From the sequence record MT811961.1: DNA of 64,000 nucleotides; one strand, 5' to 3'. Below the pieces are notes generated by a model that did not search any database, was not told the DNA's origin, and saw nothing but the letters and a program-made list of their open reading frames with translations. The stretch's first letter is position 1, and each line of letters starts with the position of its first letter. Both the position numbers and the translations under genes were made by a program. This document shows, one piece after another, positions 1 through 64,000 of the stretch.

Positions 1-1857
1 GTTGGTGCATTGGAAATGGCGACAGCTGTAAGCTTTAAAGTGGCTGGTGTAACTACTGCTTGTGAGGTTATCGTAGAATACCCAACAATCGGTAAAGCAC
101 ACTTTGCTCGCTTAGCTAATGCTGGCGGTCAAGAGCTATGGAACAAGTTTATCAACAACTTGTACAAACCTAAGTGGGGTGCAGTTGTAATCAGACCTGA
201 TGGTTCTGGTGATGACTCTATTCCTGCTGGTGCTTGTGCGGCTCGTGCTGACTATACTGACATGACGTTCTCTACTTCGGCTGAATACGCATTGTCTGGT
301 GAAGACTACATTCTGAGTGACATGACAGATTGGACTACTGCTCATCTGAAATCGATCGCAGGTATCTTCCGTGACACCGCAAACTTCAACCAAGACATCT
401 CTACGTGGGATCTGTCAGCAGTAGAAAATGCGGACCGTGTGTTTACTGATGCGAAAGCATTTAACCAAGACCTAGAAGGATGGGTTGGTTTCAAACCTAC
501 TCGTGCTGCTGGTATCTTTGAACGTGCAACCGCATTTAACGGCGCGATTGACGGATGGGACATGTCACGTTGTACGAACTTCTACAACATGTTTAGCGGT
601 GCTACAAGCTTCAATAAACCTGTAGGTAGTTGGAGTACTGTGGAAGGTGGATACATGCAAGGTGTATTCCGTGGTGCAACCATGTTTAACCAGCCACTAA
701 CAAACTGGACGTTCCCTAAAGCGTTCGATGTGAGCTTCTTCTTTGCTAATGCAACTGCATTTAACCAAGACGTGAACAACCTTGACTTCTCTACAGTTGG
801 CACGGTTCGTTCAATGTTCAATGGTGCGACTGCCTTTAACAACGGCTCAGTAGCTGGTGCAAGTGATAATCCATTAACGATTAACTTCGCTAACTCTGCT
901 GACCAAACACAGGTATTCCAAAGTGCAACTGCGTTCAACCAGCCATTACCTAACATCACGTTCGGTAAAGCAGGTACAGACATCACGTCAATGTTCCTTG
1001 GTGCTTCAGTCTTTAACCAAAGCTTGAGTCACTGGGATACTACAAACGTAGATGACATGGCAAGTGTCTTCAAAGAAGCAACACTATTTAACAACGGTTC
1101 TGCTCCGGGTGTAAGTGATAATCCACTGACTTGGAATACCACAGCTGTTACTAGTACGAAAGGTATGTTCTGTCATGCTGACTCGTTCAACCAAGAAGTT
1201 CCATTCGATGTTGGTAACGTAACAGACGGTAGTGAAATGTTCCGTGAAGCTGCACTGTTCAACCAGAACGTGGCATCACTTCAATTCACACAGGCAACAA
1301 CTCTGGCTCGCATCTTCGAAAATGCAGTGGCGTTTAACAACGGCTCGGCAGATGGTGTGACAGGTGCAATGCTAAACTGGGCAAGTACCAATGCCCTAGT
1401 AAACGCCGAATCTATGTTTGAAGGTGCTTCTATCTTCGACCAAGATGTTTCACTACAAACTGGCTCGATCACTAATGCTAAGGCAATGTTCAAGAACGCG
1501 CCTAAGTTTGATCGTGACATGATGTGGTTTAGCTTCGGCGAAGTATTGGACATGAGTGAGATGTTCCGTGGTGCAACAGCGTTTACTGGTAGCGGAATTG
1601 ATTTCTGGCAAACTGGTAAGGCAACAGACATGAGCTTCATGTTTGCTGATGCTGCTGCATTCAATGCGGTACCGGTTACTTGGTCATTTACTGAAGTAAC
1701 AAACATGACAGGTATGTTCTCAGGAGCAACTAGCATGAACCAAGACATCTCTGGTTGGTGTGTTCCGAAGATAACTGTAGCTCCAACAAGTTTCGACTTG
1801 AATGCGGGCTTTGCAGGTAACGCGGCACTACAACCACAATGGGGTGTTCCTTGTTAA
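1..1857 (+). CDS. DUF285/BspA-like repeat surface protein (probably 5'-truncated by the window edge)
   Basis: About 17 repeats of the type FNQD(I/L)SxWDxSxVxxMxxMFxGAxAFN, ending in NQDISGWCVPKI. Frame +1 is open from base 1, so the true start may lie upstream. Followed by a terminator. Confidence 0.85.
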   Translation, partial: VGALEMATAVSFKVAGVTTACEVIVEYPTIGKAHFARLANAGGQELWNKFINNLYKPKWGAVVIRPDGSGDDSIPAGACAARADYTDMTFSTSAEYALSGEDYILSDMTDWTTAHLKSIAGIFRDTANFNQDISTWDLSAVENADRVFTDAKAFNQDLEGWVGFKPTRAAGIFERATAFNGAIDGWDMSRCTNFYNMFSGATSFNKPVGSWSTVEGGYMQGVFRGATMFNQPLTNWTFPKAFDVSFFFANATAFNQDVNNLDFSTVGTVRSMFNGATAFNNGSVAGASDNPLTINFANSADQTQVFQSATAFNQPLPNITFGKAGTDITSMFLGASVFNQSLSHWDTTNVDDMASVFKEATLFNNGSAPGVSDNPLTWNTTAVTSTKGMFCHADSFNQEVPFDVGNVTDGSEMFREAALFNQNVASLQFTQATTLARIFENAVAFNNGSADGVTGAMLNWASTNALVNAESMFEGASIFDQDVSLQTGSITNAKAMFKNAPKFDRDMMWFSFGEVLDMSEMFRGATAFTGSGIDFWQTGKATDMSFMFADAAAFNAVPVTWSFTEVTNMTGMFSGATSMNQDISGWCVPKITVAPTSFDLNAGFAGNAALQPQWGVPC

Positions 1858-1870
1858 CTTAATAACCTTT

Positions 1871-1905
1871 AATGAGGCTGCCTTCGGGCAGTCTCATTCT
1901 TTTTT
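1871..1905 (+). terminator. Rho-independent terminator
   Basis: AATGAGGCTGCC-TTCG-GGCAGTCTCATT followed by a T-run. Confidence 0.9.
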
Positions 1906-1910
1906 ATTCT

Positions 1911-1926
1911 CTATATTACCAACTTG
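1911..1926 (+). promoter_or_regulatory. phiKZ-type early promoter motif
   Basis: CTATATTACCAACTTG; TATATTAC is the described phiKZ early-promoter consensus; intergenic, just after a terminator. Confidence 0.75.
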
Positions 1927-2000
1927 GATTATGACATCTTAATCTATTTTAATAGTGGTGCCGAGGGCATCTTCTTTAACTTCCTGAGAGGAAAACAAAT

Positions 2001-2966
2001 ATGTACGTTAATATCTGCACAGACAACAAATCATTCTTTCAATACGCAATGGGCCTGAAAAACACAGGCATTAAGAACTGGGGTTTCTGTTTGCATCAAA
2101 TCGATGACAGCATCGAAGCAATCGATCCGCATGATCCAGGTCTTACTGTTGCGGAACAAGAGCGTGTGATTACTGAGTGTCGTGATAACCCATGGTACTT
2201 CTTTCGTGAAGTATTGCGTATCCCTTCTGCTACCAATAAAGAAGGCGTTCAGTTTCATGCAAACGAAACAATGGTGTCTTCTTTGTTCCTTATGCTGAAC
2301 GGCAAGGATTCACTTGTGTTTACTCCACGCCAGCGTGGTCGCTCGATGATGAATAAAGTGTTTAGTTTCTACAATGCCAAGTTCCATGGTAAAGGCATGG
2401 TGACTCTGAGTATTAATCGTCCTATTGTTAAAGCAGATCAATTTGTTTTAGCTGAGATGAATAATCTGTTACCAGAGTATATGCAAACACGTGTAGCAAC
2501 TGATCTAACTCGTCATCCGTATGTTTCTGCGCCAGTCGCTCGCCTAAATGAAATGGAAGCGCCGGTTCATTCCACCGTGTATTGTTCCGGTGGTTACGTG
2601 GCTTCTATCTTTATTCCAAATAAAGGCGATGATGACGGCATGCTCAAAGAGTTAGTGGAACTTGCACCAGACTATCTGTGTTGGGACGATGCACCTTTCC
2701 ATCGTGCACAATACGAAGTAGAAAGCGCAGTACATCAGTACCTTGCACTAGAGCGTGAATTGGGTTCTTTGATTACTGCTCCTCTGGAAGCAGAAGAACG
2801 AGTACGTGCTCATTACCATCGTCTAATGGAAACAACGGACAACAAGACGTATTGGAACAAGGCTTATTACGATCGTCCAGATGACATTACCTCTGGATGG
2901 CGTATCGAGCCAATGGTATCAAAAGACATCGCGACAACAGCCGCAGCTTTATCACTAACAAAATAA
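2001..2966 (+). CDS. Paralog of the jumbo-phage terminase large subunit N-terminal/ATPase region (short, degenerate)
   Basis: TDNKSF...GIKN...IDPHDP...ECRDNPWYFFREVLRIP matches my recollection of phiKZ/AR9-type terminase N-termini; Walker A-like PRQRGRS; only 321 aa. Confidence 0.65.
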   Translation: MYVNICTDNKSFFQYAMGLKNTGIKNWGFCLHQIDDSIEAIDPHDPGLTVAEQERVITECRDNPWYFFREVLRIPSATNKEGVQFHANETMVSSLFLMLNGKDSLVFTPRQRGRSMMNKVFSFYNAKFHGKGMVTLSINRPIVKADQFVLAEMNNLLPEYMQTRVATDLTRHPYVSAPVARLNEMEAPVHSTVYCSGGYVASIFIPNKGDDDGMLKELVELAPDYLCWDDAPFHRAQYEVESAVHQYLALERELGSLITAPLEAEERVRAHYHRLMETTDNKTYWNKAYYDRPDDITSGWRIEPMVSKDIATTAAALSLTK

Positions 2967-2970
2967 AAAC

Positions 2971-3004
2971 AAGAGGGGCCTCTCGGCTCCTCTTATTCTT
3001 TTTA
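2971..3004 (+). terminator. Rho-independent terminator
   Basis: AAGAGGGGCC-TCTC-GGCTCCTCTT then ATTCTTTTT. Confidence 0.8.
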
Positions 3005-3025
3005 TCCGAAACCAGGTAAAACAAA

Positions 3026-3562
3026 ATGAACAACGCAATTTTACACGCAGATTTCTATGGCATTATTGTCATGCTAAAGCCACAGGGATTTGAAATGCCA
3101 ACTGCATGTGTCAAATCAGCACAGAGAGGCGACAGAATAGTTTTAAGTGAAGCATTCGAGAGAATGTGCGACATCTGTCCTAAACGCCTCCTGCGTGACA
3201 TACAGGACCATTATGACTATGGTGAGATTACTAAGTTCTTTTATGCTTTAGATTCAATCGCTGAAGAGTTTAGTATCACTGGCTGGAAACTAGCAGAAGC
3301 TTTTATTGATGCGATGGATTCAGGATTACGTAATGCGAAAGAACTTGATCGTGTAGCTATCCGTACTTTCTGCAATTCAAACAAATCAATGTCTGTACGT
3401 ATCTCTGCTTTCCGTACGGTATTTTATCGCAATCACGTATGGGGACCAGAGCGTATCTATGAAGCACCGTTAGTATTGTTAGACGACGATCATGGGTTAA
3501 GTATCGTTACACTTGGCCATGCTGTAGACGTAGAAGTCATGGAGAATGAATTATGTCACTAA
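3026..3562 (+). CDS. Hypothetical protein
   Basis: 178-aa ORF in a packed + strand run; no recognised motif. Confidence 0.75.
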   Translation: MNNAILHADFYGIIVMLKPQGFEMPTACVKSAQRGDRIVLSEAFERMCDICPKRLLRDIQDHYDYGEITKFFYALDSIAEEFSITGWKLAEAFIDAMDSGLRNAKELDRVAIRTFCNSNKSMSVRISAFRTVFYRNHVWGPERIYEAPLVLLDDDHGLSIVTLGHAVDVEVMENELCH

Positions 3563-4191
3563 TCAACGCACTGCCGTTTCCAGTTATGTTAACGCCGAAC
3601 TGGATTGAAAAACCTTCGTCTCTTTATATGTCGTGGCCTGTAGAGTCACTTATTAAACTGATCGAAGAAAAACACAATCGCCCTAGTGGAATCATTCTTC
3701 CGGCGGATACCTACTACAAGATACTCGAACTTAGAGACGTTATCAACAAGTCAGACGTGGCTATCTATCTTGTCCATCCTGAAAAATGGAATGCCGAGAA
3801 AAGAGCCATGGAAGTTGAGTTTCTCTGCTATCGTATCAATGGTAACCATCGTGGCCAACAGGTACGAGAAATGAATTGGCGTTCGCTTTGTGGCTTAAAC
3901 GTCTACAAAGAAGTAGATCGTCTTGCGGCAGAAAGAACGGGGCTGTATCTTGTCGAACACGACGTTGCAAAAGTAACGGCCAAGAAAGCCGCAGTACGCA
4001 ACAAGATCGTTCCGGAGCGAGATATCCTACAAAAGTTACCACAGAAAAAGCTAAAGCCAAAGCGTATTATGCAGTGGAACATGCCATCGGCTTCTCAATT
4101 ACGCCGAGTTCTTAGTTCACCTATTTATCAGAGAGAAAAGATCAATGAAGATTCGCAAGTTGTTGAAAAACAAAACACAAGAGAAGTTTAA
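3553..4191 (+). CDS. Hypothetical protein
   Basis: 212-aa ORF; GGAGA upstream of ATG; short overlap with the previous gene. Confidence 0.75.
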   Translation: MSLINALPFPVMLTPNWIEKPSSLYMSWPVESLIKLIEEKHNRPSGIILPADTYYKILELRDVINKSDVAIYLVHPEKWNAEKRAMEVEFLCYRINGNHRGQQVREMNWRSLCGLNVYKEVDRLAAERTGLYLVEHDVAKVTAKKAAVRNKIVPERDILQKLPQKKLKPKRIMQWNMPSASQLRRVLSSPIYQREKINEDSQVVEKQNTREV

Positions 4192-4654
4192 CCATCTGAT
4201 TGACTTGGGTCAGAATTACGACGGCATGGCTTTGTATCACGGCATCCGTAATGCTAAACACCACGAGTCGGTTTTGTATTGGTTTCGTAACCACCGCAAG
4301 CATCATAAGGTAGTGCTTGTTAAAGAGTGCTCGTTTCTTGCCTGTGACTACGCTAAGACGTATTATGTTTGCCGCATCATCGGCGAACATCAAGGCCAAC
4401 CTATCTTGTTGTCTACTGGAGAGATCCGTGTATACAATGACTGGGTAGAACACGGTAACGAGAATTACGATCCATTACTAGCTCGTCGCATCAGTAAAAG
4501 CAAGATCTTGTCGTTTGCACCAAAAGGTTACATCACGGTAAACGATCGCAAAATCTTAACGGACTTTCCAGCCTGGCAAGCGGAAGAAGCTAAACGCAAA
4601 GAGCGTGAAGCAGAACTTACTAATTGGCTAAACTCAACAGATACGGAACTTTAA
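4145..4654 (+). CDS. Hypothetical protein
   Basis: 169-aa ORF in a packed run. Confidence 0.7.
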   Translation: MKIRKLLKNKTQEKFNHLIDLGQNYDGMALYHGIRNAKHHESVLYWFRNHRKHHKVVLVKECSFLACDYAKTYYVCRIIGEHQGQPILLSTGEIRVYNDWVEHGNENYDPLLARRISKSKILSFAPKGYITVNDRKILTDFPAWQAEEAKRKEREAELTNWLNSTDTEL

Positions 4655-4656
4655 TC

Positions 4657-5745
4657 ATGACAGATCTACGAATGAACAGAAACAATGTGGTATTCCCAGA
4701 AAGCTTGATGGCACCAACACGCCTCAAAGAACCAGAAATTGTCTCGAAGGAGTTTGGAGAAAAGATGGCAGCAGCTTTGGAGACAGCATGTGAAACCATC
4801 AAGATTGACTCACTGGGTGGGTACATCAATCATCCTAAACCAGAGCCGCGCATCTATGGTGCTCATACTGGGATGCATCGTTCGGACATGCAGCTTCTTA
4901 TGGCTGGACGGACAATGGGTAAGTCAGTAGCGTATGGATTGGATTCAATAATCGAAAAAGAATTGAAGCCACATCAAAAAGCAATCCTGGAAGATAACGA
5001 TTACTTCAACCGCATGCAGCGACTATTGATGCTCAACCGCAATGCTCGTTACGGTGCAACGGCTTCGTCTATGTATCCGGATGTCTTTACAAAACCAATC
5101 ATTACCGTGCCGTTCTATGGACGTAGCTTTGCACAAGACGTACATTACTACCATACACCGGTAGACTTTAACCGCTATACACATTACCGCATGGGTTCTT
5201 TCCACGTTGATGATATCAACAAGATCGGCCGTGAAGTAAAAGTGTATCGTGCGGTGCATGTAAATCGTACGACTTATGTAAAAATGCGTTCTAAAACAAA
5301 GCGTAATCGTTCTGCTGAATATGTACAAGCTCCATCTGCTCTGATGTATGAAGTAGAAGGCGGCATTACAATCAGCGAGTACCAGCTAGAGTTATTGCGT
5401 CGTTCTGGAAACAAAGAGTTTAAACCTTTTATTGAAGCAGCAATAAAGGCCAACCTCTTCCGTCCACGTTACTGCAATGCGTATCCTTGGTATGATATTG
5501 ATACTACGATCAATCGTTTACCTACTACGTATTGGAATGCGACGTATCGTTACGAACCAAAGAAACTTGGTTTTAGTAACGTTTATACATCTACTGTTAC
5601 TTATGGTTCTACGGACTTTAGTACGCAGTACCCAGTGCCATACAATGCGATGTCTGACAAACCAATGACTTGTATGGAGCGTCTGTTGCTTCGCCTTGAT
5701 AAGCAAGCTGTCAAGAACTACATAATCTGTTCTGGATGGCATTAA
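4657..5745 (+). CDS. Hypothetical protein
   Basis: Start moved to the ATG 2 nt after the upstream stop; contains AGRTMGKS; Tyr/Arg-rich. Confidence 0.75.
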   Translation: MTDLRMNRNNVVFPESLMAPTRLKEPEIVSKEFGEKMAAALETACETIKIDSLGGYINHPKPEPRIYGAHTGMHRSDMQLLMAGRTMGKSVAYGLDSIIEKELKPHQKAILEDNDYFNRMQRLLMLNRNARYGATASSMYPDVFTKPIITVPFYGRSFAQDVHYYHTPVDFNRYTHYRMGSFHVDDINKIGREVKVYRAVHVNRTTYVKMRSKTKRNRSAEYVQAPSALMYEVEGGITISEYQLELLRRSGNKEFKPFIEAAIKANLFRPRYCNAYPWYDIDTTINRLPTTYWNATYRYEPKKLGFSNVYTSTVTYGSTDFSTQYPVPYNAMSDKPMTCMERLLLRLDKQAVKNYIICSGWH

Positions 5746-5753
5746 TTAAAAGA

Positions 5754-5782
5754 AGTCGGCCTTCGGGTCGACTCTCTTTCTA
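5754..5782 (+). terminator. Rho-independent terminator
   Basis: AGTCGGCC-TTCG-GGTCGACT then CTCTTTCT. Confidence 0.75.
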
Positions 5783-5808
5783 ATCAGTTTTTATTTTTGT
5801 GAGGTTTT

Positions 5809-6780
5809 ATGAGTACGCCATTTAAAGTCGGTATCGCTTGTCAGTTTACAGAATGGCGGGATACAAAAGATGGACTCGGTACTACCTGGGTTCAACGTGC
5901 CGATACAAAGGTCGGTACAATCAAAGTCAAGTACATCAAAGACTTGCCAGAAGAAGCACAGTATGACAAGCTTTACTGTAAGTTAGTAGAGAACCTGGAT
6001 GCACTAGAAGCACAGTGCACAACAATCTGTTTGTATCCAGAAACAGCATGTATGCTGCGACTCAGTTCAGATCTATTTCCGCTAATAGACCACCCTGACT
6101 ACATGCATCTGTACGACACTGGCACTATCGATGAGTTACTAACAAAAAGACTTGCTAAGATAGGGGATCTATTTAAAGTACACAACGTACGCCTGTCAGT
6201 TCATCCGAGCCAATTCATCACGCTGTTTAGTGACAAAGATCACGTAGTGGATTCCGCGATACGTCACATAAACAAATGGATCAATATCTTTATTCTGCTT
6301 GGGTACAATCCATCCGAACATGATGTGGTCATCTGCATGCATACCAATGGACAATCATTTAAGTTTCCTGATCGAGCAAAACATCTGATTCCCTGGATTG
6401 CACTGGAGAATGACGAAAAGGCTGCTGGCTTTGACAAGACATTAAAGATCTGTCAAGACAACGGCATTCGTATGATCTTGGATGTTCACCACTATCGCTG
6501 TGAAAAGAAAGCTCATATTGGTTTAAACTCAGACGAGTTCTATGCTGTCCTAGAGACATGGAAGGACAAAGGCAGACCTAAGATGCACGTTAGTTCTCCA
6601 CGCGGCACAGAGAACTATAAAGAGCTTTGCATGCATGCTGACTTTATCTCTACAGAAGACTTGGAGCAATACTGGGAGTTTGCATACAAGTTTGACATTA
6701 TGGTAGAGGCCAAAGCAAAGTCTGTAGCAGCTGGTAAAGTTCATCGCTTTCTGTATGAAAAAATCATCGGCATAAAATAA
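5809..6780 (+). CDS. uvsE: UV DNA damage endonuclease (UvsE/UVDE family)
   Basis: Family motifs LRLSSDLFP, RLSVHPSQF, ALENDEK, LDVHHY, KMHVSS, HADFI and DIMVEAKAK. Confidence 0.92.
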   Translation: MSTPFKVGIACQFTEWRDTKDGLGTTWVQRADTKVGTIKVKYIKDLPEEAQYDKLYCKLVENLDALEAQCTTICLYPETACMLRLSSDLFPLIDHPDYMHLYDTGTIDELLTKRLAKIGDLFKVHNVRLSVHPSQFITLFSDKDHVVDSAIRHINKWINIFILLGYNPSEHDVVICMHTNGQSFKFPDRAKHLIPWIALENDEKAAGFDKTLKICQDNGIRMILDVHHYRCEKKAHIGLNSDEFYAVLETWKDKGRPKMHVSSPRGTENYKELCMHADFISTEDLEQYWEFAYKFDIMVEAKAKSVAAGKVHRFLYEKIIGIK

Positions 6781-6796
6781 TTTTTAAGAGGTAATC

Positions 6797-7360
6797 ATGA
6801 AAAGACACTTTGAAAGAAACGCACACGATATCATTGCGTCAACAGAATCAGTTCGCGGCTGCTATGTTGAAATAGACGGCCTCTGGCATGGAATAAAAGC
6901 GGTGGAGCTTGTTGATCGAAACAATGTTCTCTTGGTCTTGGAAACAGGCGGAAAACAAATCGTCACTAGTTTTAAGAAGTACAAGTTCTCATATGAGCTC
7001 GAGGTACCTAAGGCAGTGCCGACTGTTTTTAAGCTATATGTAGGAACCGATATACCAGAGTATGTACTGGAAAGCATGAAGCGTTATGTAAAAGTGGACG
7101 ATATTATCTTTATACAGGATAAACGTTTTGCCCAGCACATAAGTCTACTACCTAAAGAAGCCGATGGTCCTTTTGGTACTGATCCATTGTCTTTTGGAGT
7201 TAAGCAAGAACCGTATTTTACTCCTGGGTACAACTACCACCAAGACGATCTTTTGTTTATTAATGGTTTATATTATCGTTGCTCAAAAGAGCACGTTTCC
7301 CCAACTTCCATGTTCTCCATTACGGACGAGTATCTTGCCAAATATTGGAAAATAGCATAA
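6797..7360 (+). CDS. Hypothetical protein with a possible C-terminal carbohydrate-binding (CBM5/12-like) module
   Basis: C-terminal FTPGYNYHQDDLLFINGLYYRC...YW resembles chitin-binding type 3 modules. Confidence 0.5.
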   Translation: MKRHFERNAHDIIASTESVRGCYVEIDGLWHGIKAVELVDRNNVLLVLETGGKQIVTSFKKYKFSYELEVPKAVPTVFKLYVGTDIPEYVLESMKRYVKVDDIIFIQDKRFAQHISLLPKEADGPFGTDPLSFGVKQEPYFTPGYNYHQDDLLFINGLYYRCSKEHVSPTSMFSITDEYLAKYWKIA

Positions 7361-7376
7361 GCCCATCCACTAAAAC

Positions 7377-7399
7377 AGACCATCTAAATTTGATGGTCT
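7377..7399 (+). promoter_or_regulatory. Intergenic hairpin without a U-tract
   Basis: AGACCATC-TAAATTT-GATGGTCT, perfect 8-bp stem upstream of the DHFR gene. Confidence 0.4.
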
Positions 7400-7420
7400 A
7401 ATCCAACGAGGTAAAGAAAA

Positions 7421-8152
7421 ATGAAAAAGCAATTTGACGCAATTCTAGAACGAGCAGCCGAAGGTAGCTATGCACGTGCTACTGAGACTTCTCTTGGCGG
7501 TACAAGCAAGAAGGTCCATGGTCCAATCACAGCATCTGTTGTTCCATATGAAGTTGCGTACGACGACAATGGTAATGCAATCGAATTCCCTGTTGACTAC
7601 GACATACCAGAAGAGACAATTGAAATGACTCAAGAAATCCAAATGATCGCAGCCATCGATCAAAAAGGCGCACTAGGCAAAGACGGTGATTTGATCATCC
7701 GTAACAAAGAAGACATGGACTTCTTTAAAGCACGCACTGAAGGCTGTACTGTAATTATGGGTCGCAAGACTTGGGAGTCTATTGGCTCGAAGCCTTTGCC
7801 TGGACGTACCTGTATCGTACTTACAAGTGAACCGCAGCGAGTACGTGGCCGTAGCCATGGTCCTGCTTTCTTTGTTAAAGGTAAGTGTGCTACTTTAGAG
7901 ATTGCAGAGAAATGCAATCGCCGCGTTGTAGTAATTGGTGGTGCTTCTATTTACGAAATGTTTGAACCAGAAGCCAACCTTGTCTGGGTCACTGCTTGGG
8001 ATACTGTTATTCCTGATGCGGATACATTCATCACACCGAAGATCTATGATGGTCGTGTAGGTGAAACGATTGGTCACCTAAAACACAAGGACGGCTACAC
8101 TGGCCTGATTCGTGCGTACAAACGCAAAACAGAAGCCAACTGGAGTAAGTAA
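7421..8152 (+). CDS. folA: Dihydrofolate reductase with an N-terminal extension
   Basis: IAAIDQKGALG...EDMDFFK..T.GCTVIMGRKTWESIG.KPLPGR..IVLT and VVVIGGASIYE; about 70 extra N-terminal residues. Confidence 0.92.
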   Translation: MKKQFDAILERAAEGSYARATETSLGGTSKKVHGPITASVVPYEVAYDDNGNAIEFPVDYDIPEETIEMTQEIQMIAAIDQKGALGKDGDLIIRNKEDMDFFKARTEGCTVIMGRKTWESIGSKPLPGRTCIVLTSEPQRVRGRSHGPAFFVKGKCATLEIAEKCNRRVVVIGGASIYEMFEPEANLVWVTAWDTVIPDADTFITPKIYDGRVGETIGHLKHKDGYTGLIRAYKRKTEANWSK

Positions 8153-8153
8153 A

Positions 8154-8639
8154 ATGAAAGCAGTAACACCTGAGGAATTTGCACAACAGATCTTTGAGAT
8201 GGGCGTTGCAGCAAACGTGTGCCCCGAGTTAGGCAGAACGACGTTGATCTGGCGTTTGCCTCTAACACGTCAATTCTGTTTTGAAGAGTTCGTACCCATC
8301 GGCACAGTAGTCGGTGGGCGTAACGTCAGAGTGATCGACCAAACGATCCGCATCGATATTTGCTTTGAAGAATGCAATGTTGATCTTGATCTAGCCAAGG
8401 TACATTTGGAGTATCTCAAAAACAAAGAGATGTTCGACATGGTGACCGGTGCATGTGATCCATATGAACCTGCTCCGCAAATCATTAAACCAGATGACTT
8501 AGGTGGACTGCTGACTCCGGGCACATTGGCAAAGCTATTCAAAGATGATGTTTGCCTGAGTAACAAGACCAAGAAACTAAAGCTTCTTGATCACGTTGAC
8601 TTTAGCTGTCTTAATGTAACGACCACAAAGAGAGATTAA
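8154..8639 (+). CDS. Hypothetical protein
   Basis: Start moved to the ATG at 8154, after GGAGT and 1 nt after the DHFR stop. Confidence 0.75.
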   Translation: MKAVTPEEFAQQIFEMGVAANVCPELGRTTLIWRLPLTRQFCFEEFVPIGTVVGGRNVRVIDQTIRIDICFEECNVDLDLAKVHLEYLKNKEMFDMVTGACDPYEPAPQIIKPDDLGGLLTPGTLAKLFKDDVCLSNKTKKLKLLDHVDFSCLNVTTTKRD

Positions 8640-8641
8640 TC

Positions 8642-9778
8642 ATGACTGCGTCATTTAACCTTAACGACTACCTCCCATTCCTTGTTGACTTTTGCGGCAA
8701 CTTTGCTCATCCTAACGACCTATTTGAACTGGGTAAACTAACTGACCCTAATTTCAAAATGGATGAGTATCGCCACCCAGCCGTCAAAATCCTTCGCTCG
8801 GCGTTCTCCTATGAAAACATGGCCAAGGACATTTTCAATGACTTGGTCAGTCATCACGAGAATGGTGAAGAAAACTTTGTAACCAATGTAGACATGGAAG
8901 GCTATCTGACCGCTTCTATCTCACATGATGATTTATGGCAATCGCGTGAGTTGGCAGTAGCGGCTGCCCGCATGTGTTACAAGAAGGGTGACAAGTACGC
9001 ACTGATCGATTGTGTTCCACCAAACGCAGAGAAAGACAAGTTGTTATTAGATAACCTAGACTTCTTCTGTGTCAGTAACTTTGAGTCCGTTGGGCACTTC
9101 AGTGATCCTGATTATGGAAGCCTTCGTGTCACCGGTGGCTCTACTGTAGCAGAAACCCTGGAGCTAATCAAAGATCCAATGCCACTTATCGAAGGTAAAA
9201 CGAAGCTGGCTAATATGCCTCGTTTCTTTATTGATGCTATCATTGGCAAAGAGCGCTATCGCTCGGCTTTGGAAGGCATCAAAGAGATCGATGGTGTCCT
9301 GCATCTTTCAATGTTCCCGCTGTTAGCCTATACTGGCTACTTTAAAGAACAGCGTCGAGTACTACCGATGCCTAAATGCAAGCCATGTACTCTCAAGGAA
9401 GAAGGTTTTCCTAAGAATGCATTGATCAGTGCTTTCTACCATTACCCGATCGTTGAAAATCAACGTTACTTAATCAACCCAGATAACGTATATGCGGCTA
9501 TCGAATCTGACGCAGATTACTTTATCATCATTCTCCCTGCGGCGCTAACTGGCAAAGCCATGGCGTTTGCTAAAGAGATCCACGAGGCAACTGGCAAGAC
9601 AGTGGTATTACAGCACGAACGTTCAGAGTATCGCCCTACACAAGTAAACTACTTTTGGTCCATGGACCATGGTTTCCTTGCCAACAAGGTGAATGCTCGA
9701 TGCAAGAGTCTTACCAGTATCTCCTCGGATCTTTTTAAGGGAGCAAACAATTTTAACGAATCACTAGAGAATTTCTAA
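8642..9778 (+). CDS. Hypothetical protein, paralog of 10862..11971
   Basis: LINPDNVYAAIESDADYFIII versus LINPKNIWEILESDKPDIVIM; similar length. Confidence 0.75.
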   Translation: MTASFNLNDYLPFLVDFCGNFAHPNDLFELGKLTDPNFKMDEYRHPAVKILRSAFSYENMAKDIFNDLVSHHENGEENFVTNVDMEGYLTASISHDDLWQSRELAVAAARMCYKKGDKYALIDCVPPNAEKDKLLLDNLDFFCVSNFESVGHFSDPDYGSLRVTGGSTVAETLELIKDPMPLIEGKTKLANMPRFFIDAIIGKERYRSALEGIKEIDGVLHLSMFPLLAYTGYFKEQRRVLPMPKCKPCTLKEEGFPKNALISAFYHYPIVENQRYLINPDNVYAAIESDADYFIIILPAALTGKAMAFAKEIHEATGKTVVLQHERSEYRPTQVNYFWSMDHGFLANKVNARCKSLTSISSDLFKGANNFNESLENF

Positions 9779-10332
9779 TGGAAACACACTTAAAGACTGC
9801 CGCGTTTCGTGGCTTTTATAAATCAACTGACCTTCCTAAAGAAATCACAGCATTGTTTTATGCGCTGTCAGAAAAAGGCAAACCTGAAATCAAGGAAGCA
9901 ATTGGTCCAGCTTACCTTGTAGCTAATGGCTATGCAACTACTTGTCACTCTTCAATAGAGAAACTTATAGATTGCATGGAGAACATCGATGTACGCAAGT
10001 TCGAAGGAGCATGGCGTGTATCGATCGATATCCCTACTTCAGAGATGCCATTTGGCGAATTTGATTTCTCGGTTGATCGCTTTATTTCAATCATCTCTAA
10101 ATACCGTCGAGAAGATGGCATTCCACTAGCAGTAACCTACTTGCGTAATCGCAACAGATTGCGTCGTAAGTTATTGTTTACTGAGCTACTTGTTGAATCA
10201 TCTTCTTTGTCGTTTGAAGCGATGGATGACAAGACGGCTAGTGATCTTGTTCCTGTTGATTTTGTTGCACATGACATTGCTGAGTTATTTGGCGAGTCTG
10301 CTGCTGCATTCTACGCACTGAACAAGCGTTAA
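9778..10332 (+). CDS. Hypothetical protein
   Basis: 184-aa ORF with TAATG stop/start coupling. Confidence 0.75.
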   Translation: METHLKTAAFRGFYKSTDLPKEITALFYALSEKGKPEIKEAIGPAYLVANGYATTCHSSIEKLIDCMENIDVRKFEGAWRVSIDIPTSEMPFGEFDFSVDRFISIISKYRREDGIPLAVTYLRNRNRLRRKLLFTELLVESSSLSFEAMDDKTASDLVPVDFVAHDIAELFGESAAAFYALNKR

Positions 10333-10339
10333 GAAAATA

Positions 10340-10384
10340 CCTGTCTCCTTCGGGAGGCAGGGTTCTTTCAAGCTTTTTTCTTTT
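10340..10384 (+). terminator. Rho-independent terminator
   Basis: CCTGTCTCC-TTCG-GGAGGCAGG followed by T-rich sequence. Confidence 0.85.
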
Positions 10385-10400
10385 CTATATTACCCATGTG
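10385..10400 (+). promoter_or_regulatory. phiKZ-type early promoter motif
   Basis: CTATATTACCCATGTG, intergenic after a terminator. Confidence 0.75.
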
Positions 10401-10428
10401 ATCACAAACATAAATCAAGGAAACGACT

Positions 10429-10848
10429 ATGATTCGATATGTACGTATGCTGTGGCGCAGCGCGGAATTAATCAATCGTGCCACTACAGACAAAGCAACA
10501 CGTAAAACTAATACCTTTATGTGGCCAGCCGCAGAGTCTCGTGAAGAAGCTTTAGAAAAAGATGTTACGTACTATCTTACAGAAAAGCTTTGCAAGCATC
10601 ATCCTTTTGTTGTTATGGATGACAATACAAAACTTCCTTTGTCTTTACGCTATGCCTTGGGTAAACAATGTGTGGCGTGTTGCAAAGAACGAAAGATGCG
10701 CAGTAGGATGAAAAAGTATCGTACTGAAAACGAAGACTTAACTACCTGTACTGAAGCACGTAGAAAAACCGAAGTCTTGTGCGAAGCAAAGCAGTTAGCA
10801 GAAGATTTAGGTATTACCTTATCTGAAGCAAAAGAAATGTTATCTTAA
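10429..10848 (+). CDS. Cys/His zinc-finger-like protein, paralog of 53038..53373
   Basis: SREEA...YYLTEKLCKHH...RY..GKQCVAC pattern. Confidence 0.6.
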   Translation: MIRYVRMLWRSAELINRATTDKATRKTNTFMWPAAESREEALEKDVTYYLTEKLCKHHPFVVMDDNTKLPLSLRYALGKQCVACCKERKMRSRMKKYRTENEDLTTCTEARRKTEVLCEAKQLAEDLGITLSEAKEMLS

Positions 10849-10861
10849 CGGAGTATTAATC

Positions 10862-11971
10862 ATGCAACTATCTACCTTTAGTTATGACTCATTTATTCGT
10901 AAGTTCTTGCCAGTGCTGATGAAGCCACAAAAGGCGTTAGAACTTGGCGCTAACTATCCTCGTGCGTTTCGCATAAAAGAAAATGATCGTATTGGTTCGG
11001 TATTGATCGATTTGGCAAAGCACTATTACATCATTACTGAGTTTCAGCGTGGTCTTGTGAAAGCACGTCCTAACCGAACCATAACAATCGATATCGACGA
11101 AGAGCGTTGGGATTCGGATGAGGTCTCACTTAGTTACGATACTTATGCACGTGGTTTAGATCTACTGCTTAAAACAATGTGTATTGTAAAAGAGTTTCGT
11201 ATGTACCTGCCAAAAGAGCATGGCTCTTTGGATCCTCGTATTCGTGCAACCATCTATGCTTACCCACAAGCATTTAAGATCCTGTCTACAGACGCAAAAG
11301 ACTCGGAGTGGCCAGTAGAAGTCTTTGGTGACTTACCATGTGGTGAACGTACCTATCGTCAAGCAAAAGAAATCGCTACGGACCCATTGAAGTTTATTGA
11401 AAACAATGGACAGGGTTCTTTACTCACGCCAACGGACGTGCACGAGATCTATCGTCAACCTGTTGATCGCATACGTACAGCGTTAGAACACATTGACATC
11501 GTCCTGGGTGCACCGAAAAACAAAACATGGCTGTTGGCCCCATTGACTTCGGTTATGCCTAAGCTCATTGCAGCTTATCGCTCGACTGTAAAAGTTGACC
11601 ATCATAGTGACTGTAGTGATGTCTATGATAACCCTGGATTTAAAACGATTGTGTTCAGTGGAGTACCAGTAGCAATGACTGGACTCAAGCCGCTAATCAA
11701 TCCAAAGAACATCTGGGAGATTCTGGAGTCGGACAAGCCAGACATTGTCATCATGCATCCGTCAGAAATGCATGTCATCACCGAGGCGTTTGTGGAGCTC
11801 ATTAAAAAGGTTGCTCCTGATCGTCGTATCATTATTGGCCAAAGCTGTAGTAGCAACATCCCTGCTGATGCATTCATTTCTAATGGCGGTGTTTCTATTA
11901 GTGATTGGAATCACTGTCACATCATCCGTGGTGAATTACTACCATCGGATCTTTCACATATCAAACTTTAA
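10862..11971 (+). CDS. Hypothetical protein, paralog of 8642..9778
   Basis: Shared C-terminal LINP motif region; GGAG upstream. Confidence 0.75.
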   Translation: MQLSTFSYDSFIRKFLPVLMKPQKALELGANYPRAFRIKENDRIGSVLIDLAKHYYIITEFQRGLVKARPNRTITIDIDEERWDSDEVSLSYDTYARGLDLLLKTMCIVKEFRMYLPKEHGSLDPRIRATIYAYPQAFKILSTDAKDSEWPVEVFGDLPCGERTYRQAKEIATDPLKFIENNGQGSLLTPTDVHEIYRQPVDRIRTALEHIDIVLGAPKNKTWLLAPLTSVMPKLIAAYRSTVKVDHHSDCSDVYDNPGFKTIVFSGVPVAMTGLKPLINPKNIWEILESDKPDIVIMHPSEMHVITEAFVELIKKVAPDRRIIIGQSCSSNIPADAFISNGGVSISDWNHCHIIRGELLPSDLSHIKL

Positions 11972-11986
11972 CGGAGTACTATCCTT

Positions 11987-12874
11987 ATGTCTAAAGCAAC
12001 ACTGAATTACCTGAACGCAGGTAAACAGCAGCTCGAAAACATCGTGGCAATCAACGGCTTTGTCCCAGTAGCAATTACGGATACAACTGTCGAGCTAGAG
12101 TATGTTATTATCCAAAACATCCCATGGATTCCGGAGCGTTTTCGTTTTACCGCTGATAATCCAATTCAAACGGCACTGGCAGTAAGTGAACATGGCTTTC
12201 TGTTGATTGGTCCAGTTAACACAAAGAACGACTGGGAGTGCGGCATTACTAAAGGCTTTGGTGACGATAGTGTTGAGCATCCTGAAAAGATGGCCGTTGA
12301 GTTCTGGGGTGGCGGTACCGAAGAAGAGGACGTCATGGAGAATCTACCATGGGCTTCTTTTTCCAACATCCTTGGTCACTATGCGGCCATAATCGAAGGC
12401 AAAGATGAAATCTATCGTCGTGTAGCTGAATTGCATAATGCGGTACGTAATGCAGTAAAGCCAATTCGTGTTGGGTTTAACTTTAATGACGATGCAGAGT
12501 ATGTACTTGGCTTAGAGGCTGACGTGCTATTCAAGGGTAAGTCTTATCATACAAGAACGCATTGTCTGCTGACTGCGAAGTTAGAAGATCGTGTTTTCCA
12601 TCTCTTCGATGGTAGCGGTGGTATTCCGTGGAATATCCTTATGGACTGTGATGACATGGATCGTGACTTCCTCAACGCATATGAAAAGGAACTCGAAGAC
12701 ATCGATGAGTTGCCTATGCGTAACCTAGAAGCCACGAAGATCCATCTCGTCACTGGTGAAAAGATTAACGTGACCATCCCTGAAGAGTTACTCGAGCAAT
12801 ACAATGCTACCGAGTACGTCGGCGACAAGTGGGTTAAGAATGGACAAGTAATGGAGCTAGAGATCAATGGCTAA
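11987..12874 (+). CDS. Hypothetical protein (acidic)
   Basis: 295-aa ORF; GGAG upstream. Confidence 0.75.
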   Translation: MSKATLNYLNAGKQQLENIVAINGFVPVAITDTTVELEYVIIQNIPWIPERFRFTADNPIQTALAVSEHGFLLIGPVNTKNDWECGITKGFGDDSVEHPEKMAVEFWGGGTEEEDVMENLPWASFSNILGHYAAIIEGKDEIYRRVAELHNAVRNAVKPIRVGFNFNDDAEYVLGLEADVLFKGKSYHTRTHCLLTAKLEDRVFHLFDGSGGIPWNILMDCDDMDRDFLNAYEKELEDIDELPMRNLEATKIHLVTGEKINVTIPEELLEQYNATEYVGDKWVKNGQVMELEING

Positions 12875-13340
12875 AATCCTACAACCGATTGTAGGGGATA
12901 TCGAATTTATGGCGTCCAAGTTAGAGGACGCCATTTTCGTAACCTCCGAAAACATCATGTTAGAAGAACGCATGCCTGGCAAATGGCAGGAGCGTTGGGT
13001 TCGCATTCAAACCGAAGACGGCGTAGAACGCATTAACCTATATGGTCGCACATTGGTAATCACGGATGACAACTATGTTTTAATTACCGTCAAGTCAAAA
13101 CGATTTGCAATTGAAACATCGTTCGTTAATCCAGAGAGTACCATTAGGGCGGCCTGTGTGGGATCACACGGCGGAATGAACAACCACTGTGATGATTGTA
13201 TCCTTAATGCGGAAAACATCCCTCCTGGTACGGGCAAGCTTAATTTGCATGTCGATACAATGCCATGTACCCTAAGCAAACATTACTTCAATCGCCCGTA
13301 CTGGTTCCAGAAGCGCATCGAAGTAAAAGAAATCCACTAA
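12867..13340 (+). CDS. Hypothetical protein
   Basis: 157-aa ORF in a packed run. Confidence 0.7.
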   Translation: MAKILQPIVGDIEFMASKLEDAIFVTSENIMLEERMPGKWQERWVRIQTEDGVERINLYGRTLVITDDNYVLITVKSKRFAIETSFVNPESTIRAACVGSHGGMNNHCDDCILNAENIPPGTGKLNLHVDTMPCTLSKHYFNRPYWFQKRIEVKEIH

Positions 13341-13353
13341 AAGAGAAATCATC

Positions 13354-14025
13354 ATGTACGAGAAAATCACGTTTGGGGCAATTGCCTTGGTTTGTATTGT
13401 TTATACAATGAAACAACTTTGGCAATACTTCTATCCAAAGAAAAAGAAAGTGGTCTTTCCATCTGACGATCCAAAGCGCTGTAACTTTGCCAGTGTGCAG
13501 AAAAATGAAATCCATCCAGATATTATGTCACTGCACCGCATGGCTAAAGAAGAAACTGACGGTGAAGATCTTGTGTTAGTTAATCATGACTTAGTCAATG
13601 AGTTTAGTCGCTTTATGATTCATGGTGTTATTGATGATTGGGCGAGTAGTTTCCATGGTCGTACACCAGAAGGCTTGTGTCGTGTTTTCTTTATGCATGA
13701 CGGGATTTGGTTTTGTGTTCATGTCCATCCATTGAATAGTACTGAAACAATCATGGAAGAAATGGACTACATCACGAAAGGCTTTGAACCAAAGAACGAA
13801 GCCACGGTTTTTGTCCATCAGTATGACCTTACTGTGCCTGGACACAAAGAAGGCCTAATCGTTGACATCATTACCGCCAAAGAGTATGTAGCTGTTATCA
13901 AGATGGATACTGTTAAAGGCAAACCATTTCATAAGTGCTCTGGTCGAATCGCGGCACGAGACATGATTGACTTGGTTATCAAACTAGATCGCAAATTAGA
14001 AAGAATGGAGACTGAACATGAATAA
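13354..14025 (+). CDS. Hypothetical protein with an N-terminal membrane anchor
   Basis: ITFGAIALVCIVY hydrophobic N-terminus followed by basic KKKK. Confidence 0.7.
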   Translation: MYEKITFGAIALVCIVYTMKQLWQYFYPKKKKVVFPSDDPKRCNFASVQKNEIHPDIMSLHRMAKEETDGEDLVLVNHDLVNEFSRFMIHGVIDDWASSFHGRTPEGLCRVFFMHDGIWFCVHVHPLNSTETIMEEMDYITKGFEPKNEATVFVHQYDLTVPGHKEGLIVDIITAKEYVAVIKMDTVKGKPFHKCSGRIAARDMIDLVIKLDRKLERMETEHE

Positions 14026-14290
14026 ATCTGAAATCCTGAAAAACCTGCCTGGCATCATTATTCTCATTGTGCTTATTTCACTTGGGACGCTGTTTATGGA
14101 AAAACGATTCGACAACGAAGATGCTCGTGAAGATTTCTTCTTGGAGCGTTGGGAGATCTACTCTTCAGTGAAGATAGACAAACAGGTTGAAATTATCCGT
14201 AACCTAGAAACGGGTAATTGTTATATCAATGGCCATCGTAATACCCCGATGGTTGACTGTCGTGATTTTCCGGAGTTTAAAAATGATTAG
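14018..14290 (+). CDS. Small membrane-anchored hypothetical protein
   Basis: GIIILIVLISLGTLF hydrophobic segment; GGAGA upstream. Confidence 0.7.
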   Translation: MNKSEILKNLPGIIILIVLISLGTLFMEKRFDNEDAREDFFLERWEIYSSVKIDKQVEIIRNLETGNCYINGHRNTPMVDCRDFPEFKND

Positions 14291-15128
14291 ACACCTAACT
14301 GAAAACTGGGAGTTGGTTGTTTCTGTGTTGTTTGCATTCGGTATTGTTTACTGGTGCATGACGAACAGCAAGACAAAAACAGAGGAGGAAGAGATCGAGG
14401 ACTTAGAACGGTTCTGTGGCGTTCCTCCTCATGAGTCAATGCTTAACAACCATAAGAAGAAAGAAGTCTCTCTTATGGAAGCGGTAGAAGAAGATGTCAA
14501 GATGCAATACGAAGTTGCAGAGACAATGCGTCAAGCAGCAGAGATCCTCGATGATGGTCCACTGTCTGATCCTACTTGGCACGGGTACGTTAAAGATCAT
14601 CCAGAGACCATCGTGCATGAGCTAGTCGTAAAGACACCATCGACTGTCCGCTATATGGCCGTTCGAGAAATTGCCGACTACTTTACTGACATCGGTCTAG
14701 ATGGCATGCGCGGTAAAAGAGTTATCTTTGCTTTTGCTCCTAGTACGTTTATCATGACGAGCGAGTTTACGGATGACTGGTTCGCTCAAGCATTTGCATG
14801 GTTGACTAGAACACTCCATGCATCTGACAAAGACCCAATTGCTTTTCTTGATTGGTCAACGGCTACCGACATTCGTCGTCGCAAAACCATGATTGAGAAT
14901 CGCATCAAGCGTGCCAAGGGACCTATTGTTGTTTGGGTTCCTGGTGATGCCTTGTTTTATTCAGAGCCTGGCGTTGTCGGCTGGAGTACTGCGAGCGGTC
15001 GCTGGGATCGTATTACTCATTCAGGTGTGCTGGAAGAAATATCATCTCACCACTACCTAAACCGACGTAGACATGCGCGTATCCGTAAAATGGCGGCTGC
15101 TCGAATGACACGACTTACAGCTCAATAA
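14283..15128 (+). CDS. Hypothetical protein with an N-terminal membrane anchor
   Basis: Start moved to ATG 14283 (GGAG upstream); LVVSVLFAFGIVYW hydrophobic segment. Confidence 0.7.
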   Translation: MIRHLTENWELVVSVLFAFGIVYWCMTNSKTKTEEEEIEDLERFCGVPPHESMLNNHKKKEVSLMEAVEEDVKMQYEVAETMRQAAEILDDGPLSDPTWHGYVKDHPETIVHELVVKTPSTVRYMAVREIADYFTDIGLDGMRGKRVIFAFAPSTFIMTSEFTDDWFAQAFAWLTRTLHASDKDPIAFLDWSTATDIRRRKTMIENRIKRAKGPIVVWVPGDALFYSEPGVVGWSTASGRWDRITHSGVLEEISSHHYLNRRRHARIRKMAAARMTRLTAQ

Positions 15129-15173
15129 TTATTTACAATAAGCACGATAAGACCTATCGTAAAGGAGACCCCT

Positions 15174-16082
15174 ATGCTTAAACAATACCATAACTCACAA
15201 ACTGCACAAAACATCTCTAAGGTAATGAGTGTTCCTCTTGTAGACGCTATCCTTATGGAACACATCATGCTAACGCGTGACTGTACCTTTGAGGACTTTT
15301 GTAACATGATGCTAACTTCACATCCTGTAGGTTTCCTGCATGAGATCAAAGGTGGCATTATGCGCATTAATCCATGTGGTCCGACGATGAATGTCGTCAA
15401 ACGCTATCTTGATGCAGGCAATGGTCAATTCAAAATCGAAGAGGCCATGGTTCATACTGAGATTGCAACTGAGTTGGCGGATATTATTCCAAAGGCAACG
15501 AAGAAGCGCCCTCATCTTGTTCGTTACTATAACAAGTCTAACTTCCAGCTAACTGGAGAAGAGCTTACGAACAAGAAACTTAAAACGACGCGCGAGTTTG
15601 ACTATGAGAACAATAGTTCCACAACATCGAGCAAACATGAGTTCTTGGACAACCATACTAACTACGAGCAAGTATTCGCTAAGTCAGCAGACGGTACGGC
15701 TCCTTGTCGTAAGACAGGACTTGGTCATGGTCGCTTGAAAAACATCGGTTCGTATACGCTTGTTAAACAAAGTGAGAACATGTCAACTGTACAGATGGCT
15801 ACGCTATATGAAACCGTCAACGACGTTTTGACTGTAGAAGAAGGCAAGCGTTTAACTGTATGGAAACCGAATACCGGCATCGTGGAAATCCAAGATGAAG
15901 ACTTCACTCTTGTTCGTAAAGACCAGCAGAACGGCAACATCATCGAGATGTCTTATGTAACAAAGGATATTGGTGGTTGTCGTATTATGCGTACTGAGTT
16001 TGAATACCATGACGATCGAGTTATTGCGATTGCCGTATCTGGCTTGGCTCGCATCCCACGTGAGTACGTATTCCGTAAATAA
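15174..16082 (+). CDS. Hypothetical beta-rich protein (YD/RHS-like hairpins)
   Basis: AAGGAGA SD; REFDYENN and RTEFEYHDDRVIAI hairpin-type segments. Confidence 0.7.
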   Translation: MLKQYHNSQTAQNISKVMSVPLVDAILMEHIMLTRDCTFEDFCNMMLTSHPVGFLHEIKGGIMRINPCGPTMNVVKRYLDAGNGQFKIEEAMVHTEIATELADIIPKATKKRPHLVRYYNKSNFQLTGEELTNKKLKTTREFDYENNSSTTSSKHEFLDNHTNYEQVFAKSADGTAPCRKTGLGHGRLKNIGSYTLVKQSENMSTVQMATLYETVNDVLTVEEGKRLTVWKPNTGIVEIQDEDFTLVRKDQQNGNIIEMSYVTKDIGGCRIMRTEFEYHDDRVIAIAVSGLARIPREYVFRK

Positions 16083-16132
16083 TCAAAGTTGAAAATAAAC
16101 CACAAATTTAAAACCAAATAGGAAACCTAGAA

Positions 16133-16630
16133 ATGTTAGTTAAAATCTGTAAGAAGAATGGCCACGGTAGCATGAACTCTGAGTCGACTGTAAACGTCAT
16201 CGACCAAGAAGACAACTTCATTGGCGCGAACATTGCACAGCAGTGTGGCGAAGCAATTGTTTTGTTTACAATGAACGCAGATGACACAATCAACGTTTTG
16301 TATAGTTCAGACCAGTGCGAACAAAACGAGAAAGTCGTCGCAGAAAACAACGGTGTAATAACTGAAACCGGTTTAGAGAATTGGACATTCTTCCGTGACG
16401 ATGAAGGTTGCCTGCATGTTGATGATCTTTCTTTCGAAATGCCGGACTACGAGCGCATCAGTCGAGCAATTGTAAGTCACGATTTTTATGCAAGTAACGA
16501 ATGTTATGCATTGCGTGTTATTGCAGTCGACATTGTAAACGAATCAAAGCGCGATAAGTTATACATGGCCAATACAAATAGCTGGTATACTCATAACTTC
16601 TATGTTGATGGCATCCAGGTTCCAGAATAA
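16133..16630 (+). CDS. Hypothetical protein
   Basis: 165-aa ORF followed by a terminator. Confidence 0.75.
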   Translation: MLVKICKKNGHGSMNSESTVNVIDQEDNFIGANIAQQCGEAIVLFTMNADDTINVLYSSDQCEQNEKVVAENNGVITETGLENWTFFRDDEGCLHVDDLSFEMPDYERISRAIVSHDFYASNECYALRVIAVDIVNESKRDKLYMANTNSWYTHNFYVDGIQVPE

Positions 16631-16633
16631 CTA

Positions 16634-16686
16634 CCCCCCCCCCCTGCCTCCTTCGGGAGGTGGGGGTTCCTCTTTATTTTTTTTTT
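16634..16686 (+). terminator. Rho-independent terminator with a C11 run
   Basis: C11-TGCCTCC-TTCG-GGAGGTGGGGG then a T-rich tract. Confidence 0.85.
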
Positions 16687-16702
16687 CAACCAACTAGAAT
16701 CT

Positions 16703-16718
16703 CTATATTACCGAGGTG
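16703..16718 (+). promoter_or_regulatory. phiKZ-type early promoter motif
   Basis: CTATATTACCGAGGTG. Confidence 0.75.
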
Positions 16719-16748
16719 ACTATCAATCATTGAACAAAGGTAACGACC

Positions 16749-17570
16749 ATGTTTAACAAAAAGCAAATTGTAGAAAAGGTACAAGAACTTAAAGCAAAAT
16801 TTCCTGGTATTGAACCTGTTTTATTGCATGGTACAAGTATGGTAATGCACGGCGTAAAAGAAACAACTAACGACATTGATTGTTATGTCGAAGATGTTGT
16901 TCTTGTCCTTGGTGATGCTTTGTCACGCAGAGAAGATACTTATGTGAGCAATGGCGTTACACATACAACAACCCGCTATGAAATCGGTGACTTTGATTTT
17001 GGCTTTGGTTGGAAACAAACACCAGAGGTTGTCTATATCGATGGACTTGCCGTGCAAAGTCTCGAGCAGATTGTGGAAGAAAAGAAAGTATGGGATCGTC
17101 CAAAAGACAAAGTGGCATTACAACAAATCCACGATTATTTAGTTACAGCAGAAATCGCAAAGATCGAAAATCCTTTCACTGTCATTGATTCTCTCACGTC
17201 TAAGTCAGTAGATGAAATCGGACTCGTAGAAGACGACGAGGAAGTAGAGCTGGTCGACAATCAAATCAAAGAAGAACTCATGGCTGACAGATCAGTGAAA
17301 TTTGAAAGAACTAAGCCACACGTTAATATTGGAGTAGGTAAAGTGAGAACTACACGACATTTAGATACAGCGATTACGGCATCAGTCATTGCAGAAGGTT
17401 TCGGTACAGACTGCTACCCTGAATGGCAAGCTATTGGTGGAGACTATGACGGTAACTCTACCGTAACTATTCGTCATCGCGATACAAAGCCAAAACGTTC
17501 AAAGGCAGTTATTCGCAAACAGCGTAAAGTACGCAAAGCAGCACGTAAAACAAATCGTCGAGGTAAGTAA
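16749..17570 (+). CDS. Nucleotidyltransferase-fold protein with a C-terminal EF-Tu-like peptide and basic tail
   Basis: LLHGTSMVMHGVKETTNDIDCYV fits the pol-beta-type NTase hG[GS]...DxD pattern; KFERTKPHVNIG at 17298-17333; Lys/Arg-rich C-terminus. Confidence 0.65.
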   Translation: MFNKKQIVEKVQELKAKFPGIEPVLLHGTSMVMHGVKETTNDIDCYVEDVVLVLGDALSRREDTYVSNGVTHTTTRYEIGDFDFGFGWKQTPEVVYIDGLAVQSLEQIVEEKKVWDRPKDKVALQQIHDYLVTAEIAKIENPFTVIDSLTSKSVDEIGLVEDDEEVELVDNQIKEELMADRSVKFERTKPHVNIGVGKVRTTRHLDTAITASVIAEGFGTDCYPEWQAIGGDYDGNSTVTIRHRDTKPKRSKAVIRKQRKVRKAARKTNRRGK

Positions 17571-18052
17571 TGGAAGAACTTGCAAAAACGGTCATCAAGT
17601 CGATGATCCCTTTACCAGTTTTTGATCATGCATTGTCAACAGAAACAGAATGGCTGAGCTTTCCACTGCTGCGAGGTATTTCGAAAGAAGTGCCTGAGCA
17701 TCTACAGTGGCATGCAGAAAACTCTTTTACCTTTAACTCTTTTATGGGTCACGAGGTAAAAGAAGTAAAGCTGGGCCAAAGCTACATCCATCTTGAACCT
17801 CACCTGATGGTTTATATTCGTATGGATCTGGCAGGTATTGAAGCTATCCGAGATGAACTCCCGACGATAGATCACTATCTTGCTGTTCAGATCAGTGGTG
17901 AATTTGAAGATGTGTCCGTAACAAAGTCAGAGCGGCATAACAACCGCTACATTTTGTCTGGTCATCGTCGCGATTTACGAATCAGTGATTTAAAAGGCAA
18001 GGCAAATGTTTCGTTCTCTTTCGCAGAAAACGAGTTACCACGGAGATTCTAA
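17570..18052 (+). CDS. Hypothetical protein
   Basis: 160-aa ORF with TAATG coupling. Confidence 0.75.
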   Translation: MEELAKTVIKSMIPLPVFDHALSTETEWLSFPLLRGISKEVPEHLQWHAENSFTFNSFMGHEVKEVKLGQSYIHLEPHLMVYIRMDLAGIEAIRDELPTIDHYLAVQISGEFEDVSVTKSERHNNRYILSGHRRDLRISDLKGKANVSFSFAENELPRRF

Positions 18053-18053
18053 A

Positions 18054-18428
18054 ATGGAATCCAAATTCGAATACGAGCACGGATGGATTGACTACGAGTA
18101 TATCGAATCAGACAAAACGATTGAACTCGATTTAATCATAGTTGATCGTGAACATCGACAAGAGGGCGCTGGTACAGCTCTTATGGCTGCGTTCTTCTCT
18201 TATCTCGAACATACCTATGACTTCTTTGCTGTTCGTCTTACGGTGTGTTCTGAGACGGTTTCTAATCACGAGCCTGGTCCTAGTGATCATGACTTAACAC
18301 AATGGTACGCATCATTCGGTTTTACAGTTTACGATTATGTAATCTGCAACGATCGAGAATGTGCACGCATGGTTATCCTACCTTCTGAAATGAGAGGTTA
18401 TTTGCATGGCTACAAATCTAGAGATTAA
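18054..18428 (+). CDS. GNAT-family N-acetyltransferase
   Basis: LDLIIVDREHRQEGAGTALM (acetyl-CoA-binding motif A) and LTQWYASFGF; start moved to ATG 18054 after GGAGA. Confidence 0.8.
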   Translation: MESKFEYEHGWIDYEYIESDKTIELDLIIVDREHRQEGAGTALMAAFFSYLEHTYDFFAVRLTVCSETVSNHEPGPSDHDLTQWYASFGFTVYDYVICNDRECARMVILPSEMRGYLHGYKSRD

Positions 18429-19068
18429 AACTGGCTTGATGGAGTCACATACTGACTTCCCTATCCGCATCTGTCCGATCGATGCATTGCCGGGTTACAA
18501 GCAAGTTATTCTTACTCGTCGGACAGACTTTGAAATCCAACGTGTTAAATCGTTGCTTTGTCAATGGGTTGATTTCTGTCGAGCAGAAGAAGAGTTCAAG
18601 CCTCGCATGATGGTTGCTGCACACAATCCATCAGATGATAATGATGATGACTTTTGCTTTAAGCCTTATGTTCGTACTGAAGGTGCATTGCGCGAGTATG
18701 TTGTTGTCATGGATGGCGGTGAAGAACAAACACTAGGATTCAAATGGGATCGTTGCGTTATTGCTTTAGAGAATAAATACCTAGAGCACTTCTGGCAGTT
18801 CTCTCGTTTGTTCTGGCAACTACAGCGTATCGCACATCATAGTCCGATGTTGGGTACTCGTACTACCTTGGTAAAAGACCTCGATACTATCAAGGCGTAC
18901 TGTGAAGATACATTGAACATGCAGACTACTGCACGTACTTTTACCGCTAATTATCAAAACGGTAAAACCGTAGACTGTGCAATTCCTGTTGACTACGACG
19001 GATCTGTACAGATGCTTACTTTTAAAGCTGGGTTAGACCAATGGCTAAAATCAACTGGAGAAATTTAA
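18406..19068 (+). CDS. Hypothetical protein
   Basis: 220-aa ORF; GAGG upstream. Confidence 0.7.
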   Translation: MATNLEIKTGLMESHTDFPIRICPIDALPGYKQVILTRRTDFEIQRVKSLLCQWVDFCRAEEEFKPRMMVAAHNPSDDNDDDFCFKPYVRTEGALREYVVVMDGGEEQTLGFKWDRCVIALENKYLEHFWQFSRLFWQLQRIAHHSPMLGTRTTLVKDLDTIKAYCEDTLNMQTTARTFTANYQNGKTVDCAIPVDYDGSVQMLTFKAGLDQWLKSTGEI

Positions 19069-19069
19069 A

Positions 19070-19561
19070 ATGGCAAACGATATTGTTAATCTAAAACAAC
19101 CAATCTTGAAACACCAGTTCGAATTGGAGATCACTCTCCATACACTCTTGCTTGCTGATCTGCACGAGTCGGACTTTGTACACATGGCTACTATCCCTGC
19201 TGGGTTCTTTTCTCCGGACGCGCATCCGATTAAAGAACTAACTCGAATCCTGGGTAACCAGAGTATTCCAATTAAAGACATGGCGAGTATCCTTAGTGAT
19301 GTCGAGACGGCATACGGTTGGCGTGCTGCCGTTGATCAAGCTGGTAATACGTTGCTCTCTTTTGCCTTTACAAAAGAAGCTCGTGATAAGATGCGTCGCC
19401 ACATGGGAGCCCGTCCACTGTCGTTTGTACTCAATGCACAATTAGAGTCACGTCATCGCTTGTTAGCACTTGAGGGAGATAAAGAAGCATTAGTAGAACA
19501 TGTTGGATATGTTGCTTCTGATCTAATCAAGAAACCTGTACTGTCATGGGTGGCGAAATAA
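19070..19561 (+). CDS. Hypothetical protein
   Basis: 163-aa ORF; GGAGA upstream. Confidence 0.75.
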   Translation: MANDIVNLKQPILKHQFELEITLHTLLLADLHESDFVHMATIPAGFFSPDAHPIKELTRILGNQSIPIKDMASILSDVETAYGWRAAVDQAGNTLLSFAFTKEARDKMRRHMGARPLSFVLNAQLESRHRLLALEGDKEALVEHVGYVASDLIKKPVLSWVAK

Positions 19562-19860
19562 TGGGAACACGGATACTATTGTATCTGATGATGTTGATCA
19601 CGATGTCTCGTATTTTACACGAGACGTCTGTTCCTCCTTTAAAATATCGTTCGGTGTTTGTGCGCTTACCTAAGCTACCGGACCATATTGACATGCGACT
19701 CCACGACATGGAGCTTGATGTTTTGAAGTGGGAACTTGCTGACTCAGAGCATTCTCGAAAATGGGGTGTCTTGTTACGAGACATGAATCATACTGTTAAG
19801 AAAATTAAATTGTGCTTTGAACTACCGCAAGTAGATGAAGCAGGGAGATATCTATCATGA
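19561..19860 (+). CDS. Hypothetical protein
   Basis: TAATG coupling at 19559-19563. Confidence 0.6.
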   Translation: MGTRILLYLMMLITMSRILHETSVPPLKYRSVFVRLPKLPDHIDMRLHDMELDVLKWELADSEHSRKWGVLLRDMNHTVKKIKLCFELPQVDEAGRYLS

Positions 19861-20309
19861 TACCAGTTGGCAGTGTATTGGGTTCGGAGCTTTCAAACAT
19901 CCACCCACCAAAGTACTCGGTACGAAATCATCGTGCAAGTATTCTTTACAAGTGTCCACACTGTAATGGTTTCCATCTACTAGAGCGCACTGGTCAAATC
20001 CTGACGGATGACATGGGCATTAGTGGTATCTATTGGGAAGCCATGATCGGTCGTTGGTTTACTTGTGGTGATTGTAACAAGGGCATCTATCTAGAAGACG
20101 CTGTTCGTCGCAATCGTCGTAAACTGGACGATGTGGAAAAGACAGCATTGATGCGTGCTGTGATTGCTCAAGATTCTCGTGCGAAAATCTATGATGTACT
20201 CAAGCGCAATAATGCCGCAATGAATCCGGCTTCCGAGTTGCTTGTCGAACTCTATGCACAATGGCTGCCAGACGATCCTATCGCAACGAATTGTCACGGC
20301 GAACTTTAA
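19857..20309 (+). CDS. Zinc-ribbon protein
   Basis: CPHC...CGDC pairs; ATGA coupling. Confidence 0.65.
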   Translation: MIPVGSVLGSELSNIHPPKYSVRNHRASILYKCPHCNGFHLLERTGQILTDDMGISGIYWEAMIGRWFTCGDCNKGIYLEDAVRRNRRKLDDVEKTALMRAVIAQDSRAKIYDVLKRNNAAMNPASELLVELYAQWLPDDPIATNCHGEL

Positions 20310-20324
20310 AAGAGAGACTATCTT

Positions 20325-20852
20325 ATGTTAATCAAAGATTTAGAACCAGATACGGTGTATGCGTTACTTCATCAGCGCAGTGGTCGTTTACATCAAGCGA
20401 CATTGACCATCGCAGGTAAGAAATACGCAGTACCTGTTTTCAGCCCAGGCTCTATCGAGGTGCACATCCATGTAGAGATGGCCAACGGCACAGCTAAAGT
20501 CTTCATGTATCGTGACCGCGAACGCGATGTATTTGACTTTGTTGTTGGTACACCAGAACCAGCTCCGGTTAAACAACGTACAATGGAACAACGAGTTCGT
20601 GATATCCGCAAAGCTCTTGATGGTGAGTATGCTGATAACGAAGAGTTTCGTTCTCATGTACTTAATCCAGAGACAGAACATGTTGATGGTATCTGGTTAC
20701 GCAATGCTGCTGAGTTATGGGTGGACTATGAAGAAAACCCAATGTGGTCTATGGGCGGTGTAAACTGCGACCCTAACCATCCTGACAACCTGGCTCGCTA
20801 TGTCGGTGACACGTGGCTATTCGGTAAACGTGAAGAGGAGAAAAAGTTATGA
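20325..20852 (+). CDS. Hypothetical protein
   Basis: 175-aa ORF in a packed run. Confidence 0.75.
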   Translation: MLIKDLEPDTVYALLHQRSGRLHQATLTIAGKKYAVPVFSPGSIEVHIHVEMANGTAKVFMYRDRERDVFDFVVGTPEPAPVKQRTMEQRVRDIRKALDGEYADNEEFRSHVLNPETEHVDGIWLRNAAELWVDYEENPMWSMGGVNCDPNHPDNLARYVGDTWLFGKREEEKKL

Positions 20853-21121
20853 TGTTCCATGACTTCCTAGAACAGTACAAACCCATTCCTACAACAACGC
20901 CTACTTTCTTCGAGTATGACGGAAAGACGTACGGTTGGGTAACAACGATCATGGGTCAAGCTCCTCAGCTGGGTTATACCCATACCTGGACAATTGTCGA
21001 CACCGAGGAAGACTTGGTTGTTGTACCTGGTATCCACCGTGTTAACGTCATGGGTTATGTATTTACCGAACAACCATGGACTAACGAAGACATTCAAAAC
21101 GATCTGGAGATCTACCTATGA
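20849..21121 (+). CDS. Hypothetical protein
   Basis: 90-aa ORF; ATGA coupling; GGAG upstream. Confidence 0.7.
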   Translation: MMFHDFLEQYKPIPTTTPTFFEYDGKTYGWVTTIMGQAPQLGYTHTWTIVDTEEDLVVVPGIHRVNVMGYVFTEQPWTNEDIQNDLEIYL

Positions 21122-21774
21122 AACACATTCACCAACTGCCATCTGCAAAACTAGAAGCAATGTATGGCAAACAAATCACAATCCATGGTAAGTTTGTTCA
21201 GGTTGGCGAAGAAACCCTATGGATGGGTAACGACTTTAATGTAGCTGCCCCTGCTGGGCGACATCGCGCCATTGTTGTGTTTGATGGTGACACTGGAGTT
21301 CTTCGTTTGTTTGCGGTAAGTGACGATAACTGGCAGAAGGTTACCACAATGCTCACCGAAGAATGGTTGGCAGCGAATGCCGCATTGATTTGCAGTTGGC
21401 ACAAGGACGATATTAGTCCAAACGATCCGTTGGATCTGCCGGAGGTTGTAAGCTTTACTCTTACTCCGTCTCGATGGGGCGCTACAGTGCAGAGTCACTA
21501 TGGTGCGCCAGAGATCAACTGTAAAGAACACGGACGTGTTTACCTGAGCACCAAGGGCAAGTACGATTTGAGTATCAGTGACAAGGATGGTAACCCTGTT
21601 CTTTCTATGGAGGACGTCAAGATCAAAAGCACATCAGAGAGTGGTGGTGGTCATGGCGAAGGTCATTGGAAATCTGGTTTCGGTTTCGACTTGGGCTACG
21701 GTGTTCTTATCCCAGATGCCAAAGAATCCAATATCACTGTCTATGCAGACGCAAAAGACGTAAGTTTCGGTTAA
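21118..21774 (+). CDS. Hypothetical protein
   Basis: 218-aa ORF with ATGA coupling. Confidence 0.75.
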   Translation: MKHIHQLPSAKLEAMYGKQITIHGKFVQVGEETLWMGNDFNVAAPAGRHRAIVVFDGDTGVLRLFAVSDDNWQKVTTMLTEEWLAANAALICSWHKDDISPNDPLDLPEVVSFTLTPSRWGATVQSHYGAPEINCKEHGRVYLSTKGKYDLSISDKDGNPVLSMEDVKIKSTSESGGGHGEGHWKSGFGFDLGYGVLIPDAKESNITVYADAKDVSFG

Positions 21775-21784
21775 GGAGAGTATC

Positions 21785-22372
21785 ATGGAAATCAAAGGTG
21801 TAAATCTTAAAAACAAACGCAAGCTAGAAGTAAAAGACATCATTGCAAATCCACCGTCTTTTATTAAACAGCGCTACCTGCCATTGATTGTGGAAGCTGG
21901 TCGTCCTATCGAAGTTAACGAATTGTTCGAAGAGATCATGGGACTTGTTGTCGCAATGGAAAAGGTAAAACGTGACGATCGTTTAAATGCACAGCGTTAC
22001 TATGGTCGTCGTATTCGTGCTTTACAGGATATGGCTGGTCTTATTGGTAAAACACGTACTTACTTGCACCACATGTACAAAATCGCGACTGGTGCAATCG
22101 AGCACAAGCTAGACCCTGCACATGAAGCAGAGTTCCGTGAATGTTCTCATGACTGGGAAATGTTAAGCTGGGCTTTGCATGAGTTACCAGCAGGCAGCAT
22201 GTCTGGCTACGACTTCAACCCGGACTATGCTTTTGCAAAAACCATGGGCGGTAAACCCGTAGATCTTTTTGTTTCTCGCATGACAGGGGAAGCATTTACT
22301 ATAGGTGGCTACAATGCTCAACTAACCGTCGTACGTTCTAATTCTAACACGAGAGCCCAAGCATGTTTGTAG
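21785..22372 (+). CDS. Hypothetical protein
   Basis: 195-aa ORF; AAGGAG SD. Confidence 0.75.
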   Translation: MEIKGVNLKNKRKLEVKDIIANPPSFIKQRYLPLIVEAGRPIEVNELFEEIMGLVVAMEKVKRDDRLNAQRYYGRRIRALQDMAGLIGKTRTYLHHMYKIATGAIEHKLDPAHEAEFRECSHDWEMLSWALHELPAGSMSGYDFNPDYAFAKTMGGKPVDLFVSRMTGEAFTIGGYNAQLTVVRSNSNTRAQACL

Positions 22373-22581
22373 TATACGAAAACGCAACAACGAATCAAGA
22401 TCCGCTTTTACGTGGATTCAACTTCAAAACTCCGGTAACGGTTCGTCACGCGGGCAAAGAGCAACATATCCCATATGACTCTGAAATGCCTAATGTGACT
22501 GTGGAGTTCAAAGTTAAACGCCGTGGTCGTGTTTATGCAGATCGTCATCCTGAGTCTATCTGTGCAACGGCTAATGCATAA
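22363..22581 (+). CDS. Hypothetical protein
   Basis: 72-aa ORF followed by a terminator. Confidence 0.6.
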   Translation: MFVVYENATTNQDPLLRGFNFKTPVTVRHAGKEQHIPYDSEMPNVTVEFKVKRRGRVYADRHPESICATANA

Positions 22582-22588
22582 TCTATTT

Positions 22589-22617
22589 GGGTGTGGGTAA
22601 AACCACATCCTTTTCTT
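22589..22617 (+). terminator. Rho-independent terminator
   Basis: GGGTGTGG-GTAAAA-CCACATCC then TTTTCTT. Confidence 0.7.
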
Positions 22618-22640
22618 ATCTTATTTTTAAGGAAACCATC

Positions 22641-22922
22641 ATGGTTGAAACAATCTTGGGAATCATGCGTACTGTACGTAGTGATGTACCAGCTTACGTG
22701 GTCGCTGACTTTTTAGAAGGCTACATGAAACTATGTCAAGATGCGGTAAAAGCGAGCAAGCACAGCCAGAACATAGCTGCCAATATTGCTGTCATTGCTT
22801 ATGAAGACGAAGGCATGAGCAACTACCTCAATGGCCTGAGAGAAGAAGCCCGGGCAAAAGAAAAGCTCGCTGTAGATGCTTTGGCAGATTTCTACAAAGA
22901 ATACGCAGATCTGGAGGATTAA
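22641..22922 (+). CDS. Hypothetical protein (helical)
   Basis: Start moved to ATG 22641 after AAGGA; the ORF-track extension runs through the terminator. Confidence 0.7.
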   Translation: MVETILGIMRTVRSDVPAYVVADFLEGYMKLCQDAVKASKHSQNIAANIAVIAYEDEGMSNYLNGLREEARAKEKLAVDALADFYKEYADLED

Positions 22923-22925
22923 GCG

Positions 22926-23990
22926 ATGGGTACGATTATTATCCTTGTTACCTTGTTACTTGTCGGGTACATGATTGTAACGATGGGCAATAAACACGAA
23001 GAAACAACTGAACGCTTTTATGTTACGTCTCCTCGTTGGCAGATAAAGCTGTGGTACACCGTAGAATCCTTTACTGCCGAACTAGAGCATTTGGCTTGGG
23101 CTGCGGAAAAGAGTAAACATTCTTATGTAGACCAAACGTTAGAAGGTATCAATGATGCACTCTGGTATCGTAAATGGTATCTGTTTGGCAGTGCTCCTCG
23201 TAATGCCAAGTACGATCAAGACTTTATGATGTCAATGCATTATGATGACTCGTGTGACCTAGAGCGCGAGTTTAATTGGAACTGGGTGGCAAGCCCAGGC
23301 ATTGATGTCCGTAAAATGTTTTCAGAGTGTGCCGATTTTGATGGAGATATGAGTAGCTGGACAGTGCCATTGGGTTCAGTATCGCAAGAAGAAATCGTCA
23401 AAGCATTGTCAAAGCCTAGGCTAGAGATTCGGATGACTTTACCTGATGCATCTGAATCAACCACTGGCACGGTCATTATCTTAAAGCGCGCTGGCATGGA
23501 ACAACAATGGATACTCGGTGAACACGATGGCGAGAAGCATTGGAAACGCGTACGTACTCACAAAGAAATGTTGCGTGCAGTTACCTCTACCTTTAATCAA
23601 AAGTACGAATCCGAGATCGTTGTCTTAGATGCTCCAGGAGACCCATGTCACGGTTTTGTGCATTATGTGAACAAAGACCTAGAGTTACGTCTATTGCGTA
23701 ATATGGACAAGCCTGGGCCGTTTAATGGGGTAACTGAAGAAGAATACTATCGTGCAGCCGACCAACAAGCGATGGTACTCGGCCAATCTATCTGGACTGA
23801 CCCAACCGCCTTGCCGTATTTTACAGACGGCAATTTATTCTACGTTGACTTAAAACCACTACCTGGCGGCTTCTTCACGAACTGTCGTTCTATGGTAAAA
23901 GATGTGGATGTGGAAGCCGTCTTCCAAATCTCAAAGAAACGTGACAACTCAAACCCACAAAGCAAAGAGGCTAAAAATGTTTTTTCCTAA
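22926..23990 (+). CDS. Membrane-anchored protein with a degenerate DUF285-like repeat
   Basis: N-terminal IIILVTLLLVGYMIV; FNWNW...VRKMFSECADFDGDMSSW. Confidence 0.65.
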   Translation: MGTIIILVTLLLVGYMIVTMGNKHEETTERFYVTSPRWQIKLWYTVESFTAELEHLAWAAEKSKHSYVDQTLEGINDALWYRKWYLFGSAPRNAKYDQDFMMSMHYDDSCDLEREFNWNWVASPGIDVRKMFSECADFDGDMSSWTVPLGSVSQEEIVKALSKPRLEIRMTLPDASESTTGTVIILKRAGMEQQWILGEHDGEKHWKRVRTHKEMLRAVTSTFNQKYESEIVVLDAPGDPCHGFVHYVNKDLELRLLRNMDKPGPFNGVTEEEYYRAADQQAMVLGQSIWTDPTALPYFTDGNLFYVDLKPLPGGFFTNCRSMVKDVDVEAVFQISKKRDNSNPQSKEAKNVFS

Positions 23991-24435
23991 ACGTTCTGAC
24001 CTAACAAAAGAACATCGCCTAGTACACAATCTGCACACATGTACGATTCAGTTAGCTCCGTGTACATCCGGTTGCATCTGGTCAACAAAACAAATCTTTG
24101 GTACTCAAGCGAAAGAACCAAAGTTGTATGCGTCTGACCGCATTTACATCGAACATGTCGATGAGATGCACGAGGTTATCATTAGTCACGACCAAACCAT
24201 TCCACTAGAGAAAGGCGGGTACATTGAAAGACATGTTGACCTACCTAGCTTTATTGTAGAGGTCATTGCCAAAGAATACTTTGACGCCGGCATGGAAGTA
24301 CGATTAGATTTCCTACTAACCAACCACGGTGGCAGTTACTCTGTTGAATGGAAACTTGTTGTTATCGATCTGTTGGAAAACGAACATCCATTTCTCGGTG
24401 AAAACAAACTTTGGATGTGCTTAGGTACGTTTTAA
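23977..24435 (+). CDS. Hypothetical protein
   Basis: Start moved to ATG 23977 (GAGG upstream). Confidence 0.7.
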   Translation: MFFPKRSDLTKEHRLVHNLHTCTIQLAPCTSGCIWSTKQIFGTQAKEPKLYASDRIYIEHVDEMHEVIISHDQTIPLEKGGYIERHVDLPSFIVEVIAKEYFDAGMEVRLDFLLTNHGGSYSVEWKLVVIDLLENEHPFLGENKLWMCLGTF

Positions 24436-24448
24436 GAAATCTTTATCT

Positions 24449-24464
24449 CTATATAACCATACTG
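24449..24464 (+). promoter_or_regulatory. phiKZ-type early promoter motif (TATATAAC variant)
   Basis: CTATATAACCATACTG, intergenic. Confidence 0.65.
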
Positions 24465-24525
24465 ATTGAGGACGTTAAATCGTCCTCCTTATTATTTTTA
24501 TCTAAATCTTAATCGGAGTATTCTC

Positions 24526-25458
24526 ATGACTGTTAAAACATTTTCAAAAGAAGTAAACGAATTCCTAGCTGCAACTAAAGTAGAAACAGGCCTACTGGAT
24601 CTTCTATTTGGTACACGTAGATTCGACAGCTTTATGTCTTCTAGCCTACTAACTACACTTGACGTTTACGGTGTGTTTAAAGAAATGTCTCTGCTTGACT
24701 TCTTCAACATTAAGCGCGAGTGTGGCGACGAAGTTGTTCGCATGGGCGACACTATCACTGACGTTACAATCACGGATTCAGAGAACTACTCGTTCATCAG
24801 TGGTAACATGACCGTTACGGTTAACCCAGAATGGATCATTGTCGATACTATGCACGGCATGCACAAAGGTCTACTTTACAAACAGTACATCAACAAAGAA
24901 ACTGGTGAAGTAGTTAAACAAGAAACTCCGATGTCTTCTGGTATTGCGGTAACTAAATGGGAGTACATCCAGACTAGCTTACCTGGCTTCCCATTGACTA
25001 GTGCTGTAGAACAGACACGCGTCGATGGTGACGAAACAGAACGTAACATTATTGCTTCTCTAGTCGAGACTCGTGACGGCTATGAAGTTTACCGCGATGG
25101 AAACAAGAACATCAGCATCAAAGAAGAAGAGTACGGCTTTGTAGTAGTCGATGGTGATTCTACTAGCACTTACCGTAAAGATGGTCAGATTCTAACCGAC
25201 GTCGGTCTACAGAAATGGGCTGCTGCTCCTAGTCATCACGACTTGCCTGTTGTTACTCTTGTTAACTCCGAGTACACAGACGACAACCTAATCGATAACT
25301 TCACAATCTCTGAAGTATCTCGCACAACCGGTAAGTACGCTGACAAACGTCACACGTCTTACACTTATGAGCGTTCTGGTGATACAATCGCTAGTGTTGT
25401 TTTACGTGCTACCGAAGACGGTGAAACCAAAGTAACTCAATACACTTTCCCAGTGTAA
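24526..25458 (+). CDS. Hypothetical beta-rich protein (YD/RHS-like hairpins)
   Basis: Start moved to ATG 24526 after GGAGT; ends HTSYTYERSGDTIASVV...TQYTF. Confidence 0.75.
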   Translation: MTVKTFSKEVNEFLAATKVETGLLDLLFGTRRFDSFMSSSLLTTLDVYGVFKEMSLLDFFNIKRECGDEVVRMGDTITDVTITDSENYSFISGNMTVTVNPEWIIVDTMHGMHKGLLYKQYINKETGEVVKQETPMSSGIAVTKWEYIQTSLPGFPLTSAVEQTRVDGDETERNIIASLVETRDGYEVYRDGNKNISIKEEEYGFVVVDGDSTSTYRKDGQILTDVGLQKWAAAPSHHDLPVVTLVNSEYTDDNLIDNFTISEVSRTTGKYADKRHTSYTYERSGDTIASVVLRATEDGETKVTQYTFPV

Positions 25459-25470
25459 AGATAATAGAAC

Positions 25471-25517
25471 CCTACCTGCCTTCGGGCAGGTAGGTATTCT
25501 TTCTTATTTTTTTTTTT
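25471..25517. terminator. Terminator between convergent genes (probably bidirectional)
   Basis: CCTACCTGCC-TTCG-GGCAGGTAGG with a long T tract on +; the minus-strand operon ends at 25518. Confidence 0.85.
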
Positions 25518-26162
25518 CTAAAATTCTTCGTGTAACACCGTACCATCATGAATGGCATAGTCGGCATAAAACTGCTCAAAGAACCGGTCATTGATATCCT
25601 TGACAATTTCAATTTCGCCAGTGTCTATCTTGTATGATTCCTCAGGCTTGAATGGTTTCTCAGCAAACTCCAGTGTGTCACCATAGAAGAATGTACCTTC
25701 ACCTAACTGTCGGTCACCACCGGAAAGATCAAAGTGTAGATAGTACGTTAGTGTACTTAAAGTATGCCCACCGATGATTTCTGTCCAGTCGTTTCGATTC
25801 CAGTTACCCGAACCAGCACGGTTACGGAAATAGGCACGTCCAGAAAAGTAAACGACGTCCTCATTCGCATATTCAGTTGTATTGTCGAATTGCGGAATCA
25901 GCGCAGTATAAACTTTAACTGGAGATGTACCCAAACCTTCACCGTCACGATATGTGGCCGTATCGCCATTAAGCACAAGTACCCCGTGATCTTCGTTATC
26001 CTCGATAGAGTCGACAAGAAACTCAATACCTTCGCGGTAGTTGTAAACGGCGTTTTCCACATAGCGATGATACATAAAGGAGTTCGTAATGTATAGGTTA
26101 GTCGGGGTGAAAACCACCCCGTTGTAACCCACAACACGAACAATGAATAACTCGTGATGCAT
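25518..26162 (-). CDS. Putative virion appendage accessory protein with a CBM5/12-like segment
   Basis: FDNTTEYANEDVVYFSGRAYF...WNRNDW; TAAGGAG SD; last gene of the minus-strand island. Confidence 0.6.
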   Translation of the reverse strand: MHHELFIVRVVGYNGVVFTPTNLYITNSFMYHRYVENAVYNYREGIEFLVDSIEDNEDHGVLVLNGDTATYRDGEGLGTSPVKVYTALIPQFDNTTEYANEDVVYFSGRAYFRNRAGSGNWNRNDWTEIIGGHTLSTLTYYLHFDLSGGDRQLGEGTFFYGDTLEFAEKPFKPEESYKIDTGEIEIVKDINDRFFEQFYADYAIHDGTVLHEEF

Positions 26163-26171
26163 TTCTACTCC

Positions 26172-26657
26172 TTAAAGTGTATAGCTGTATTCTTGAACAA
26201 AGTCAGCTTCAACAAACAAAGAACCTTGCTCGATGTCGTTTACTGTGCGCAGAACACGCATGTTGCTACCTTCGATCTTGGCTAGGTAAACACCCTTTGG
26301 ATATTGGAAACCGGGTGTATGTAAACCAGCAAAAGGCTTACCATCAATATCCGGAACATAGAACACAAGCCAGGCATTCATATTAGCAAAACCATATCCT
26401 GGATTTACAGGAATGTCCTGAATTGCACGAAAGTACCCTTTGGGTGTTCGGATTTCGTCACCAAACGAATAACTGATATTATTGTTAAACGCCGTATAAG
26501 TATTGACGTCCGGATTGATTGGTGGTTCAGAGTTACGATCAATCAATGCACCTGTTAAATCGATGATGGTGTTGACCACCAGTGCCAAGTCTTTACCTGT
26601 ACTGTTTAACGGGTTTTCTGGAGCATCGGTCGATACGATGTATTGGATATCACTCAT
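26172..26657 (-). CDS. Short paralog of 36682..37677 (putative virion appendage protein)
   Basis: IQYIV...PENPLNSTGKDLA..VNTIIDLTGALID versus IRYLV...PDDPDNSTGRMIADSVNGLIDLVGALED; shared YxxGxEIRT. Confidence 0.75.
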   Translation of the reverse strand: MSDIQYIVSTDAPENPLNSTGKDLALVVNTIIDLTGALIDRNSEPPINPDVNTYTAFNNNISYSFGDEIRTPKGYFRAIQDIPVNPGYGFANMNAWLVFYVPDIDGKPFAGLHTPGFQYPKGVYLAKIEGSNMRVLRTVNDIEQGSLFVEADFVQEYSYTL

Positions 26658-28534
26658 GATGATTTAATCTCCACGACATGCTGTGAAACAAAGCGACGTT
26701 TCTTCCTAAGCGGAATCGTACGTACAAGGACCGTCACAGAAGCTTTGTGTAGCGATACAGCCGTCTTAGGCTTCATCAATACAGTAACGGACTGTTTGTG
26801 TACTCGGTTAACCAGAGACGGACGCAGTACAGCATAAGCAGACTGCTTAAGTACGTTAGGGCCAGTCTTAGGCTTCAGTACCGCATAACCAGATTGCTTA
26901 AGAATATTTGGACCTGACTTAGGTTTCAATACCGCATAAGCTGTCTGTTTCAATACCTTCAGTTCTTCAGCCTTCACCAATACTGCTTCTGAAACCATAT
27001 GCTTGATTGCCGGACCTGGGTCAGGTTTCAAGACTGCTTCCGAAACAATATGTTTTACAGCTGGGCCTGGATCTGGTTTTAGTACGGCTTCCGATACAAG
27101 ATGGTTAACGTATGGACCAGCAGGTTTAGCTTCCAGTACAACCGAGATCGTTTGCTTCTGAAGTTTTAGTTCGGGTGGCAAAGGTTCCAATACTACGGAA
27201 ACGGTTTGCTTCTGGAGTTTCAGATTGGCTGGTTTAGGTTGAACAACAACCGAGACAGCTTGCTTCTGAAGTGTGACTTCGGGTGGTGGTGGCTTGATAA
27301 CAACCGATACTGCTTGCTTCTGCAATGTTGCTTTTGCCAAGACAGGTGTAAGTATCGCCTCGCGCATCAAGTGATGAACATGAGGACCAGCATCAGGTGC
27401 CAGTATTGTTTCACGCATCAAGTGATGTACGTGTGGACCATTCGTCTGTACTACCTCTGTAACACTTAGACCTTCGAAATTGATTTCGTATTGTGTATCA
27501 ACTGTAACGATCTTGTCATCATGGACAATGTGTTCGTCAGTACCTAAGTGGAAGCCACCTTGGTAATTGATCACAGAAGGATCTGGGTCGTTGGTCCATT
27601 CATGAGCAGTGCCATCGCCATAGCGAATGCGGTTTTCTGTTTGCGTCCAATTGCTACCAGCATTAGTAATACCAGCTACAGTAAGGTCGTCAGACGGTAC
27701 AGTACCACGGAAAGCATAGTGTAGCGCTGTCACAGTACCAAAACCGGACACACCATCCCAGGATGAACCACTCCAGGTCTTCTCGGTATATGGGGCCACA
27801 GCTCGACGATAACGTAAGTTACTGAAAGCGTCATACTGGATGTACAAAGCACGTTGACTGTTGTCGTTTCTGTCTGTCCAAGCAGAGCCATCATAAACAC
27901 GAATCGAACCATCTGCTTTAGTAATGGCAATTTCAGTATCGCCTGTACCAGCAATACAGTCTACAGTAGAAACATCTTCGCCATTGGTTACGTCGGTCCA
28001 AACATCATCACGTGTAACACGATAGATCTTATTGCCAGCAGAATCAACCACAAGGGCACTGTCTGACGTTGCATCAATACCAAGTGCACTAATGGCACTG
28101 ATGCCAGGATCATTGGCCATCTGTACCCAGGCGTTTTGTTCATAAACATAAAGACTGGTATTAGCCGACATCCAGATGTTACGTGAGCCAGCAGTTGCAT
28201 GCTCAATGCCAGTGGTTGGCACTGCAATACTAGAATCAACCCAGACGTTTGTACCGCCTGTTTGATTGGCCACCAAACCAACTACTTCCCCTGTTGTACC
28301 TGCCACAGTTATTGTTTTCGTAACTGTTGACGTGGTACTAGTCAGGCCAGTAAACTCAAGTGTGTCGTAAGTAAGACCAAAATCAAGGTTCTTAACTTCC
28401 ACGTTAATTGACGTGGCACCCGTGGTAGTGGCACCTAAAGTAATCTCTAAGTCTACTGGTCCGTCTTTTTGAAAGACATGCAGTATGGCAATTGTACCTG
28501 AATCACCAAGAATTTCTGGTGTTGTTGTACTCAT
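26654..28534 (-). CDS. Putative scaffold protein: N-terminal beta-sandwich/propeller plus a C-terminal array of 16-18-aa repeats
   Basis: Trp-spaced propeller-like blades in the middle; about 15 tandem repeats from residue 366 to the end; AAGGAG SD. Confidence 0.7.
   Translation of the reverse strand: MSTTTPEILGDSGTIAILHVFQKDGPVDLEITLGATTTGATSINVEVKNLDFGLTYDTLEFTGLTSTTSTVTKTITVAGTTGEVVGLVANQTGGTNVWVDSSIAVPTTGIEHATAGSRNIWMSANTSLYVYEQNAWVQMANDPGISAISALGIDATSDSALVVDSAGNKIYRVTRDDVWTDVTNGEDVSTVDCIAGTGDTEIAITKADGSIRVYDGSAWTDRNDNSQRALYIQYDAFSNLRYRRAVAPYTEKTWSGSSWDGVSGFGTVTALHYAFRGTVPSDDLTVAGITNAGSNWTQTENRIRYGDGTAHEWTNDPDPSVINYQGGFHLGTDEHIVHDDKIVTVDTQYEINFEGLSVTEVVQTNGPHVHHLMRETILAPDAGPHVHHLMREAILTPVLAKATLQKQAVSVVIKPPPPEVTLQKQAVSVVVQPKPANLKLQKQTVSVVLEPLPPELKLQKQTISVVLEAKPAGPYVNHLVSEAVLKPDPGPAVKHIVSEAVLKPDPGPAIKHMVSEAVLVKAEELKVLKQTAYAVLKPKSGPNILKQSGYAVLKPKTGPNVLKQSAYAVLRPSLVNRVHKQSVTVLMKPKTAVSLHKASVTVLVRTIPLRKKRRFVSQHVVEIKSS
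26660..27439 (-). repeat. Tandem coding repeats (about 51-54 nt, 16-18 aa)
   Basis: GPHVHHLMRExILxP x2; LQKQxVSVVxxP x4; GPxVxHxVSEAVL x3; LKQxxYAVLxP x3; HK(Q/A)SVTVL x2; terminal FVSQHVVEI. Confidence 0.9.
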
Positions 28535-28544
28535 GCGTTACTCC

Positions 28545-29822
28545 TTATAGTGCAACAAATGTCATTGCCATGTTGATGCCGGCGGAAATAACCATATTGT
28601 AGTTGGTATCATCCGTAGCGGCCACATAGCCGTTTCCATCCCATGTTACTTTGCCTTTGAACTCTTTAGATAAGTCGTCCAACCAAAGCCATAGGTAAAG
28701 ATCATCGGCCGTTCCGTATTTGACAGTATCGTCGCCTTTATTGAAAACTCGTACGGTACGTGCACCTGAGTCAACCTTGATACTCATCGTGGTGCCACCC
28801 GTCCAGTCTGCGCCGCCTGAGTCAAGACCATAACCTCCGCTTACTGCCGCAGAAGAGAAAGCTTGATAGTGTACATTCTCGACTGAAAGAGTAGAGGCAT
28901 TGATCACCGCAGGTGTCCAGACGGAACCATCGGTCGGGTTTACATCAGAAACAAACGTTGTTGGATTGTCTTCTGAGTCAGCAGTAACCGCAATAAAGCC
29001 AACGAAGTGGCGATTGCCATTCTCTTCCAAGATCTGTGCAAGATAAGGCGAATCAGTAGCACCAGACGTATCACTGATTGTAGAAAAGTTAACAGCCGCA
29101 ATATTCATATCGGTAGGTACAGCGGTAAAGTCAAACTTCGCAGTTGAGCCGACACCTGTGGAACTTACACCACCTTGGTCTGGAGCCAAAGTTTGCAGCT
29201 CAGCAATATCACCAGCAAAACCATTCAGAACCATAGAAGCAGGTGCTTCTGATTGGATACGCCAACCACGAGTGTCTGTTGTTGAAATAACACCCTCGGT
29301 GAGGTTCAGGTTAGTCGGAATTGCAAATGTGCAACTCAATAGGTTACAGTCAGCAGGCCATGCGAAATCGCCAGATGCGATCTGTGTACCATCTGCGAAA
29401 AGACGCCAACCATCAGTCTTCTTAAACTCGATATCGATGTCGATCCATTTATTAAGATCGAATGGAGTAAAGGTAACTGTTGAGCCAGAGCCACCACCAA
29501 TACTTGCGCCGTAACAAGAGCCACGCTGTAAGTTAATGGACATGCGCTTAGTCTTTGTTTCATCCCAGTAGAAGATACGCAGACCAGCGTCGCCAGTCCA
29601 CTTGAGACGAGTGTGTTGCCACATACCTTCGTCAGTAGAACAGTGAGCTTGTTGGAAGTACACACGGGCATCACTAGCACTTGACCAGTCGTTTAATGCC
29701 CAGTTAGTCATCGTATCCTCTGCGGATACATCTACCACTTTTTGACGAACCGAATCTGGTCCGAACGAATCGCCAGCAGGAATCGTGATTGAACCCGGAC
29801 TAATTGTTGCTAGAATAGTCAT
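28545..29822 (-). CDS. Paralog 6 of the tandem lectin/ConA-like putative receptor-binding family
   Basis: LTEGVISTTDTRGWRIQSEAPA and VNPTDGSVWTPAVINA core motifs. Confidence 0.7.
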   Translation of the reverse strand: MTILATISPGSITIPAGDSFGPDSVRQKVVDVSAEDTMTNWALNDWSSASDARVYFQQAHCSTDEGMWQHTRLKWTGDAGLRIFYWDETKTKRMSINLQRGSCYGASIGGGSGSTVTFTPFDLNKWIDIDIEFKKTDGWRLFADGTQIASGDFAWPADCNLLSCTFAIPTNLNLTEGVISTTDTRGWRIQSEAPASMVLNGFAGDIAELQTLAPDQGGVSSTGVGSTAKFDFTAVPTDMNIAAVNFSTISDTSGATDSPYLAQILEENGNRHFVGFIAVTADSEDNPTTFVSDVNPTDGSVWTPAVINASTLSVENVHYQAFSSAAVSGGYGLDSGGADWTGGTTMSIKVDSGARTVRVFNKGDDTVKYGTADDLYLWLWLDDLSKEFKGKVTWDGNGYVAATDDTNYNMVISAGINMAMTFVAL

Positions 29823-29834
29823 TTGTTTTCCCCA

Positions 29835-29872
29835 AAAAGGAGAGGGAGGATTACTCCCTCAGTTAAACTTAA
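29835..29872 (-). repeat. Intergenic repeat copy 1 (37/38 nt identical to 31183..31220) with hairpin
   Basis: Plus strand AAAAGGAGAGGGAGGATTACTCCCTCAGTTAAACTTAA; GAGGGAG/CTCCCTC stem. Confidence 0.9.
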
Positions 29873-31170
29873 AGTGGCAGGATGTACATTTTCATCTGCA
29901 TACCGGAAGCAGATATTACATCAAAGTCATCACTGCTCAGTCCAGACTTGTAGCCACCCGTAGTATCATCCCATGTTAGGACGCGGTTAACGGTAGGTTG
30001 TCCTGCTACATCTCGGCGAGTGTAATAAACATGAATCTTGTCCGATGTGCCCCACTTACGATTGGTGTCGGCATCACAGAAGATCCACAGGTTACGTGCA
30101 CTATAAGCATGCTGTAGTTCAATAGCACCACCGCCATCCCATTCGCCGCCTTTGACAAATTGAGCCGCACCACCAGTACCATAGACACCACTTGTAATCT
30201 GCGCAGTGTTGAAGTAGTGTTCAACTGGGTTGATTACTGTGATCTCTCGTTCTGATAAATCAGCAGTCGACCAGTTGGAACCATCCGATGGTTTGGTCTC
30301 ATGCACAAACGAGTTAGGGACATTTTCACCATCACTGTCTGTACTATGCAAACCTAGCAGGTTGCCGTCTAAGATATAAGCAAGCATTGGTGATTCTGGA
30401 GTACCATTTGTTTCGGCGATGGTATTGATTGTATGACCAGCTACTTTGTAACCACCAGGGACAACAGGCATCTTGGCCACAAACTCTGCACCGGCACCGC
30501 CAGAACTCAAACCATCTTCGGTCAGACCAGGCGTTTGAATGTTGACTACATCGCCACTAAACGTACTAGAAACAAGCGAGGCTGGTACTTCTGAAGCGAC
30601 ACGCCAGTTTCGAGTATCTTCGTTGGCGACAACCATTTCTGTTATCTCGCCACCTTGGATTCGGAATTGGAAAGCACTGGAGTCAGTACCCAGTATGTAA
30701 CTTCCAGAGTAATCATGCTCCAAGCTACCGTTGATGTAAACCTTGCCAGAACCCATTTCTAAATCAAAATCAAACCAGTCAGAACCCTCGGCAGGGAATG
30801 TACCACTAAAGCTCTGGTTATTCTGCTGTGTCTGGTTTCGCGTATGCATCATAAACCATGGGGTAACCTGTAGCCCCCAGTAGTCTTTATAGGTAGAGGA
30901 ATAGCCGCTTGGCTGGCCATAAAACTCAACGCCTATCTCAAAAGAACTAACTGTGCGCTTGACGCGCGCATGGAACCACAACGTACTCGTTGGAGTGGAT
31001 TTCATTGATAAGCGACTATGTGCCTTAGAGTTACAATCTGGAAACTTCCAGTTTGTCATTGTGTCGTCGGCCGTAGCATCTACCGCAAGTGTACGAATGT
31101 CATTGGCTGAATAAGCTTGACCAGCAGTAACCGGCAGTGAAGCAGGGTTAACTGTTAAAAGAATTGACAT
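29869..31170 (-). CDS. Paralog 5 of the tandem family
   Basis: ITEMVVANEDTRNWRVASEVPA and ETKPSDGSNWSTADL. Confidence 0.7.
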   Translation of the reverse strand: MSILLTVNPASLPVTAGQAYSANDIRTLAVDATADDTMTNWKFPDCNSKAHSRLSMKSTPTSTLWFHARVKRTVSSFEIGVEFYGQPSGYSSTYKDYWGLQVTPWFMMHTRNQTQQNNQSFSGTFPAEGSDWFDFDLEMGSGKVYINGSLEHDYSGSYILGTDSSAFQFRIQGGEITEMVVANEDTRNWRVASEVPASLVSSTFSGDVVNIQTPGLTEDGLSSGGAGAEFVAKMPVVPGGYKVAGHTINTIAETNGTPESPMLAYILDGNLLGLHSTDSDGENVPNSFVHETKPSDGSNWSTADLSEREITVINPVEHYFNTAQITSGVYGTGGAAQFVKGGEWDGGGAIELQHAYSARNLWIFCDADTNRKWGTSDKIHVYYTRRDVAGQPTVNRVLTWDDTTGGYKSGLSSDDFDVISASGMQMKMYILPL

Positions 31171-31182
31171 TTTGTTTTCTCC

Positions 31183-31220
31183 AAAAGGAGAGGGAGGTTT
31201 ACTCCCTCAGTTAAACTTAA
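31183..31220 (-). repeat. Intergenic repeat copy 2 with hairpin
   Basis: Plus strand AAAAGGAGAGGGAGGTTTACTCCCTCAGTTAAACTTAA. Confidence 0.9.
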
Positions 31221-32539
31221 GCTGCTCGGACAAAAATCCAAAGACCAGTTGTAGCGTTAGCTGACATCATGGAACGAACCTTTGCTGCTTCTGGATCGCC
31301 ATTGGTCGTTTCCCAGTATTCGCGGTCACCGATAGTACCACCATTGCGCTTCGCTTTGAAAGAGAAGATCTCGTCTGTATCGGCACCCTTGATGAGCACC
31401 ACGATGTTGTCACCCCATGCACCGACGGTTTCTGTGGTGGCCTGAATCACTACTTTGTCGCTTTGTTCGTAAAAGTATTCGAACTGAGTATAGCCGGCAG
31501 CCGGTTTCTTGTCGTAGGCTTCTGAGAAGCCAGAAGCTTTCTTGATGCCATACAATGAACCACTTGCACCAAAGTCACGAATACGCATGTCCCACAAGAA
31601 AGACTCTGCACCAAACTCAAGAGCATCGATTTCCGCCATTGTCCAAGCATTGCCTGTCAGTGGGTTAACTTCCATAATGTCTAATTGCGGAGCTAGAGCA
31701 CCGTCGGCATCAGGGGCAGATGCATTTGGACCGTAGCCAACATCCGTGCCATTCGTAACCATGTGGCGGAATATAGGAGCAGCAGGATTACCAGCAGTGT
31801 TAACAACAGAGCCAAGTACCAATGAATGAACTTGTAGTCCAGCGGCGTTTGCATCTGTACTAAAGTCAGAGTATTGGAAAGACTGTTTCATTGGACCATC
31901 AGCGCTTACAGAGTCCGCAGTAAGGTCTTCAGTGTTAATGCTATCTACAATACCACCAAACTCATCGAAGCTACCGGCTGCTTCTGGATCTAGCTTGGCT
32001 AGTCGCCAACCACGAGTATCTTCGTCAGCAATGATTACTTCACTCACGTCTGGTTGGTGTGTCACCAGTGCAATGCTATTAAACGTTGCATTGACGATCG
32101 AGAAAGTAGTATCATGAATTTGGTTTCCGTCCACGTAGAATGCCACGCGGTTATTGTAGAAATGGACGTCTATGTCCGCAACTGCCGCAGTCTGTGCTGG
32201 TGCACTTGCCGTACCGCCGCCAGGCTGCTGGGTATTAAGGAAGAATTGATCTCCACCACCAGAACCGATACGCAGTTTGTACGTACCGTCATTGGCAACC
32301 AAACTAAACTGTGCCGTTGCATTGAGTGAAGCACCGTTATTGGCATAGCGGAAGTGGATCCAAATATCTTTAGGAACATTTTCAGCAAACTTAACTGTTT
32401 GACCTGATTCAAATTCTACTTTGTCAAAAGAACCAGGTAGGTTAGATGCCTCTAGGCGTGTACGTGGGTCACCAGAACCCAGGTAGTCAGCAGAAGCAAC
32501 GATAGGTGTAACATCACCTAGGATAGCTAAAACAGCCAT
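31217..32539 (-). CDS. Paralog 4 of the tandem family
   Basis: VSEVIIADEDTRGWRLAKLDPEA and EVNPLTGNAWTMAEIDALEFG. Confidence 0.7.
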   Translation of the reverse strand: MAVLAILGDVTPIVASADYLGSGDPRTRLEASNLPGSFDKVEFESGQTVKFAENVPKDIWIHFRYANNGASLNATAQFSLVANDGTYKLRIGSGGGDQFFLNTQQPGGGTASAPAQTAAVADIDVHFYNNRVAFYVDGNQIHDTTFSIVNATFNSIALVTHQPDVSEVIIADEDTRGWRLAKLDPEAAGSFDEFGGIVDSINTEDLTADSVSADGPMKQSFQYSDFSTDANAAGLQVHSLVLGSVVNTAGNPAAPIFRHMVTNGTDVGYGPNASAPDADGALAPQLDIMEVNPLTGNAWTMAEIDALEFGAESFLWDMRIRDFGASGSLYGIKKASGFSEAYDKKPAAGYTQFEYFYEQSDKVVIQATTETVGAWGDNIVVLIKGADTDEIFSFKAKRNGGTIGDREYWETTNGDPEAAKVRSMMSANATTGLWIFVRAA

Positions 32540-32551
32540 AAATTAAATCTC

Positions 32552-33949
32552 CTAATAACCTTCAATCATTACTTCAAGAACTTGGCCTGCGCGATCTTTC
32601 AGCCATGAGTAGAAATAGCCGCCGTCACGACGATAGTCCTTGGCTGTATTATTCCAAGGAATCTGTTCGGTCTGGATATTTCCATCTGTCTCGCGGAAAT
32701 GCAATCGAACGCCATTTGGACCATGAGCCCACTTGCGGCCATCGTTGGTTTTAAAAATACCACGACCGTAGTTGTTTTGCCATTCCACTGATTCAATGAA
32801 TCCACCCGGAATACCATTCTCGTCGTACCATGTACCGCCAGAAATAAGATTGTTCAAGGTAGTACTATCTTTGCGGTAACCTTGGTAGTTGTTATTGCTA
32901 TTGGCAGTAGTGAAGGTAATGTGTGGAATGAAGTCTACATCCGCAACTGTTCCAGCAAACTCTACGCCCGCTTCCAGTGTATTTACTTCGGCTACTGTCC
33001 ATGCCTTGCCTGTCTTAGGATTGACTTCATGGAAAGCACTCAGAGCACGACCAGGGGACGTAGCAGTGATCTGCTTAGGCGCGAGTTCTTTGTGAACCTC
33101 GCCATCCGTCTTGATTGTCATCTGGGCATATTCTAGTTCAGATGCAGCCGACTTGCTTACCAATGCTTTCACATCGATCGCGCGAATACTGAGGTCAGAA
33201 TTAGAGGCAAAGGTGTTGTGTACATCAGTAAGACTGAAAAGATTCGCACCAGCTACTTCTGTTTCCATAGCTGCTTCATCCAGGCCGATCTCAGTAATGT
33301 CTGAGATATCGCCGCTCATATTGCCCGATGCCAAAGCGTCCGGCGTCAGAGTCAATAGACGCATACCTAGTGTAGGCTCGTCTTCCGTGATGATCAGTTC
33401 ACTAATTGGAATCGTACTGCCGCCATCAATCCAGACATAGAGCATTTTATAACTAGACTTGGCACTGTTACTCGTACCTGTCTTAATTAGAGCACCGTTA
33501 CAATATACTTCGAAGTAGCCCGTATTCGAATCAACATGTAGGTCGATTTCGGTTTGTGCAGCTTTGTCGTATTTGCCTGTTTCGTAACAGTATTCGCCAG
33601 CTGCCTGACACTGAATACGGCCATCGCTATAACCAACCGTGATTACTGTATTCGTATTGGAGCTTGGTGACGATGGGTGTTCTCCGATCTGTAACTTCAC
33701 ATAACGCGAGGTATCATTGCGTTGATTGAAACGAAAATGCACCCAGTATTTCTTGGTGTCACCTGGAGGAGGACTGACTTGAAATGGACTGAAGTTATAG
33801 TTCGGTCTTGGGGTTGCACGACGGTTTGCTTCTGGATCAAATGCGTCCGTATTCGTATCAACTTGTACACGAACGTCACTGCTAGTAAAGTAATAGTTAG
33901 GATCCGTTACCGTACCAGACAGTTCATTCTGCATAAATAAAATTGCCAT
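32552..33949 (-). CDS. Paralog 3 of the tandem family
   Basis: ISELIITEDEPTLGMRLLTLTPDA and EVNPKTGKAWTVAEVNTLEAG. Confidence 0.7.
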   Translation of the reverse strand: MAILFMQNELSGTVTDPNYYFTSSDVRVQVDTNTDAFDPEANRRATPRPNYNFSPFQVSPPPGDTKKYWVHFRFNQRNDTSRYVKLQIGEHPSSPSSNTNTVITVGYSDGRIQCQAAGEYCYETGKYDKAAQTEIDLHVDSNTGYFEVYCNGALIKTGTSNSAKSSYKMLYVWIDGGSTIPISELIITEDEPTLGMRLLTLTPDALASGNMSGDISDITEIGLDEAAMETEVAGANLFSLTDVHNTFASNSDLSIRAIDVKALVSKSAASELEYAQMTIKTDGEVHKELAPKQITATSPGRALSAFHEVNPKTGKAWTVAEVNTLEAGVEFAGTVADVDFIPHITFTTANSNNNYQGYRKDSTTLNNLISGGTWYDENGIPGGFIESVEWQNNYGRGIFKTNDGRKWAHGPNGVRLHFRETDGNIQTEQIPWNNTAKDYRRDGGYFYSWLKDRAGQVLEVMIEGY

Positions 33950-33963
33950 TATGGGCTCCTGTG

Positions 33964-35322
33964 TTATTCTACGTAAACGCTTACTGCTTTACCGGCACGG
34001 GCATGGAACCAGTTAACCAAGGTAGCGTCAGTAACTCGATAGTCACCCGAGTACGGAAATACTTTCGTAGTCTCTGCGCCGTCTTCGTCAACAAAGCGGA
34101 AAGTAATAGAATCCTTACCGTCTACTTTGTTGCCGCCGCCAGTACCAAATGCCGCGACAACACGGCCGTCGCTCTTATCGCCATAAAGAAAATAAGGACG
34201 ATCATGACCAGTTCTGTCTGTACTCGTAATCGAAGCAACTAAATCGCCGGTAGGTACGCCGTAAGCATAGTAACCAGCAATATTTGTATCATCATAACGA
34301 ACATCAAAACGAAGGACGAATAGTGGCGGTGTTTCTAAATTCACGCCAAACTCAGCAGCTTTGATTTCTGCTTCTGTCCATGCTGCGCCCGTGTTAGGGT
34401 TTACTTCGTAGAGTTCATTTAAAGAACCTCGACCACTTACAGTGTCTAGTAAACGACCGACAACTGGGCTGTGTTCATCCGCATCCGTTTTCAAGACATT
34501 ACGCATATAGTTTTGTTCCATGCCAGCTTCAGCTGATGCGACACTAGACACAGCGACTGCTTTAATGTCGTATGTACTAAAGTCGATTGCAGCATCCGGA
34601 TCAGTATAAGCAAACGTGTGTTTACCTGCCCCCGTAGACGTCACGCCGTCTGGGTTAAGTGACAATTCACTAACCGTACTCACATCGCCAGTAAAGTCAG
34701 TATGTGTGCCGTTTGCTTCTGGAACAAGAGAGATAACGCGCATGCCAATGGTGATTTCACCTTCGGTAACGATTACTTCTGAAGCACTGCGTCCAGCAGA
34801 TACTTTACGAATCTGAACAGAATCCCAAAGACTTGGTTTGAAACTAGAAACAATTGCCGAAGTACCAGAGGCTTCATTAACGCCATTGACATAAAAAGCA
34901 AAAGCGCCAGTGTCTGTATTCAGCATTACGTCTACGTGGTGGTTTCCATCTGCGACTGCTTTAGCGCCGATCTCTGTGCCACTCAGGTTCTTAATGCGAA
35001 CCTCGCCTGAACCACCTTCAATACGAAAGCCCTCTGCATTCGGAACACCGTCATAGCCAAAGTTGATGAGGCCATTGGAGTACCCATTCTGAACGTAGAT
35101 CATGGCATGGATCCACAGAACCGTAGCGTCACTCGATGCACCCGTCATCTTCATGCTGGCATATGCAAAGTTTCGGCTCTCTACTTCTACGCGACCACGA
35201 GAAAACACCGGGTCAAAGCCATCGCCCGTAGCTACCAAGCCACGACGCGGGTCACGTGCTGTGGTTTCGTCGTTTACAGAAACTTCACCATTGGCTTCGT
35301 TTTGAATAAATAAGAAAGTCAT
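33964..35322 (-). CDS. Paralog 2 of the tandem family
   Basis: ASEVIVTEGEITIGMRVISLVPEA and EVNPNTGAAWTEAEIKAAEFG. Confidence 0.7.
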   Translation of the reverse strand: MTFLFIQNEANGEVSVNDETTARDPRRGLVATGDGFDPVFSRGRVEVESRNFAYASMKMTGASSDATVLWIHAMIYVQNGYSNGLINFGYDGVPNAEGFRIEGGSGEVRIKNLSGTEIGAKAVADGNHHVDVMLNTDTGAFAFYVNGVNEASGTSAIVSSFKPSLWDSVQIRKVSAGRSASEVIVTEGEITIGMRVISLVPEANGTHTDFTGDVSTVSELSLNPDGVTSTGAGKHTFAYTDPDAAIDFSTYDIKAVAVSSVASAEAGMEQNYMRNVLKTDADEHSPVVGRLLDTVSGRGSLNELYEVNPNTGAAWTEAEIKAAEFGVNLETPPLFVLRFDVRYDDTNIAGYYAYGVPTGDLVASITSTDRTGHDRPYFLYGDKSDGRVVAAFGTGGGNKVDGKDSITFRFVDEDGAETTKVFPYSGDYRVTDATLVNWFHARAGKAVSVYVE

Positions 35323-35332
35323 TTCTTACTCC

Positions 35333-36682
35333 TTAAAATGTTTCTACCCAAGCATTCAGTACTTGACCAACACTCGCATTGAACTTGGCTTCTAGTGTAT
35401 CGTTACGACTAGACTTAAAGCTGCCGCCAAAACCAGTATTGTAGGACATGGTGTTCGTAACAAAGTAGGTGCCGTCTTCAAACAACAGATGAATACGTGC
35501 GCTCGTACTGCCATGCCAACCGCCACTAGCGGTCTTTGGACTCAGTAACAGATAATTATTGTCTACGGAGTAATAGAAAGCATCGACGATTGATTCGTCC
35601 TTGCCGCCCAGTAGTGTACCGAACGTACTGCCTTCTGTACGCCAACCGCGTAGACTACCATCGCTTGCAATACGAATCTTCAAGTCAGGCTGACCAACTG
35701 CCACACCGGCTTCCAAAGCATTGATCTCAGACACAGTCCAAGCTGCTCCCGTTTCTGGGTTTGTTGTCATGACTGTATTGAGTGACTTCGAATCACTAGT
35801 AGTGTCAGACACAAGGAAGTCATATGGTGCATGTATATTGCCATTAACCCGCACTGCGTTTTGAACAAACTTGTCGACGAAAGTCTCATCCGCAGTAGAC
35901 ACAGTAGATACGGTCACTGCTGCAATGTTGTACTGACTCATATCGATACCTGCATCAATGTCAGTATAGTCAAACATAAAGTTACCAGCACCAATAGTAG
36001 TCATACCGTCGTTGCTGAGTGATACTTCGTTAACTGTCGCAACAGCACCTTCAAGGCTATTGTCTGATGCAGCTGCCTCTGGGGCAAGTGTAGCGACACG
36101 CATGCCGATCGTAGGCTTCGCTTCCGCAATGATCATTTCGGTAAACGAGGTACCAGCTGCACTACGTAGCCCAGACTTCATATAACAGTCTAGCCCCATG
36201 TCAACAATCCATGAGTGCGTACCACTGCCTTTAGATAGACCATCTTGAAATATTTCAAAGGCACCCGTGCCGAAGTTGATTTTAACGTCAAAATCCGATT
36301 GGTTGCTTACATTAGTCAGGTTCACTGAGGCGTCACGTCCAGCAAAGTCGACAATTCTCGCTCTGCTGTTTTCTATGCGCAATTCAAAATGTCGACCTGT
36401 ACCAGCTGGTGTCGTAAATGCCCATGCCGAAGAGCCAGAAGACAAAACAAGAGAGCGGAAATGAAACCAAATATCCGAAGAGGTATTTGCAGGTGGTTCG
36501 GTTACAAACCAACCTTTACCTAGGGCATGGTTGGAAGCCTGTGAGTGTCCACGACTAAACTTCTCATCGCGAAACTGAGGATAGATTGGATTCAACACCA
36601 CACGTTGGTCATAATCTGTACTACCTACTTCGGCTTCTGTTGTAAAACCATGAGACTCATTAAAGACGAAAAGAAAACTCAT
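35333..36682 (-). CDS. Paralog 1 of the tandem family
   Basis: FTEMIIAEAKPTIGMRVATLAPEA and TNPETGAAWTVSEINALEAG. Confidence 0.7.
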   Translation of the reverse strand: MSFLFVFNESHGFTTEAEVGSTDYDQRVVLNPIYPQFRDEKFSRGHSQASNHALGKGWFVTEPPANTSSDIWFHFRSLVLSSGSSAWAFTTPAGTGRHFELRIENSRARIVDFAGRDASVNLTNVSNQSDFDVKINFGTGAFEIFQDGLSKGSGTHSWIVDMGLDCYMKSGLRSAAGTSFTEMIIAEAKPTIGMRVATLAPEAAASDNSLEGAVATVNEVSLSNDGMTTIGAGNFMFDYTDIDAGIDMSQYNIAAVTVSTVSTADETFVDKFVQNAVRVNGNIHAPYDFLVSDTTSDSKSLNTVMTTNPETGAAWTVSEINALEAGVAVGQPDLKIRIASDGSLRGWRTEGSTFGTLLGGKDESIVDAFYYSVDNNYLLLSPKTASGGWHGSTSARIHLLFEDGTYFVTNTMSYNTGFGGSFKSSRNDTLEAKFNASVGQVLNAWVETF

Positions 36683-37677
36683 TACATCAAGCCCTCCAAA
36701 GTAATGGAAATGTTAGCCAGTGTTTTGTCGGCTACGCCGTTTTGTTTTAGTGTGATCGTATCACCTGTTGTTACTGAAACGTCACCGGTCGAAACGAATG
36801 TTCCTGTAGTGTCGCCAGTAGCAAAATTGATTGTGCCGATCTGGGTTGCACCATGCAGGACAACAAGAGAGGTATCTGCCTCGGCTGCTGTGGCCGCAAC
36901 TGCAACTGAGTTAGGGAAGTTTTGCTTAAAGACAAAGTCTTGTGTAATAACTTCGATAAAGATCTCTTCATCATCATCGGTGGTGTCTTGAATAAAACAC
37001 TTGATATTAAAGAGAGTTGTTGTGTTTACTTGGAAAACCGAATCCCACTGAGTCGGATCAAATGGACCTGCCGTTTCGATCTTGTCCTTCGATACATATA
37101 CACCGTCGTTGTATGTTACGAAAACACCAGCTTCATAGGTTGCAGTATCATCAAAAGTACCAGACCAGTCTTGCATACCACCACGGTCATACGTAGCGTC
37201 TACTTGCCACTGGGCAGGATCAAATGGTGTACCTGGATCGATGTCTTCCAGCGCACGCATAACAATCACATTGTCCGGCGTTAGACGTACTGTTGCTGTG
37301 TTGGCAAAGTATCCGTTTACTTCATCATAGATGCCGCCATAAGCAGCACCGCCGTCAGCAGGCATGTGGGTTAAAGCCCAAAAGTTACGGTTGGTCAAAC
37401 TAATGTTGCTGTTGGCAGGTACGTTGGAAATACAACGGAAATAACCAAAAGCAGTGCGGATCTCAGATCCTGCCAAGTATGGGTAATCAGAGTTATGTAC
37501 TTTGCTTACCACCACAGAAGGGTCTGGATCTGGCCAACTGGAATTATCTTCCAGTGCACCAACCAAGTCAATCAGACCATTCACCGAGTCTGCGATCATG
37601 CGGCCGGTTGAGTTATCTGGATCGTCTGGTTCTTTTTTAGCCACCAAGTAACGAATTGGAAATGATGTATTCCGCAT
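36682..37677 (-). CDS. Putative virion appendage protein with CBM5/12-like repeats
   Basis: Start moved to ATG 37677 (AGGAG SD); FDDTATYEAGVFVTYNDGVYVS...FDPTQW and a second FDPAQW; first gene of the minus-strand island. Confidence 0.65.
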   Translation of the reverse strand: MRNTSFPIRYLVAKKEPDDPDNSTGRMIADSVNGLIDLVGALEDNSSWPDPDPSVVVSKVHNSDYPYLAGSEIRTAFGYFRCISNVPANSNISLTNRNFWALTHMPADGGAAYGGIYDEVNGYFANTATVRLTPDNVIVMRALEDIDPGTPFDPAQWQVDATYDRGGMQDWSGTFDDTATYEAGVFVTYNDGVYVSKDKIETAGPFDPTQWDSVFQVNTTTLFNIKCFIQDTTDDDEEIFIEVITQDFVFKQNFPNSVAVAATAAEADTSLVVLHGATQIGTINFATGDTTGTFVSTGDVSVTTGDTITLKQNGVADKTLANISITLEGLM

Positions 37678-37754
37678 GGGAGTTACTCCTGTCAATTACG
37701 TAATTAAGCTGCACTCGCAGCATAAAATTTGTTGTGATCATTTAAAACATAATC

Positions 37755-37770
37755 CTATATTACTATAGTG
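37755..37770 (+). promoter_or_regulatory. phiKZ-type early promoter motif
   Basis: CTATATTACTATAGTG in the divergent intergenic region. Confidence 0.7.
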
Positions 37771-37800
37771 ACTGAAGCCACGAAAATAAAAGGATGCAAG

Positions 37801-38589
37801 ATGTCTGAAGAAGTTAGACTACTCATCTTAGACATAGATGAAGTAGCCACAAATCACTGGACGTTTATGGAAGGCGAAACTGCCAATATAAACTCCGTCG
37901 TAATCGAGATGATCAATGATCTTTGTCATCTTTACAACCTTAAAATCTCTTTCATCAGTACATGGGCTGATCACGGGGATGGAACAAACAGCAACTCAGA
38001 AAAAGCGATGCTGCATAAGCTAGCTGATGCGATGGGTTTTCATCGTGGTTTAGTATGGCACAAATGCCCTCGTGTACCGAAGCCTACTTCTTTCCGTGGA
38101 GATCGCATGCGGAAATTGCTCACCGATCATCCAGAGATCACGGACTATGTCATTATTGACGATAGCTGTGATTATTATGAAGAGCACCAACCACGACTCG
38201 TACACATCGATTCTGTGGGTGGTTTTACTGCACGTGATTATCTTGCTGTTCGCTCACTATTTGAACCCGCTTATGGTCAGTATGTGTACAATACTGCTCA
38301 CTCTGGTATTTATACAAACAAACCAAACTGGATCTACACAAAGATGAGTGAAGAAACAAAACATCTTAAAGCAGGTGAGTCTTATCGCGAAGGCGAGATT
38401 GTTTATCTGCCTGACAGCGATTGTTTTGTTCAATTCAACTATGATGTAGAACCAGATATAACTTGTGGTAACTACGTACCAATCGTTTTGGTTGGACGCG
38501 GAGTCAACGCACGGGTACTGAAGTCGGTTGAACTCAATCAACTATTTATTACAAACTTTATCCAAAAACATGGTAACGGAGATAAGTAA
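37801..38589 (+). CDS. HAD-superfamily protein (HAD_SAK_2-like, RNA-repair-associated type)
   Basis: LILDIDEV (DxD), ISFISTW, RG..MRKLL..HPEITDYVIIDD, IDSVGGFT; start moved to ATG 37801 (AAGGA upstream). Confidence 0.75.
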   Translation: MSEEVRLLILDIDEVATNHWTFMEGETANINSVVIEMINDLCHLYNLKISFISTWADHGDGTNSNSEKAMLHKLADAMGFHRGLVWHKCPRVPKPTSFRGDRMRKLLTDHPEITDYVIIDDSCDYYEEHQPRLVHIDSVGGFTARDYLAVRSLFEPAYGQYVYNTAHSGIYTNKPNWIYTKMSEETKHLKAGESYREGEIVYLPDSDCFVQFNYDVEPDITCGNYVPIVLVGRGVNARVLKSVELNQLFITNFIQKHGNGDK

Positions 38590-39857
38590 TGGAAATGAAA
38601 GATTATATTGGCATTGGTATGGTGTTCATCATCTTTGCTGTTTTTGCTTTGGGCTACATACTTCGAAAAAGCGGCGCTAATGTAGACAAGAACCATGCAG
38701 AGATGAACAAGGCTGCACAGAAGTCTTTAGATAAGATTGAGGCTACAAAGGATGCAAACTATGCCTATATCCGCCGCGTATTAGACGAACATATTGTTAA
38801 CCTGGAACACGGTAAAGAACTGTTCATGGAACTCATCAACATCTCCGGTGTTCGAGACATGTGCCTGTCTTCGGCTTTCCAGAAGAACGAAATGTATATC
38901 TTTGAAGATGATGGCGTGTTTGTTGCGAGACTGCGCTGCGCAGAAAAAGAACACATCGGTGAGCTGTTTGCTATTCTCTTTTACCTGCATCAGTTTACAA
39001 CCATCAAGCTTTTCTTCCATAAGTCCAAAGCCTCTAACAACGATGGCTGGAATCTGGCTACGTGGGAAAAGACGATGCAAGAGATGTTATGGGAACTAGG
39101 TGATATCTGTCTTGTTGACTTTGAAAAGAAAATACAGGATAAACGGGCTTGTTCGTTCTACCATTTTGTACCAGACAACATCAAGTCTCCAGTACCTATG
39201 GAAATCCATCATGAGTTGTTTGTTCAAACTACATTACCACCGCGTTATGTGGCACATGCAATCACAATGGAATATCAAGGCACGCCATCTCCTGAAGAAA
39301 TGGCTACGTACTTTATTGCCGACTACTCTGCCAAAAAGATACACAAGCGAACCCCACTGACTATTGAAGTTGACTTCCAGCAAGACGGTGAGGTGCATGT
39401 AATCCCACTGGCAGACGGAACAAAAGACGAATACCTCATCGACGATAATGATGATGTTCGTGTTTTAATTCCATCCACAAGTGAATTTGGCGAACGTCTG
39501 AGTGCATACATGGAAGACACAGCCAGCGAATATTTTGCAGTGCCGCATCATAACACAATGCTAAGTCGTCCTATTCGTCGTCCATGGAACTCTGTGGTGT
39601 ACACACCGGCAGACAAAGATGTGTTGTTCTCTATTACCGAAGACAAGGTACTAGAGCGCTGTGTTCGTGCTGAGGAACTCCTAGACCTAAATCAACTCGT
39701 AACAGGTGTCTTACCAGACGGCAAACAATTCTACATCAAAGAAGTTGTCCCTGCCTACGTTAAGATCATGGGCGAAGAAACTAACTCCTATGCCTTTATT
39801 GGCACACTAGGTGAACAACACCCAGTAGCCGAAGTAAGAATCGCCGGCGAAGAATAG
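38589..39857 (+). CDS. Membrane-anchored hypothetical protein
   Basis: IGIGMVFIIFAVFALGYIL N-terminal TM; TAATG coupling. Confidence 0.75.
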   Translation: MEMKDYIGIGMVFIIFAVFALGYILRKSGANVDKNHAEMNKAAQKSLDKIEATKDANYAYIRRVLDEHIVNLEHGKELFMELINISGVRDMCLSSAFQKNEMYIFEDDGVFVARLRCAEKEHIGELFAILFYLHQFTTIKLFFHKSKASNNDGWNLATWEKTMQEMLWELGDICLVDFEKKIQDKRACSFYHFVPDNIKSPVPMEIHHELFVQTTLPPRYVAHAITMEYQGTPSPEEMATYFIADYSAKKIHKRTPLTIEVDFQQDGEVHVIPLADGTKDEYLIDDNDDVRVLIPSTSEFGERLSAYMEDTASEYFAVPHHNTMLSRPIRRPWNSVVYTPADKDVLFSITEDKVLERCVRAEELLDLNQLVTGVLPDGKQFYIKEVVPAYVKIMGEETNSYAFIGTLGEQHPVAEVRIAGEE

Positions 39858-39876
39858 TTTCATCGTTTCTTCATTT

Positions 39877-39892
39877 CTATATAACCAATGTG
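39877..39892 (+). promoter_or_regulatory. phiKZ-type early promoter motif (TATATAAC variant)
   Basis: CTATATAACCAATGTG. Confidence 0.7.
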
Positions 39893-39925
39893 AATATTCA
39901 CGCTAAACCAACAAAGGAGACAATT

Positions 39926-40228
39926 ATGTCTATCAACGTTAAAACTCTATCTGTACTAGCTAAAGACACTAAAGGCAACCACTTCTTCAAAATCCTAGGT
40001 AAGAAAAATGGCAAAGTTACTTTGTCTGTAGCAGCAGATAACGAACTAGGTCTAACTGACATCACAGTTGACGCGTTCAAAGAAGTGAAAGGTGCGAAAG
40101 TTGGTTCTGTTGTTACTGTAACAAAAGACGGCGACGACCTAAGCTTCTCTGTTGAAGCGCCAGAACCAAAAGCTGGTCACCAGCGCAAAACCACTACTCC
40201 AGCAGTACGTGAAACCCTAGCAATCTAA
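39926..40228 (+). CDS. Small monocistronic early protein (100 aa)
   Basis: AAGGAGA SD before ATG 39926; has its own promoter and terminator. Confidence 0.8.
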   Translation: MSINVKTLSVLAKDTKGNHFFKILGKKNGKVTLSVAADNELGLTDITVDAFKEVKGAKVGSVVTVTKDGDDLSFSVEAPEPKAGHQRKTTTPAVRETLAI

Positions 40229-40236
40229 TTGCATTC

Positions 40237-40280
40237 GCTCCTGCCCCATCTGGGGCGGGAGCTATCATTTTATTTTTTAT
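40237..40280 (+). terminator. Rho-independent terminator
   Basis: GCTCCTGCCCCA-TC-TGGGGCGGGAGC then T-rich sequence. Confidence 0.8.
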
Positions 40281-40300
40281 CCTTTTATCAGGAGCCACAC

Positions 40301-40882
40301 ATGACTACGATATATGCAGTGAACGATTGGATCGGTGCAGATATGAACCACGCACAGTACCTAAACAAACCTCGCTTCGAAGAACAAAAGTTAGCATTCT
40401 CTAAATTGGATTGCGTTATTCTGGCTATTGGCGGGTGGTCTCGTACCGCAGCCCGTGTTCATACAATAGCAACTTACTTTGAGATCATGTTGCTTGCACA
40501 ATGCTTTGGGTTTGACGATATCCTCGCAAAGGCTAAAACCAAAATCATCGACGATGCGGTAAACGACACGGTCATCGGTCTTTATAAACGAGATGGTCGC
40601 GTTATTACGTTCTGTTTTGAAGATGAACGATTCGATATTGAGTTTCGTTCTGATGGCGTTGGATATGGAACTGGATTACTTTGTGCCAAAGCAGAGTATC
40701 ACCGTCAAGCGATCTTGGATGAGTTCTGTATGGACACCATCATGGAAAAGACAGCAAGACTCGATCCACAAACTTCCGAAAGCTTTCATACTTACCATGG
40801 TGATGGTCTGACTGATTTAGAAAGCATCGAAGTTAAAAAGTTTAAAGAAATCGTTGAAGAATACCTAGGAGAGAAATTATGA
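40301..40882 (+). CDS. Possible Ntn-hydrolase (proteasome beta/HslV-like) protein
   Basis: Start at ATG 40301 (CAGGAG SD) gives MTTI...IGAD; later GVGYGTG and MEKTARLDPQTS fit the Thr-peptidase fold pattern. Confidence 0.5.
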   Translation: MTTIYAVNDWIGADMNHAQYLNKPRFEEQKLAFSKLDCVILAIGGWSRTAARVHTIATYFEIMLLAQCFGFDDILAKAKTKIIDDAVNDTVIGLYKRDGRVITFCFEDERFDIEFRSDGVGYGTGLLCAKAEYHRQAILDEFCMDTIMEKTARLDPQTSESFHTYHGDGLTDLESIEVKKFKEIVEEYLGEKL

Positions 40883-41412
40883 GTAAGGGTGCTAACTGGA
40901 TCGCGATGGTTCGCGACAAACTAATCGTTCCTGCAAAGATGCTGGCTGTTACACCAGACTGTTCACCAACTTCAAGTATGTTAAAAACAAAGTATGGTTT
41001 GGTGTTTCTACAAACCACAGGTGATCTTTCTTACTTTAACCATATGATGGCAGGTGAGTTAGAAAACATGTGTATGTCAGGTGAACATTCGCACTGGGGC
41101 TTCTGCCTTATCCGCCCAGATGGCAGTGTCATCTTCCGTGCACTGGATCGTCCTACAAAAGACGAGGTACGTGAAACTCAATACATGTTTTATCCAGATC
41201 AAGACGTAACACACCTCCTAGGCCACGGTGATCGCATAGCTGCTTTTAATGCAGTAGCAGAAGAGCCATGTCATCGTATCATCAAGATCATGCGCAACAT
41301 GTTTCCAGCCGCTGGTGATTGGCATGTGATCGATATCAAACGCAGTGCTGAAAAACTAAAAGACTGCGAACCACTACCACGTACAGTTGGCGTTATCCGC
41401 AAGCTGTCTTAA
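40879..41412 (+). CDS. Hypothetical protein (possible degenerate Ntn-fold partner)
   Basis: ATGA coupling; LLGHG...IIKIMRNMFPAAGDW loosely parallels the upstream gene. Confidence 0.65.
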   Translation: MSKGANWIAMVRDKLIVPAKMLAVTPDCSPTSSMLKTKYGLVFLQTTGDLSYFNHMMAGELENMCMSGEHSHWGFCLIRPDGSVIFRALDRPTKDEVRETQYMFYPDQDVTHLLGHGDRIAAFNAVAEEPCHRIIKIMRNMFPAAGDWHVIDIKRSAEKLKDCEPLPRTVGVIRKLS

Positions 41413-41444
41413 CGACCAACTATCCTTTTATCAGGAGCCACAAT

Positions 41445-42275
41445 ATGAACAACCTAGCACACCGCTTAATTGAAAACGTTAAGCACACCGTAGGAACTCC
41501 GATTCCTGAAGCCTTTGACCCAGCTAAGAACTTTGGTTCAAAAGAAGTTCTTCCAAAGAAACCATTGGCAGTAAAAGACAAAGATTTACAGATGCAGGTC
41601 TACCTAACTGCTCGTAATTCTTTCTGGTACTACCTAACCGAGATTGTCCGTGTTAATCGTCTTAGTAGTTCTAGTTACATTCAAGTAAACTTTGAGGTAC
41701 TTTACTTTGCAATGGCGGTTCAATTCAACCTTAACTTCTGTAGCCGTAACTTAGATGAAGACGAGCGAGAGTTTTTATTGGCTGCACGCAGTCAATGGAT
41801 GGATCTACGTGCAACAAACCAAACCGACTTTGTTTTGCATTCATCTCAAAAGGAAAAAGAAAAGGTCGCCGCTCGTCGCCGTATGATGACGGATGCTCGT
41901 CCACGTTGGCTGGATGGTGTTCATCCGTTTAATCAGACATATGATGCGATAGGTCAACAAGACCCAGCTCGTGCCGATACCATCGGTAAGGGCGTATCGA
42001 TGCAATCAATAGTCATCAACCGCGCAGATAAGGTTAAGAACTTGGACCGCACACTTCGTGACTGTGTACCTGTTTGGAAGACAGCACAAGAATATGCGAA
42101 GAAACAAAACGGCCGTAACCTAACTAACCTAATTGCCTTGTATGAATCACACAAGCAATGGAAGGTTATCAGCCGTGGCTTTGTGGTAAATGCACGCATG
42201 AGTATTGATTTACTCCGCTGGCCTGCTGATGTAATTACAGCCACATCAGAAAACGTACTGTTCACTCGTAACTAG
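41445..42275 (+). CDS. Second degenerate paralog of the jumbo-phage terminase N-terminal region
   Basis: EAFDP...ARNSFWYYLTEIVRV...QFNLNF parallels IDPHDP...CRDNPWYFFREVLRI; no Walker A. Confidence 0.5.
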   Translation: MNNLAHRLIENVKHTVGTPIPEAFDPAKNFGSKEVLPKKPLAVKDKDLQMQVYLTARNSFWYYLTEIVRVNRLSSSSYIQVNFEVLYFAMAVQFNLNFCSRNLDEDEREFLLAARSQWMDLRATNQTDFVLHSSQKEKEKVAARRRMMTDARPRWLDGVHPFNQTYDAIGQQDPARADTIGKGVSMQSIVINRADKVKNLDRTLRDCVPVWKTAQEYAKKQNGRNLTNLIALYESHKQWKVISRGFVVNARMSIDLLRWPADVITATSENVLFTRN

Positions 42276-42285
42276 GAGACTTACA

Positions 42286-42981
42286 ATGGACGTAGTAATT
42301 TGGACGCTATCTATTATTGCTTGGGTCTGTATCATTCTGGTCGGTGTCGCCAGATATGCCACCATCTACTTTATTGACATGTTCAACGGCACGCGTGACC
42401 TAATCGTTTTGCGTGGCGGTGAATACATTGTCGTTAACGACGGCTACCGTGAATTGCTCAGCAGCAAAGAGAAGCATCGTGAACGCTTCCATGGTGAGCA
42501 AGTACGTTACGGTGACGATGTGTTGTTCTGGCCAGAAGGCAACTGCATGCGTTGTTTCTGTAGCTATGAGGGCCGCGTATCTACCTATCTCTTCCCTGTG
42601 GCAGAGTACGAATATCTGGCTGTCTTATTAGAGGGCTGTGATAACCCTGGTTTTACCACAGAACGCTGGATTCGGTTGACTGACTCCATCGGCAGAACAA
42701 TCCGCAACCTGGATTCTTTCGTATCAAAACCAACCGCGCCTTTTCTTACAACTCATGAGATTTCACCACCTAACGATGACTTCGACGGTGATGCAATGTC
42801 AATGGAGTTCAACAAAGAGACTGGGAGTTTTGAAAATCTAAAAACCGTCAAAGCCGACATCCCTTGTCGGGAATGTGAATTCTCACCTGACTCGCTTATC
42901 TGGAAAGATGGCGATGTAATCCAACTCACAAAAGAACCTGATCTTAACTTAACGCACCTTGGAACAATCGGAGACTACTAA
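42286..42981 (+). CDS. Membrane-anchored hypothetical protein
   Basis: VVIWTLSIIAWVCIILVGVA TM; AGGAG SD. Confidence 0.75.
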   Translation: MDVVIWTLSIIAWVCIILVGVARYATIYFIDMFNGTRDLIVLRGGEYIVVNDGYRELLSSKEKHRERFHGEQVRYGDDVLFWPEGNCMRCFCSYEGRVSTYLFPVAEYEYLAVLLEGCDNPGFTTERWIRLTDSIGRTIRNLDSFVSKPTAPFLTTHEISPPNDDFDGDAMSMEFNKETGSFENLKTVKADIPCRECEFSPDSLIWKDGDVIQLTKEPDLNLTHLGTIGDY

Positions 42982-42982
42982 G

Positions 42983-43906
42983 ATGAAAAACAAAATGTTC
43001 GAACACAAACAAACTGGTCTTGTTTACCCTGCTACACTAAACGACGAAATCAAGATCTTTGGTTATGACTTTACTCATAACGAAGACTTTGTTCACATCA
43101 CTGATCCTCGTAATGAAAGCCTAAGTCACTTTATGCACGCGGTTAACGAGGTAGAGTTTCTGCCTAAGCTCATTACTTTGTTAGAGGGACAGCAGTTACG
43201 TTGTCCGTTTACAGACACATTGGCAGAAGTGATCAGCATGGCAGAGACATCCACGTTTGTTGATATCTGCGGTAACCACAAAGAGACTCGCAGCATGCCA
43301 CGTCTGCATGTTCGCTTTACGCGTCCTGATGGCTCATCTTTCGCAGTGAAACACGATTCGGCATGGGCCCTATGGAACATGCGTCTACCTAGTGGCGAAA
43401 CTCCATTGGAAGTCATGGAGGACATGAGTGAGTTCTTTGGTTCTCATACTCGCTGCAACATCAAGTTTGATCCAGCTGCAATTCTAAAGGAAATCAAGTT
43501 CTTTAAAGCCCATGAAGAAAAACCAAGCATCGAAGAACTTGTAGATATTCGTGAGCGATTCCGTGGTCTGGGTGTGGTTGAAGGCCTAACCTTTATCCTG
43601 CCAAAAAGCTTACGTCTAAGTAAAACGGTATATGACTCGGTAACACGTCTGTATGAAGTCAAGATGAGCAAGACAGGTACAAACGTTATCGAACTACCTA
43701 TTACGATTGAAGCAAGCTATGCACCTATCTGGGGCCTACAAAAGAACGTCTCTATTAAGTGGGCAGATGGTGTAATTGAGCAAATGTCTTGGTCTAGCAA
43801 TCCTGCACTGAAGGTTACGGACTACGACTTCCTTAAAGCGGTCACGTCGTCTATTGATGACACTTATGGCCATATCGTTTCATTCGAAATCATTGACGAG
43901 GATTAA
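42983..43906 (+). CDS. Hypothetical protein
   Basis: Start moved to ATG 42983 (GGAG upstream). Confidence 0.75.
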   Translation: MKNKMFEHKQTGLVYPATLNDEIKIFGYDFTHNEDFVHITDPRNESLSHFMHAVNEVEFLPKLITLLEGQQLRCPFTDTLAEVISMAETSTFVDICGNHKETRSMPRLHVRFTRPDGSSFAVKHDSAWALWNMRLPSGETPLEVMEDMSEFFGSHTRCNIKFDPAAILKEIKFFKAHEEKPSIEELVDIRERFRGLGVVEGLTFILPKSLRLSKTVYDSVTRLYEVKMSKTGTNVIELPITIEASYAPIWGLQKNVSIKWADGVIEQMSWSSNPALKVTDYDFLKAVTSSIDDTYGHIVSFEIIDED

Positions 43907-43908
43907 TC

Positions 43909-44472
43909 ATGCAATATCTAACACTGGCAACCATGCCACGCATCATGCAAAACTGGGAACCAAGTGATCAGCTACAGGTAGAGCGTGATTACATCAAGCT
44001 ACCGGTCAACGGACCACTAGAGGGTGACATCCTTTATCTTGCTGGCACACCAATGACTGTATTCAGCAATGGTATTTGGACCATCATGGACCCCGAGTTC
44101 TTTATGACAAAGGGCAACGTGAAAACCACGGTGAAAACAAAGTCAGGCGTTGAATGCAATATTGATTTGCAATTCCCAGATACCCTGTCCAATGTCATTG
44201 AGCTAAACCAGCATGGTGCACTCAAGCTCGTCCATCGTGTGACAGGTAAGATCTTCCGTGCTACCTTTACTGTAGACGACCCTGAGAAGTTCTGTCCTGA
44301 AACATGTACTCGTGTTAACTTCTATCAGGTTTGGGTAATGCTTCAAGAGGTTCACCGCAATGGCGAAGACCAATGGGAGTACAATACCAACCCAGTTGCT
44401 TACCTTGTAGGCGATAACGAAATCTGTGAATTCTTTGGCAATTGCCAAGTATCTGAATTCGATCTAATCTAA
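43909..44472 (+). CDS. Hypothetical protein
   Basis: 187-aa ORF; GAGG SD. Confidence 0.75.
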   Translation: MQYLTLATMPRIMQNWEPSDQLQVERDYIKLPVNGPLEGDILYLAGTPMTVFSNGIWTIMDPEFFMTKGNVKTTVKTKSGVECNIDLQFPDTLSNVIELNQHGALKLVHRVTGKIFRATFTVDDPEKFCPETCTRVNFYQVWVMLQEVHRNGEDQWEYNTNPVAYLVGDNEICEFFGNCQVSEFDLI

Positions 44473-44478
44473 CAACCC

Positions 44479-44504
44479 GAGGGAATTTCTTGTGAGGTTC
44501 CCTC
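44479..44504 (+). terminator. Intergenic hairpin (weak terminator or processing site)
   Basis: GAGGGAATTTC-TTGT-GAGGTTCCCTC; poor U-tract. Confidence 0.45.
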
Positions 44505-44541
44505 ATTAACCAAATCTTAATCAAACATAAGGAATAACAAC

Positions 44542-45144
44542 ATGCCTAGTCACTGGAACTCAACCATTCGTTCAAACGGTCCAACTAAAGTATTCTCAAA
44601 GGCCGGTACAAACCCAGCTATCGAAGTAACAGTAGCGACTGGAACCGAATTCCATAAAAATGCTGATGGTGCTCCTACTCTTTATACACCAGATGGCCAC
44701 TGTTCTCTTCGCCATCTTGTGGCAATGGCAATCTCTAATGATTCAAACGACTTTGACTTTAGTGATGTTTCTATTTATACTGTACAGACTCCGATTTCTA
44801 TCGAGCGTACCGACTACGATAGTCGCATGGTTTGTGCTATCATTCCTGATGACGTACTGACCAACAAGAAAGAAATCAAAGTCATTGCAGACGACAACCG
44901 CATCGTCACCATCTATCTGTTACGCACACCGACCAAGATGACTCGCGGTGAGTCTTTCATTATGGACGACGTGACGTTTATGGTTACCGAAGACTTCTCT
45001 TGGACTGCTAAGATTACTGAGATGGCTAACAAGTCTACTCAGGACTTTATCGAAGCCCTTATCGAAGAGAAGAAAATCCTACCTGTACTAAATAGCATGA
45101 AGCTGCAAGGTGCATCTCAAGCAACTCTGATTCGTAAGGCATAA
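44542..45144 (+). CDS. Hypothetical protein
   Basis: 200-aa ORF; TAAGGA SD. Confidence 0.75.
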   Translation: MPSHWNSTIRSNGPTKVFSKAGTNPAIEVTVATGTEFHKNADGAPTLYTPDGHCSLRHLVAMAISNDSNDFDFSDVSIYTVQTPISIERTDYDSRMVCAIIPDDVLTNKKEIKVIADDNRIVTIYLLRTPTKMTRGESFIMDDVTFMVTEDFSWTAKITEMANKSTQDFIEALIEEKKILPVLNSMKLQGASQATLIRKA

Positions 45145-45146
45145 AC

Positions 45147-45308
45147 ATGGGCTCTAAATATTCTGTTTACTGGTGGAAGCCAGGTGATATTCATGTACCG
45201 GTTTACAATGGTGCATCGTTCTTAAAGGCTGTTTGGTCTTACATTCAGGCACACCGTGGTGAGAAGAAGGGCAATGTCCTTTATCTTGTTGATCGTTCAT
45301 TCCTATAG
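45147..45308 (+). CDS. Small hypothetical protein (53 aa, not in the ORF track)
   Basis: MGSKYSVYWWKPGDIHVPVYNGASFLKAVWSYIQAHRGEKKGNVLYLVDRSFL exactly fills the gap between two genes; TAAGG upstream. Confidence 0.6.
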   Translation: MGSKYSVYWWKPGDIHVPVYNGASFLKAVWSYIQAHRGEKKGNVLYLVDRSFL

Positions 45309-45320
45309 GAAACAATCATT

Positions 45321-46175
45321 ATGCAATTCACTTACAAAGAAACAACTCCACAAGCAGCAGTGCTTATCTCCGGCTTAAACCAGCTTAACTTTAGCCGTGA
45401 GTTCTGGGAAGTATTTGGCGTTGACCATGGCACGAGTGCTGTATTGGATAATGCGGCTACTAACGTTCACATGAACTACGAAACGATTGAGATTGCTTTA
45501 ATCGACATGGTACTTGATCGTTACTATGCTGGTAACAAAGCACCAATCAAATCAATCGAGCTACATTGGTCTTGCGAGCCAAAAGATCTTGAAGTAATGC
45601 TGACGATCTGGGTATTTAAAGAAGGCGGTGGTTCTGAGCACGGTACGTTCCAAATCACTTATATCGATGGTGGTGCTTATGGTGACATCCTTTACAACGG
45701 TAAGAGCCAATGGAGCTTTACTAGCGTAGATACACCGAAGAACACGATTCTGCCAAACATCGTCGAAGTCGCTGGTGACTCAGTACAGTTCACTATGATG
45801 CAGCCTGACTTTGTATATCGTGCAAATCAGGACACAGCTGAAACCGAACTGTATGTTACTTACACAGGCAAGCCAGAAGAATTCATTGATAAGGCACGCT
45901 CGGATGAAGGTCTACCTGAGTTTGTTACGTACTATATGCCTCCAGTACCTGCGATTGATCGCCCTGCTTACAAGCTCGACCGCGATACACTTGTAACAAT
46001 CAATTACAAGTTTTCCGGCAAACTACGCGTACAAGCTCTTGTAGCAGAAGTTAAAGGCAGTGGTCGTCAGAGTGAACCTGAGTACATCCTGGATGGCCGC
46101 GATGTAACTCTGCGTCATACAGAGACTTTCCGCGGCAAAGATGGAAAACTCACACTGACATTACTTTCAGAATAA
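45321..46175 (+). CDS. Hypothetical protein
   Basis: 284-aa ORF; AGGA SD. Confidence 0.75.
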   Translation: MQFTYKETTPQAAVLISGLNQLNFSREFWEVFGVDHGTSAVLDNAATNVHMNYETIEIALIDMVLDRYYAGNKAPIKSIELHWSCEPKDLEVMLTIWVFKEGGGSEHGTFQITYIDGGAYGDILYNGKSQWSFTSVDTPKNTILPNIVEVAGDSVQFTMMQPDFVYRANQDTAETELYVTYTGKPEEFIDKARSDEGLPEFVTYYMPPVPAIDRPAYKLDRDTLVTINYKFSGKLRVQALVAEVKGSGRQSEPEYILDGRDVTLRHTETFRGKDGKLTLTLLSE

Positions 46176-46183
46176 TCTGATCT

Positions 46184-46199
46184 CTATATAACCAAGGTG
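46184..46199 (+). promoter_or_regulatory. phiKZ-type early promoter motif (TATATAAC variant)
   Basis: CTATATAACCAAGGTG, immediately followed by hairpin GTGGATAGC-AACGT-GTTATCCAC. Confidence 0.7.
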
Positions 46200-46253
46200 G
46201 ATAGCAACGTGTTATCCACTTCTTTCAAATAATCCTTAAAAGGAAAATGTATT

Positions 46254-46973
46254 ATGTTTACTATGTTTCAAGCAACACTAAACGAAAAAGGTTCAGCGCT
46301 TACTGGTAAAGAAGTTACTACTGCGGTAACTAAACTTGACCCTAAGCTGCTTGACGCACTAGGTTTTCGTGTTGTTAGTGACGGTCGTCAACAAACAATC
46401 GAAGAAACTGCAAAGATCTTCTGCAATGCTGACGAAGCTGTATTCTTGGAAGGTTGTGTTTATAATCTACGTTCTCGTTTGATTAATCTCCAGGACCTTG
46501 TGTTTCTAAATCAACAACACGTTACGTTCATTACTGGTTGCATGCGTGCGGAAATCAAAATCGATTCTGAGTATGCGTCATTTGTTACTGCTGATGGTTG
46601 GTCAGATAAGATTGACTTCTCTCTGCTTATCCCTGAAGGTGTATTTCTAAATGATGCACAGGTTGCAATTAACCGCGTACTCAATCGTGTTGAGTTTGCA
46701 CCTAAGCTCAATACTGGTGGCTATGAAGACATGGCTGAACTAGTAAGCGAAACATTCAAGCGCATGAAGGGCAACCTTCAAATGTTTAAACAAAAACGTG
46801 TTTTCGAAGATCACTACCTAATGGGCAATCGCTCTAAGTATGTGAACATCCAAATCCGTTTACTGCCTGCCGATTCAAGTGACCTAGATATTCTAGATCG
46901 TGTTCCTTATCTACCAGCTACAGAAAAGGATGAAATCATCGCCGGTAAGGTAAGCTACTGGAAACACAAGTAA
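46254..46973 (+). CDS. Hypothetical early protein
   Basis: 239-aa ORF; AAGGA SD. Confidence 0.75.
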   Translation: MFTMFQATLNEKGSALTGKEVTTAVTKLDPKLLDALGFRVVSDGRQQTIEETAKIFCNADEAVFLEGCVYNLRSRLINLQDLVFLNQQHVTFITGCMRAEIKIDSEYASFVTADGWSDKIDFSLLIPEGVFLNDAQVAINRVLNRVEFAPKLNTGGYEDMAELVSETFKRMKGNLQMFKQKRVFEDHYLMGNRSKYVNIQIRLLPADSSDLDILDRVPYLPATEKDEIIAGKVSYWKHK

Positions 46974-46981
46974 TCACTAAA

Positions 46982-47020
46982 CCTGGGGTCCATTTGGACC
47001 TCGGGCATTTTCAATCATCA
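46982..47020 (+). terminator. Probable terminator hairpin
   Basis: CCTGGGGTCCA-TT-TGGACCTCGGG then CATTTT. Confidence 0.6.
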
Positions 47021-47046
47021 TTTTATTTTGTCTTGGAGACAACGTT

Positions 47047-48390
47047 ATGTATCAACTCATCTTAGATCTGTTTGCATTTGCTAATGAAAAATTCGTCATG
47101 CTTACCACGTGGATCAATACCGTGTCTGGTGGCATGGACTTCCTGTCCGGTATGATCTTTACTGCTCTAGCCACTGCGTCTGGTTGGGCAGCATACTTCT
47201 TTACTAAAACTGTCCCTGGTTCTATTAAGCGCCGCCTGATTGTTAGTTTTACAATTGACCGTGATCAAAACGTCTACAAGTACGAAGGCTTCGTAGAAAA
47301 ACTAGAGGCTTTCTCTACGTCTCTCGGTTCTCGTTCGTTTGTGGTAGAACCTAAGTTGTGGGAAGAAGGTCTAAAGACATATGATGGTTATCATCTAAAT
47401 CCAGGTCTAGGCTTCCACTGGTTCTTCTGGAACAAGCGTTTGTTTTGGTACACAATCATGGATCTACCATCAAGCGGTTCAGAGAAACAAAAGAAGCGTC
47501 TTCGTCTAATGACTTATGGTCTTACTGCAAAACCTCTTTACGACTTTGTTGACTACCTTAAAGTTGACGTTGACCGCAAGTGGAACTACATCTACGATCA
47601 CGATAGCAAAGGCTGTATTGCTGGCTCACAGCGTGCGATTCTTCCGCATCTGAATGACCTGTGTCTTAACCCAGAAGTAAAAGCGTACTTCAATGATCTT
47701 GTAGAGAAGTTCCCACAGCGAGTGAAGTTTGCAGAAGAGCATGACATGACTTACAAGTACATTGGTTGTCTATATGGCGAACCTGGTTCTGGTAAGACGT
47801 CGCTTCTGTGTTCTGTTGCTAAGGCAATGGGCATTCGCAACGTAATGACCGTTGACGTATCTGAACTAGAGGGCAATAGTTCACTGCGTACTCTATTCAG
47901 TTCAAAGCTAAGTGGTGGTGATGTACCTAACTTCTTGATCATCGAAGATATTCATAGTCATGAAGCTTTCTTGAAGCCAGAACATCAAAAAGATAGCGGC
48001 GAGTTAATTGCAATGGGTCCATCACTAGATGGTCTACTTAACACACTGAATGGTGTTGTTCCACTACACAACACAATTGTGTTTATTACCACGAACTACA
48101 TCGAACGCCTGGATGATGCGATCACTCGTCCTGGTCGTACAACCCATGCAATGGAGCTACCACGCTTGTCTCCTGAAACCGTGAATGCGTACATGAAAGA
48201 CCGCATCGAAGGTTGGGATGACTCTGTCGAAGTACCTTTGCGTGGTTGTGATCTTGGTCAACTACTTGACGGCTCTGACTACAAGCTAGAAATTGCCAAA
48301 GAGATCTACCACAACCTTGTTCCTCAGTTACCTGAGAAACCTGTTTACAACTACCATGAATCAAACAAAATTACATTTGGAGAAGAATAA
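47047..48390 (+). CDS. BCS1-like AAA+ ATPase with an N-terminal membrane segment
   Basis: Walker A GEPGSGKT, Walker B LIIEDI, LDGLLNTLNG, TTNYIERLDDAITRPGR (SRH); hydrophobic N-terminal segment. Confidence 0.85.
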   Translation: MYQLILDLFAFANEKFVMLTTWINTVSGGMDFLSGMIFTALATASGWAAYFFTKTVPGSIKRRLIVSFTIDRDQNVYKYEGFVEKLEAFSTSLGSRSFVVEPKLWEEGLKTYDGYHLNPGLGFHWFFWNKRLFWYTIMDLPSSGSEKQKKRLRLMTYGLTAKPLYDFVDYLKVDVDRKWNYIYDHDSKGCIAGSQRAILPHLNDLCLNPEVKAYFNDLVEKFPQRVKFAEEHDMTYKYIGCLYGEPGSGKTSLLCSVAKAMGIRNVMTVDVSELEGNSSLRTLFSSKLSGGDVPNFLIIEDIHSHEAFLKPEHQKDSGELIAMGPSLDGLLNTLNGVVPLHNTIVFITTNYIERLDDAITRPGRTTHAMELPRLSPETVNAYMKDRIEGWDDSVEVPLRGCDLGQLLDGSDYKLEIAKEIYHNLVPQLPEKPVYNYHESNKITFGEE

Positions 48391-49040
48391 TGAACGAACT
48401 ATCTGATCAAGGCAAACTTATCAAAGGTTGGTTAACTGAAAATTCATTGCAAGTTGAATCGCTTGCATTGCCTGATGTCGAAGAAGAAAACTTAGCCCCC
48501 TTTGGGGCTAACCTCAGTGAGTTCGAAGCAGTGATTCGTTATCCTTACGAACTGTCTGACTTTGAAGCATTGCGCAAGCTGAAGGCAGAAGTACTGATCA
48601 AGAAAGTAGACAAGAATGCAATCGTGCTTCTGTTCCGTCCTAAGGAAGAGATGGACATCAGCCATTCGATTGTTCCTCATCTTTACCGCGTCTTAGAGCG
48701 CTGTATGATCAGTAGCAATGGTGTTGATCTAACGTGTGCAGTCAATGCCCTGGCTGAAGTACTCAACATCATTCCACATGCACTGGCGGCAGCAGAGAAA
48801 GCCGAAAAGGACAAACAAGCTATATTCTTTAGTGAGTTTGATACATGCGGAAAACGTCACGATAACATCATCATGCAAAAGCTTCTACATGTCTTTGGAC
48901 ACGACGCGAAGAAATACTGCGTAGACAAAGGTGATGATTCTATCGTCGGTGCCGTCTCTGCAATCGTGGGCAAGGCCCAGAGTCATGTTGCGACACGAAT
49001 CACGTCAGACGAAGACTTTTGGAAAAAATTGAATAAGTAA
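48390..49040 (+). CDS. Hypothetical protein
   Basis: 216-aa ORF with TAATG coupling. Confidence 0.75.
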   Translation: MNELSDQGKLIKGWLTENSLQVESLALPDVEEENLAPFGANLSEFEAVIRYPYELSDFEALRKLKAEVLIKKVDKNAIVLLFRPKEEMDISHSIVPHLYRVLERCMISSNGVDLTCAVNALAEVLNIIPHALAAAEKAEKDKQAIFFSEFDTCGKRHDNIIMQKLLHVFGHDAKKYCVDKGDDSIVGAVSAIVGKAQSHVATRITSDEDFWKKLNK

Positions 49041-49050
49041 GGAATCCATC

Positions 49051-50112
49051 ATGGACTACAAAACTTTAGTTGTTACTGCTATCGGTATTCTTGCCGTTAC
49101 TATTTTAGGTTTGCTCTATATCCACAGCGAGCGAGAAAAACGCCGTTTGCGTAAAGTGTCTACTGACACGACTGCGTTTGCAGAAGGCAGCACAGAACCA
49201 GTTATAGACTTTCTGTTGGATACGGCCTATGTGCGCAATGCTGTTACCACTCAGCACGTGGGCGTTTCAACACAGACGTTCGAAATCGATGCTTTTATCA
49301 GTTTCATGGACAAGTACAAGAAAGCTTTGACCACTGCCTTAGAAGACTTCACGGACAACACCAACCGCATGGATTCGGTACATTGGGCGGTTGGCATGAT
49401 GTTGGAAATCTATGGCGAAGGCATGGGCTATCATATTACAGCAGCGCGCTTTGGTAATGTACCGGATTCAGTACGCAGCTTAATGATGATCTCGTTTGCC
49501 GAAACAGTTGCACATCGTGACAAAAATGATGCCCCATTTGACTTTGTGGAAACTTGGCTAAGTCTTGTTGAGACGAATCGTTTCTGTTATTCTTTGGAAG
49601 AACTAAACTCAGAGTTCTTTGTTGGACATACAGTACATCGTCACTTGGAAGATTACTTTGATAACCACAATCGCTTCTGTGATGATCTATCTGCACGCCA
49701 ACGCATTCAGATGGCACGTGTTATGCATAACAACTTCCGTAAGGTTCCTGCACATAGCTGTGTTACACAGACTCGCTCATGCAACTGGCGTTTGTTGTTC
49801 TTGGCTACATGGATTCACGAAGCGTACATCAACGTTGAGTTTGAATTGACTGACTTAGAGACGTACGTCTTAGAGGACCGTCTGCTTGACTATGATGCAC
49901 GTTCGGATCTTGAGGTATCTCTCTTTCCAACAAAGGAAGAAGATATTGAAGTAAACGACCTGGAAGAGGAAGAGGCTCTTATGCTAGAAGCAGATGAAAC
50001 TCTAACTCATCTGGATGGGCCTGGTCGCGGTTACAAAGATCCGCAGACAATGCTGATCGAAGCAGAAGATGAAGCAGCTGAGTCATCAAGCAATTCTGAT
50101 TCAGAAGACTAA
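49051..50112 (+). CDS. Membrane-anchored hypothetical protein with an acidic tail
   Basis: LVVTAIGILAVTILGLLYI TM; Asp/Glu-rich C-terminus. Confidence 0.75.
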   Translation: MDYKTLVVTAIGILAVTILGLLYIHSEREKRRLRKVSTDTTAFAEGSTEPVIDFLLDTAYVRNAVTTQHVGVSTQTFEIDAFISFMDKYKKALTTALEDFTDNTNRMDSVHWAVGMMLEIYGEGMGYHITAARFGNVPDSVRSLMMISFAETVAHRDKNDAPFDFVETWLSLVETNRFCYSLEELNSEFFVGHTVHRHLEDYFDNHNRFCDDLSARQRIQMARVMHNNFRKVPAHSCVTQTRSCNWRLLFLATWIHEAYINVEFELTDLETYVLEDRLLDYDARSDLEVSLFPTKEEDIEVNDLEEEEALMLEADETLTHLDGPGRGYKDPQTMLIEAEDEAAESSSNSDSED

Positions 50113-50117
50113 AAGAA

Positions 50118-50165
50118 AAGAGGGGAGCGTTTGCTCCTCTCTTCTTCTTATTTTTTTTTTCTTTT
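50118..50165 (+). terminator. Rho-independent terminator
   Basis: AAGAGGGGAGC-GTTT-GCTCCTCTCTT then a long T tract. Confidence 0.85.
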
Positions 50166-50181
50166 CATCGGTTGTTGATCT

Positions 50182-50197
50182 CTATATTACCAATGTG
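50182..50197 (+). promoter_or_regulatory. phiKZ-type early promoter motif
   Basis: CTATATTACCAATGTG. Confidence 0.75.
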
Positions 50198-50229
50198 ATT
50201 ATCAACCCTAAACCTTAAAAGAGGCTATT

Positions 50230-50958
50230 ATGAAAAACAATCTATCTGTACTTACTGCATGTCACCTACTAGGCTTCCGTCAAGTTCAAATTCTACGTCA
50301 ACTTGGTATTGATGATTTCCCTATGGAAGTAATCAACGCATTCTTGGATGTTGAGTTTAAACAAATCATTGCCGATGATCAAACGGTTTGGCAGCGTCAT
50401 CTAAAGATCTCTAAGCTTCCGTACATGGAAACACTTCGTTTCGGCAACGATGGTTTCTTGTTATCAAAAGAAATCAATACGGTTCATACATCAGAAACCG
50501 TTTTCTTTGACATCCAAGTTGTCGACGAAGAAGCAAAGATCTTGAAGTGGACTTCATCGACTTCGTTTGGTGTTATCGAATGTCTGGTTGACGAAGAAAC
50601 AATGAACATCATCGAAGTAAACAACGGCGTTGAGATTGGTCGTCCTTACTACAGTGACAGCTACATCCCAGCAACAGTTTACTATCCACACCGCGTACAT
50701 GGCGCTGACGCAACAGACGAAGAAATTGCATACTGGTCTACACAGTACCCATGTGCAAATCATCTTTGCCTCAACCGTCGTGGTTTGCCTGTATACGAAC
50801 AGAACGGCGATTGGATCTATCGCTATGAGTTCATCGGTAAACACATCATCAACATCTATTCTAACGCACATGGCCCGTTCCGCCTATTCCTATCACTGGA
50901 GAAGTACAATGATCGTTTCCCTGGAAAGCTTAAAGAAGTATCATTCCAAGCAGCCTAA
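50230..50958 (+). CDS. Hypothetical beta-rich protein
   Basis: GAGG SD; ends IYRYEFIGKHIINIY, similar in style to 15174 and 24526. Confidence 0.7.
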   Translation: MKNNLSVLTACHLLGFRQVQILRQLGIDDFPMEVINAFLDVEFKQIIADDQTVWQRHLKISKLPYMETLRFGNDGFLLSKEINTVHTSETVFFDIQVVDEEAKILKWTSSTSFGVIECLVDEETMNIIEVNNGVEIGRPYYSDSYIPATVYYPHRVHGADATDEEIAYWSTQYPCANHLCLNRRGLPVYEQNGDWIYRYEFIGKHIINIYSNAHGPFRLFLSLEKYNDRFPGKLKEVSFQAA

Positions 50959-51427
50959 GACGCTGTATCGTTTACAACACAAAGAAGATGGTATGGGTGC
51001 TTGGAGGCACCCATATAACAATATCATCCGTCCTGAGACAATTATGCCAGAACCAACAGAAGAAGGTTTGGACTTTTGGCGCGGGATGCGTTGTGCTGTA
51101 CCCGAACTGGCTATGCTTATGGCTTGGCATGGCCGATGGGAGATGGAACGACTAATCAACGAATTCGATTTCGAGATCGTTGAAGTTGTGGCTACTGGAG
51201 TTCAATCCGGTGACCTGCAATCAGTCTACCATCCAAAGAACGTAATCAGCGTTACTCCATTGGAATGGAATCGTGACTTACGTAAACGTGTAATTCGCGG
51301 CGAGTCTGAAAAGACCGCTGCTCGACTTGATCGTTGGAGAAACAAATATGACGCAAAACACGGATACTCTAGATCCCCTTCGTTTGGACTACTCGGAAAT
51401 GGAAAGCGTCGTAGACTCGGTTTGTGA
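50909..51427 (+). CDS. Hypothetical protein
   Basis: Start moved to ATG 50909 (GGAG upstream); the ORF-track start at 50630 overlaps the previous gene by more than 300 nt. Confidence 0.6.
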   Translation: MIVSLESLKKYHSKQPKTLYRLQHKEDGMGAWRHPYNNIIRPETIMPEPTEEGLDFWRGMRCAVPELAMLMAWHGRWEMERLINEFDFEIVEVVATGVQSGDLQSVYHPKNVISVTPLEWNRDLRKRVIRGESEKTAARLDRWRNKYDAKHGYSRSPSFGLLGNGKRRRLGL

Positions 51428-51668
51428 TTCTATTATCCACGGTGATTGTGGTATGAGTTACCAACTCACAGAAGAACTGCGCCAACGCATCAAATCAGAG
51501 TTAGCCACAAAGCTCCAAGCTAAGATCATGGATCGTTTTGTTGTACACAGCCAAAACTTCATGTTACAGGACTCACAGGTTATTACCTTCGCCACAACCG
51601 ACGAAGAACCTGTTTATCCGAAAGCAACCGCACACAATACAGTAGGAGAGCAAGATGAATCAAAGTAA
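51348..51668 (+). CDS. Hypothetical protein
   Basis: GGAGA SD before ATG 51348. Confidence 0.6.
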   Translation: MTQNTDTLDPLRLDYSEMESVVDSVCDSIIHGDCGMSYQLTEELRQRIKSELATKLQAKIMDRFVVHSQNFMLQDSQVITFATTDEEPVYPKATAHNTVGEQDESK

Positions 51669-52170
51669 ACGTTCTAAAGCAATTGGTAGTCGTATCGTTA
51701 AACCGCTACTTCGCAAAGGTATTACGGAATCAGAAAAGAATCTGTATCGTATAACTCGTGTTGCCCGCGTGTCGTTTGTTCATGACCTTGGAGTTCAGGA
51801 CATCCGTGGGGTAAAGTTATATGCACGGTACGTTAACGGGGAGACACTTATCTATCGTCGCTTCCGTCGTACAAAGTACATGGTGTTCTGTTACAAGACA
51901 ACCTTCCATAGTGCACAGCATTCGTGGTACACGCATTTCAGTCCACGCAATACATACTACCTGACCGTGCATTCATTACATGCCATTATTCTTCGCAATG
52001 GCTATGGTCGTCAATTCGATCGCAATGCTATCGGCGACTCTAGTAGTAATACTCTGTTCATGCGCGAAGGTGCAATAAACAAACAGATCATGGGTCGTCT
52101 GAAACGCATGCCGATATCAGAATACTCAGAAACACTAAAAGGCTTTGCTGGCGACTTTGAGTCAGTATAA
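51655..52170 (+). CDS. Basic hypothetical protein
   Basis: AGGAG SD; Arg/Lys-rich. Confidence 0.7.
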   Translation: MNQSKRSKAIGSRIVKPLLRKGITESEKNLYRITRVARVSFVHDLGVQDIRGVKLYARYVNGETLIYRRFRRTKYMVFCYKTTFHSAQHSWYTHFSPRNTYYLTVHSLHAIILRNGYGRQFDRNAIGDSSSNTLFMREGAINKQIMGRLKRMPISEYSETLKGFAGDFESV

Positions 52171-52206
52171 CTAATCCCATCCCATTTTTTATTAAGAGAT
52201 AATCTC

Positions 52207-53010
52207 ATGCAAAACATCAATACAGCGAAACACCTATTTAAAACAACAGGTACTCAACCTTTCACAGAAACCGTAGAGCACGGCATCAAGTTTGTCGAAG
52301 CACTGCATTACGAGATCTTTGTCCACCCTCGCAAGTTTAAGGCAACCAACGAGCGCACAAAGGGACGCAACTTTTTCCCTACGCTAAATCGTAATCGTCT
52401 GTGGGTTTGCGGACAGATTATCTCTGACTTTAAAATGGATGCTAGCACACCAAACGCTAGCTCTGTAGATCGTGCAATGCATTTTATGCGTCCTCGTTCT
52501 AAGTCATCTCTGGCCAATCTTAACAACTGGCTAAACCACTGGTCTTCTGACTTTGAGTTCTTTGTTAGAGATAAAACAGAAACACATACCGATCGTTATG
52601 AATTCGGTACGGGTATGTTTTTCTATCATCTACCAGCCACCGACAAGTTTAACAAATTCAACTCTTTATGTGAGGACATTGAATGTAATACAACGAGCGT
52701 CTTTCCTATGGAAGATATTGTTGTACATCTACTGCGAGCTGATCTAAAGCTTTATGTAGATGGTACTCATATCGAGTACGGTTGCATTCGTCCACATATG
52801 TTGAAGACCATTGAAGAAAAAGAATGGCGCTTGTCAGTGAAAGAACGTAAAGAATACTACTCGTACTTTACGGGCATTCGTTGGTCTAGTGGCATTCCTT
52901 GTCAGAAGTGGTTTGATTTCTTTAAGAGCTACAACTCCCGCATCGAAATTCGTGACGCCAAAGATAATGTTATCTGGGGCACACCAATGGGAATGCTGCG
53001 AGCTGCTTAG
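52207..53010 (+). CDS. Hypothetical protein
   Basis: 267-aa ORF in a packed run. Confidence 0.75.
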   Translation: MQNINTAKHLFKTTGTQPFTETVEHGIKFVEALHYEIFVHPRKFKATNERTKGRNFFPTLNRNRLWVCGQIISDFKMDASTPNASSVDRAMHFMRPRSKSSLANLNNWLNHWSSDFEFFVRDKTETHTDRYEFGTGMFFYHLPATDKFNKFNSLCEDIECNTTSVFPMEDIVVHLLRADLKLYVDGTHIEYGCIRPHMLKTIEEKEWRLSVKERKEYYSYFTGIRWSSGIPCQKWFDFFKSYNSRIEIRDAKDNVIWGTPMGMLRAA

Positions 53011-53037
53011 TTGGTCTTTATGACCTAAGGACAATCC

Positions 53038-53373
53038 ATGGCTATCGATGTGCATATACCGTTAGGCGTTGTTTCCAATGCCCCAGAGGATCGCTTTAAT
53101 TCTTCGGTTACGATTAAATCCATCGCTGGATCTAAACGAGAAGCCGACGCAAGAAGATTGCGATTCTTTGCTGGTACGCCTTGTAAGAATAATCATTTCA
53201 TTCGTGACTTGATTACAAATACAAAGCAACCATTCAGTATCCGCTATCGTCGTTCTGGTAAATGCGCTATCTGTGAGTTTCACCGCAAGTTGGATCGCGG
53301 TTATCACAAGAAGCGTACGGCAATTGGTACAAAGCCAAGCTATGCCGATTACAAGGATAAACACCATCGATAA
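53038..53373 (+). CDS. Cys/His zinc-finger-like protein, paralog of 10429..10848
   Basis: SKREA...FFAGTPCKNNH...RY.RSGKCAIC. Confidence 0.6.
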   Translation: MAIDVHIPLGVVSNAPEDRFNSSVTIKSIAGSKREADARRLRFFAGTPCKNNHFIRDLITNTKQPFSIRYRRSGKCAICEFHRKLDRGYHKKRTAIGTKPSYADYKDKHHR

Positions 53374-53422
53374 GAACTGGGGGGCTTCGGCTCCCTAGTT
53401 CTCCTATTCCTTCTTTTTCTTT
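53373..53422 (+). terminator. Rho-independent terminator
   Basis: AGAACTGGGGGGC-TTCG-GCTCCCTAGTTCT then pyrimidine/T-rich sequence. Confidence 0.8.
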
Positions 53423-53467
53423 TTGACAGTTGTTCGCAATTCTATGTTTTTAACCGGAGGATAGTTA

Positions 53468-54226
53468 ATGATCTATTTAAATCATCACCTTGCGCGGGTT
53501 TTATGGCCTGATAGCATTTGGCCCTTAATTGATGCATCTGGACTTATCGGTCTAGCGTGGGACGAACTTGCTTTGATCAAAGGTTCGTGGATGGAAACGG
53601 CCGGCCTATCACTAGAGCACCACAAGCTCAATGTGGACGAGGATGGCAACCTAAGAGGTTTTGGCAGTAGTATTGGCATGACGTACAACAACGATCATGT
53701 ACAGCTAGTACAGCATCGTGCAGGCACTACAGTACGTGCTGAGTTCGACGGTGGTTCTTATGAGCTACGTAAACTCGGTCGTGGTCCACGCTGTTGTGTT
53801 AAACCTGGTTTAGTTCGCACTATCCATAGGGACAATGAAGAATGGACACAGATCATCGAAGGCCCAAATGGCAATGATCAAATTCTGAAGTTCGATAAGC
53901 TTAACCGCATTATTTCTCACCGACAAGGAAGAAGCAATGAAAAGCGATACGAGTACATCTTTGGCAGAGGGCCAGCAAGACTCCTCTTCAACGACACCGT
54001 CCAAACCTACGAATACGACACTGGGTCATCGGGTTTGCCAAAAGCTATTGTCGGTAAAGGACGAACTGATTTCGTCATTTCGAGAAATGTCGATGGAGCA
54101 GTACATAGTCTTAGCAGTGGCAATACTGTCTTGCTCGATTTTAGTCAATTTATTCTGGAGATAGATGAGAAGTCTTCTATCGCCGCTAAATCACTCAAAG
54201 CCCGTTTAACAGGAGAAAAGCGATGA
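53468..54226 (+). CDS. Hypothetical protein with YD/RHS-like repeats
   Basis: QILKFDKLNRIISHRQG, KRYEYIFG, QTYEYDTGSSGLP; GGAGG SD. Confidence 0.65.
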   Translation: MIYLNHHLARVLWPDSIWPLIDASGLIGLAWDELALIKGSWMETAGLSLEHHKLNVDEDGNLRGFGSSIGMTYNNDHVQLVQHRAGTTVRAEFDGGSYELRKLGRGPRCCVKPGLVRTIHRDNEEWTQIIEGPNGNDQILKFDKLNRIISHRQGRSNEKRYEYIFGRGPARLLFNDTVQTYEYDTGSSGLPKAIVGKGRTDFVISRNVDGAVHSLSSGNTVLLDFSQFILEIDEKSSIAAKSLKARLTGEKR

Positions 54227-54864
54227 GTTCTAATCCGTTGATTGTCGGAATCATTATTCTGATGTTTATTTGTTTTGTACTGGGTGCTCGTCTATGGGTA
54301 GTCACCGAACAAAAAGTACGTTTTCGTGATCTGTATCATGACATGCGTGATAAAAAGAATCTGTATCGCCGCTGTATCGAAAACGTAATCTGCCTCTTGG
54401 AAAAAGAAGCGGTTATTCCGGTTATCCAAAACCGCATTAGTTTTCTATTGGCCAACAGTATCGACTGTCATAATGATACGTTAAAGTTCTTGGCTGAAAA
54501 TAATCTTAATGAGTTAAAGACAATTCTGGAACTCATGGATTATGCGCGCACTGAAGATCATCCAAACAAACTTGTCTTCTATATTACCAAAGAGCATGAG
54601 TACTGCTTATGGAATCCGATCACAAAAGAGTATGCTGCCACACATGGCGATACAGTGATCTTCCATCACTACATACTTGGCAAAGAAGACTGGGGTCGAG
54701 TTATATTGCTAACTCCATGTATTCGAAATGGTCAATTGACCTTTAAGAAAGGCAGCAGTTACGTGGAGCCAAGAAAGATTTCATTAAGAATAGGTCGAGG
54801 ACATTCTATAGCAGAAGTGCTGGCCCAAGAAATCTCTGTGGGCAAAGCGTTAACAAACGATTAA
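54223..54864 (+). CDS. Membrane-anchored hypothetical protein
   Basis: LIVGIIILMFICFVLGA TM; ATGA coupling. Confidence 0.75.
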   Translation: MSSNPLIVGIIILMFICFVLGARLWVVTEQKVRFRDLYHDMRDKKNLYRRCIENVICLLEKEAVIPVIQNRISFLLANSIDCHNDTLKFLAENNLNELKTILELMDYARTEDHPNKLVFYITKEHEYCLWNPITKEYAATHGDTVIFHHYILGKEDWGRVILLTPCIRNGQLTFKKGSSYVEPRKISLRIGRGHSIAEVLAQEISVGKALTND

Positions 54865-54873
54865 CCAAAGTGA

Positions 54874-56817
<1,944 letters not shown>

Positions 56818-56823
56818 TCAAAC

Positions 56824-56850
56824 AGGGAGCTTCGGCTCCCTATTCTTTTT
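56824..56850 (+). terminator. Rho-independent terminator
   Basis: AGGGAGC-TTCG-GCTCCCT then ATTCTTTTT. Confidence 0.85.
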
Positions 56851-56877
56851 ATCTTTTGTTTAAAATAGGAATTTATT

Positions 56878-57378
56878 ATGAAACTTGGTTCACGTTCTTA
56901 CACAGATCAATTGAAAGTTTTCTTCGACTACCAAGAGGTAGCCAAAATTCTAGTCGAGTCTGGTTCTGCCGAAACGCTTACTCAGATTGGCAAAGACTGG
57001 CCATCTTACGTTGTTCTATTTCACCCTGAAACCGATCTGCCACTAAGCATCGTTAATGGTGAATATCTTGCAGTGGGCTGTTTGTCTGCTCGTCCTATGG
57101 ATGACAAAGAATGGGAAACCTTTACCGAAGAAGAAGTTATGGAGCATGCGAAAAAGAATCGCTCTATCCGTACACATCTACAAGTATGCAAATCATGCTA
57201 CGATAAAGACGGTACGATTAAACGCCAGTCAGACTTTGACGGTGAAGTAATCCTGCGCTGTCCTAAGTGCCGTGGTGAAAAGACAATCTCTATTCCACGC
57301 CCATTCAAAGACGTCTTGGCAGAAGTAAAAGCTCATGCTGCGCTTATGCGTCGTGTTGACCTTAAACAAGTATCTTAA
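56878..57378 (+). CDS. Zinc-binding hypothetical protein
   Basis: CKSC...CPKC pairs. Confidence 0.7.
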   Translation: MKLGSRSYTDQLKVFFDYQEVAKILVESGSAETLTQIGKDWPSYVVLFHPETDLPLSIVNGEYLAVGCLSARPMDDKEWETFTEEEVMEHAKKNRSIRTHLQVCKSCYDKDGTIKRQSDFDGEVILRCPKCRGEKTISIPRPFKDVLAEVKAHAALMRRVDLKQVS

Positions 57379-57405
57379 TTTAAATTTTCATTTGGAGTAA
57401 CTCTC

Positions 57406-58209
57406 ATGCAATACAGCCACCAAACAACTCACCTAGATGTTATCGCACATGTAACTGGCACACGTTACTTAAAGAACGTGAAATCACTGTCTTACTATGT
57501 CAATGTATTTCAAAGCCACATGGTCGCTACCATCACAATGCACGACGGTACAGTCTATAGTGACATCGATCTTGTACCACAAGACGCAATTGATCTAGAA
57601 CGCACAGAAGAGTTCGTGTTTGAAGAGCAACTGGGTTCTACTCCTGTGTGGAAGATCCCTAGTATGTCAATCGACATGGATGGTGACTTTGTCACTATTT
57701 ATATCCCGAGACTGCTATCTTCATATATCGACTGGAAAGAAACTGATCTTTTGAAGTCAGCGACTTACTGGTTTGAAGTCCAAGGTACGTATCTTGTAAC
57801 GCACCCTATCGGTTTACAACAGCTCAGTGTACATCTGGGACAAGAGCTTAAACTTGAAGGCTCTATGGGTTACCCATGTCTTGTTGTACGTGCGGCTGAG
57901 TTCATTGCTATTCGTCCGATTGGAAAACGTCTGATTTGTAAAGACAGTTTACCAATCAACGAACTAGACTTGGAACTATTGACATACGATCAATGGGTGG
58001 AAGCTTGTCGACTAGCAGGTATTACTGATCCAGAGTATGTACTTGAATGTCCTGTATGTGCCAAGGCGAATGAACGTCCACGTACCCTATATCCAAAAGG
58101 TACAAAGCAATGTAAACACGATGGTAACATGCGTTTCGAAAAACATGTTCCGGTTGATCATACGTTGGTGCGCCATATACTGCGTAAGATCAGCAACGTG
58201 TTCTACTGA
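57406..58209 (+). CDS. Hypothetical protein
   Basis: 267-aa ORF; GGAG SD; C-terminal CPVC. Confidence 0.75.
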   Translation: MQYSHQTTHLDVIAHVTGTRYLKNVKSLSYYVNVFQSHMVATITMHDGTVYSDIDLVPQDAIDLERTEEFVFEEQLGSTPVWKIPSMSIDMDGDFVTIYIPRLLSSYIDWKETDLLKSATYWFEVQGTYLVTHPIGLQQLSVHLGQELKLEGSMGYPCLVVRAAEFIAIRPIGKRLICKDSLPINELDLELLTYDQWVEACRLAGITDPEYVLECPVCAKANERPRTLYPKGTKQCKHDGNMRFEKHVPVDHTLVRHILRKISNVFY

Positions 58210-58222
58210 ACGCCTCTAGATT

Positions 58223-58265
58223 AACATCTGTCCTACATTGTATAGTTGGACAGGTGTTTTTCTTT
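58223..58265 (+). terminator. Probable terminator
   Basis: AACATCTGTCC...GGACAGGTGTT stem then TTTCTTT. Confidence 0.7.
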
Positions 58266-58296
58266 AACGCCCTGTCAGAAGATTACAGGAGCATTT

Positions 58297-58800
58297 ATGA
58301 CTACTGCTGTTCATCGTTTCGATGGAAGTGTTTATGGCTTTCGAGCAAGGTATGGTTTTCTAAGCAACTTTTCTGTTTTAGAAAACCCCATCGTTAAAAC
58401 TGACCCGGAAGGAAATGCGATTAAGTATCCTACCGTGGAACATTTTTACATGGCCATGAAAACGAACGATTGGAATGAACGTAAGATTATTGCTGCGCAG
58501 ATTACTGCATCAGCGGCGAAGGCATATACCGAAGCAAACGTGGCTGTGCGTGATGACTGGGATGAAATAAAGATCTCGGTTATGTGGCATGGACTACGTT
58601 TAAAATTTTCAGATTTAAATCCTACCTTAAAACAAAAGCTCTTGGATACTGGGGACCGTTTACTCATAGAAGCCAACCGATGGAACGATCGGTACTTTGG
58701 AGTAGATTGGGAAACCGGAGAAGGAGAAAACGTTCTAGGTCGTTTATTGATGAAGCGAAGAAATCAACTAAGAGAGATTGAAAATGGCAAAGATTCGTGA
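58297..58800 (+). CDS. NADAR (YbiA/DUF1768) family hydrolase
   Basis: FLSNF, YPTVEHFYMAMK, WDEIKISVM..GLRLKF, LLDTGDRLLIEAN.WNDRYFG, GENVLGRLLM; start moved to ATG 58297 (AGGAG SD). Confidence 0.9.
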   Translation: MTTAVHRFDGSVYGFRARYGFLSNFSVLENPIVKTDPEGNAIKYPTVEHFYMAMKTNDWNERKIIAAQITASAAKAYTEANVAVRDDWDEIKISVMWHGLRLKFSDLNPTLKQKLLDTGDRLLIEANRWNDRYFGVDWETGEGENVLGRLLMKRRNQLREIENGKDS

Positions 58801-59311
58801 CGAGAAATTAGTTTCTGAACTAACTGAGTTTGTAATGCACAAGATTGCATTGCGTGCAAGTCTGCGTGTTTTGTTTACCCCAAACAAAGTTGGCTTTGTA
58901 CAAGTGGAACTCGGTGAGCGAGGACGTTTCCTAGTGAACCCTCACTATGGCTGTTTCCAGTACGAGAAAGCATTCACGTTGGCAATGGACCAATACGATG
59001 CTTCTGTTGTCAAACTAGACGACAAACTAGCAGTCATCATTCCGGAAGGCTATGGGAAAGAACGCCGCATCCATCGCAAAGACGATTACATGGTTCAGCC
59101 ACAAGGCGACTCCCCATTGATTGACGTACTAACTGGCGAACAATGGTATGTTCAAACCATGCCTAAGTCCGTACATGTCATTGATGAAGATACAATGGAC
59201 GTGCGTGTCGAAACTCAAGAAGCTATCTACATCAATCGTGAAGGCGGCATTCAGGTAAACATTGTTAACTTCCCGAAAGCAATGGGTCGTTTAACTACAC
59301 GTTTCTTCTAA
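58784..59311 (+). CDS. Hypothetical protein
   Basis: About 175-aa ORF overlapping the NADAR stop. Confidence 0.7.
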   Translation: MAKIRDEKLVSELTEFVMHKIALRASLRVLFTPNKVGFVQVELGERGRFLVNPHYGCFQYEKAFTLAMDQYDASVVKLDDKLAVIIPEGYGKERRIHRKDDYMVQPQGDSPLIDVLTGEQWYVQTMPKSVHVIDEDTMDVRVETQEAIYINREGGIQVNIVNFPKAMGRLTTRFF

Positions 59312-59322
59312 GGAGCAAGAAG

Positions 59323-59529
59323 ATGGATATCATTATTGTCATCCTCATCACATTGCTTTATATGTTCATGTCTTTTGCGGAAGGCATTGCCACTGCCGCA
59401 TTCAAGGATTGGAAGCGCACAAAAGTCAGAATGGATTTGCTGGCTTACATTTTTGCCACTGGCGTTTCTGGTTTCTGTGTTATAGTTATCTGCTATCTTG
59501 CCGCACCATACTTTATACAGCTCCACTAA
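59323..59529 (+). CDS. Small two-helix membrane protein
   Basis: Two hydrophobic segments; TAAGGAG SD. Confidence 0.7.
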   Translation: MDIIIVILITLLYMFMSFAEGIATAAFKDWKRTKVRMDLLAYIFATGVSGFCVIVICYLAAPYFIQLH

Positions 59530-59535
59530 TACAAA

Positions 59536-59582
59536 CACGGCGACCTTCGGGTCGTCGTGCTGTATATCCTTTTTTATTTTTT
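59536..59582 (+). terminator. Rho-independent terminator
   Basis: CACGGCGACC-TTCG-GGTCGTCGTG then T-rich sequence. Confidence 0.8.
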
Positions 59583-59623
59583 GTTCGATTAATATGTGTA
59601 CACAAACAAATGGAGTAAACACC

Positions 59624-60316
59624 ATGTCTATTGAAGATGGTCTACTTATCTCGGTCGATGGTTTAGGCGGCTCGGGTAAAACCACACAAATCGAAAAACT
59701 AAAGGCTTACTTGGAGTCAATCGGTCACGCAGTTCGAGTCCAGAAGTTTCCGGATTACGAGTCACCTACAGGCAAAATCATTAAGTCTTACCTAGATGGC
59801 CAATTGGGCAAACCAGAAGATATCCCTGCTGACTATATCTCTGGGCTGTATGCTTTGGACCGCGCTGCTGCTTTTAAAGAGATCGAACATGATCTTAGTC
59901 ATGGCGACGTCATTATCCTAGATCGCTCATACTTCTCTGGTGCTGCATATCAAGCTGCTCACGAATATACCTATGGTGACGAAGACCCACACCAGTATCT
60001 CGCACGCTGGTTAGATATCGAGTTTAACCATGTCGGTGTTCGACCTCCTCATGTGGCGCTTTATCTTGCGGTTACAGCAGAACGTGCTCTTGGATTGATT
60101 GATGCTCGTGGCGAAGTAACTGGCGAAGGCCGAGACATCCATGAGGGCGACCATGAGTTTATGGATATCGTGATTGATAATTTCGATCACATGACTGAAC
60201 TTTACGACCTGACTAAAATTAATGTTATGGACAATAATGAAATGCGCAGTGCCGATGATATCCATGCAGATATTAAATCCGCACTCGCAGAAGAACTAGT
60301 ACGGGTGGAAAGATAA
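59624..60316 (+). CDS. tmk: Thymidylate (dTMP) kinase
   Basis: ISVDGLGGSGKTT P-loop, KFPDY, LYALDR, ILDRSYFSG.AYQ, RDIHE; start moved to ATG 59624 (GGAG SD). Confidence 0.92.
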   Translation: MSIEDGLLISVDGLGGSGKTTQIEKLKAYLESIGHAVRVQKFPDYESPTGKIIKSYLDGQLGKPEDIPADYISGLYALDRAAAFKEIEHDLSHGDVIILDRSYFSGAAYQAAHEYTYGDEDPHQYLARWLDIEFNHVGVRPPHVALYLAVTAERALGLIDARGEVTGEGRDIHEGDHEFMDIVIDNFDHMTELYDLTKINVMDNNEMRSADDIHADIKSALAEELVRVER

Positions 60317-60756
60317 TGAACGCAGCGGATATCCTTAATGAGTGGAAATGCGCAGAGATACAATTACGCCAATTGGCAGAACAACACTTTGAAAGCGGCT
60401 ACTCAAGACGTAAGCTCATGTCTTATTTCTATGCTCGCTGGATGTGTGGTAGCCGAATTCCAGTTTATCTAAAGCACGGTCTTAGTCGCAAACGCATGGA
60501 TGCGGTTCATCGGTTCCTTAGAGACACAGAGAACAACGATGAGTACTTTATCCATGCACTTAATCTAGTACTAAGAAAACACGGCTACAAGCGCTTACGC
60601 AGCGATATAGACATTGGCATGTTAGGTGCGGCCATGGCGGAACCAGTTATCTCTGGTCTTGCTTTTACGAACCATACCGGCGAGTTAACTGAAAAGCAGC
60701 TAGAGAAGCTAGAAATGATCGTGGACAAATACTCTGCTCCATTAACGAGAAAATAA
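60316..60756 (+). CDS. Hypothetical protein
   Basis: 146-aa ORF with TAATG coupling. Confidence 0.75.
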   Translation: MNAADILNEWKCAEIQLRQLAEQHFESGYSRRKLMSYFYARWMCGSRIPVYLKHGLSRKRMDAVHRFLRDTENNDEYFIHALNLVLRKHGYKRLRSDIDIGMLGAAMAEPVISGLAFTNHTGELTEKQLEKLEMIVDKYSAPLTRK

Positions 60757-60760
60757 GAAA

Positions 60761-60800
60761 TAGCCACCTCCTTGCGGGGGTGGTTAATCTATTATTTTTC
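60761..60800 (+). terminator. Rho-independent terminator
   Basis: TAGCCACCTCC-TTGC-GGGGGTGGTTA then T-rich sequence. Confidence 0.75.
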
Positions 60801-60874
60801 TCTCTGTAATTAAAAACAACCCTCTGTAATAACATGAACAAAAACCAACCATCAACCTTAAAAGGAAAATAAAA

Positions 60875-63163
60875 ATGCTTAACATTAACGTTACAAAACG
60901 ACTAGGTGTACAAGAGAAGTTCACCGAAGATAAAGTAAGTCGTGTTGTTGACTGGGCAGCAGAAGGTCTTTCAGGCGTATCTGCAAGTGCGGTTATCATG
61001 AAGGCGTCTATTGACCTTTATGACGGCATTCCCACTGCTGAGATTCATGAAGCACTAATCATGGCAGCAGTTAGTCTTATTAGCAAAGATGCACCAGATT
61101 ACCAAATCTTAGCTGGTCGTCTAAAACTATTCGAAATGCGCAAAGAAGCATTTGGTGGTTTCGAAACTCCGACTATTCGTTCTCAAGTAGAACGCATGGT
61201 AACACTAGGTCGCTATGACCATACTCTTCTAGAACAATACACTCCAGAACAACTGGATGAGCTAGAAACAATTATCGACCACAGTCGTGACCTTAACCTA
61301 GGTTGGGCTGGTATGGCACAGTTACGTGACAAGTACGTCGTACAAGACCGTAACACAGGTGAGATCTTTGAATCTCCACAGTTTATCTATCTGTTAGTAG
61401 GCGCTACGCTCTTCAGTGCATATCCGCACGACGAGCGCATGAAATACATCCGTAAATTCTACGACGTGACGTCAATGGGTAAGGTATCACTACCTACTCC
61501 AATCATGGCAGGTGTGCGTACTTCACTGCGTCAGTTCTCTTCTTGTGTTGTTATTGAATCGGATGACTCTATCCTGGGTATTGGTGCAGCAGCTACGGCC
61601 ATCATGGTTTACGTAGCACAACGCGCTGGCATCGGTCTAAACTTTGGTGCTATCCGTCCTAAAGGTTCTCCTATCCGTGACGGAAGTGTAACTCACACAG
61701 GCGTAGTTCAATACCTTAAAATGTTTGAAGCTGCGACGAACTCTTGTGCACAAGGGGGCATCAGACCAGGCAGTGCCACGGCTTACTACCCATTCTTCCA
61801 CCGAGACGCTCGTGACTTCCTTGTACTGAAGAATAACCGTGGTACTGATGAAACACGTGCCCGTCACCTAGACTACTCTCTTCAGGGCTCTCGTTTCCTA
61901 CTAGAGCGTATCCGTGGTGAAATCACTCTGTTCGATACGACACAGATTCCTGAAGTAGTTAAGGCGTTCTTCTCCGATGACTACGAAGAATTCAAGCGCT
62001 TATACGAAGCAGCTGAGAACAACCCATTGTTGAAAGACACATCGGTTCGTGTTAACACATTAGAGTTCATGACAGAGTTCTTAAATGAACGTAGCCAAAC
62101 AGGTCGTTACTACTGGTTCGATGCCAACCATGTAAACAGTCATGGTCCATTTGACCCTGAGTTTGCTCCTGTACGTCAATCCAACCTATGTTTAGAAATT
62201 GCATTGCCTACCAAGCCTCTTAAACATAGCGTTCATGACGAAGACGCAGAGATCGCTCTATGTACATTGTCTGCCTTCAACTGGCTAGAGCTTACCACAG
62301 AAGAAGACTTCAAAGAGTGTGCTGATATTGTTGTTCGTGCGCTTGATGAACTTCTGTCTTACCAAGACTACCCATTGGCAGCAGCCGAGAACTCAGTTAA
62401 CCTATACCGCCCACTTGGTGTTGGTATCATTAACTATGCTGCTGACATGGCGAAGAACGGTTGGAAGTACGGCGAACAAGAAGCACTAGACTACACTCAC
62501 CGCAAGATGGAAATGATGCAGTACTACTTGATGCGTGCATCTGTTCAAATGGCGAAAGAGTTTGGTCGCTGTGAAGGCTTCAATAACTTGCGTTATGCTA
62601 CTAAAGGCCAAATGGTTATCGATACTTACTGTAAGAACGTTGACCAGTTAACTAGTGAACCACTACACATGGACTGGGAAGGTCTACGTGCAGACATCGC
62701 TAAGCATGGTATTCGCAATGCGACTTTAACGGCACTGATGCCTTCTGAAACTAGTTCTCAGGTATGTGGTGCAACTAACGGCATTGAACCACCTCGTCGT
62801 GAAGTAACCACTAAGACTTCTAAGTCTGGTCCCCTTAAGCTTGTAGTGCCACTGGATGGTATCAACATCGATGACTATACATATGCTTGGGAAATGCCAA
62901 ACAACGATGGCTATCTGTACACAGTAGCAGTACTTCAGAAGTTTGTCGACCAAACTATCTCGGCTAACACATACTACGTGCCGTCTCATTACCCGAATGG
63001 CAAGGTTCCGGTGAAAGTACTACTTAAAGATCTAGCTACTGCTATTAAACTGGGCATCAAATGCCTTTACTATCACAACACGCAACCACAAGGCGAAGAT
63101 CGTCTAACCATTACGGTTGAAAAAGAAGATGAATCGTGCGCTGGTGGTGGCTGCAAGATCTAA
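60875..63163 (+). CDS. nrdA: Ribonucleoside-diphosphate reductase class Ia, alpha subunit
   Basis: N-terminal ATP-cone, SLPTPIM, QFSSCV, QSNLCLEI, LCTLSA, ALMPSETSS, and C-terminal CAGGGCKI. Confidence 0.97.
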   Translation: MLNINVTKRLGVQEKFTEDKVSRVVDWAAEGLSGVSASAVIMKASIDLYDGIPTAEIHEALIMAAVSLISKDAPDYQILAGRLKLFEMRKEAFGGFETPTIRSQVERMVTLGRYDHTLLEQYTPEQLDELETIIDHSRDLNLGWAGMAQLRDKYVVQDRNTGEIFESPQFIYLLVGATLFSAYPHDERMKYIRKFYDVTSMGKVSLPTPIMAGVRTSLRQFSSCVVIESDDSILGIGAAATAIMVYVAQRAGIGLNFGAIRPKGSPIRDGSVTHTGVVQYLKMFEAATNSCAQGGIRPGSATAYYPFFHRDARDFLVLKNNRGTDETRARHLDYSLQGSRFLLERIRGEITLFDTTQIPEVVKAFFSDDYEEFKRLYEAAENNPLLKDTSVRVNTLEFMTEFLNERSQTGRYYWFDANHVNSHGPFDPEFAPVRQSNLCLEIALPTKPLKHSVHDEDAEIALCTLSAFNWLELTTEEDFKECADIVVRALDELLSYQDYPLAAAENSVNLYRPLGVGIINYAADMAKNGWKYGEQEALDYTHRKMEMMQYYLMRASVQMAKEFGRCEGFNNLRYATKGQMVIDTYCKNVDQLTSEPLHMDWEGLRADIAKHGIRNATLTALMPSETSSQVCGATNGIEPPRREVTTKTSKSGPLKLVVPLDGINIDDYTYAWEMPNNDGYLYTVAVLQKFVDQTISANTYYVPSHYPNGKVPVKVLLKDLATAIKLGIKCLYYHNTQPQGEDRLTITVEKEDESCAGGGCKI

Positions 63164-63182
63164 CAAACTAACTTAGCCTTAT

Positions 63183-63230
63183 GCCCCCGAGCTGAGATGG
63201 TTGGTAACATTCAACTTGGGGGCCTCTTTA
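63183..63230 (+). terminator. Long irregular hairpin after nrdA (terminator or processing site)
   Basis: GCCCCCGAG...CTTGGGGGC outer stem with inner pairing, then CTCTTT. Confidence 0.55.
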
Positions 63231-63245
63231 TATCGAGAGGTAACA

Positions 63246-63632
63246 ATGGACTTTTCAGTAGACGCATGCACAGCACGTCACATCGAACATATCGAAATAG
63301 ATGGTGAACCGTGCATCAAGTCAAACGGCACAATCATTACTCTGCCTGCACTAATCGAACTGGCGCACTACGAGTCACGCAACGATGCTTTAGATACGGT
63401 ACGAGACATTGAAGGTTTGTTCTTGGCTGCGAATAATGCAATCTTGAAAGACCGTAATCATGCTGGTTTTGTTAGCCTGGATGACAAGCGACGTGGTGAC
63501 TATACACTGAAGCTCACTGAGCAAGAAGGTGACGAACATCGTTACTACGAATGGTCTTGTCCATTCTACTGTCACATCATATTGACCACAGCTCGTGGTT
63601 TTGTTCTAGAAGTTAAAGGAGTAGGTCACTAA
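63246..63632 (+). CDS. Hypothetical protein
   Basis: Start moved to ATG 63246 (GAGG SD). Confidence 0.7.
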   Translation: MDFSVDACTARHIEHIEIDGEPCIKSNGTIITLPALIELAHYESRNDALDTVRDIEGLFLAANNAILKDRNHAGFVSLDDKRRGDYTLKLTEQEGDEHRYYEWSCPFYCHIILTTARGFVLEVKGVGH

Positions 63633-64000
63633 TGTTTGAATCAGCAGAAGTATCCGAGATTAACTTTCCTTGTCCGATTAAGGTCGAGGAAGGTAAACTC
63701 ATCATCGAGTGGGTAAGCGGTAACCAGGAATTGAGTTTGGCTGGTTTTATCAAGGCTCACCTAGAATGGCCAGATGCCGGATCTATTGAACATCTGACCA
63801 ACCTTTACTACGAAGGATTCCACGGCACACTGACATGTATGTTTAGTCTACCTAAGCGCGACAAACATCAGGTACACGGCCTCCAGTTAGATGTGGAGGA
63901 CATTCCTTTCCGTCAAGTAAAGCTAATTGACTCAGTTGGTAATACACATGCGATTGCTTTGGAAGAGATGCCTGAGTTCTCAAAGGGCGATGTACTGGTC
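63632..64000 (+). CDS. Hypothetical protein, 3'-truncated by the window edge
   Basis: TAATG coupling; MFESAEVSEINFPCPIK... stays open to base 64000. Confidence 0.7.
   Translation, partial: MFESAEVSEINFPCPIKVEEGKLIIEWVSGNQELSLAGFIKAHLEWPDAGSIEHLTNLYYEGFHGTLTCMFSLPKRDKHQVHGLQLDVEDIPFRQVKLIDSVGNTHAIALEEMPEFSKGDVLV

Follow-up and report, generated by a model that had tools for sequence, protein, structure and literature searches.

An EF-Tu N-terminal peptide in the extension of a Vibrio phage vB_pir03 nucleotidyltransferase, compared with small basic proteins of other phages

The gene, its surroundings and its nucleotidyltransferase domain

The DNA analysed, called the window here, is a stretch of 64,000 nucleotides of record MT811961.1 and belongs to Vibrio phage vB_pir03 (pir03), a phiKZ-like jumbo phage. 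The gene under study is ORF 223 of the genome paper, where its product is named 'putative nucleotidyl transferase', an HHpred match to 2FCL_A (99.4%) is given and a CDD hit to EF-Tu stands uncommented in the annotation table (PMC7765460). The features of the locus are the following.

16641..16674, plus strand: hairpin of 11 pairs (8 G-C) resembling an intrinsic terminator, with a T-run behind it and lying about 75 nt before the ORF
16749..17570, plus strand: the ORF, 273 amino acids and stop (QNI21170.1)
16749..17153, plus strand: minimal nucleotidyltransferase domain, TM1012-like, aa 1-135, recognised by fold search, conserved motifs and phrog_12854
17154..17279, plus strand: acidic linker, aa 136-177, net charge -10, no homologue found
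17280..17408, plus strand: EF-Tu-like module, aa 178-220, starting at Met178, pLDDT <50
17298..17333, plus strand: exact EF-Tu N-terminal peptide KFERTKPHVNIG, aa 184-195, identical to EF-Tu chains at 12/12 residues
17409..17468, plus strand: middle segment rich in G, D, Y and N, aa 221-240, no detectable homologue, low-confidence model
17469..17567, plus strand: very basic C-terminal tail, aa 241-273, with 17 K+R and 1 D+E, net charge +16
17570..18052, plus strand: downstream gene of 160 aa without assigned function, translationally coupled, with a GAGGT Shine-Dalgarno word before its start

The hairpin closes the preceding transcription unit, and the stop codon of the ORF overlaps the ATG of the next gene in the sequence TAATG. 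No Rfam family was matched, and the window has no tRNA genes. A sigma-70-like match at 17302-17330, inside the DNA of the peptide, is at chance level (14 matches found in the region, 21.9 expected). Genes of about 160 aa lie downstream in pir03, henriette and FLC9, the latter two being phages described below, but they are non-homologous by BLASTP and the idea of a conserved two-gene module was dropped. Pir03 has been proposed for phage therapy in aquaculture; the EF-Tu-like module bears no likeness to a toxin or virulence factor.

The N-terminal domain, predicted with pLDDT 92-98, is confirmed by its model as a nucleotidyltransferase fold of the Pol-beta type, whose activity is only predicted. 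All top Foldseek matches are nucleotidyltransferases, with TM1012 (2ewr, E 1.1e-4; 2fcl, E 4.9e-4; both prob 1.00), JHP933, ANT(2'')-Ia and MenT1 among them. Residues 3-130 match positions 2-130 of the 137 of the phrog_12854 profile with E 1.5e-17. Across 29 sequences D42 and D44 of the G..DxD motif are invariant and G28 is nearly so, as are, without exception, R117, K119 and D120 of the RPKD motif. The fold search and these two motifs bear out the upstream nucleotidyltransferase domain that had been named before this analysis. The Pfam family DUF6036 scores 13.3 bits (E 0.073), below its cut-off of 23.6 bits, and a sequence search of the PDB with the domain gave nothing where the fold search did match.

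The 28 relatives found for this domain are 108-186 aa long, most of them stand-alone proteins of 121-141 aa, and their homology to the ORF ends at about aa 129-135. None of the 28 carries the EF-Tu-like extension. One relative (P0005), which is 82% identical, ends at residue 135; its nucleotide homology ends at position 17134 of the window, and tblastn of the extension against its contig gave no match.

The extension of 138 aa consists of the acidic linker, the EF-Tu-like module and the basic helical tail. The charges of linker and tail (-10 and +16) agree with the earlier note, which had described an acidic linker before the peptide and a very basic tail after it. In the structural model the linker forms two helices of low to medium confidence, residues 183-246 have no confident fold and residues 252-272 of the tail form a predicted helix with pLDDT about 87. 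The model thus suggests an exposed EF-Tu-like peptide followed by a confidently predicted helix. The low pLDDT of the module may merely mirror a scarcity of aligned sequences. A single-sequence AlphaFold model (pLDDT 35) was unusable and was set aside.

The extension is confined to pir03 and the near-identical C-ZP2022, whose orthologue differs at 2 of 822 nucleotides. Diverged orthologues of the extension were found neither by a word search of 5.8 billion proteins, nor by exhaustive HMMER over 1.84 billion representative proteins, nor in IMG/VR, nor in the JGI metagenomes; three HMMER hits were repeat artefacts or tandem EF-Tu pieces, and four pattern hits in the JGI data were due to chance. 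A 16-nt imperfect direct repeat (17119-17134 and 17546-17561) brackets the extension and was considered as an insertion scar. The copies lie in different frames, their flanks are unrelated and chance alone would give about 11 seed pairs of this kind; the candidate was rejected.

The EF-Tu-like module and its origin

The peptide KFERTKPHVNIG is identical over all 12 residues to EF-Tu chains (e.g. 6gfu_A) and to the products of tuf genes from IMG/VR and GTDB. Given the residue composition of the window, a comparison of its six-frame translation with a single EF-Tu would by chance give 1.2e-7 exact 12-mer matches, and the match is as exact as had been claimed. The coordinates of the ORF, of Met178 (nt 17280) and of the peptide were likewise reported correctly. 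Met178 sits 6 residues before the peptide, close to the spacing of EF-Tu's own start, and K184 aligns with EF-Tu residue 5 (Met-inclusive numbering), in line with the correspondence to EF-Tu Lys5 given in the earlier note. In the literature searched, this string of residues occurred in the context of the elf18 epitope, which it overlaps, and in no other.

When aa 178-273 were searched against the PDB, all 40 hits were EF-Tu, with query residues 6-42 on EF-Tu residues 4-41 and E values of 5e-4 to 2e-2 for most of them. Over EF-Tu residues about 5-43, 20 of 38 positions are identical. NCBIfam EF-Tu models gave E values of 3e-3 to 8e-3 at 11.8-16.4 bits, against curated cut-offs of 449-522. Pfam searches with aa 139-273 and aa 178-273 gave no hit, GTP_EFTU (PF00009) included. 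Beyond the peptide a loose echo of the GTPase segment had been noticed. It is real in register: the next 24 residues score 16-21 against three typical EF-Tus, where null means are -3 to -10 (p about 0.001-0.012). It is also weak, since the score falls to a non-significant 1 against a divergent fourth EF-Tu (L008), and as a free local alignment the same stretch is not significant.

The Walker A P-loop of P-loop GTPases has the form GxxxxGK[ST]. It is absent from aa 178-273, in agreement with the earlier statement that an intact P-loop is lacking. Further G motifs and domains II/III are missing as well, the alignments stop at EF-Tu residue ~43, and the 53 residues that follow match nothing. Of what defines EF-Tu and the translational GTPases (TIGR00485, PF00009), only the conserved N-terminal arm peptide is present. 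With the P-loop destroyed and everything beyond helix 1 missing, the module cannot act as a GTPase.

The sequence comparison gives good support for deriving the central part of the extension (Met178 to about Thr220) from the beginning of a bacterial tuf gene, from its start codon as far as codon 43 or so. The exact 12-mer, the Met at the right distance and the collinear, eroded echo of P-loop and helix 1 all point to the captured tuf fragment that had been offered as one possibility. The 36-mer encoding the peptide has a GC fraction of 0.31 and contains Arg-AGA and Gly-GGA codons, which are rare in pir03. The four Arg codons of the module are AGA (three) and CGA (one), while in the other genes of the window AGA accounts for 7% of the codons for Arg. 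The exact 36-mer occurs elsewhere only in the tuf genes of two Clostridia species, Tepidibacter formicigenes and [Eubacterium] yurii. Their identity to the module drops to background level on both sides of the 36-mer, and the match was judged a codon coincidence and Clostridia tuf rejected as donor. In a comparison that left Vibrio tuf aside, no sequenced genome offered a plausible donor.

These data bear on a reading in which the tuf piece is a neutral relic, placed in frame by luck through illegitimate recombination, functionless, and intact over 12 residues because the event was recent. The atypical codons and the low GC, the occurrence in just two near-identical genomes and the modest significance of the echo after the peptide fit such a relic; the cluster of rare AGA codons with low GC may mean a fairly recent foreign insert, which would weaken any argument from a perfect peptide among eroded neighbours. 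AGA codons, however, also stand where EF-Tu has no Arg and are therefore not simply inherited from tuf. No plausible donor turned up in the comparison just described, in which two Clostridia alone share the exact 36-mer. Over 138 codons the frame has stayed open, with translational coupling to the gene that follows, and four further phage groups show the layout, one of them with measured constraint (see below). We regard a neutral relic as possible but doubtful. Site-specific integration into tuf could also leave a tuf fragment behind, and at the end of one IMG/VR contig (L010) a tuf 5' fragment does adjoin phage-like DNA. Pir03, however, is reported to be strictly lytic and without integrase (PMC7765460), its fragment lies in frame within a gene and the window has no tRNA genes, so that an attachment-site remnant is hardly credible.

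Small phage proteins with an EF-Tu start and a basic tail

An observation new to this analysis was that proteins beginning like EF-Tu and ending in a basic tail recur across unrelated phage groups. At least four groups other than pir03 carry them. The class, which is defined here and is not a curated family, comprises three elements in order within about 60-130 residues, namely an EF-Tu N-terminus, a lost P-loop and a basic tail. Residues 178-273 of the pir03 protein fit this class, with the peptide at residues 7-18 of the module, no P-loop and 16 K+R in the last 30 residues. The layout is common to the pir03 module and seven other proteins in four phage groups, which are as follows.

FLC9 gp386-like proteins: Burkholderia jumbo phage FLC9 and six IMG/VR contigs (up to 315 kb), 102-107 aa, encoded near the chimallin gene
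Vibrio phages of ~100 kb: henriette 12B8 (VPDG_00052), 2.058.O (NVP2058O_086) and 3.058.O
Vibrio Ackermannviridae: 207E48.1 (p0029), 1.244.A (NVP1244A_125) and 1.255.O
Aaphi23 ORF27: temperate Aggregatibacter phage, phrog_27465

All the proteins outside pir03 are stand-alone ORFs of 59-133 aa that start from an EF-Tu-like Met. Their tails hold 7-16 K+R in the last 30 residues, and the P-loop is intact only in Aaphi23 ORF27 and degenerate elsewhere. Of some 14 phage records in which a module of this kind occurs, 9 come from Vibrio phages. Automated labels exist for a few of the ORFs: VPDG_00052 and NVP2058O_086 are annotated as 'elongation factor Tu GTP binding domain protein', 'P-loop NTPase' is also used, and the CDD hit in the pir03 table is of the same kind. 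The literature searched holds no discussion of ORFs with an EF-Tu start, and PHROGs gives the family as function unknown. The phrog_27465 profile, built on phage proteins of 59 residues, matches the other mini-proteins with E 6e-46 to 6e-6; its match to pir03 (E 0.055, 14.3 bits) covers residues 7-21 only and is not significant.

The FLC9-like family is the one in which selection could be measured. Among codon pairs of the peptide, 34% show a synonymous difference and 10% an amino-acid difference. For the stretch next to it the two figures are 27% and 50%, and for the C-terminal half 27% and 22%. The peptide is demonstrably the most constrained part of these proteins and is under purifying selection. 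The expectation that the peptide be conserved while its flanks drift is thus borne out in this parallel family (10% against 50% amino-acid differences). Alignment with pir03 is confined to the peptide: BLASTP aligned 13 residues, and hhalign aligned the 14-residue peptide alone, the probability being 0.2% once the peptide was removed. Motifs seen by eye had suggested homology between the pir03 and FLC9-like tails, which hhalign did not support.

The separate coding of the mini-proteins raises the question of what is made from the pir03 gene. No stop codon separates the domains, and therefore the fusion must be made. A start at Met178 would yield, beside or instead of the 273-aa fusion, a free mimic of 96 aa with an EF-Tu start. 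The architectural parallel speaks for this second product, as the other examples are all separate ORFs of 59-133 aa beginning at an EF-Tu-like Met, and size and layout of the 96-aa product agree with theirs; a purine run, AAGAAG, also lies at -11 to -6 of Met178. The start site itself argues against it. At Met178 the anti-SD pairing energy of -1.8 kcal/mol is the same as the median for internal ATGs (372 compared), and 96% of 73 gene starts pair more strongly; no exact SD word of at least 4 nt precedes it, while translation of the fusion is a necessity. Of the internal start put forward in the earlier note, the resemblance to stand-alone proteins stands and the initiation signal does not, and we consider a separate 96-aa product unlikely.

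Interpretation and comparison with known systems

By analogy, because similar mini-proteins recur in several unrelated phages, the pir03 module is probably a functional mimic of the EF-Tu N-terminus. The preferred reading is that the ORF encodes a nucleotidyltransferase fused to a tuf-derived EF-Tu N-terminal mimic that is kept by selection, and we give it a probability of about one half; its established parts are the anatomy of the protein, the derivation of the module from tuf and its loss of GTPase features, the recurrence of the layout and the selection in the FLC9-like family. In the course of events envisaged, a TM1012-like nucleotidyltransferase would have gained the 138-residue extension in the lineage of pir03 and C-ZP2022 by capture of a tuf 5' end, which would then have lost its P-loop while 12 residues of the arm, which is universally conserved in EF-Tu, and of the start of strand 1 stayed letter-perfect. 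Selection may have kept the pir03 peptide as an exposed linear mimic of the arm. The basic tail may anchor the module to RNA (tRNA or ribosome), and the module could bring the attached nucleotidyltransferase to a host partner that reads the EF-Tu arm.

Several observations stand against a mimic. The pir03 peptide is internal, while all the parallels have a free N-terminus. No homology between pir03 and the mini-proteins can be detected beyond the peptide, and their likeness in layout may be coincidence or convergence. No partner of the EF-Tu N-terminal arm was found in the analysis.

One suggestion of the earlier note was that the module is a decoy against an EF-Tu-targeting defence or modifier. 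In its specific form the module would compete with EF-Tu for the Lys5 methyltransferase EftM, for Lit or for the type IV Thoeris protease. This is attractive in that K184 aligns with EF-Tu residue 5, EftM is reported to be widely conserved in Vibrio (PMC6401129), 9 of the roughly 14 module-bearing records are Vibrio phages, and defence systems are known that target EF-Tu or partner with it (PMC13581612). The Thoeris protease, however, is promiscuous, and its cleavage sites in EF-Tu, after R45 and R59, lie beyond the segment that the module has kept (10.1101/2024.10.24.620036). Avs7 binds EF-Tu domains II and III, and Lit is cited only as a further system that cleaves EF-Tu (PMC13581612). A Lys at the position of K184 is missing from the henriette-type mini-proteins, and PADLOC models matched neither the pir03 protein nor its neighbours, a weak GNAT hit aside. 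Methylation by EftM is reported to be without impact on the canonical translation function of EF-Tu, and for that reason the benefit of an EftM decoy to the phage is unclear. The decoy proposal is thus left unsupported, and we hold it to be quite improbable.

The N-terminal arm of EF-Tu is among the most conserved bacterial peptides and serves plants as a pathogen signature, and its role is poorly defined. Its preservation in small basic phage proteins and in the pir03 enzyme fusion suggests that phages exploit a reader of the arm. We tentatively propose, as an idea that may well prove wrong, that the first 20-45 codons of tuf were exapted repeatedly, in several unrelated phage groups, to give small basic proteins whose imitation of the arm serves to engage a host partner that is itself conserved, and that pir03 welded such a module to a nucleotidyltransferase. 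The partner could be aminoacyl-tRNA, a ribosomal site or a new reader or modifier of the arm. Should the idea hold, it would establish a new class of phage proteins that mimic the host and offer a way to approach the strict conservation of the arm. For annotation practice, ORFs with an EF-Tu start should not be named GTPases.

The two halves of the pir03 protein have separate counterparts among known systems. Residues 1-135 share the fold and the G..DxD carboxylate motif with the TM1012-like or DUF6036-like minimal nucleotidyltransferases (2EWR, 2FCL), JHP933, ANT(2'')-Ia and MenT1 being more distant structural neighbours; in this family, whose DUF6036 cut-off pir03 does not reach, the EF-Tu-like extension occurs only in pir03 and C-ZP2022. 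With EF-Tu the module shares residues about 5-16 (aa 184-195), a weak collinear likeness to residue ~43 and a Met at similar distance. EF-Tu differs by its P-loop and domains II/III, and the pir03 module sits inside a phage protein, with an acidic linker before it and a basic tail after it.

The phrog_27465, henriette and Ackermannviridae mini-proteins resemble pir03 in the EF-Tu start, the degenerate P-loop (except in Aaphi23) and the basic tail. They stand alone, whereas the pir03 module follows another domain in frame and shows the strongest erosion of the P-loop region. Their tails and that of pir03 do not align; the henriette type also differs in the missing counterpart of Lys5. The FLC9-like family, like pir03, belongs to phiKZ-like phages. 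It occurs in phages that encode chimallin, and BONAISHI, the best-hit relative of pir03, has a chimallin-like match. The FLC9-like proteins place the EF-Tu peptide first and end in a basic tail, and with 102-107 aa they are close to the 96 aa of the pir03 module, but they are stand-alone genes, some with strong ribosome-binding sites, and their likeness to EF-Tu ends at residue about 18-25.

A further parallel is gp247 of Caulobacter phage Colossus, whose function is only conjectured (PMC3556154). It derives from another factor, EF-Ts, and has no fused enzyme domain and no reported basic tail (PMC3556154). Like the pir03 module, this 98-aa fragment is a short piece of a host elongation factor, missing all but the N-proximal conserved subdomain (PMC3556154).

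Architecture of ORF 223 and its nucleotidyltransferase domain

The window matches MT811961.1 (286 kb), Vibrio phage vB_pir03 (pir03), at 100% identity. This strictly lytic jumbo phage has multisubunit RNA polymerases and lacks both integrase and tRNA genes, and the best database match of many of its ORFs is Vibrio phage BONAISHI (PMC7765460). The EF-Tu-like peptide is part of ORF 223, and the coordinates that the earlier note gave for it and for Met178 are correct:

16641-16674, strong terminator-like hairpin with a T-run, upstream of ORF 223
16749-17570, + strand, ORF 223, 273 aa
17280, + strand, Met178 codon, inside the 273-aa ORF
17298-17333, + strand, peptide KFERTKPHVNIG, residues 184-195
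Residues 136-177, acidic linker, net charge -10
Residues 178-220, EF-Tu-like module
Residues 221-240, G/D/Y/N-rich stretch
Residues 241-273, basic tail, 17 K+R

The charges of linker and tail agree with the earlier description of an acidic segment before the peptide and a very basic one after it. The stop codon of ORF 223 and the start ATG of the gene that follows overlap.

Residues 1-135 match phrog_12854 (E = 1.5e-17). Modeled from a 29-sequence alignment, they adopt a confident nucleotidyltransferase fold (pLDDT 92-98), for which the best Foldseek matches are TM1012 (2ewr, 2fcl; E = 1e-4, probability 1.00), followed by JHP933, ANT(2'')-Ia and MenT1. D42, D44, R117, K119 and D120 are invariant across the nucleotidyltransferase alignment, and G28 is nearly so. 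The matches to TM1012 and the invariant D42/D44 bear out the nucleotidyltransferase domain proposed upstream of the peptide, and this domain is apparently intact in the fusion.

Most relatives of this domain stand alone and are 121-141 aa long, the full range being 108-186 aa. One of them, phiR1-37 g077, has its own promoter and terminator; FLC8 gp104 is a further relative. The extension, that is, everything after residue 135, is absent from every relative found, including 28 metagenomic or phage proteins, and two longer relatives carry extensions unrelated to that of pir03. At 82% identity, P0005 is the closest relative; its C-terminus lies at residue 135. Nucleotide homology between its contig and the window covers 16734-17134 with none beyond, and no frame of that contig contains anything that matches the pir03 extension. 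The relatives without the extension and the end of homology at 17134 indicate that the extension is lineage-specific. To judge from sequence comparison, the nucleotidyltransferase gene appears to behave as a mobile cassette.

Several features of the region were recorded separately. A 5.3-kb Logan contig (L023, SRR24799356) matches 16734-17134 with 80% nucleotide identity in the nucleotidyltransferase gene; the homology takes in 15 nt upstream of the start, and just one other of the ten genes on the contig is shared with pir03 (41% amino acid identity). The intergenic region 16634-16690 is unusually homopolymer-rich, with at least 9 C's running straight into the terminator hairpin and about 10 T's after it. 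The gene upstream of the terminator (16133-16630) encodes 165 aa in pir03 and is annotated as 88 aa in the near-identical phage C-ZP2022 (L001, 3124-3390), so that most of the 8% divergence of the two phages in this 3-kb stretch lies outside ORF 223. Two genes downstream of ORF 223 is a small GNAT acetyltransferase (18006-18428; Acetyltransf_1, 21.4 bits, cut-off 20.7), also a weak PADLOC PDC-S07 match; its start overlaps the preceding gene by 47 nt, and its C-ZP2022 annotation is 48 nt shorter. A weak Lar-like zinc-ribbon protein is encoded at 19857-20306, and the genome paper calls it MqsA-like.

Origin of the EF-Tu-like module

The tests of EF-Tu likeness took the window's own protein as their sole query. 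Residues 178-273 gave 40 PDB matches, every one of them EF-Tu, with query positions 6-42 on EF-Tu 4-41. NCBIfam gave four matches, all to EF-Tu models (E = 3e-3 to 8e-3, far under the model cut-offs), and a Pfam search of the module region gave none; short motifs are scored conservatively by profiles, which explains the modest E-values. The near-exact 12-residue match noticed earlier is decisively non-random, the chance expectation of an exact 12-mer common to the six-frame window and one EF-Tu being 1.2e-7. Over EF-Tu 5-43, 20 of 38 residues are identical in the module. Past the peptide, the likeness is non-significant as a free local alignment. Held in register (shift of at most 2 residues), the 24 residues that follow reach scores of 16-21 with three typical EF-Tus (null means -3 to -10; p about 0.001-0.012) and of only 1 with a fourth, divergent EF-Tu (L008). 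By the standard Walker-A pattern GxxxxGK[ST], on which the result depends, no P-loop is left in the module. The loose echo of EF-Tu without an intact P-loop, described earlier, therefore stands in both parts, the echo as a weak likeness.

The module is of tuf origin, has lost its GTPase features and is fused to a nucleotidyltransferase domain; the captured tuf fragment suggested earlier thus holds. In extent it reproduces the 5' portion of tuf, start codon included, up to about codon 43; the first part is intact and the nucleotide-binding part destroyed, so that it cannot be a GTPase. The tuf origin, together with the statements on the class of layouts below, is regarded as likely.

Among 185,579 species representatives, the exact 36-nt DNA of the peptide occurs in two, which are low-GC Clostridia, and in no Vibrio genome. 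In both Clostridia the identity (35-36/36) falls to background immediately on either side; a clostridial tuf was therefore rejected as donor and the match attributed to codon coincidence. The GC content of the 36-mer is 0.31 compared to 0.405 for the whole gene. The Arg codons of residues 181, 187 and 200 are AGA and that of 203 is CGA, forming a 23-codon cluster (17286-17360); 11 of the 13 remaining Arg codons of ORF 223 are CGT or CGC. In the window's other genes AGA makes up 7% of Arg codons and GGA 11% of Gly codons. Two AGA codons of the cluster fall where EF-Tu has no Arg. This odd composition hints at a foreign, incompletely ameliorated origin of the whole module. An imperfect 16-nt direct repeat (13/16; 17119-17134 and 17546-17561) brackets the extension almost exactly; as an insertion scar it was rejected, since its copies are in different frames with unrelated flanks, and it is probably due to chance.

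The full-length protein was found in C-ZP2022 only, where two of the gene's 822 nt are changed: one change is synonymous and lies inside the peptide, the other is Thr/Ile. No diverged relatives of the extension were found in a 5.8-billion-protein collection, in an exhaustive search of 1.84 billion representatives, or in the IMG/VR or JGI metagenomes. A 1425-aa protein (P0002) with about 26 tandem copies of a unit of about 54 residues scored E = 6e-53 against the query; it was rejected because the score sums weak matches of one helix-like stretch, a case of repeat proteins inflating whole-sequence E-values. In a metagenomic protein of 276 aa (P0004), an N-terminal stretch of EF-Tu occurs three times in tandem, each time with an insert of about 20 residues between arm peptide and P-loop; the protein looks like a translated repeat of the tuf 5' region with intervening sequence.

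Since no stop codon separates the domains, translation must yield the 273-aa fusion. A free 96-aa protein from an internal start at Met178, proposed earlier, is attractive in view of its parallels in the stand-alone mini-proteins of other phages, but the sequence gives it no support, although a minor internal product might still arise. Upstream of nt 17280, SD words of at least 4 nt are absent, and the anti-SD pairing (-1.8 kcal/mol) matches the median for 372 internal ATGs; at 96% of 73 gene starts the pairing is stronger. Both scans used the textbook consensus and depend on these standard motifs.

Stand-alone phage proteins of the same layout

IMG/VR was scanned for DNA able to code for the peptide's first ten residues, and 15 contigs were found. 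Ordinary tuf genes, complete or truncated by the end of the contig, account for ten of these. Four encode a protein of 104-107 aa, in which about the first 18 residues of EF-Tu form the start and are followed by unrelated sequence and, last, a basic tail; on one of the four a chimallin gene (E = 1e-54) lies 1.4 kb away. Homologues are present in Burkholderia jumbo phage FLC9 (gp386, 61% identical) and on three further contigs of 172-315 kb. The chimallins of FLC9 and of contig L005 are 80% identical, and BONAISHI has a chimallin-like match too. The eleventh contig of the scan (L010, IMGVR_UViG_3300031124_000455; 6.1 kb) is phage-like with a GC content of 0.66. At its end (about 6060-6140) tuf codons 2-19 lead into 8 codons of unrelated sequence and a stop codon; next come a hairpin and apparent phage structural-type ORFs. 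The contig may represent a prophage-tuf junction, i.e. integration within the tuf 5' end.

By tblastn and follow-up searches, stand-alone ORFs of the same layout were found in other phages:

59-aa ORFs, Vibrio phages henriette 12B8, 2.058.O and 3.058.O
126-133-aa ORFs, Vibrio Ackermannviridae 207E48.1, 1.244.A and 1.255.O
59-aa ORFs, Aaphi23 and S1249 (phrog_27465)

In all three types the start codon is the EF-Tu-like Met, 20-55 residues resemble EF-Tu, the last 30 residues contain 7-14 K+R, and the P-loop is degenerate, Aaphi23 excepted. One henriette-type ORF has been auto-annotated as 'elongation factor Tu GTP binding domain protein'. EF-Tu-start modules are rare, being present in roughly 14 of 50,697 records, 9 of which belong to Vibrio phages of four unrelated groups.

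The layout thus recurs, and in the FLC9-like family the peptide is under purifying selection at the protein level: across its 16 codons pairs differ synonymously at 34% and in amino acid at only 10%, compared to 27% and 50% in the stretch beside it and 27% and 22% in the C-terminal half. The pir03 module shares this layout, but no relatedness to the mini-proteins is detectable outside the EF-Tu-derived part. In hhalign only 14 residues align with the FLC9-like proteins, the probability being 0.2% without them; the comparison with phrog_27465 gives E = 0.055; and neighboring genes show no homology across the mini-protein lineages. On these comparisons, membership of a common family is not demonstrable, and the likeness is one of layout.

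Possible role and comparison with known systems

The pir03 peptide may be kept, as in the FLC9-like family, as an exposed linear mimic of the EF-Tu N-terminal arm. Residues 183-246 have no confident structure in the model, the alignment depth there being nil, and the basic tail is a confident helix, which might bind RNA. The module would then target the enzyme domain to whatever reads the EF-Tu N-terminal arm. This mechanism is tentative and, by itself, rather improbable; origin, class and mechanism taken together are given a probability of about 0.5.

A decoy against an EF-Tu-targeting defence or modifier was also suggested earlier, but the known EF-Tu-directed systems do not fit. The methyltransferase EftM fits the host genus, Vibrio (PMC6401129), but the henriette-type proteins lack the Lys that it modifies. 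The modification is, moreover, reported to have no impact on the canonical function of EF-Tu in translation. Type IV Thoeris cuts EF-Tu after R45 and R59 by means of a promiscuous protease (10.1101/2024.10.24.620036), and Avs7 binds EF-Tu domains II and III; Lit is cited as another EF-Tu-cleaving system (PMC13581612).

The genome paper lists ORF 223 in a table, uncommented, with CDD 'elongation factor Tu' (3.27e-4) and HHpred 2FCL_A (99.44%) (PMC7765460). In the literature searched, the peptide string occurs in elf18/EFR plant-immunity papers only. The recurrent class with an EF-Tu start plus a basic tail is apparently undescribed, and we consider it a more interesting result than the pir03 module alone. 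The module itself is rated as belonging with phage-borne fragments of host translation factors, and the nearest discussed precedent is the truncated EF-Ts of phage Colossus (PMC3556154).

Follow-up and report, generated by a model that had tools for sequence, protein, structure and literature searches.

An island of ten genes in Vibrio phage vB_pir03, a jumbo phage, is the largest version found so far of a widespread and undescribed two-part tail module, in which lectin-like paralogs are encoded beside a protein bearing an array of short repeats. The window analysed here is a 64-kb stretch of the phage genome (record MT811961.1). Ten minus-strand open reading frames occupy positions 25518–37695 of the window, the surrounding stretch being otherwise on the plus strand, and GenBank MT811961.1 contains the same ten ORFs, each annotated as "hypothetical protein". 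The ORF calls and the annotation therefore bear out the original prediction of a ten-gene minus-strand island at 25518–37677; an alternative TTG start for its first gene, g337, lies at 37695. The island contains a tail-fibre-like gene, six paralogs, a 626-aa repeat protein (g626) and two small genes (Table 1). It is well supported that these form a tail-associated multi-paralog module, probably glycan-binding, and the repeat protein probably tethers the lectin-like paralogs to the tail.

Table 1. Features of the vB_pir03 island, in order of transcription, with positions in the 64-kb window
Feature	Position	Strand	Remarks
g337, first island gene	36682..37677	-	N-terminal domain common to g161; C-terminal tail-fibre family domain
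p449, type I	35333..36682	-	BLASTP to p452 6e-42, full length; phrog_6368 match
p452, type I	33964..35322	-	Paralog by alignment and BLASTP; ortholog in locus L008, 293 bits
p465, type I	32552..33949	-	Paralog by alignment, BLASTP and PHROG search
p440, type III	31217..32539	-	phrog_6368 E = 1.7e-30; AlphaFold2 models with pLDDT 83.7 and 86.4
p440 lectin-like domain	32024-32539	-	N-terminal; galectin matches
p440 conserved middle domain	31544-32023	-	Between lectin-like and tip domains
p440 tip domain	31220-31501	-	C-terminal
p433, type II	29869..31170	-	BLASTP to p425 7e-51; L008 ortholog, 610 bits
p425, type II	28545..29822	-	Paralog by six-way alignment and BLASTP
g626 N-terminal 350 residues	27485..28534	-	Globular; aligns only with L008 homologue
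g626 repeat array	26708..27436	-	14 units, residues 367-609, in blocks of 2, 4, 3, 3 and 2
g626 C-terminal tail, residues 610-626	26657..26707	-	Basic cluster and one more strand; alignment A3
g161	26172..26657	-	Stand-alone copy of g337 N-terminal domain; in every jumbo-phage module
g214, last island gene	25518..26162	-	In every jumbo-phage module; homologues sm42, sm35 and L011 b205
Hairpin, bidirectional terminator-like	25471..25494	.	Between island and convergent plus-strand gene

The six adjacent genes of 425–465 aa had been proposed to be paralogs, and this was confirmed by pairwise BLASTP (E-values from 2e-4 to 7e-51) and by matches of five of the six to phrog_6368 (E-values from 3e-8 to 2e-30). 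They belong to the phrog_6368/paralog family, the hinge and NPxTGxxW motifs included. The motifs named in the prediction are indeed shared: the W and H of WxH, the E, T and R of the hinge, and the P, G and W of NPxTGxxW are invariant columns of a six-way alignment. The C-terminal tips are divergent as claimed, but they are not all unrelated, since the tips of p425 and p433 match each other with E = 2e-8 and those of p452 and p465 with E = 9e-6. Most of the differences from phage C-ZP2022 sit in p449.

The N-terminal domain is predicted to be a galectin/ConA-like jelly roll, based on the AlphaFold2 model of p440 (pLDDT 83.7). Foldseek matched it to fungal galectins with E-values of about 1e-6 and a target TM-score of about 0.55, and the match probability was 1.00 for fungal galectins, animal galectins and CBM66. 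The ConA/lectin-like region recognized from the sequence is thus supported by the predicted fold. Foldseek also matched the receptor-binding parts of a clostridial neurotoxin; these matches extend over the common jelly roll alone. For the middle and tip domains of p440, Foldseek found no PDB fold match (best E = 0.034), and a profile of the paralogs matched no PDB sequence.

ORF243 was labelled a putative glycosylhydrolase in the description of pir03, from IPR013320 alone (PMC7765460), and the main tail block of some N4-like phages does not include the paralog gene. Both points would fit the paralogs being ConA-like glucanase superfamily enzymes, or proteins that decorate the capsid, and not receptor binders. 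We consider this highly improbable: the best structural matches are to lectins and a carbohydrate-binding module, not to hydrolases; no enzyme family was matched in NCBIfam or PHROGs; and the paralogs lie within tail modules, while in one relative a paralog unit extends the C-terminus of a J-like central tail fibre as a fusion. No search supported identification of the paralogs as the N4-type capsid decoration protein.

The genes bracketing the block were predicted to be paralogous to each other and to carry carbohydrate-binding-like motifs. The first part holds: g161 (161 aa) aligns with residues 14–169 of g337 (337 aa) at 34% identity (E = 7e-27). For the second part no such signal was found; the C-terminal half of g337 (residues 192–334) instead matches phrog_7049, "tail fiber protein", with E = 2e-8. 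A search of g337 against PDB sequences gave no match, and an NCBIfam search of the island proteins gave nothing above cut-offs. The sole family signal of g214 was a sub-threshold jelly-roll match (E = 0.016).

The g626 gene starts 10 bases past the end of p425. Its DNA contains tandem repeats with periods of 51 and 54, and a periodicity detector run over the whole 64-kb window flagged g626 alone. The encoded repeats are spaced 16–18 residues apart. About 15 had been predicted; 14 are clear units and these are followed by a basic tail strand, and there is a possible degenerate unit at about residue 351. Identity between repeats is 0.73 within blocks and 0.27 between blocks. The proposed count of about six sequence classes is soft: there are four at a cut-off of at least 7/12 identities, one at 6/12 and five by eye (2:4:3:3:2), the count being threshold-dependent and single-linkage clustering of the units unstable. 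The N-terminal region of g626 is missing from repeat-only homologues in other phages, and matched nothing among PHROG, NCBIfam or PDB sequences. The tail after the last repeat is conserved in relatives, and is seen in mini-proteins of VCPH, pCB2051-A, L028, L041, L044 and L047.

Other phages were searched for the same pairing. A profile of the six paralogs retrieved 1,813 representatives (50% identity level) in a full HMMER search, against just 2, 6 and 1 matches in word-index protein searches. The paralog family has no Pfam family and no solved structure, and is of "unknown function" in PHROGs. When the repeat region of g626 was used as a query against viral contigs no relative was found, and the viral-contig locus search succeeded with a tighter alignment (A5). 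A unit model seeded with the pir03 repeats alone missed divergent classes. We defined a strand-repeat partner as a protein directly beside a paralog, in which at least two units of 16–20 residues precede a basic cluster and one last strand; g626, with 14 units and a tail, adjoins a paralog and has this form.

We compared 46 modules from 34 loci, and in 42 of them the first gene downstream of the paralog run encodes repeats of the same kind, with at least two periodic units. Among IMG/VR loci retrieved by paralog similarity alone, at least two units were found in 22 of the 25 ORFs that immediately follow a paralog and in 95 of the 371 remaining ORFs (Fisher p = 5e-10); the modules compared here and in the scaling analysis below are phylogenetically non-independent. 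Four family members picked at random all had a repeat-bearing neighbour. One flagged "repeat" ORF, in L030, was a glycine-rich false positive. Most family members are simple pairs in small phages, and the module is not confined to jumbo phages. Functional coupling between paralogs and repeats is well supported by these sequence comparisons.

The number of repeat units rose with the number of paralogs across the 46 modules (Spearman rho 0.65), as did the number of repeat classes (rho 0.58), the class counts being threshold-dependent. This covariation of classes with paralogs in relatives was expected from the original prediction. The mean class count was 1.26 with one paralog, 2.1 with two and 3.8 with three, and the single four-paralog module and the single six-paralog module had 4 classes each. 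Single-paralog loci mostly adjoin mini-proteins with 2–4 one-class repeats. The mini-proteins of 48–84 aa consist only of 2–3 one-class repeats and the basic tail strand; being repeats and tail alone, they can do little but connect things. Natural one-to-one pairs include the 323-aa paralog of pCB2051-A with a 74-aa neighbour and, in VCPH, proteins of 502 and 72 aa and of 466 and 66 aa. The T5-like phage VCPH encodes two mini-proteins of one class each, and both classes recur as blocks in a 336-aa array beside its third paralog, with 18 units in 3 classes.

The correspondence is not strict. One repeat class per paralog had been proposed, but pir03 has 6 paralogs and 4–5 classes, and a single VCPH paralog adjoins a three-class array. 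The L008 relative, whose repeat protein is incomplete, has three paralogs orthologous to those of pir03 yet one extra repeat class, and when pir03 is set against L008 the genes and the blocks do not correspond one-to-one in colinear order. Nor is a set stoichiometry of 2:4:3:3:2:1 supported, since orthologous modules differ in repeat copy number (3:4:4 versus 2:5:5). There is some possibility, which we put forward tentatively, that the repeats are a readable address code, in which variable residues in the first half of the strand would specify the paralog while an invariant hydrophobic pair and a proline would provide the common grip.

A period of 16–20 residues, with one strand and a Gly/Pro turn, is reminiscent of viral fibre shaft repeats, and the same classes on separate VCPH chains could pair like with like. 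The repeats might then fold together, within or between chains, as a fibrous beta shaft, with the paralogs attached elsewhere, for example at the phrog_7049 domain or the basic tail. Several observations make this unlikely. Arrays go down to two units and lack a C-terminal knob, as does the sequence of g626. They are also portable, being found at the N-terminus, in the middle or at the C-terminus of their host protein, or alone. The mini-proteins have nothing except repeats and tail, so a partner must touch one of these. Finally, a shaft gives no reason for class number to scale with paralog number.

Association with the tail is indicated by gene context and by virion proteins. The VCPH module comes after an LtfC-like gene (a weak LtfC Pfam match upstream), and the protein just upstream of each of the three VCPH paralogs carries a phrog_7049 domain. 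AchV4_0025 and AchV4_0026, which we identified by sequence as family members, were detected in virions by LC-MS/MS, as was AchV4_0024 (PMC7996906). The repeat protein AchV4_0028 and the third paralog, AchV4_0027, are not among the virion proteins listed (PMC7996906). An absence of the repeat protein beside three detected neighbours is what would be expected of an assembly scaffold or chaperone that acts inside the infected cell, aligning or folding the paralogs, and is left out of the virion. Because AchV4_0027 went undetected likewise, the absence of AchV4_0028 is weak evidence, and we think such a role improbable. In N4-like Vibrio phages and in L026, L031 and L045, the repeats belong to large proteins that have globular domains of their own, one of them galactose-binding-like, which also argues against it, as does gp72 of roseophage RD-1410Ws-07, a protein with weak periodic repeats that is encoded just upstream of a paralog and annotated as structural.

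With moderate confidence we favour a tail-fibre cassette in which lectin-like paralogs are held by the strand tether of g626 and the tether is fixed to the tail. The six paralogs would be the host-recognition subunits, each with a galectin/ConA-like N-terminus, a conserved middle and a variable tip. The C-terminal part of g626 would be a flexible tether of fourteen short beta-strands with proline-rich linkers between them, and blocks of 2–4 similar strands would hold the paralogs. We infer that the paralogs bind glycans, that docking most likely occurs by addition of a strand to the sheet of the paralog's conserved middle domain, and that the terminal basic strand anchors the tether to the tail, perhaps via the tail-fibre-like g337 or via g161. 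Simple phages would have one paralog and a mini-tether; in pir03 several tethers may have merged into one scaffold for six paralogs. There is a solved precedent in phage DT57C, in which a tail fibre is attached by strand donation via flexible linkers (PMC10713586).

The module appears to be a new form of branched receptor-binding apparatus. In the branched complexes of CBA120 (tailspikes TSP1-4), G7C (gp63.1/gp66), KP32-type phages, phiKp24 and RaK2, a single tail carries several different host-recognition proteins by way of adaptor elements, and the likeness lies in this arrangement. There, each secondary protein has a docking peptide of its own, with which it fits into a folded branching domain; in KP32-type phages a short conserved peptide docks RBP2 to a branching domain in RBP1 (PMC13352976). 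In our model for pir03, by contrast, the peptides would be arrayed in tandem on another chain, with the recognition proteins as the folded receiver. Searches of PHROGs, NCBIfam and PDB sequences with g337, g626, g161 and g214 gave neither a gp10-like nor an XD branching domain.

LtfA of DT57C likewise has short beta-strands joined by flexible linkers, which add to partner sheets at the LtfC collar (PMC10713586), and the VCPH module adjoins an LtfC-like gene. However, LtfA binds the collar ring with two strands at its own N-terminus, whereas in the repeat modules a dedicated chain has as many as 18 strands, which fall into classes. Family searches found no LtfC-like gene in the pir03 island.

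A cellulosome scaffoldin follows the same logic: several different functional subunits are gathered on a single chain whose docking sites are repeated. In a scaffoldin each repeat is a cohesin domain, folded and about 140 residues long, that binds calcium-dependent dockerin modules, whereas the repeats of the module are peptides of 16–20 residues. The g626 units, at 16–18 residues, are therefore not domains, and family and PDB searches gave no cohesin or dockerin signal in either partner; the suggested scaffoldin likeness does not extend to cohesin-dockerin docking. Chaperone-usher pili are polymers in which every subunit gives a strand to its neighbour. As proposed for g626, the sheet of a subunit is completed there by a single strand from a different chain, but the g626 chain would supply many strands, and to separate proteins.

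No part of phage biology is harder to predict than host recognition. The cassette site is fixed in related jumbo phages while paralog content differs (6, 5 or 3+3), which marks the cassette as a hotspot of host-range evolution. pir03 itself infects 31 of 51 strains belonging to several Vibrio species (PMC7765460). Through the pairing described here, a family of 1,813 representatives gains a regular partner with a simple sequence signature. If the tether model is true, many "hypothetical" gene pairs of marine and soil phages could be annotated as tail-fibre subunits and adaptors, sequence would give an estimate of how many recognition subunits a phage has and of which kinds, and a new minimal way to mount several receptor binders on one tail would be added to the branched systems. 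Were the repeats also an address code, a single small gene could reveal the make-up of a phage's host-recognition apparatus, and a common peptide-receiver pair would be at work in myo-, sipho- and podophages.

The window matches vB_pir03 (MT811961.1) at 100% identity; this Vibrio harveyi phage has a genome of 286 kb. All ten island genes are labelled 'hypothetical' in GenBank. An ORF scan recovered the same ten minus-strand genes with plus-strand genes on either side, and the G+C content of the island is slightly above that of the flanks. Intergenic spacing is tight except for two gaps of 46 bases, and a bidirectional terminator-like hairpin follows the last gene (see the table of coordinates). 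Both gaps, the only long ones, are occupied by near-identical G+C-rich hairpins with a T-run after each; these may be attenuators or RNA-stability elements.

Coordinates of features in vB_pir03 and related phages and contigs
Feature	Sequence	Position	Strand	Location
Bidirectional terminator-like hairpin	vB_pir03 window	25471-25494		After last island gene
G+C-rich hairpin, then T-run	vB_pir03 window	31190-31208	minus	After p440
G+C-rich hairpin, then T-run	vB_pir03 window	29842-29860	minus	After p433
87-codon antisense ORF (rejected as gene)	vB_pir03 window	27206-27469	plus	Within repeat array
Patch differing from C-ZP2022	vB_pir03 window	35333-37200		g337 and p449
HAD_SAK_2 polynucleotide kinase gene	vB_pir03 window	37768-38589		Adjoining cassette
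HAD_SAK_2 polynucleotide kinase gene	L005	2683-3471		Adjoining cassette
HAD_SAK_2 polynucleotide kinase gene	L011	1-402		Adjoining cassette
Additional gene pair	sm033 (L002)	15735-18916		Adjoining modules
Additional gene pair	L011	14494-17786		Adjoining modules
Seven paralogs	L043	416-11506

The six paralogs (425-465 aa) are mutually homologous by BLASTP and fall into three types (p449, p452 and p465; p433 and p425; p440), and the motifs named in the original prediction proved to be invariant columns of their alignment. A profile of the six retrieved 1,813 representatives from a library of 1.84 billion proteins; most are 320-340 aa long and end exactly at the end of the conserved middle domain, and about 25 are of the longer three-domain kind. 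The family has a PHROGs entry, phrog_6368 ('function unknown'), and the members seen lack a recorded Pfam family, bar one faint Laminin_G_3 match. An AlphaFold2 model of p440 was confident (pLDDT 83.7, 106 aligned sequences), and its N-terminal domain matched galectins and a carbohydrate-binding module. A separate model of the middle and tip domains (pLDDT 86.4) gave no PDB structure match (best E-value 0.034). Compared with predicted viral structures, the whole model matched uncharacterised proteins from many unrelated phages, often several in one genome.

Phage C-ZP2022 is 97.5% identical to the window, and its island is nearly identical save for one patch spanning the 3′ half of the tail-fibre-like gene g337, where 66 bases differ, and the first two-thirds of p449, where 178 do. 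The p449 differences cause 34 amino-acid changes, 32 of them within the lectin-like and middle domains. The patch has the look of one recombination tract. The isolation hosts of pir03 and C-ZP2022 are different Vibrio species.

Residues 367-609 of the repeat protein g626 (626 aa) comprise 14 units of 16-18 residues, arranged in blocks of 2, 4, 3, 3 and 2. Each unit consists of one beta-strand-like stretch whose last two residues are hydrophobic and a proline-rich linker after it, and the extreme C-terminus carries a basic cluster and one further strand. Unit identity is 0.73 inside blocks versus 0.27 across blocks. The number of classes is no hard fact and depends on the cut-off: single linkage gave four at 7/12 identities and one at 6/12, and a second algorithm likewise scored four. 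The predicted stoichiometry of 2:4:3:3:2:1 has nothing behind it except these unit counts. An antisense ORF within the array also scored as periodic, and was rejected as a gene, being a shadow of the g626 repeats.

A repeat-bearing ORF lay directly downstream in 4/4 family members picked regardless of context. In the T5-like phage VCPH the arrangement occurs three times, each time as a small protein with a C-terminal phrog_7049 domain, a paralog and a repeat protein (72, 336 and 66 aa). Both mini-proteins contain three repeats of a single class apiece; in the 336-aa protein, identity to the first mini-protein's class is 61-67% for units 123-180, and identity to the second's is 53-64% for units 21-106. 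The single paralog of pCB2051-A (Casjensviridae) precedes a 74-aa protein of three repeats plus tail, and in N4-like Vibrio phages the gene after each paralog encodes a larger protein with two or three repeats amid its own domains. Among 22 further IMG/VR loci, recruited by paralog similarity only, at least two units were found in 22/25 ORFs directly downstream of a paralog versus 95/371 other ORFs (p = 5e-10), a level at which detector background is sizeable, and at least three units in 17/25 versus 32/371 (p = 1e-11). The predicted covariation of class and paralog number was borne out as a positive trend (rho 0.58) when 46 modules, which are non-independent in descent, were scored with one algorithm; paralog number also correlated with unit number (rho 0.65). 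Mean class count was 1.26, 2.1 and 3.8 with one, two and three paralogs, and 4 in both the sole four-paralog and the sole six-paralog module. Because of shared descent and the two-unit background, these figures describe a trend and not a law. On a 91.5-kb IMG/VR contig (L043), seven paralogs form one lone gene and, after it, three consecutive pairs, each pair followed by its own repeat protein (13, 7 and about 4 units).

Two modules are present in phage sm033, and each comprises a g337-like gene, three paralogs, a repeat protein, and g161-like and g214-like genes; its repeat proteins (206-207 aa) contain repeats and tail only. The 64-kb metagenomic contig L011 likewise has two such modules. 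Judged by eye, arrays in three-paralog modules are three blocks in a common order (3:4:4, 3:3:5, 2:3:4 and 2:5:5). Five paralogs lie on a 53-kb contig (L005/L008), where the contig end interrupts the repeat protein, as also in L006 and L007. These independent short-read contigs (L005, L006, L007) each terminate within the array of the g626 homologue, so g626-type genes are likely under-represented or truncated in metagenome assemblies. The additional gene pair in sm033 and L011 comprises a g214-like gene and a protein of 854-892 aa with no PHROG match, whose N-terminus resembles those of g161 and g337 by eye, without alignment; this protein is possibly a further fibre built on that type of base. 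In pir03, L005 and L011 the cassette adjoins a polynucleotide kinase gene that is transcribed divergently, and six, five and 3+3 paralogs, respectively, occupy this site. Across these three related jumbo phages, the cassette is variable in content and fixed in site.

A gene fusion and the position of some genes are two lines of evidence that link the family to tails, and published proteomics adds to them. In a siphophage contig (L012), a J-like central tail fibre whose C-terminus is itself a paralog unit precedes four free paralogs and an 11-unit repeat protein, and some family genes are placed behind tape-measure, tip or LtfC-like genes. Virion proteomics of Achromobacter phage AchV4 detected AchV4_0025 and AchV4_0026 (PMC7996906), which the present analysis assigns to the family and finds to be followed by a 578-aa repeat protein; this repeat protein, AchV4_0028, and third paralog AchV4_0027 are missing from the virion-detected list. 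The host range of pir03 covers 31/51 tested strains of several Vibrio species (PMC7765460).

A strict code of one repeat class per paralog, as originally proposed, does not fit: the four or five classes of pir03 fall short of its six paralogs, a three-class array follows one paralog of VCPH, L008, with three paralogs orthologous to those of pir03, carries an extra class, and copy numbers differ among orthologous modules. Class-specific addressing is possible, though we rate it less likely than not. Mini-proteins made of repeats and tail strand only, and the varying position of repeats in unrelated proteins, point to a portable docking element. The tail fibres of phage DT57C, attached by strand addition through flexible linkers (PMC10713586), provide a precedent for attachment of this kind. 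On these grounds we somewhat favour a model in which the repeat protein would tether the paralogs.

Follow-up and report, generated by a model that had tools for sequence, protein, structure and literature searches.

Only in a few model phages is it understood how many receptor-binding proteins are all attached to a single particle. In CBA120, G7C and PhiK64-1, branched appendages are built from several receptor-binding proteins encoded in a row, which use folded N-terminal adaptor domains of their own for this purpose. Short repeats are found in viral fibre shafts of the triple β-spiral type (adenovirus, reovirus and PRD1), with a period of about 15 residues. In chaperone-usher pili, one chain donates a strand that the fold of another chain requires (donor-strand complementation), and in cellulosomes one scaffoldin carries blocks of docking sites of differing specificity. 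A docking element of a more compact kind has been described for SU10, where a fiber-dock loop of the large nozzle protein carries three Trp residues, 8-10 positions apart, and offers these three pseudo-threefold residues to one partner, a trimeric fibre (PMC9509320).

The locus described here lies in a window of 64,000 nucleotides (sequence record MT811961.1), by which we mean the whole stretch of DNA analysed, from Vibrio phage vB_pir03 (pir03), a Vibrio jumbo phage. It contains an intact 626-aa ORF (26654-28534, minus strand; QNI21189.1), the C-terminal third of which is an array of short repeats (Table 1). Our first-pass annotation had placed these repeats at 26654-27439; they are real, the coordinates are right, and all the peptides quoted in it are found in the tail in the order that it gave, but they are encoded on the minus strand, stops being abundant when the plus strand is translated. 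Six paralogs of a lectin-like family with an Asn-Pro...Trp-Thr motif (NPxTGxAWT family) lie directly before the repeat ORF. All six are matched by the family HMM (~330 positions) at 1e-78 to 2e-90 and five of them by phrog_6368 (E 1.7e-30 to 3e-8), while the 425-aa paralog 6 has no PHROG match.

Table 1. Features of the repeat ORF and the surrounding operon (positions in the window)
Feature	Position	Strand	Description
First operon gene	36682..37677	-	331 aa as annotated; C-terminal part matches tail-fibre PHROGs
Paralog 1	35333..36682	-	449 aa
Paralog 2	33964..35322	-	452 aa
Paralog 3	32552..33949	-	465 aa
Paralog 4	31217..32539	-	440 aa; first domain looks ConA-like or galectin-like
Paralog 5	29869..31170	-	433 aa
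Paralog 6	28545..29822	-	425 aa; ~330-aa NPxTGxAWT family (phrog_6368 type), with C-terminal extension
Non-repeat N-terminal region	27440..28534	-	residues 1-365 of the 626-aa ORF; acidic, net charge -28
Repeat tail	26654..27439	-	residues 366-626 and stop codon of the 626-aa ORF; 15 units, 17/18-aa period
Class A	27332..27439	-	2 units, residues 366-401; His-rich, Gly-Pro linkers
Class B	27116..27331	-	4 units, residues 402-473; 18-aa period, 54-nt DNA period, Pro-rich linkers
Class C	26963..27115	-	3 units, residues 474-524; 17-aa period, 51-nt DNA period
Class D	26810..26962	-	3 units, residues 525-575; 17-aa period, 51-nt DNA period
Class E	26708..26809	-	2 units, residues 576-609
Terminal unit	26657..26707	-	residues 610-626; basic cluster, then hydrophobic strand at the extreme C-terminus
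161-aa protein	26172..26657	-	4-nt overlap between its start and the repeat ORF's stop
214-aa protein	25518..26162	-	last operon gene; homologues in both sm033 modules
Terminator-like hairpin	25471..25494		bidirectional; closes the minus-strand operon

Self-similarity of the 626-aa protein is restricted to residues ~361-600. Regular units, 14 in all, begin at residues 369, 386, 404, 422, 440, 458, 476, 493, 510, 527, 544, 561, 578 and 595, so that the spacing is exactly 17 or 18 residues, and the last (15th) unit is in register at residue 612; at the DNA level, Tandem Repeats Finder detected three of the classes, with periods of 51, 51 and 54 nt. A single register for all units had been proposed from the letters, and the column composition of the 15 units bears this out: hydrophobic residues fill column 3 in 14 of the 15 units and columns 10-12 in 13-15 of them, column 5 always holds a basic residue, and Pro occupies column 14 in 11 (such shares were also computed across all arrays, from 309 non-identical units). 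The tail thus fits a register of tandem 15-20-residue units composed of a hydrophobic position, a basic or polar position, a hydrophobic triplet and Pro. Chance or low complexity as the source of the repeats was ruled out by self-similarity, by unit-matrix scores against shuffled sequences, by class identities and by the neighbourhood and dose statistics given below. The tail is rich in Lys and Pro and strongly basic (net charge +23, pI 10.3); the net charge of each of the six paralogs is -20 to -28.

The reading which we favour, at slightly less than an even chance, is that the tail does not fold by itself and is a polyvalent basic docking thread that ties together lectin-like receptor-binding proteins. 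Each unit would comprise a short strand-forming motif (a hydrophobic residue, the invariant basic residue and the hydrophobic triplet) and a Pro-rich spacer; unable to fold alone, it would be taken up by a partner protein through strand addition. The partners would be the acidic, lectin-like ~330-aa NPxTGxAWT proteins encoded directly upstream, each binding about three units of one class. As the partner is presumably a homotrimer, a single chain would then offer it a pseudo-threefold dock, and separate classes would serve separate paralogs. The terminal basic-plus-hydrophobic strand would anchor the assembly, and the pir03 thread, fused to its own N-terminal β-rich domain, would join several receptor-binding proteins into one appendage. 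We infer that thread and partners bind each other physically and that the thread is present in the virion.

One chain presenting three equivalent elements to a trimer is also the logic of the SU10 dock (PMC9509320). Unlike that dock, the pir03-type units are strand motifs of 15-20 residues that form long multi-class arrays, often make up a whole protein, and show no sequence relation to it. The likeness to pili and scaffoldins is one of function only, the proteins and organisms being unrelated, and it differs in that a single pir03 chain would carry all the strands and that its docking elements are linear motifs, not folded cohesin modules. The pir03 arrangement also differs from the adaptor-based appendages of CBA120, G7C and PhiK64-1, since its repeats form a separate thread.

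The strict 17/18 spacing would also suit a regular structure that packs on itself, and the main rival to docking is a self-assembling fibre shaft, in which the units stack as a β rod (for example a trimeric β-spiral or β-helix), duplication sets its length, and the lectin-like neighbours are merely other fibre components. We consider this unlikely, though more likely than the other alternatives. Conserved Pro or Gly at the unit ends and hydrophobic residues on both faces of columns 10-12 speak for it, as does the presence of arrays at the start of several fibre-looking proteins of ~1000 aa or more. With triple β-spiral shafts the tail shares short repeats of similar length, a fixed hydrophobic pattern, Pro/Gly turns and occurrence in viral attachment proteins; it departs from them in its 17/18 period, in its blocks of distinct classes and in the lack of a match to a solved chain. 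A search of PDB chains, which included solved fibres and shafts, gave no sequence match to the tail even at E up to 10.

The tail had been suggested to consist of extended strands and not to be a self-folding solenoid, and the AF2 monomer agrees as far as it goes (pLDDT 25-45, almost no regular secondary structure), but this is weak evidence, as the alignment was shallow (11 sequences) and the two models, of the 626-aa protein and of a paralog, were of low confidence (mean pLDDT 38.6 and 40.5). Moreover, trimeric shafts are invisible to monomer prediction, and the non-fold is therefore no argument against a shaft. No Pfam family matched the tail, and together with the AF2 model this speaks, weakly, against a self-folding β-solenoid (hexapeptide or other β-helix). 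The proposal of the first-pass annotation, that the tail may need a partner in order to fold, now has further points in its favour: synteny, the increase of unit number with paralog number, and the opposite charge. In the N-terminal region, residues ~14-90 are modelled by AF2 as a β-sandwich with moderate confidence. This region was also considered as a seventh paralog and rejected (hhalign probability 0.6%; no detectable family membership).

The units fall into six contiguous classes of 2, 4, 3, 3, 2 and 1 members, and mean identity is 62% for units of the same class and 22% for units of different classes. Contiguity of the blocks, claimed at first sight, holds up statistically: taking the five labelled classes (sizes 2, 4, 3, 3 and 2), only 120 of 25,225,200 orderings are fully sorted (4.8e-6). 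The blocks had been attributed to serial local duplication followed by divergence. They are real, but recent copying within classes is not supported: DNA identity within classes is ~64%, and same-residue pairs use the same codon in 73 of 146 cases, where 52 would be expected at fully randomised synonymous sites. Within-class copies are old, their synonymous sites being largely randomised, and it follows that the class sequences are held by selection and that the block pattern is kept by selection and is not simply a trace of serial duplication. The pattern is seen again in distant relatives of the array. A uniform rod needs no blocks of distinct selected classes, which counts against the shaft.

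The same observations bear on another explanation, namely that the tail serves as a flexible basic spacer or binds a surface, without any specific protein partner, sticking, for example, to anionic host polysaccharide. The high pI, the Lys/Pro-rich composition and the low AF2 confidence would agree with it. However, such a segment does not call for an exact register, nor for class-specific residues conserved despite largely randomised synonymous sites; many relatives are not basic in this way (for example those with Thr-Gln/Glu-type units), and close linkage of the gene to one protein family is seen in phages of unrelated types. We regard this explanation as very improbable.

This linkage is near constant. 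In 122 loci comprising 9520 ORFs, 44 of 49 arrays lie directly downstream of an NPxTGxAWT-family gene, against a background of 4.9%; the binomial P of 3e-52 is nominal, because the loci are phylogenetically non-independent and the same downstream ORFs had served to refine the scanning profile. Units were scored with a position-specific score matrix, with thresholds from shuffled sequences, since hmmsearch could not delimit units so short. The first-pass annotation had proposed looking at whether homologues of the tail neighbour this family, and in all eight contexts of homologues found independently by the tail alone, spanning siphophage-, podophage- and myophage-like backgrounds, the gene directly upstream belongs to it. 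Neither of the two refuting outcomes that the annotation had named, a confident fold for the isolated tail and homologues lacking the family nearby, was observed.

The number of units also rises with the number of paralogs (Spearman 0.73, p 8e-7, n = 34, with the loci phylogenetically non-independent), the medians being 3, 6 and 9 units at one, two and three paralogs. Such a rise is not predicted by a rod and, as a dependence on neighbouring genes, is not a property of shafts. The smallest members of the series are proteins of 64-75 aa made up of three units and a short tail, each encoded after a single paralog (for example in L021, P0008, P0010 and Loktanella phage pCB2051-A). These minimal proteins are foreign to known shafts as well; they carry nothing else for a shaft to hold out from the virion, and docking is favoured on this account. 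The array likewise closes the protein in pir03 and in several relatives, leaving no distal domain beyond it. Larger stand-alone examples are the two threads of sm033, of 206 and 207 aa, each with 12 units and three paralogs before it. Elsewhere, arrays are found at either end of unrelated proteins (discoidin-like, CBM-like, Ig-like, and fibres of ~1000 aa or more), which is how a portable docking cassette would be expected to behave.

The minimal proteins, the opposite charge of tail and proposed partners, and the position of the array gene nearly always after the partner gene could also be accounted for by an assembly template absent from the virion, whose units would bind the paralogs transiently and bring three chains together, in the manner of tail-fibre assembly proteins encoded downstream. 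This seems to us rather improbable, more so than the shaft. Fusions of arrays to large domains (lectin-like, Ig-like or fibre) are frequent and suggest that the fusion partner reaches the particle, and the tail matched no known tail-fibre chaperone family in Pfam or PHROGs, leaving only the gene's downstream position in agreement.

The correspondence of three units to one paralog is not uniform. Where a single paralog is followed by any units, their number is most often three, but with no minimum-unit filter single-paralog loci also have 1, 2 or 4-7 units, and one has 18; some arrays are well above three per paralog (18-25 units for one to four paralogs), and pir03 itself has 15 units for six paralogs, a ratio of 2.5, with classes that are not all of three. 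The array is absent from 34 of 58 single-paralog loci, from N4-like roseophages and from VpV262, despite the presence of the paralog family. The divergence of paralogs did not significantly track that of units (rho 0.45, p 0.08), and 'one class per paralog' was dropped as a testable claim, the number of classes shifting with the identity cut-off. The most specific form of the docking proposal is that one thread strings different receptor-binding trimers by class-specific triplets of strand motifs, its sequence fixing which trimers are attached and in what order, in siphophages, podophages and jumbo myophages alike. In this strong form it is doubtful, and we place it clearly below docking as such.

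As to the trimeric state of the partner, the NPxTGxAWT family domain also forms the end of a Phage-tail_3 (J-like) protein in one locus (L006). J is trimeric in lambda, and by analogy this hints that the family partner may be trimeric too. The first domain of the paralogs gives weak profile matches to galectins, and Foldseek agrees, as a hint only, on a low-confidence AF2 model; for paralog 4, the model hints at a generic ConA-like jelly roll, and the many other matches to that fold carry no further meaning. A roseophage member of the family bears the label 'N4 gp53-like', which we set aside, since the gp53 of N4 is a monomer that plugs the tail and no PDB chain of that kind is matched by the family profile.

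Database searches recovered few relatives of the tail itself. With phmmer, 10 non-self proteins were found at E <= 1e-3 among 1.84 billion, and blastp aligned the tail with both sm033 threads (6e-16 and 9e-14); Pfam, PHROG and PDB searches gave no relative. At E 0.01, neither the whole 626-aa protein nor the scanned sm033 thread matched a PHROG, and word-index protein searches returned nothing for the sm033 thread, only itself for the 626-aa protein, and itself with one distant match for the 440-aa paralog. More distant array relatives with Thr-Gln-type units, in four loci (L061, L052, L033 and L030), are matched by phrog_13560 (69 positions). By these profile matches, both gene families are already present as unnamed PHROG clusters (phrog_13560; phrog_6368 / phrog_2448), listed with neither a function nor a mutual link, and our literature search found no description of the arrangement of array and paralog family.

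A repeated short motif and a family of lectin-like proteins, both with neither a name nor a known function, travel together across very different phages, and where their genes lie and how many copies they have points to a simple attachment rule readable from sequence. If the rule is true, two large sets of tail genes now listed as 'hypothetical' would become recognisable to annotators, the composition of multi-receptor appendages could be predicted from the genome, and structural biologists would have a defined complex to work on. If the shaft reading is right instead, the tail would represent a new class of fibre repeat, so far with no solved structure.

Several minor features of the operon may be added. 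Class D is the nearest of the pir03 classes to the units in most metagenomic relatives, and the ending formed by a basic cluster and a hydrophobic strand is also present in both sm033 threads and in several small array proteins. Locus searches of IMG/VR, by single sequence and by alignment, found no relatives of the 161-aa protein, homologues of which come after both sm033 threads. This protein has in common with the first operon gene the N-terminal domain of ~150 aa of the latter. Between pir03 and C-ZP2022, the module protein that varies most is paralog 1.

The window comes from vB_pir03 (MT811961.1), a Vibrio harveyi jumbo phage with a contractile tail and a genome of 286 kb; the repeat tail is encoded there within a ten-gene minus-strand operon amid plus-strand genes. 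All genes surrounding the tail are annotated as 'hypothetical protein' in the record, and the searched passages of the pir03 genome paper make no mention of them.

Features of the repeat-tail operon and of related loci (window position = record position - 186000; other loci in their own numbering)
Feature	Position	Strand	Remarks
First operon gene	36682-37677	-	331 aa; tail-fibre-like C-terminus
Six paralogs	after 331-aa gene	-	425-465 aa; paralog 1 at 35333-36682
Two near-identical stem-loops	29842-29860; 31190-31208	-	in 46-nt gaps after paralogs 4 and 5
626-aa gene	26654-28534, after paralogs	-	tail, residues 366-626
Class A units	27332-27439	-	
161-aa gene	26172-26657, after 626-aa gene	-	start overlaps repeat ORF stop by 4 nt (26654-26657)
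214-aa gene	after 161-aa gene	-	
Bidirectional hairpin	operon end		
NAD-dependent DNA ligase	54880-56817	+	phrog_3869, E 6e-183
sm033 tandem modules (L002)	3154-20978		
Phage-tail_3 (J-like) gene (L006)	2170-5784		1204 aa
Ig-domain fusion (L016)	10965-11366		
Roseophage family members	L124 3623-4600; L087 4626-5612		

The tail is read correctly on the minus strand only, in an ORF containing neither stops nor frameshifts, and thus nothing is broken there. Pattern search and dot-matrix limited self-similarity to residues ~361-600. The starts of the 14 regular units are spaced by 17 or 18 residues throughout, and the final unit stays in register. Two structural claims of the first-pass annotation, contiguous sorted classes and a single shared register, were borne out. 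The classes have sizes of 2, 4, 3, 3, 2 and 1, with mean identity of 62% within versus 22% between them, and the chance of a fully sorted order was calculated as 4.8e-6. Column 3 is hydrophobic in 14 of the 15 units and column 5 basic in all 15, columns 10-12 are hydrophobic in 13-15, and column 14 is Pro in 11. The tail contains 10.7% Pro, 15.7% Val, 11.5% Lys and no Trp, and its net charge is +23, whereas that of the remainder of the protein is -28. Within-class DNA identity of the units is only ~64%, and identical codons occupy 73 of 146 within-class codon pairs encoding the same residue (52 expected under full synonymous randomisation); judged by these values, the copies are old, with selection keeping the class-specific residues. 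A His-x-His-His run is present in both class A units; paired histidines in fibres may bind iron, according to the SU10 study (PMC9509320).

A full HMMER pass over 1.84 billion representatives matched the tail to only 10 other proteins, all of the same unit type and commonly arranged in blocks; several begin with a domain resembling a discoidin or a CBM, whereas others, only 71-105 aa long, comprise three or four units. In Vibrio phage vB_VpaM_sm033 the whole module occurs twice in tandem, in the order fibre-like protein, three paralogs, thread (the array protein), 160-aa protein and 200-aa protein, and each thread stands alone as a 206- or 207-aa protein comprising 12 units and nothing besides. 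In one 105-aa homologue, P0005, four units come after an N-terminus that resembles a signal peptide. At L016 three units are joined in one protein with a Hoc-like Ig domain (phrog_4069 and others), which shows that the unit cassette is able to carry a small decoration-type domain.

Whether homologues of the tail neighbour the NPxTGxAWT paralog family had been posed as a check, and such a gene lies directly upstream in all eight metagenomic contexts examined for independently found homologues; among these contexts are a podophage-like locus and tail modules carrying DUF2460, Phage_BR0599 and Phage-tail_3 genes. We surveyed 80 IMG/VR and 27 metagenome loci obtained through the paralog family, with cultured phages added. 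From the tail and its relatives we trained a unit score matrix, which, like the HMMs, served purely for searching; among 8024 ORFs it marked 11, every one directly after a paralog gene. When broadened by training on ORFs that follow paralog genes, it marked 49 of 9520, 44 of them in this position and four of the other five one gene further downstream; against a background of 4.9% the binomial P for 44/49 is 3e-52, a nominal value, since the matrix was trained on downstream ORFs and the loci share ancestry. Among 34 complete, non-redundant loci, likewise of shared ancestry, the more paralogs there are, the more units the array has (Spearman 0.73, p 8e-7): loci with one, two and three paralogs have medians of 3, 6 and 9 units. 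A test for co-divergence of units and paralogs was non-significant. Minimal proteins stand out: that of L021 (64 aa), P0008 (73 aa), P0010 (71 aa) and that of Loktanella phage pCB2051-A (74 aa) each consist of three units and a short tail, after one paralog. The paralog family often occurs without an array: with the minimum-unit filter off, 34 of 58 single-paralog loci had no units, and three was the commonest count in the rest. In several proteins of ~500-1000 aa the chain begins with one or two units only, and pir03 itself has 2.5 units per paralog in classes of uneven size, the number of classes varying with the cut-off.

One serious rival explanation is that the tail forms the shaft of a trimeric fibre; the anatomy and the survey fit a portable docking cassette better. 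Searches of Pfam and PHROG families gave no match for the 626-aa protein, and the PDB gave none for the tail with E allowed up to 10. An AF2 monomer built on 11 alignment rows gave mean pLDDT of 38.6, with 25-45 over the tail, a weak negative because the alignment was shallow and only the monomer was modelled. Under the docking model, which we prefer, the acidic lectin-like proteins would each accept about three units of a basic thread as added strands, and class differences would govern partner choice; a transient assembly template would be a variant hard to tell apart from this model. The partner is presumably trimeric, as we infer from the prevalence of three units and from the family domain that ends a J-like Phage-tail_3 protein, J being trimeric. 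A structurally solved precedent is the SU10 nozzle, where a trimeric fibre is met by three contacts from a single chain, in pseudo-threefold arrangement (PMC9509320). The arrangement would belong with receptor-binding protein attachment. A limited literature search found no description of it, and the paralog and array families are known solely as unnamed PHROG clusters.

Residues ~1-330 of the paralogs form one family (phrog_6368), whose first domain looks, tentatively, ConA-like or galectin-like, from a profile match to the PDB at E 0.03 and a Foldseek query with a low-confidence model. The family domain makes up the C-terminal 280 residues of the L006 protein and lies inside further large proteins at L033, L038, L048 and L071. 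In N4-like roseophages a family member bears the label 'virion protein' in one record, 'N4 gp53-like' in a second, and is followed by no array. Between pir03 and the 99% identical C-ZP2022, recorded from different Vibrio hosts, paralog 1 has 34 residue differences, mostly in the first 330, the first operon protein 12, and each remaining module protein 1-7, the repeat tail having two. No tRNA gene was found in the window, and those few neighbours of the DNA ligase with any PHROG match appear non-structural.

The stop/start overlap suggests that translation of the 161-aa gene may be coupled to that of the repeat ORF. The 161-aa and 331-aa proteins have a common N-terminal domain of ~150 aa (blastp 9e-26), and a homologous pair sharing it flanks both sm033 modules; upstream of the modules the 200-aa gene is present a third time. 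In its C-terminal part the 331-aa protein also matches a gene of a siphophage-like locus (L005) that lies upstream of the paralogs there, and the homologue of that gene at L004 holds the equivalent position.

What the first reader, a model, noticed from the sequence alone, without database searches (positions are those of the whole stretch)
28545..36682. Six paralogs with a conserved core and swapped C-terminal tips, in two subfamilies
Seen in sequence: similarity stops abruptly after the NPxTGxAWT...ExG-type motif, and the last 100-140 aa differ between copies (aromatic- and Gly-rich, typical of ligand-binding tips). Paralogs 1-3 begin M(S/T/A)(F/I)LF...NE..G and use GMR in the hinge. Paralogs 4-6 begin with M(A/S/T)(V/I)L and use (G/N)WR. 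Inference: a cassette of alternative receptor-binding specificities that diversifies by tip exchange at the conserved motif, without a reverse transcriptase.
Basis: partly seen in the sequence, partly recalled or inferred. Interest (0 to 1): 0.68.

Follow-up and report, generated by a model that had tools for sequence, protein, structure and literature searches.

The report
Six lectin-like phage tail paralogs
A giant Vibrio phage carries six old, diverged copies of a lectin-like virion protein in a row, probably to bind several host sugars, but their end domains are one inherited domain family and were not swapped between copies.

Summary
The window is Vibrio jumbo phage vB_pir03. The six tandem minus-strand genes (425-465 aa) are real paralogs and do fall into two subfamilies (p1-p3, p4-p6).

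The "swapped tips" reading fails its own test.
- The C-terminal ~115 aa of the two subfamilies align profile to profile (97.6%, E 4e-12).
- They pair up as the cores do.
- AlphaFold models of p2 and p6 give the same order of strands and helix.
- No repeat at the motif is long enough for recombination, and the genome has no reverse transcriptase.

Most of 1,906 relatives are ~325 aa and end just after the NPxTGxxWT motif, so the drop in similarity marks a domain boundary. The tip is an add-on gained a few times.

In sister phages the changed part is as often the lectin domain as the tip. Against the nearest relative, one block is replaced: the second half of the upstream fibre gene plus nearly all of p1.

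The operon also encodes a fibre-like protein and a protein ending in about 15 β-strand repeats. This resembles the rope-and-bead "chain-like fibres" of phages GP4 and A1002, but binding is untested. The scan has already noted this same stretch, only in this genome.

The parts
35333..36682 (-). p1, 449 aa, subfamily A. Three parts: lectin-like domain D1, conserved middle domain D2, C-terminal add-on D3 ('tip', residues 331-449).
   Evidence: ORF; alignment; core tree; phrog_6368 E 1.4e-12
33964..35322 (-). p2, 452 aa, subfamily A. The modelled copy: D1 residues 1-197, D2 198-330 (NPxTGxxWT at 308-316), D3 331-452.
32552..33949 (-). p3, 465 aa, subfamily A
   Evidence: (phrog_6368 E 3e-23)
31217..32539 (-). 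p4, 440 aa, subfamily B; a long branch about equally distant from all the others
   Evidence: (phrog_6368 E 1.7e-30)
29869..31170 (-). p5, 433 aa, subfamily B
   Evidence: 67% identical orthologue in contig L004
28545..29822 (-). p6, 425 aa, subfamily B; second modelled copy
   Evidence: AlphaFold2 pLDDT 89.1, pTM 0.86, same order of secondary-structure elements as p2; 67% identical orthologue in L004
36682..37677 (-). g337, a fibre-like protein that opens the operon. Its N-terminal domain is shared with g161. Its ~115-aa C-terminal beta domain precedes the lectin-like genes in every phage type examined.
   Evidence: phrog_7049 'tail fiber protein' E 2.4e-8; C-domain alignment A4; weak PDB match to 'Putative tail fiber' 9rkv_M, E 0.003
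26654..28534 (-). g626. Its C-terminal ~245 residues (window 26657-27394) are 14 short beta-strand-like repeats of 17-18 aa in contiguous classes, plus a basic terminal strand. Candidate 'rope'.
   Evidence: translation; the same kind of repeat protein follows the paralogs in sm033, VCPH, L004 and a Brevundimonas phage
26172..26657 (-). g161, a paralog of the N-terminal 170 aa of g337
   Evidence: BLASTP 34% identity, E 6e-28
25518..26162 (-). g214, last gene of the minus-strand block; a protein of similar size ends each sm033 module
   Evidence: homology judged by eye from the translations, not scored
35400..37200 (.). The only diverged patch against phage C-ZP2022. It covers g337 residues ~160-331 and p1 residues 1-~410, and reads as replacement by a homologous allele.
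   Evidence: difference density; dS 0.57-0.84 inside against ~0.03 outside, dN/dS 0.02-0.07
31171..31216 (-). 46-nt spacer between p4 and p5, with a 7-bp GC-rich hairpin followed by a T run; near-identical to the p5/p6 spacer
   Evidence: repeat D1
29823..29868 (-). 46-nt spacer between p5 and p6, with the same hairpin

Best explanation
The six genes are anciently duplicated, vertically diverged members of a large, uncharacterised family of phage virion proteins (phrog_6368).

Each protein has three parts:
- an N-terminal concanavalin-A-like lectin jelly roll (residues 1-~197);
- a conserved middle beta domain that ends in the NPxTGxxWT...ExG motif (~198-330). These first two parts form the ~325-aa core, which is the whole protein in most relatives;
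- a ~115-aa C-terminal beta-sandwich add-on (the 'tip'). It is one homologous domain family, was gained a few times, and was inherited together with the core.

Inferred, not shown: the six proteins are alternative host-glycan-binding subunits of one accessory tail appendage. They would be made from one operon with a fibre-like protein (g337) and a protein whose tail is a string of beta-strand repeats (g626). They would be mounted on that string by beta-sheet augmentation, as the small fibre dimers of phages GP4 and A1002 are mounted on their 'rope'.

The array changes by duplication, loss or replacement of whole genes and by allelic replacement of large blocks. It does not change by exchange of tips at the motif.
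For: - Paralogy, copy number and the two subfamilies.
- Family size and architecture: 1,906 hits at E<=0.001. Of the 149 listed hits (the top 150 minus one duplicate), 106 are 320-360 aa, and the ~325-aa hits match profile positions 1-324/325 only.
- Tip presence needs only 4 changes on a 129-row core tree, against a shuffled mean of 23.9.
- Tips are homologous: hhalign of subfamily A against B gives 97.6%, E 3.6e-12 over 107 columns. The p2 and p6 models share the same order of elements.
- Virion or tail context: 'virion protein' in N4-like roseophages; 'Virion structural protein' in Achromobacter phage AchV4; next to Pb4 and other tail genes in T5-like VCPH; after the tip attachment protein in a Brevundimonas siphophage; g337 hits tail-fibre PHROGs.
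- Module with strand repeats: seen in pir03, sm033 (twice), L004, VCPH (three times), a Brevundimonas phage and Vibrio N4-like phages.
- Published precedent for rope plus beads joined by beta augmentation, with two bead types in contiguous blocks: PMC13730344 and PMC12609058.
- pir03 infects 31 of 51 strains of several Vibrio species (PMC7765460).
Against: - No binding, virion presence or sugar recognition has been shown for any of the six.
- The complex prediction could not be run.
- The beads of known chain-like fibres are 140-171 aa. They show no sequence similarity to these 425-465-aa proteins or to the repeat string.
- The fold of the middle domain and of the tip was not searched separately.
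- Repeat numbers do not scale simply with paralog numbers: 14+1 for six in pir03, 11+1 for three in sm033, 3+1 or 18+1 for one in VCPH.
- Two relatives with core-only proteins (roseophage RD-1410W1-01, RcXuper) show no repeat protein next door.
- The pairs p2/P0010 (core 46%, tip 23%) and p1/P0011 (core 38%, tip 67%) show that core and tip can evolve at very different rates. Rare domain-level exchange is therefore not excluded.
Confidence: 0.6

Rival explanations
1. One reading: a cassette system in which C-terminal tips are exchanged among the copies at the conserved NPxTGxxWT motif, producing new receptor specificities without a reverse transcriptase.
For: - The motif is the most conserved stretch and lies exactly at a domain boundary.
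- Two pairs of relatives show core and tip identities that disagree: p2/P0010 46% against 23%, and p1/P0011 38% against 67%.
- Some family members carry other C-terminal add-ons, for example P0101.
Against: - Tips of both subfamilies are one domain family and group as the cores do.
- Tip data do not reject the core groupings (p 0.06, 0.41, 0.24).
- The p1/P0011 jump in identity lies near residue 271, about 35 residues before the motif.
- At DNA level the motif offers only 67 nt at 70% identity, between one pair of copies.
- There are no inverted repeats.
- The replacement seen against C-ZP2022 spans the fibre gene's C-half plus nearly all of p1.
Confidence: 0.08
2. The six proteins are independent side fibres or baseplate decorations. 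Each would be attached on its own (for instance through its conserved N-terminal strand and middle domain), and the g626 repeat string would have another role.
For: - Core-only relatives in roseophage RD-1410W1-01 and RcXuper have no repeat protein beside them, yet the roseophage protein is annotated as a virion protein.
- Repeat counts do not scale with paralog counts.
Against: - A repeat protein follows the lectin-like genes in myo-, sipho- and podophage loci.
- In VCPH, two small repeat proteins each follow one paralog. Their repeat types recur in the large 336-aa repeat protein.
Confidence: 0.22
3. The proteins are not tail components at all. They could be capsid decoration lectins, or non-structural proteins acting on host envelope glycans (ConA-like glucanase or lyase activity).
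For: - The ConA-like fold is shared with GH16 glucanases and lyases.
- No proteomics exists for pir03.
- One neighbour in VCPH is annotated 'capsid decoration protein'.
Against: - The genes lie in tail-gene neighbourhoods in T5-like and lambda-like phages.
- The fibre-like operon partner matches tail-fibre families.
- No GH16 or lyase family passed a Pfam threshold.
Confidence: 0.1

Closest known systems
Chain-like ('rope and dimer') fibres of podophages GP4, VP1 and A1002, and the collar whiskers of myophage Bas63 (PMC13730344; PMC12609058; Zheng et al. 2023, J Mol Biol 435:168258, as cited in those papers)
   Same: - A protein with an extended string of tandem docking segments is encoded beside the genes for the subunits it carries.
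- In A1002 two different subunits occupy contiguous blocks of docking sites (dimers 1-7 and 8-11). In g626 the repeat classes are likewise contiguous.
- In the published structures, docking is by beta-sheet augmentation. The g626 repeats are strand-like, with alternating hydrophobic residues.
   Different: - The subunits here are 425-465 aa with three domains including a lectin jelly roll. The known ones are single 140-171-aa domains.
- There are six subunit types instead of one or two.
- The host phage is a jumbo myophage.
- There is no detectable sequence similarity.
- Dimer formation and docking are untested here.
phrog_6368 and the ~325-aa 'virion protein' of N4-like roseophages (for example RD-1410W1-01 gp06), with look-alikes in VpV262, Achromobacter AchV4 and Serratia JS26
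   Same: The two-domain core is the same, with the N-terminal MxIL strand, the SExIIAD..T.G.R hinge and the terminal NPxTGxxWT..ExG motif. HMM E values run from 3e-8 to 2e-30 for p1-p5. Foldseek TM normalised to the target is 0.6-0.75.
   Different: - The pir03 proteins carry an extra C-terminal ~115-aa domain.
- They occur as six diverged copies.
- p6 itself falls below the PHROG threshold and is tied in through p5 and the family profile.
Concanavalin-A-like lectin/glucanase superfamily: L-type lectins, calreticulin/calnexin, CBM66, the lectin-like subdomain of clostridial neurotoxin binding domains, and CBMs of phage baseplate proteins such as the J-1 Dit
   Different: - Sequence identity is 6-15%.
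- The Pfam Laminin_G_3 score (16 bits) is below the cut-off (27.6).
- No sugar- or metal-binding residues were examined.
- A shared fold does not show a shared ligand.
Multi-receptor-binding-protein phages with several different tailspikes or fibres on one adaptor (for example the branched fibres of T5-like DT57C, PMC4728585; other examples recalled from general knowledge)
   Same: Several different host-binding proteins are encoded side by side and probably displayed together, which fits a broad host range.
   Different: Those proteins are unrelated or only N-terminally related trimeric spikes or fibres. Here there are six full-length paralogs of one lectin-like family plus a strand-repeat protein.

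Membership tests
phrog_6368-type two-domain phage virion protein family | Significant match to the family profile over the ~325-aa core | tested here: met
   p1-p5 score E 1.4e-12, 1.2e-16, 3.2e-23, 1.7e-30 and 3.1e-8. p6 has no PHROG hit but is 29% identical to p5 over 331 aa (E 2e-40). It is recovered by the family profile.
phrog_6368-type two-domain phage virion protein family | The core ends at the NPxTGxxWT...ExG motif (the natural C-terminus of most members) | tested here: met
   Of the 149 listed hits, 106 are 320-360 aa, and the ~325-aa hits match profile positions up to 324/325. The motif is present in p1-p4 and degenerate in p5 and p6.
phrog_6368-type two-domain phage virion protein family | Presence in the virion | not testable with these tools
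   Only depositor annotations of relatives are available: 'virion protein' and 'Virion structural protein'. No proteomics exists for pir03.
Concanavalin-A-like lectin/glucanase fold (domain 1) | Jelly-roll fold superposable on solved members | tested here: met
Concanavalin-A-like lectin/glucanase fold (domain 1) | Sequence-family membership (Pfam Laminin_G_3 or a related family above the gathering score) | tested here: not met
   Best score 16.2 bits against a cut-off of 27.6, E 0.012, for p2 only. Nothing was found at E<=0.01.
Concanavalin-A-like lectin/glucanase fold (domain 1) | Carbohydrate binding | not testable with these tools
   Needs glycan arrays or host-cell binding with purified protein.
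Rope-type chain-like fibre (GP4 / VP1 / A1002 / Bas63 whiskers) | A rope protein with tandem docking segments, encoded beside the subunit gene(s) | tested here: met
   g626 carries 14 strand-like repeats plus a terminal strand, directly downstream of p6. The same arrangement occurs in six other loci. This shows an arrangement of sequences only, not docking.
Rope-type chain-like fibre (GP4 / VP1 / A1002 / Bas63 whiskers) | Subunit of the GP4 gp80 fold (about 140-170 aa) | tested here: inconclusive
   No sequence similarity to any PDB chain for the family profile, domain 2 or the tips. The subunits are three times larger. Domain 2 and the tip were not folded and searched on their own.
Rope-type chain-like fibre (GP4 / VP1 / A1002 / Bas63 whiskers) | Subunits dock on the rope by beta-sheet augmentation, as dimers | not testable with these tools
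Cassette or targeted diversification systems (DGR, invertible tail-fibre segments) | A reverse transcriptase with template repeat, or inverted crossover sites with an invertase | tested here: not met
   No RVT_1 match in the whole pir03 record. No inverted repeats of 16 nt or more in 25400-37800. All six genes are co-oriented.

The most novel reading that the evidence does not exclude
The operon builds a six-component rope-type fibre on a jumbo myophage. The g626 strand repeats, sorted in contiguous classes, would each recruit one particular paralog, so the appendage would present an ordered series of six different lectins.

Within each paralog lineage the C-terminal domain is conserved, while it differs strongly between paralogs. 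It could therefore be the 'address label' for its repeat class or neighbour, and the N-terminal lectin domain the part that adapts to hosts.
Probability: 0.35. Interest if true: 0.8.

Novelty: new variant of a known kind. Interest (0 to 1): 0.5.

Why it matters
If the inferred assembly holds, the rope-and-bead fibre principle would extend a long way. So far it has been solved only in a few phages, with one or two small subunits. Here it would apply to large lectin-like subunits, to six subunit types on one rope, and to a family found in myo-, sipho- and podophages (1,906 relatives).

That would give a concrete, testable account of how a jumbo phage used against Vibrio in aquaculture reaches many host strains.

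For annotation, the result names three domains in a protein family that is 'hypothetical' everywhere. It also shows that the drop in similarity marks a domain boundary, not a recombination site.

Tried and rejected
Searches that found nothing useful
- Pfam at E<=0.01 found nothing for the six paralogs or their neighbours.
- The word-index protein search returned only the query and one weak hit.
With p2 alone it found no relative in viral contigs.
- PDB sequence searches gave nothing significant with the tip profile, the repeat string or domain 2.
- The ESM Atlas gave only generic small beta-sandwiches for the tip, TM 0.52 or less.
- tblastn of the repeat string found only pir03, C-ZP2022, sm033 and VCPH.

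No verdict on binding exists.
- The window has no held genome, so the phage record was searched through its locus handle instead.

Ideas tested and dropped
- That the g337-type C-terminal domain is the counterpart of the GP4 gp80 bead: hhalign probability 0.4%.
- That the tip is required for the repeat protein. Core-only paralogs in Brevundimonas and Vibrio N4-like phages also have strand repeats next door.
- That p2/P0010 proves tip replacement. Tip data do not reject their sisterhood (p 0.41).
- That 24.5-25.5 kb differs from C-ZP2022. This was an 18-nt offset artefact: the proteins are 98% identical.

One literature search was wasted on generic 'virion protein' papers.


Full report
IDENTITY AND OBSERVATION

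The window is 100% identical over the finding to Vibrio phage vB_pir03 (MT811961.1, 286 kb, host Vibrio harveyi). It is 97.2% identical to phage C-ZP2022. All genes of the region are deposited as hypothetical proteins.

Six co-oriented minus-strand ORFs of 449, 452, 465, 440, 433 and 425 aa fill 28545-36682; I call them p1 to p6. They align over their whole length. Core-to-core BLASTP E values run from 1e-5 to 1e-43. A profile of the six finds exactly six copies in pir03, six in C-ZP2022 and six (3+3) in the 320-kb phage sm033.

In a maximum-likelihood tree of the cores of 26 tip-bearing relatives, p1-p3 and p4-p6 fall on the two sides of a branch with 98/95 support. The paralogy and the two subfamilies are therefore real.

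ARE THE TIPS SWAPPED?

No, for six reasons.

- Pairwise identity in the last 110-129 aa is lower than in the core (13-26% against 21-33%). But it groups the copies exactly as the core does: p1/p2/p3 together, p5/p6 together, p4 alone. BLASTP on tips alone is still significant within these groups (E 3e-4 to 2e-6).
- A sliding-window profile shows that the tip is no less conserved than the variable stretches of the core (mean identity 0.16-0.22 against 0.10-0.20). What looks like an abrupt stop is the fall from the motif peak (0.36-0.40).
A profile of 11 subfamily-A tips aligns with a profile of 15 subfamily-B tips at 97.6% probability, E 3.6e-12, over 107 of ~120 columns. The reversed control gives 0.6%.
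- AlphaFold2 models of p2 (pLDDT 89.4) and p6 (pLDDT 89.1) have the same order of elements. Both tips end with two long strands, a short strand, a helix and a terminal strand.
- The tip tree is poorly resolved. Its supported pairs, (p6,P0009), p5 with them, and (P0012,P0013), match the core tree. AU tests on tip data do not reject subfamily A (p 0.06), nor the core sister pair p2+P0010 (p 0.41), nor p1+p2+P0010 (p 0.24).
- At DNA level the motif region gives only one repeat, 67 nt at 70% identity between p2 and p3. There are no inverted repeats. The genome has no reverse transcriptase.

WHY SIMILARITY DROPS AT THE MOTIF

A profile search of 1.84 billion representative proteins found 1,906 relatives (E<=0.001). 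Of the 149 listed hits (the top 150 minus one duplicate), 106 are 320-360 aa. The ~325-aa hits match profile positions 1-324/325, so they end a few residues after the ExG of the motif. About 26 carry the ~115-aa extension.

On a 129-row core tree, presence of the extension needs only four changes, against a shuffled mean of 23.9. All tip-bearing proteins lie in one supported clade of 42 rows.

The motif is therefore the natural C-terminus of the ancestral protein. The tip is an add-on domain that was gained a few times and then inherited with the core. Some relatives carry other or larger C-terminal add-ons (P0101, P0032).

FOLD

In the p2 model, residues 1-~197 are a concanavalin-A-like lectin jelly roll. 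An exhaustive VIA-align search gives the following matches, all over model residues 1-~197:

Foldseek agrees. The global TM scores of 0.2-0.3 there show that only this one domain matches. Sequence searches give only weak echoes: Laminin_G_3 at E 0.012, below Pfam's cut-off, and GH16 and a legume lectin at E 0.013-0.028.

The GMR/GWR 'hinge' sits at the junction of domain 1 and domain 2. The NPxTGxxWT motif (p2 308-316), a short helix and a last strand close domain 2. The tip starts at about residue 335.

Domain 2 and the tip were barely tested by the fold searches.

Against predicted viral structures, the two-domain core recurs in many phages at TM (normalised to the target) of 0.6-0.75. These include Roseovarius phage 1, VpV262, Serratia JS26 (three copies) and Achromobacter AchV4, where it is named 'Virion structural protein'.

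SISTER PHAGES

Against C-ZP2022, the whole 16-kb comparison differs by 0.4-1.4% per gene except for one patch, window ~35400-37200. That patch covers g337 residues ~160-331 and p1 residues 1-~410. Inside it dS is 0.57-0.84, against ~0.03 outside, and dN/dS is 0.02-0.07. This reads as replacement by a diverged allele under purifying selection. Of the 34 amino-acid changes in p1, 32 lie in the core.

More distant relatives came from Logan contigs: L004 (five paralogs in the same operon frame) and L013 (sm033-like). Identities per domain (lectin domain / domain 2 / tip) are given below.

| Pair | Lectin domain | Domain 2 | Tip |
|---|---|---|---|
| p1 vs C-ZP2022 | 89 | 92 | 97 |
| p1 vs L013 | 31 | 47 | 67 |
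| p5 vs L004 | 55 | 77 | 76 |
| p6 vs L004 | 71 | 61 | 66 |
| p2 vs L004 | 52 | 38 | 23 |
| Mean of the paralog pairs within pir03 | 23 | 27 | 17 |

Between paralogs the tip is the most diverged part. Between orthologue-like pairs it is usually at least as conserved as the lectin domain. The jump in the p1/L013 pair lies near residue 271, before the motif.

The array itself varies by whole genes: six copies (A A A B B B) in pir03, five (A B A B B) in L004, and two sets of three (A B B) in sm033.

CONTEXT AND LIKELY MECHANISM

The six genes sit in a minus-strand block (25518-37677) among plus-strand genes. A bidirectional hairpin at 25471-25494 closes the block.

The block opens with g337. This protein hits tail-fibre PHROGs. 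The profile of its ~115-aa C-terminal domain weakly matches solved chains named 'Putative tail fiber' (9rkv_M, E 0.003) and 'Tail Spike protein, gp124' (8fqc_P1, E 0.09).

After p6 comes g626. Its last ~245 residues are 14 strand-like repeats of 17-18 aa in contiguous classes (2, 4, 3, 3, 2), plus a basic terminal strand. Then come g161, a paralog of the g337 N-terminal domain (E 6e-28), and g214.

The same module recurs in several phages: a protein ending in the g337-type domain, then one to six lectin-like genes, then a strand-repeat protein.

- sm033 has it twice: three genes each, with 11+1 repeats in three classes.
- T5-like VCPH has it three times, among tail genes. Each has one gene, with 3+1, ~18+1 and 3+1 repeats. 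The large repeat protein contains the repeat types of the two small ones.
- A Brevundimonas siphophage has it after the tip attachment protein.
- Vibrio N4-like phages have it in embedded form.

Repeat counts were read by eye from the translations. Earlier notes of this scan on the same genome (s1-158811, s1-158297) pointed me to this link. I checked the co-occurrence on these loci, but not their count of about 20 loci.

The literature gives a precedent. In podophages GP4, VP1 and A1002, fibre dimers of 140-171-aa subunits attach in tandem to a 'rope' by beta-sheet augmentation. In A1002, two different subunits occupy contiguous blocks of the 11 docking sites, which that paper reports as a first (PMC13730344). 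Myophage Bas63 has a shorter rope domain carrying two whisker dimers (PMC12609058).

By analogy I propose that p1-p6 are mounted on the g626 string and present several lectin domains to the host surface. This fits the broad host range reported for pir03: 31 of 51 strains from several Vibrio species (PMC7765460).

It remains inference. I found no sequence similarity to the known ropes or beads. The subunits here are three times larger.

VERDICT

The paralog array and the two subfamilies are real. 'Swapped tips' is not: the tips are one diverged domain family inherited with the cores.

Alternative binding proteins without a reverse transcriptase are plausible. Tip exchange at the motif is not supported.

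The array is best filed as a new variant of a known kind. It consists of multiple lectin-like host-binding subunits, probably of a rope-type fibre, from a large protein family that nobody has characterised.

Noticed in passing
window 29823-29868 and 31171-31216 (minus strand): The 46-nt spacers p5|p6 and p4|p5 are near-identical. Each holds a 7-bp GC-rich hairpin (GAGGGAG, 5-nt loop, CTCCCTC) followed by a T run, just upstream of the next start codon. Together with the first codons they form a 100-nt direct repeat at 79% identity. This could be an attenuator, a processing site or a translational element copied along with the gene.
   Followed up: partly
window 26172-26657 against 36682-37677: g161, near the end of the operon, is a paralog of the N-terminal 170 aa of the fibre-like g337 at its start (34% identity, E 6e-28). 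In sm033, each module likewise ends with a ~160-aa copy of the fibre's N-terminal domain.
   Followed up: partly
L007 (Vibrio phage VCPH) 7091-7309, 9214-10224, 11998-12198: There are three strand-repeat proteins in one T5-like tail region. Two small ones have 3 repeats plus a terminal strand, each after one lectin-like gene. One of 336 aa has about 18 repeats and contains the repeat types of both small ones plus a third type.
   Followed up: no
L015 (Ralstonia phage GP4) 7948-8925, beside gp80 at 8932-9354: The 325-aa protein encoded next to the solved 140-aa fibre subunit gp80 is Gly-rich. By eye it has a periodicity of roughly 17 aa, similar to the 17-18-aa period of the pir03 repeats. I could not confirm that it is the published rope protein.
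   Followed up: no
window 36685-37023 (g337 C-terminal domain); alignment A4: A ~115-aa domain (motif ..NG..GT..F..G....F..GD......G..D.T..I.ITL.G) ends the protein that precedes the lectin-like genes in myo-, sipho- and podophage loci. It weakly matches the C-terminal ~90 residues of two solved tail-fibre or spike chains (9rkv_M E 0.003; 8fqc_P1 E 0.09).
   Followed up: partly
P0101 (513 aa) and P0032 (502 aa, VCPH): Some family members carry a different or larger C-terminal add-on than the ~115-aa tip. The position after the motif therefore accepts other domains on a long evolutionary scale.
   Followed up: no
window 26654-27800 (g626 residues ~100-380): The N-terminal part of the repeat protein has its own recurring W-containing segments. 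It is absent from the sm033 repeat proteins, which are repeats only. Its fold and role were not examined.
   Followed up: no
window 25458-25518 against C-ZP2022: An 18-nt length difference in the intergenic stretch with the bidirectional terminator-like hairpin (25471-25494) shifts the two genomes. The flanking gene is 98% identical at protein level.
   Followed up: yes
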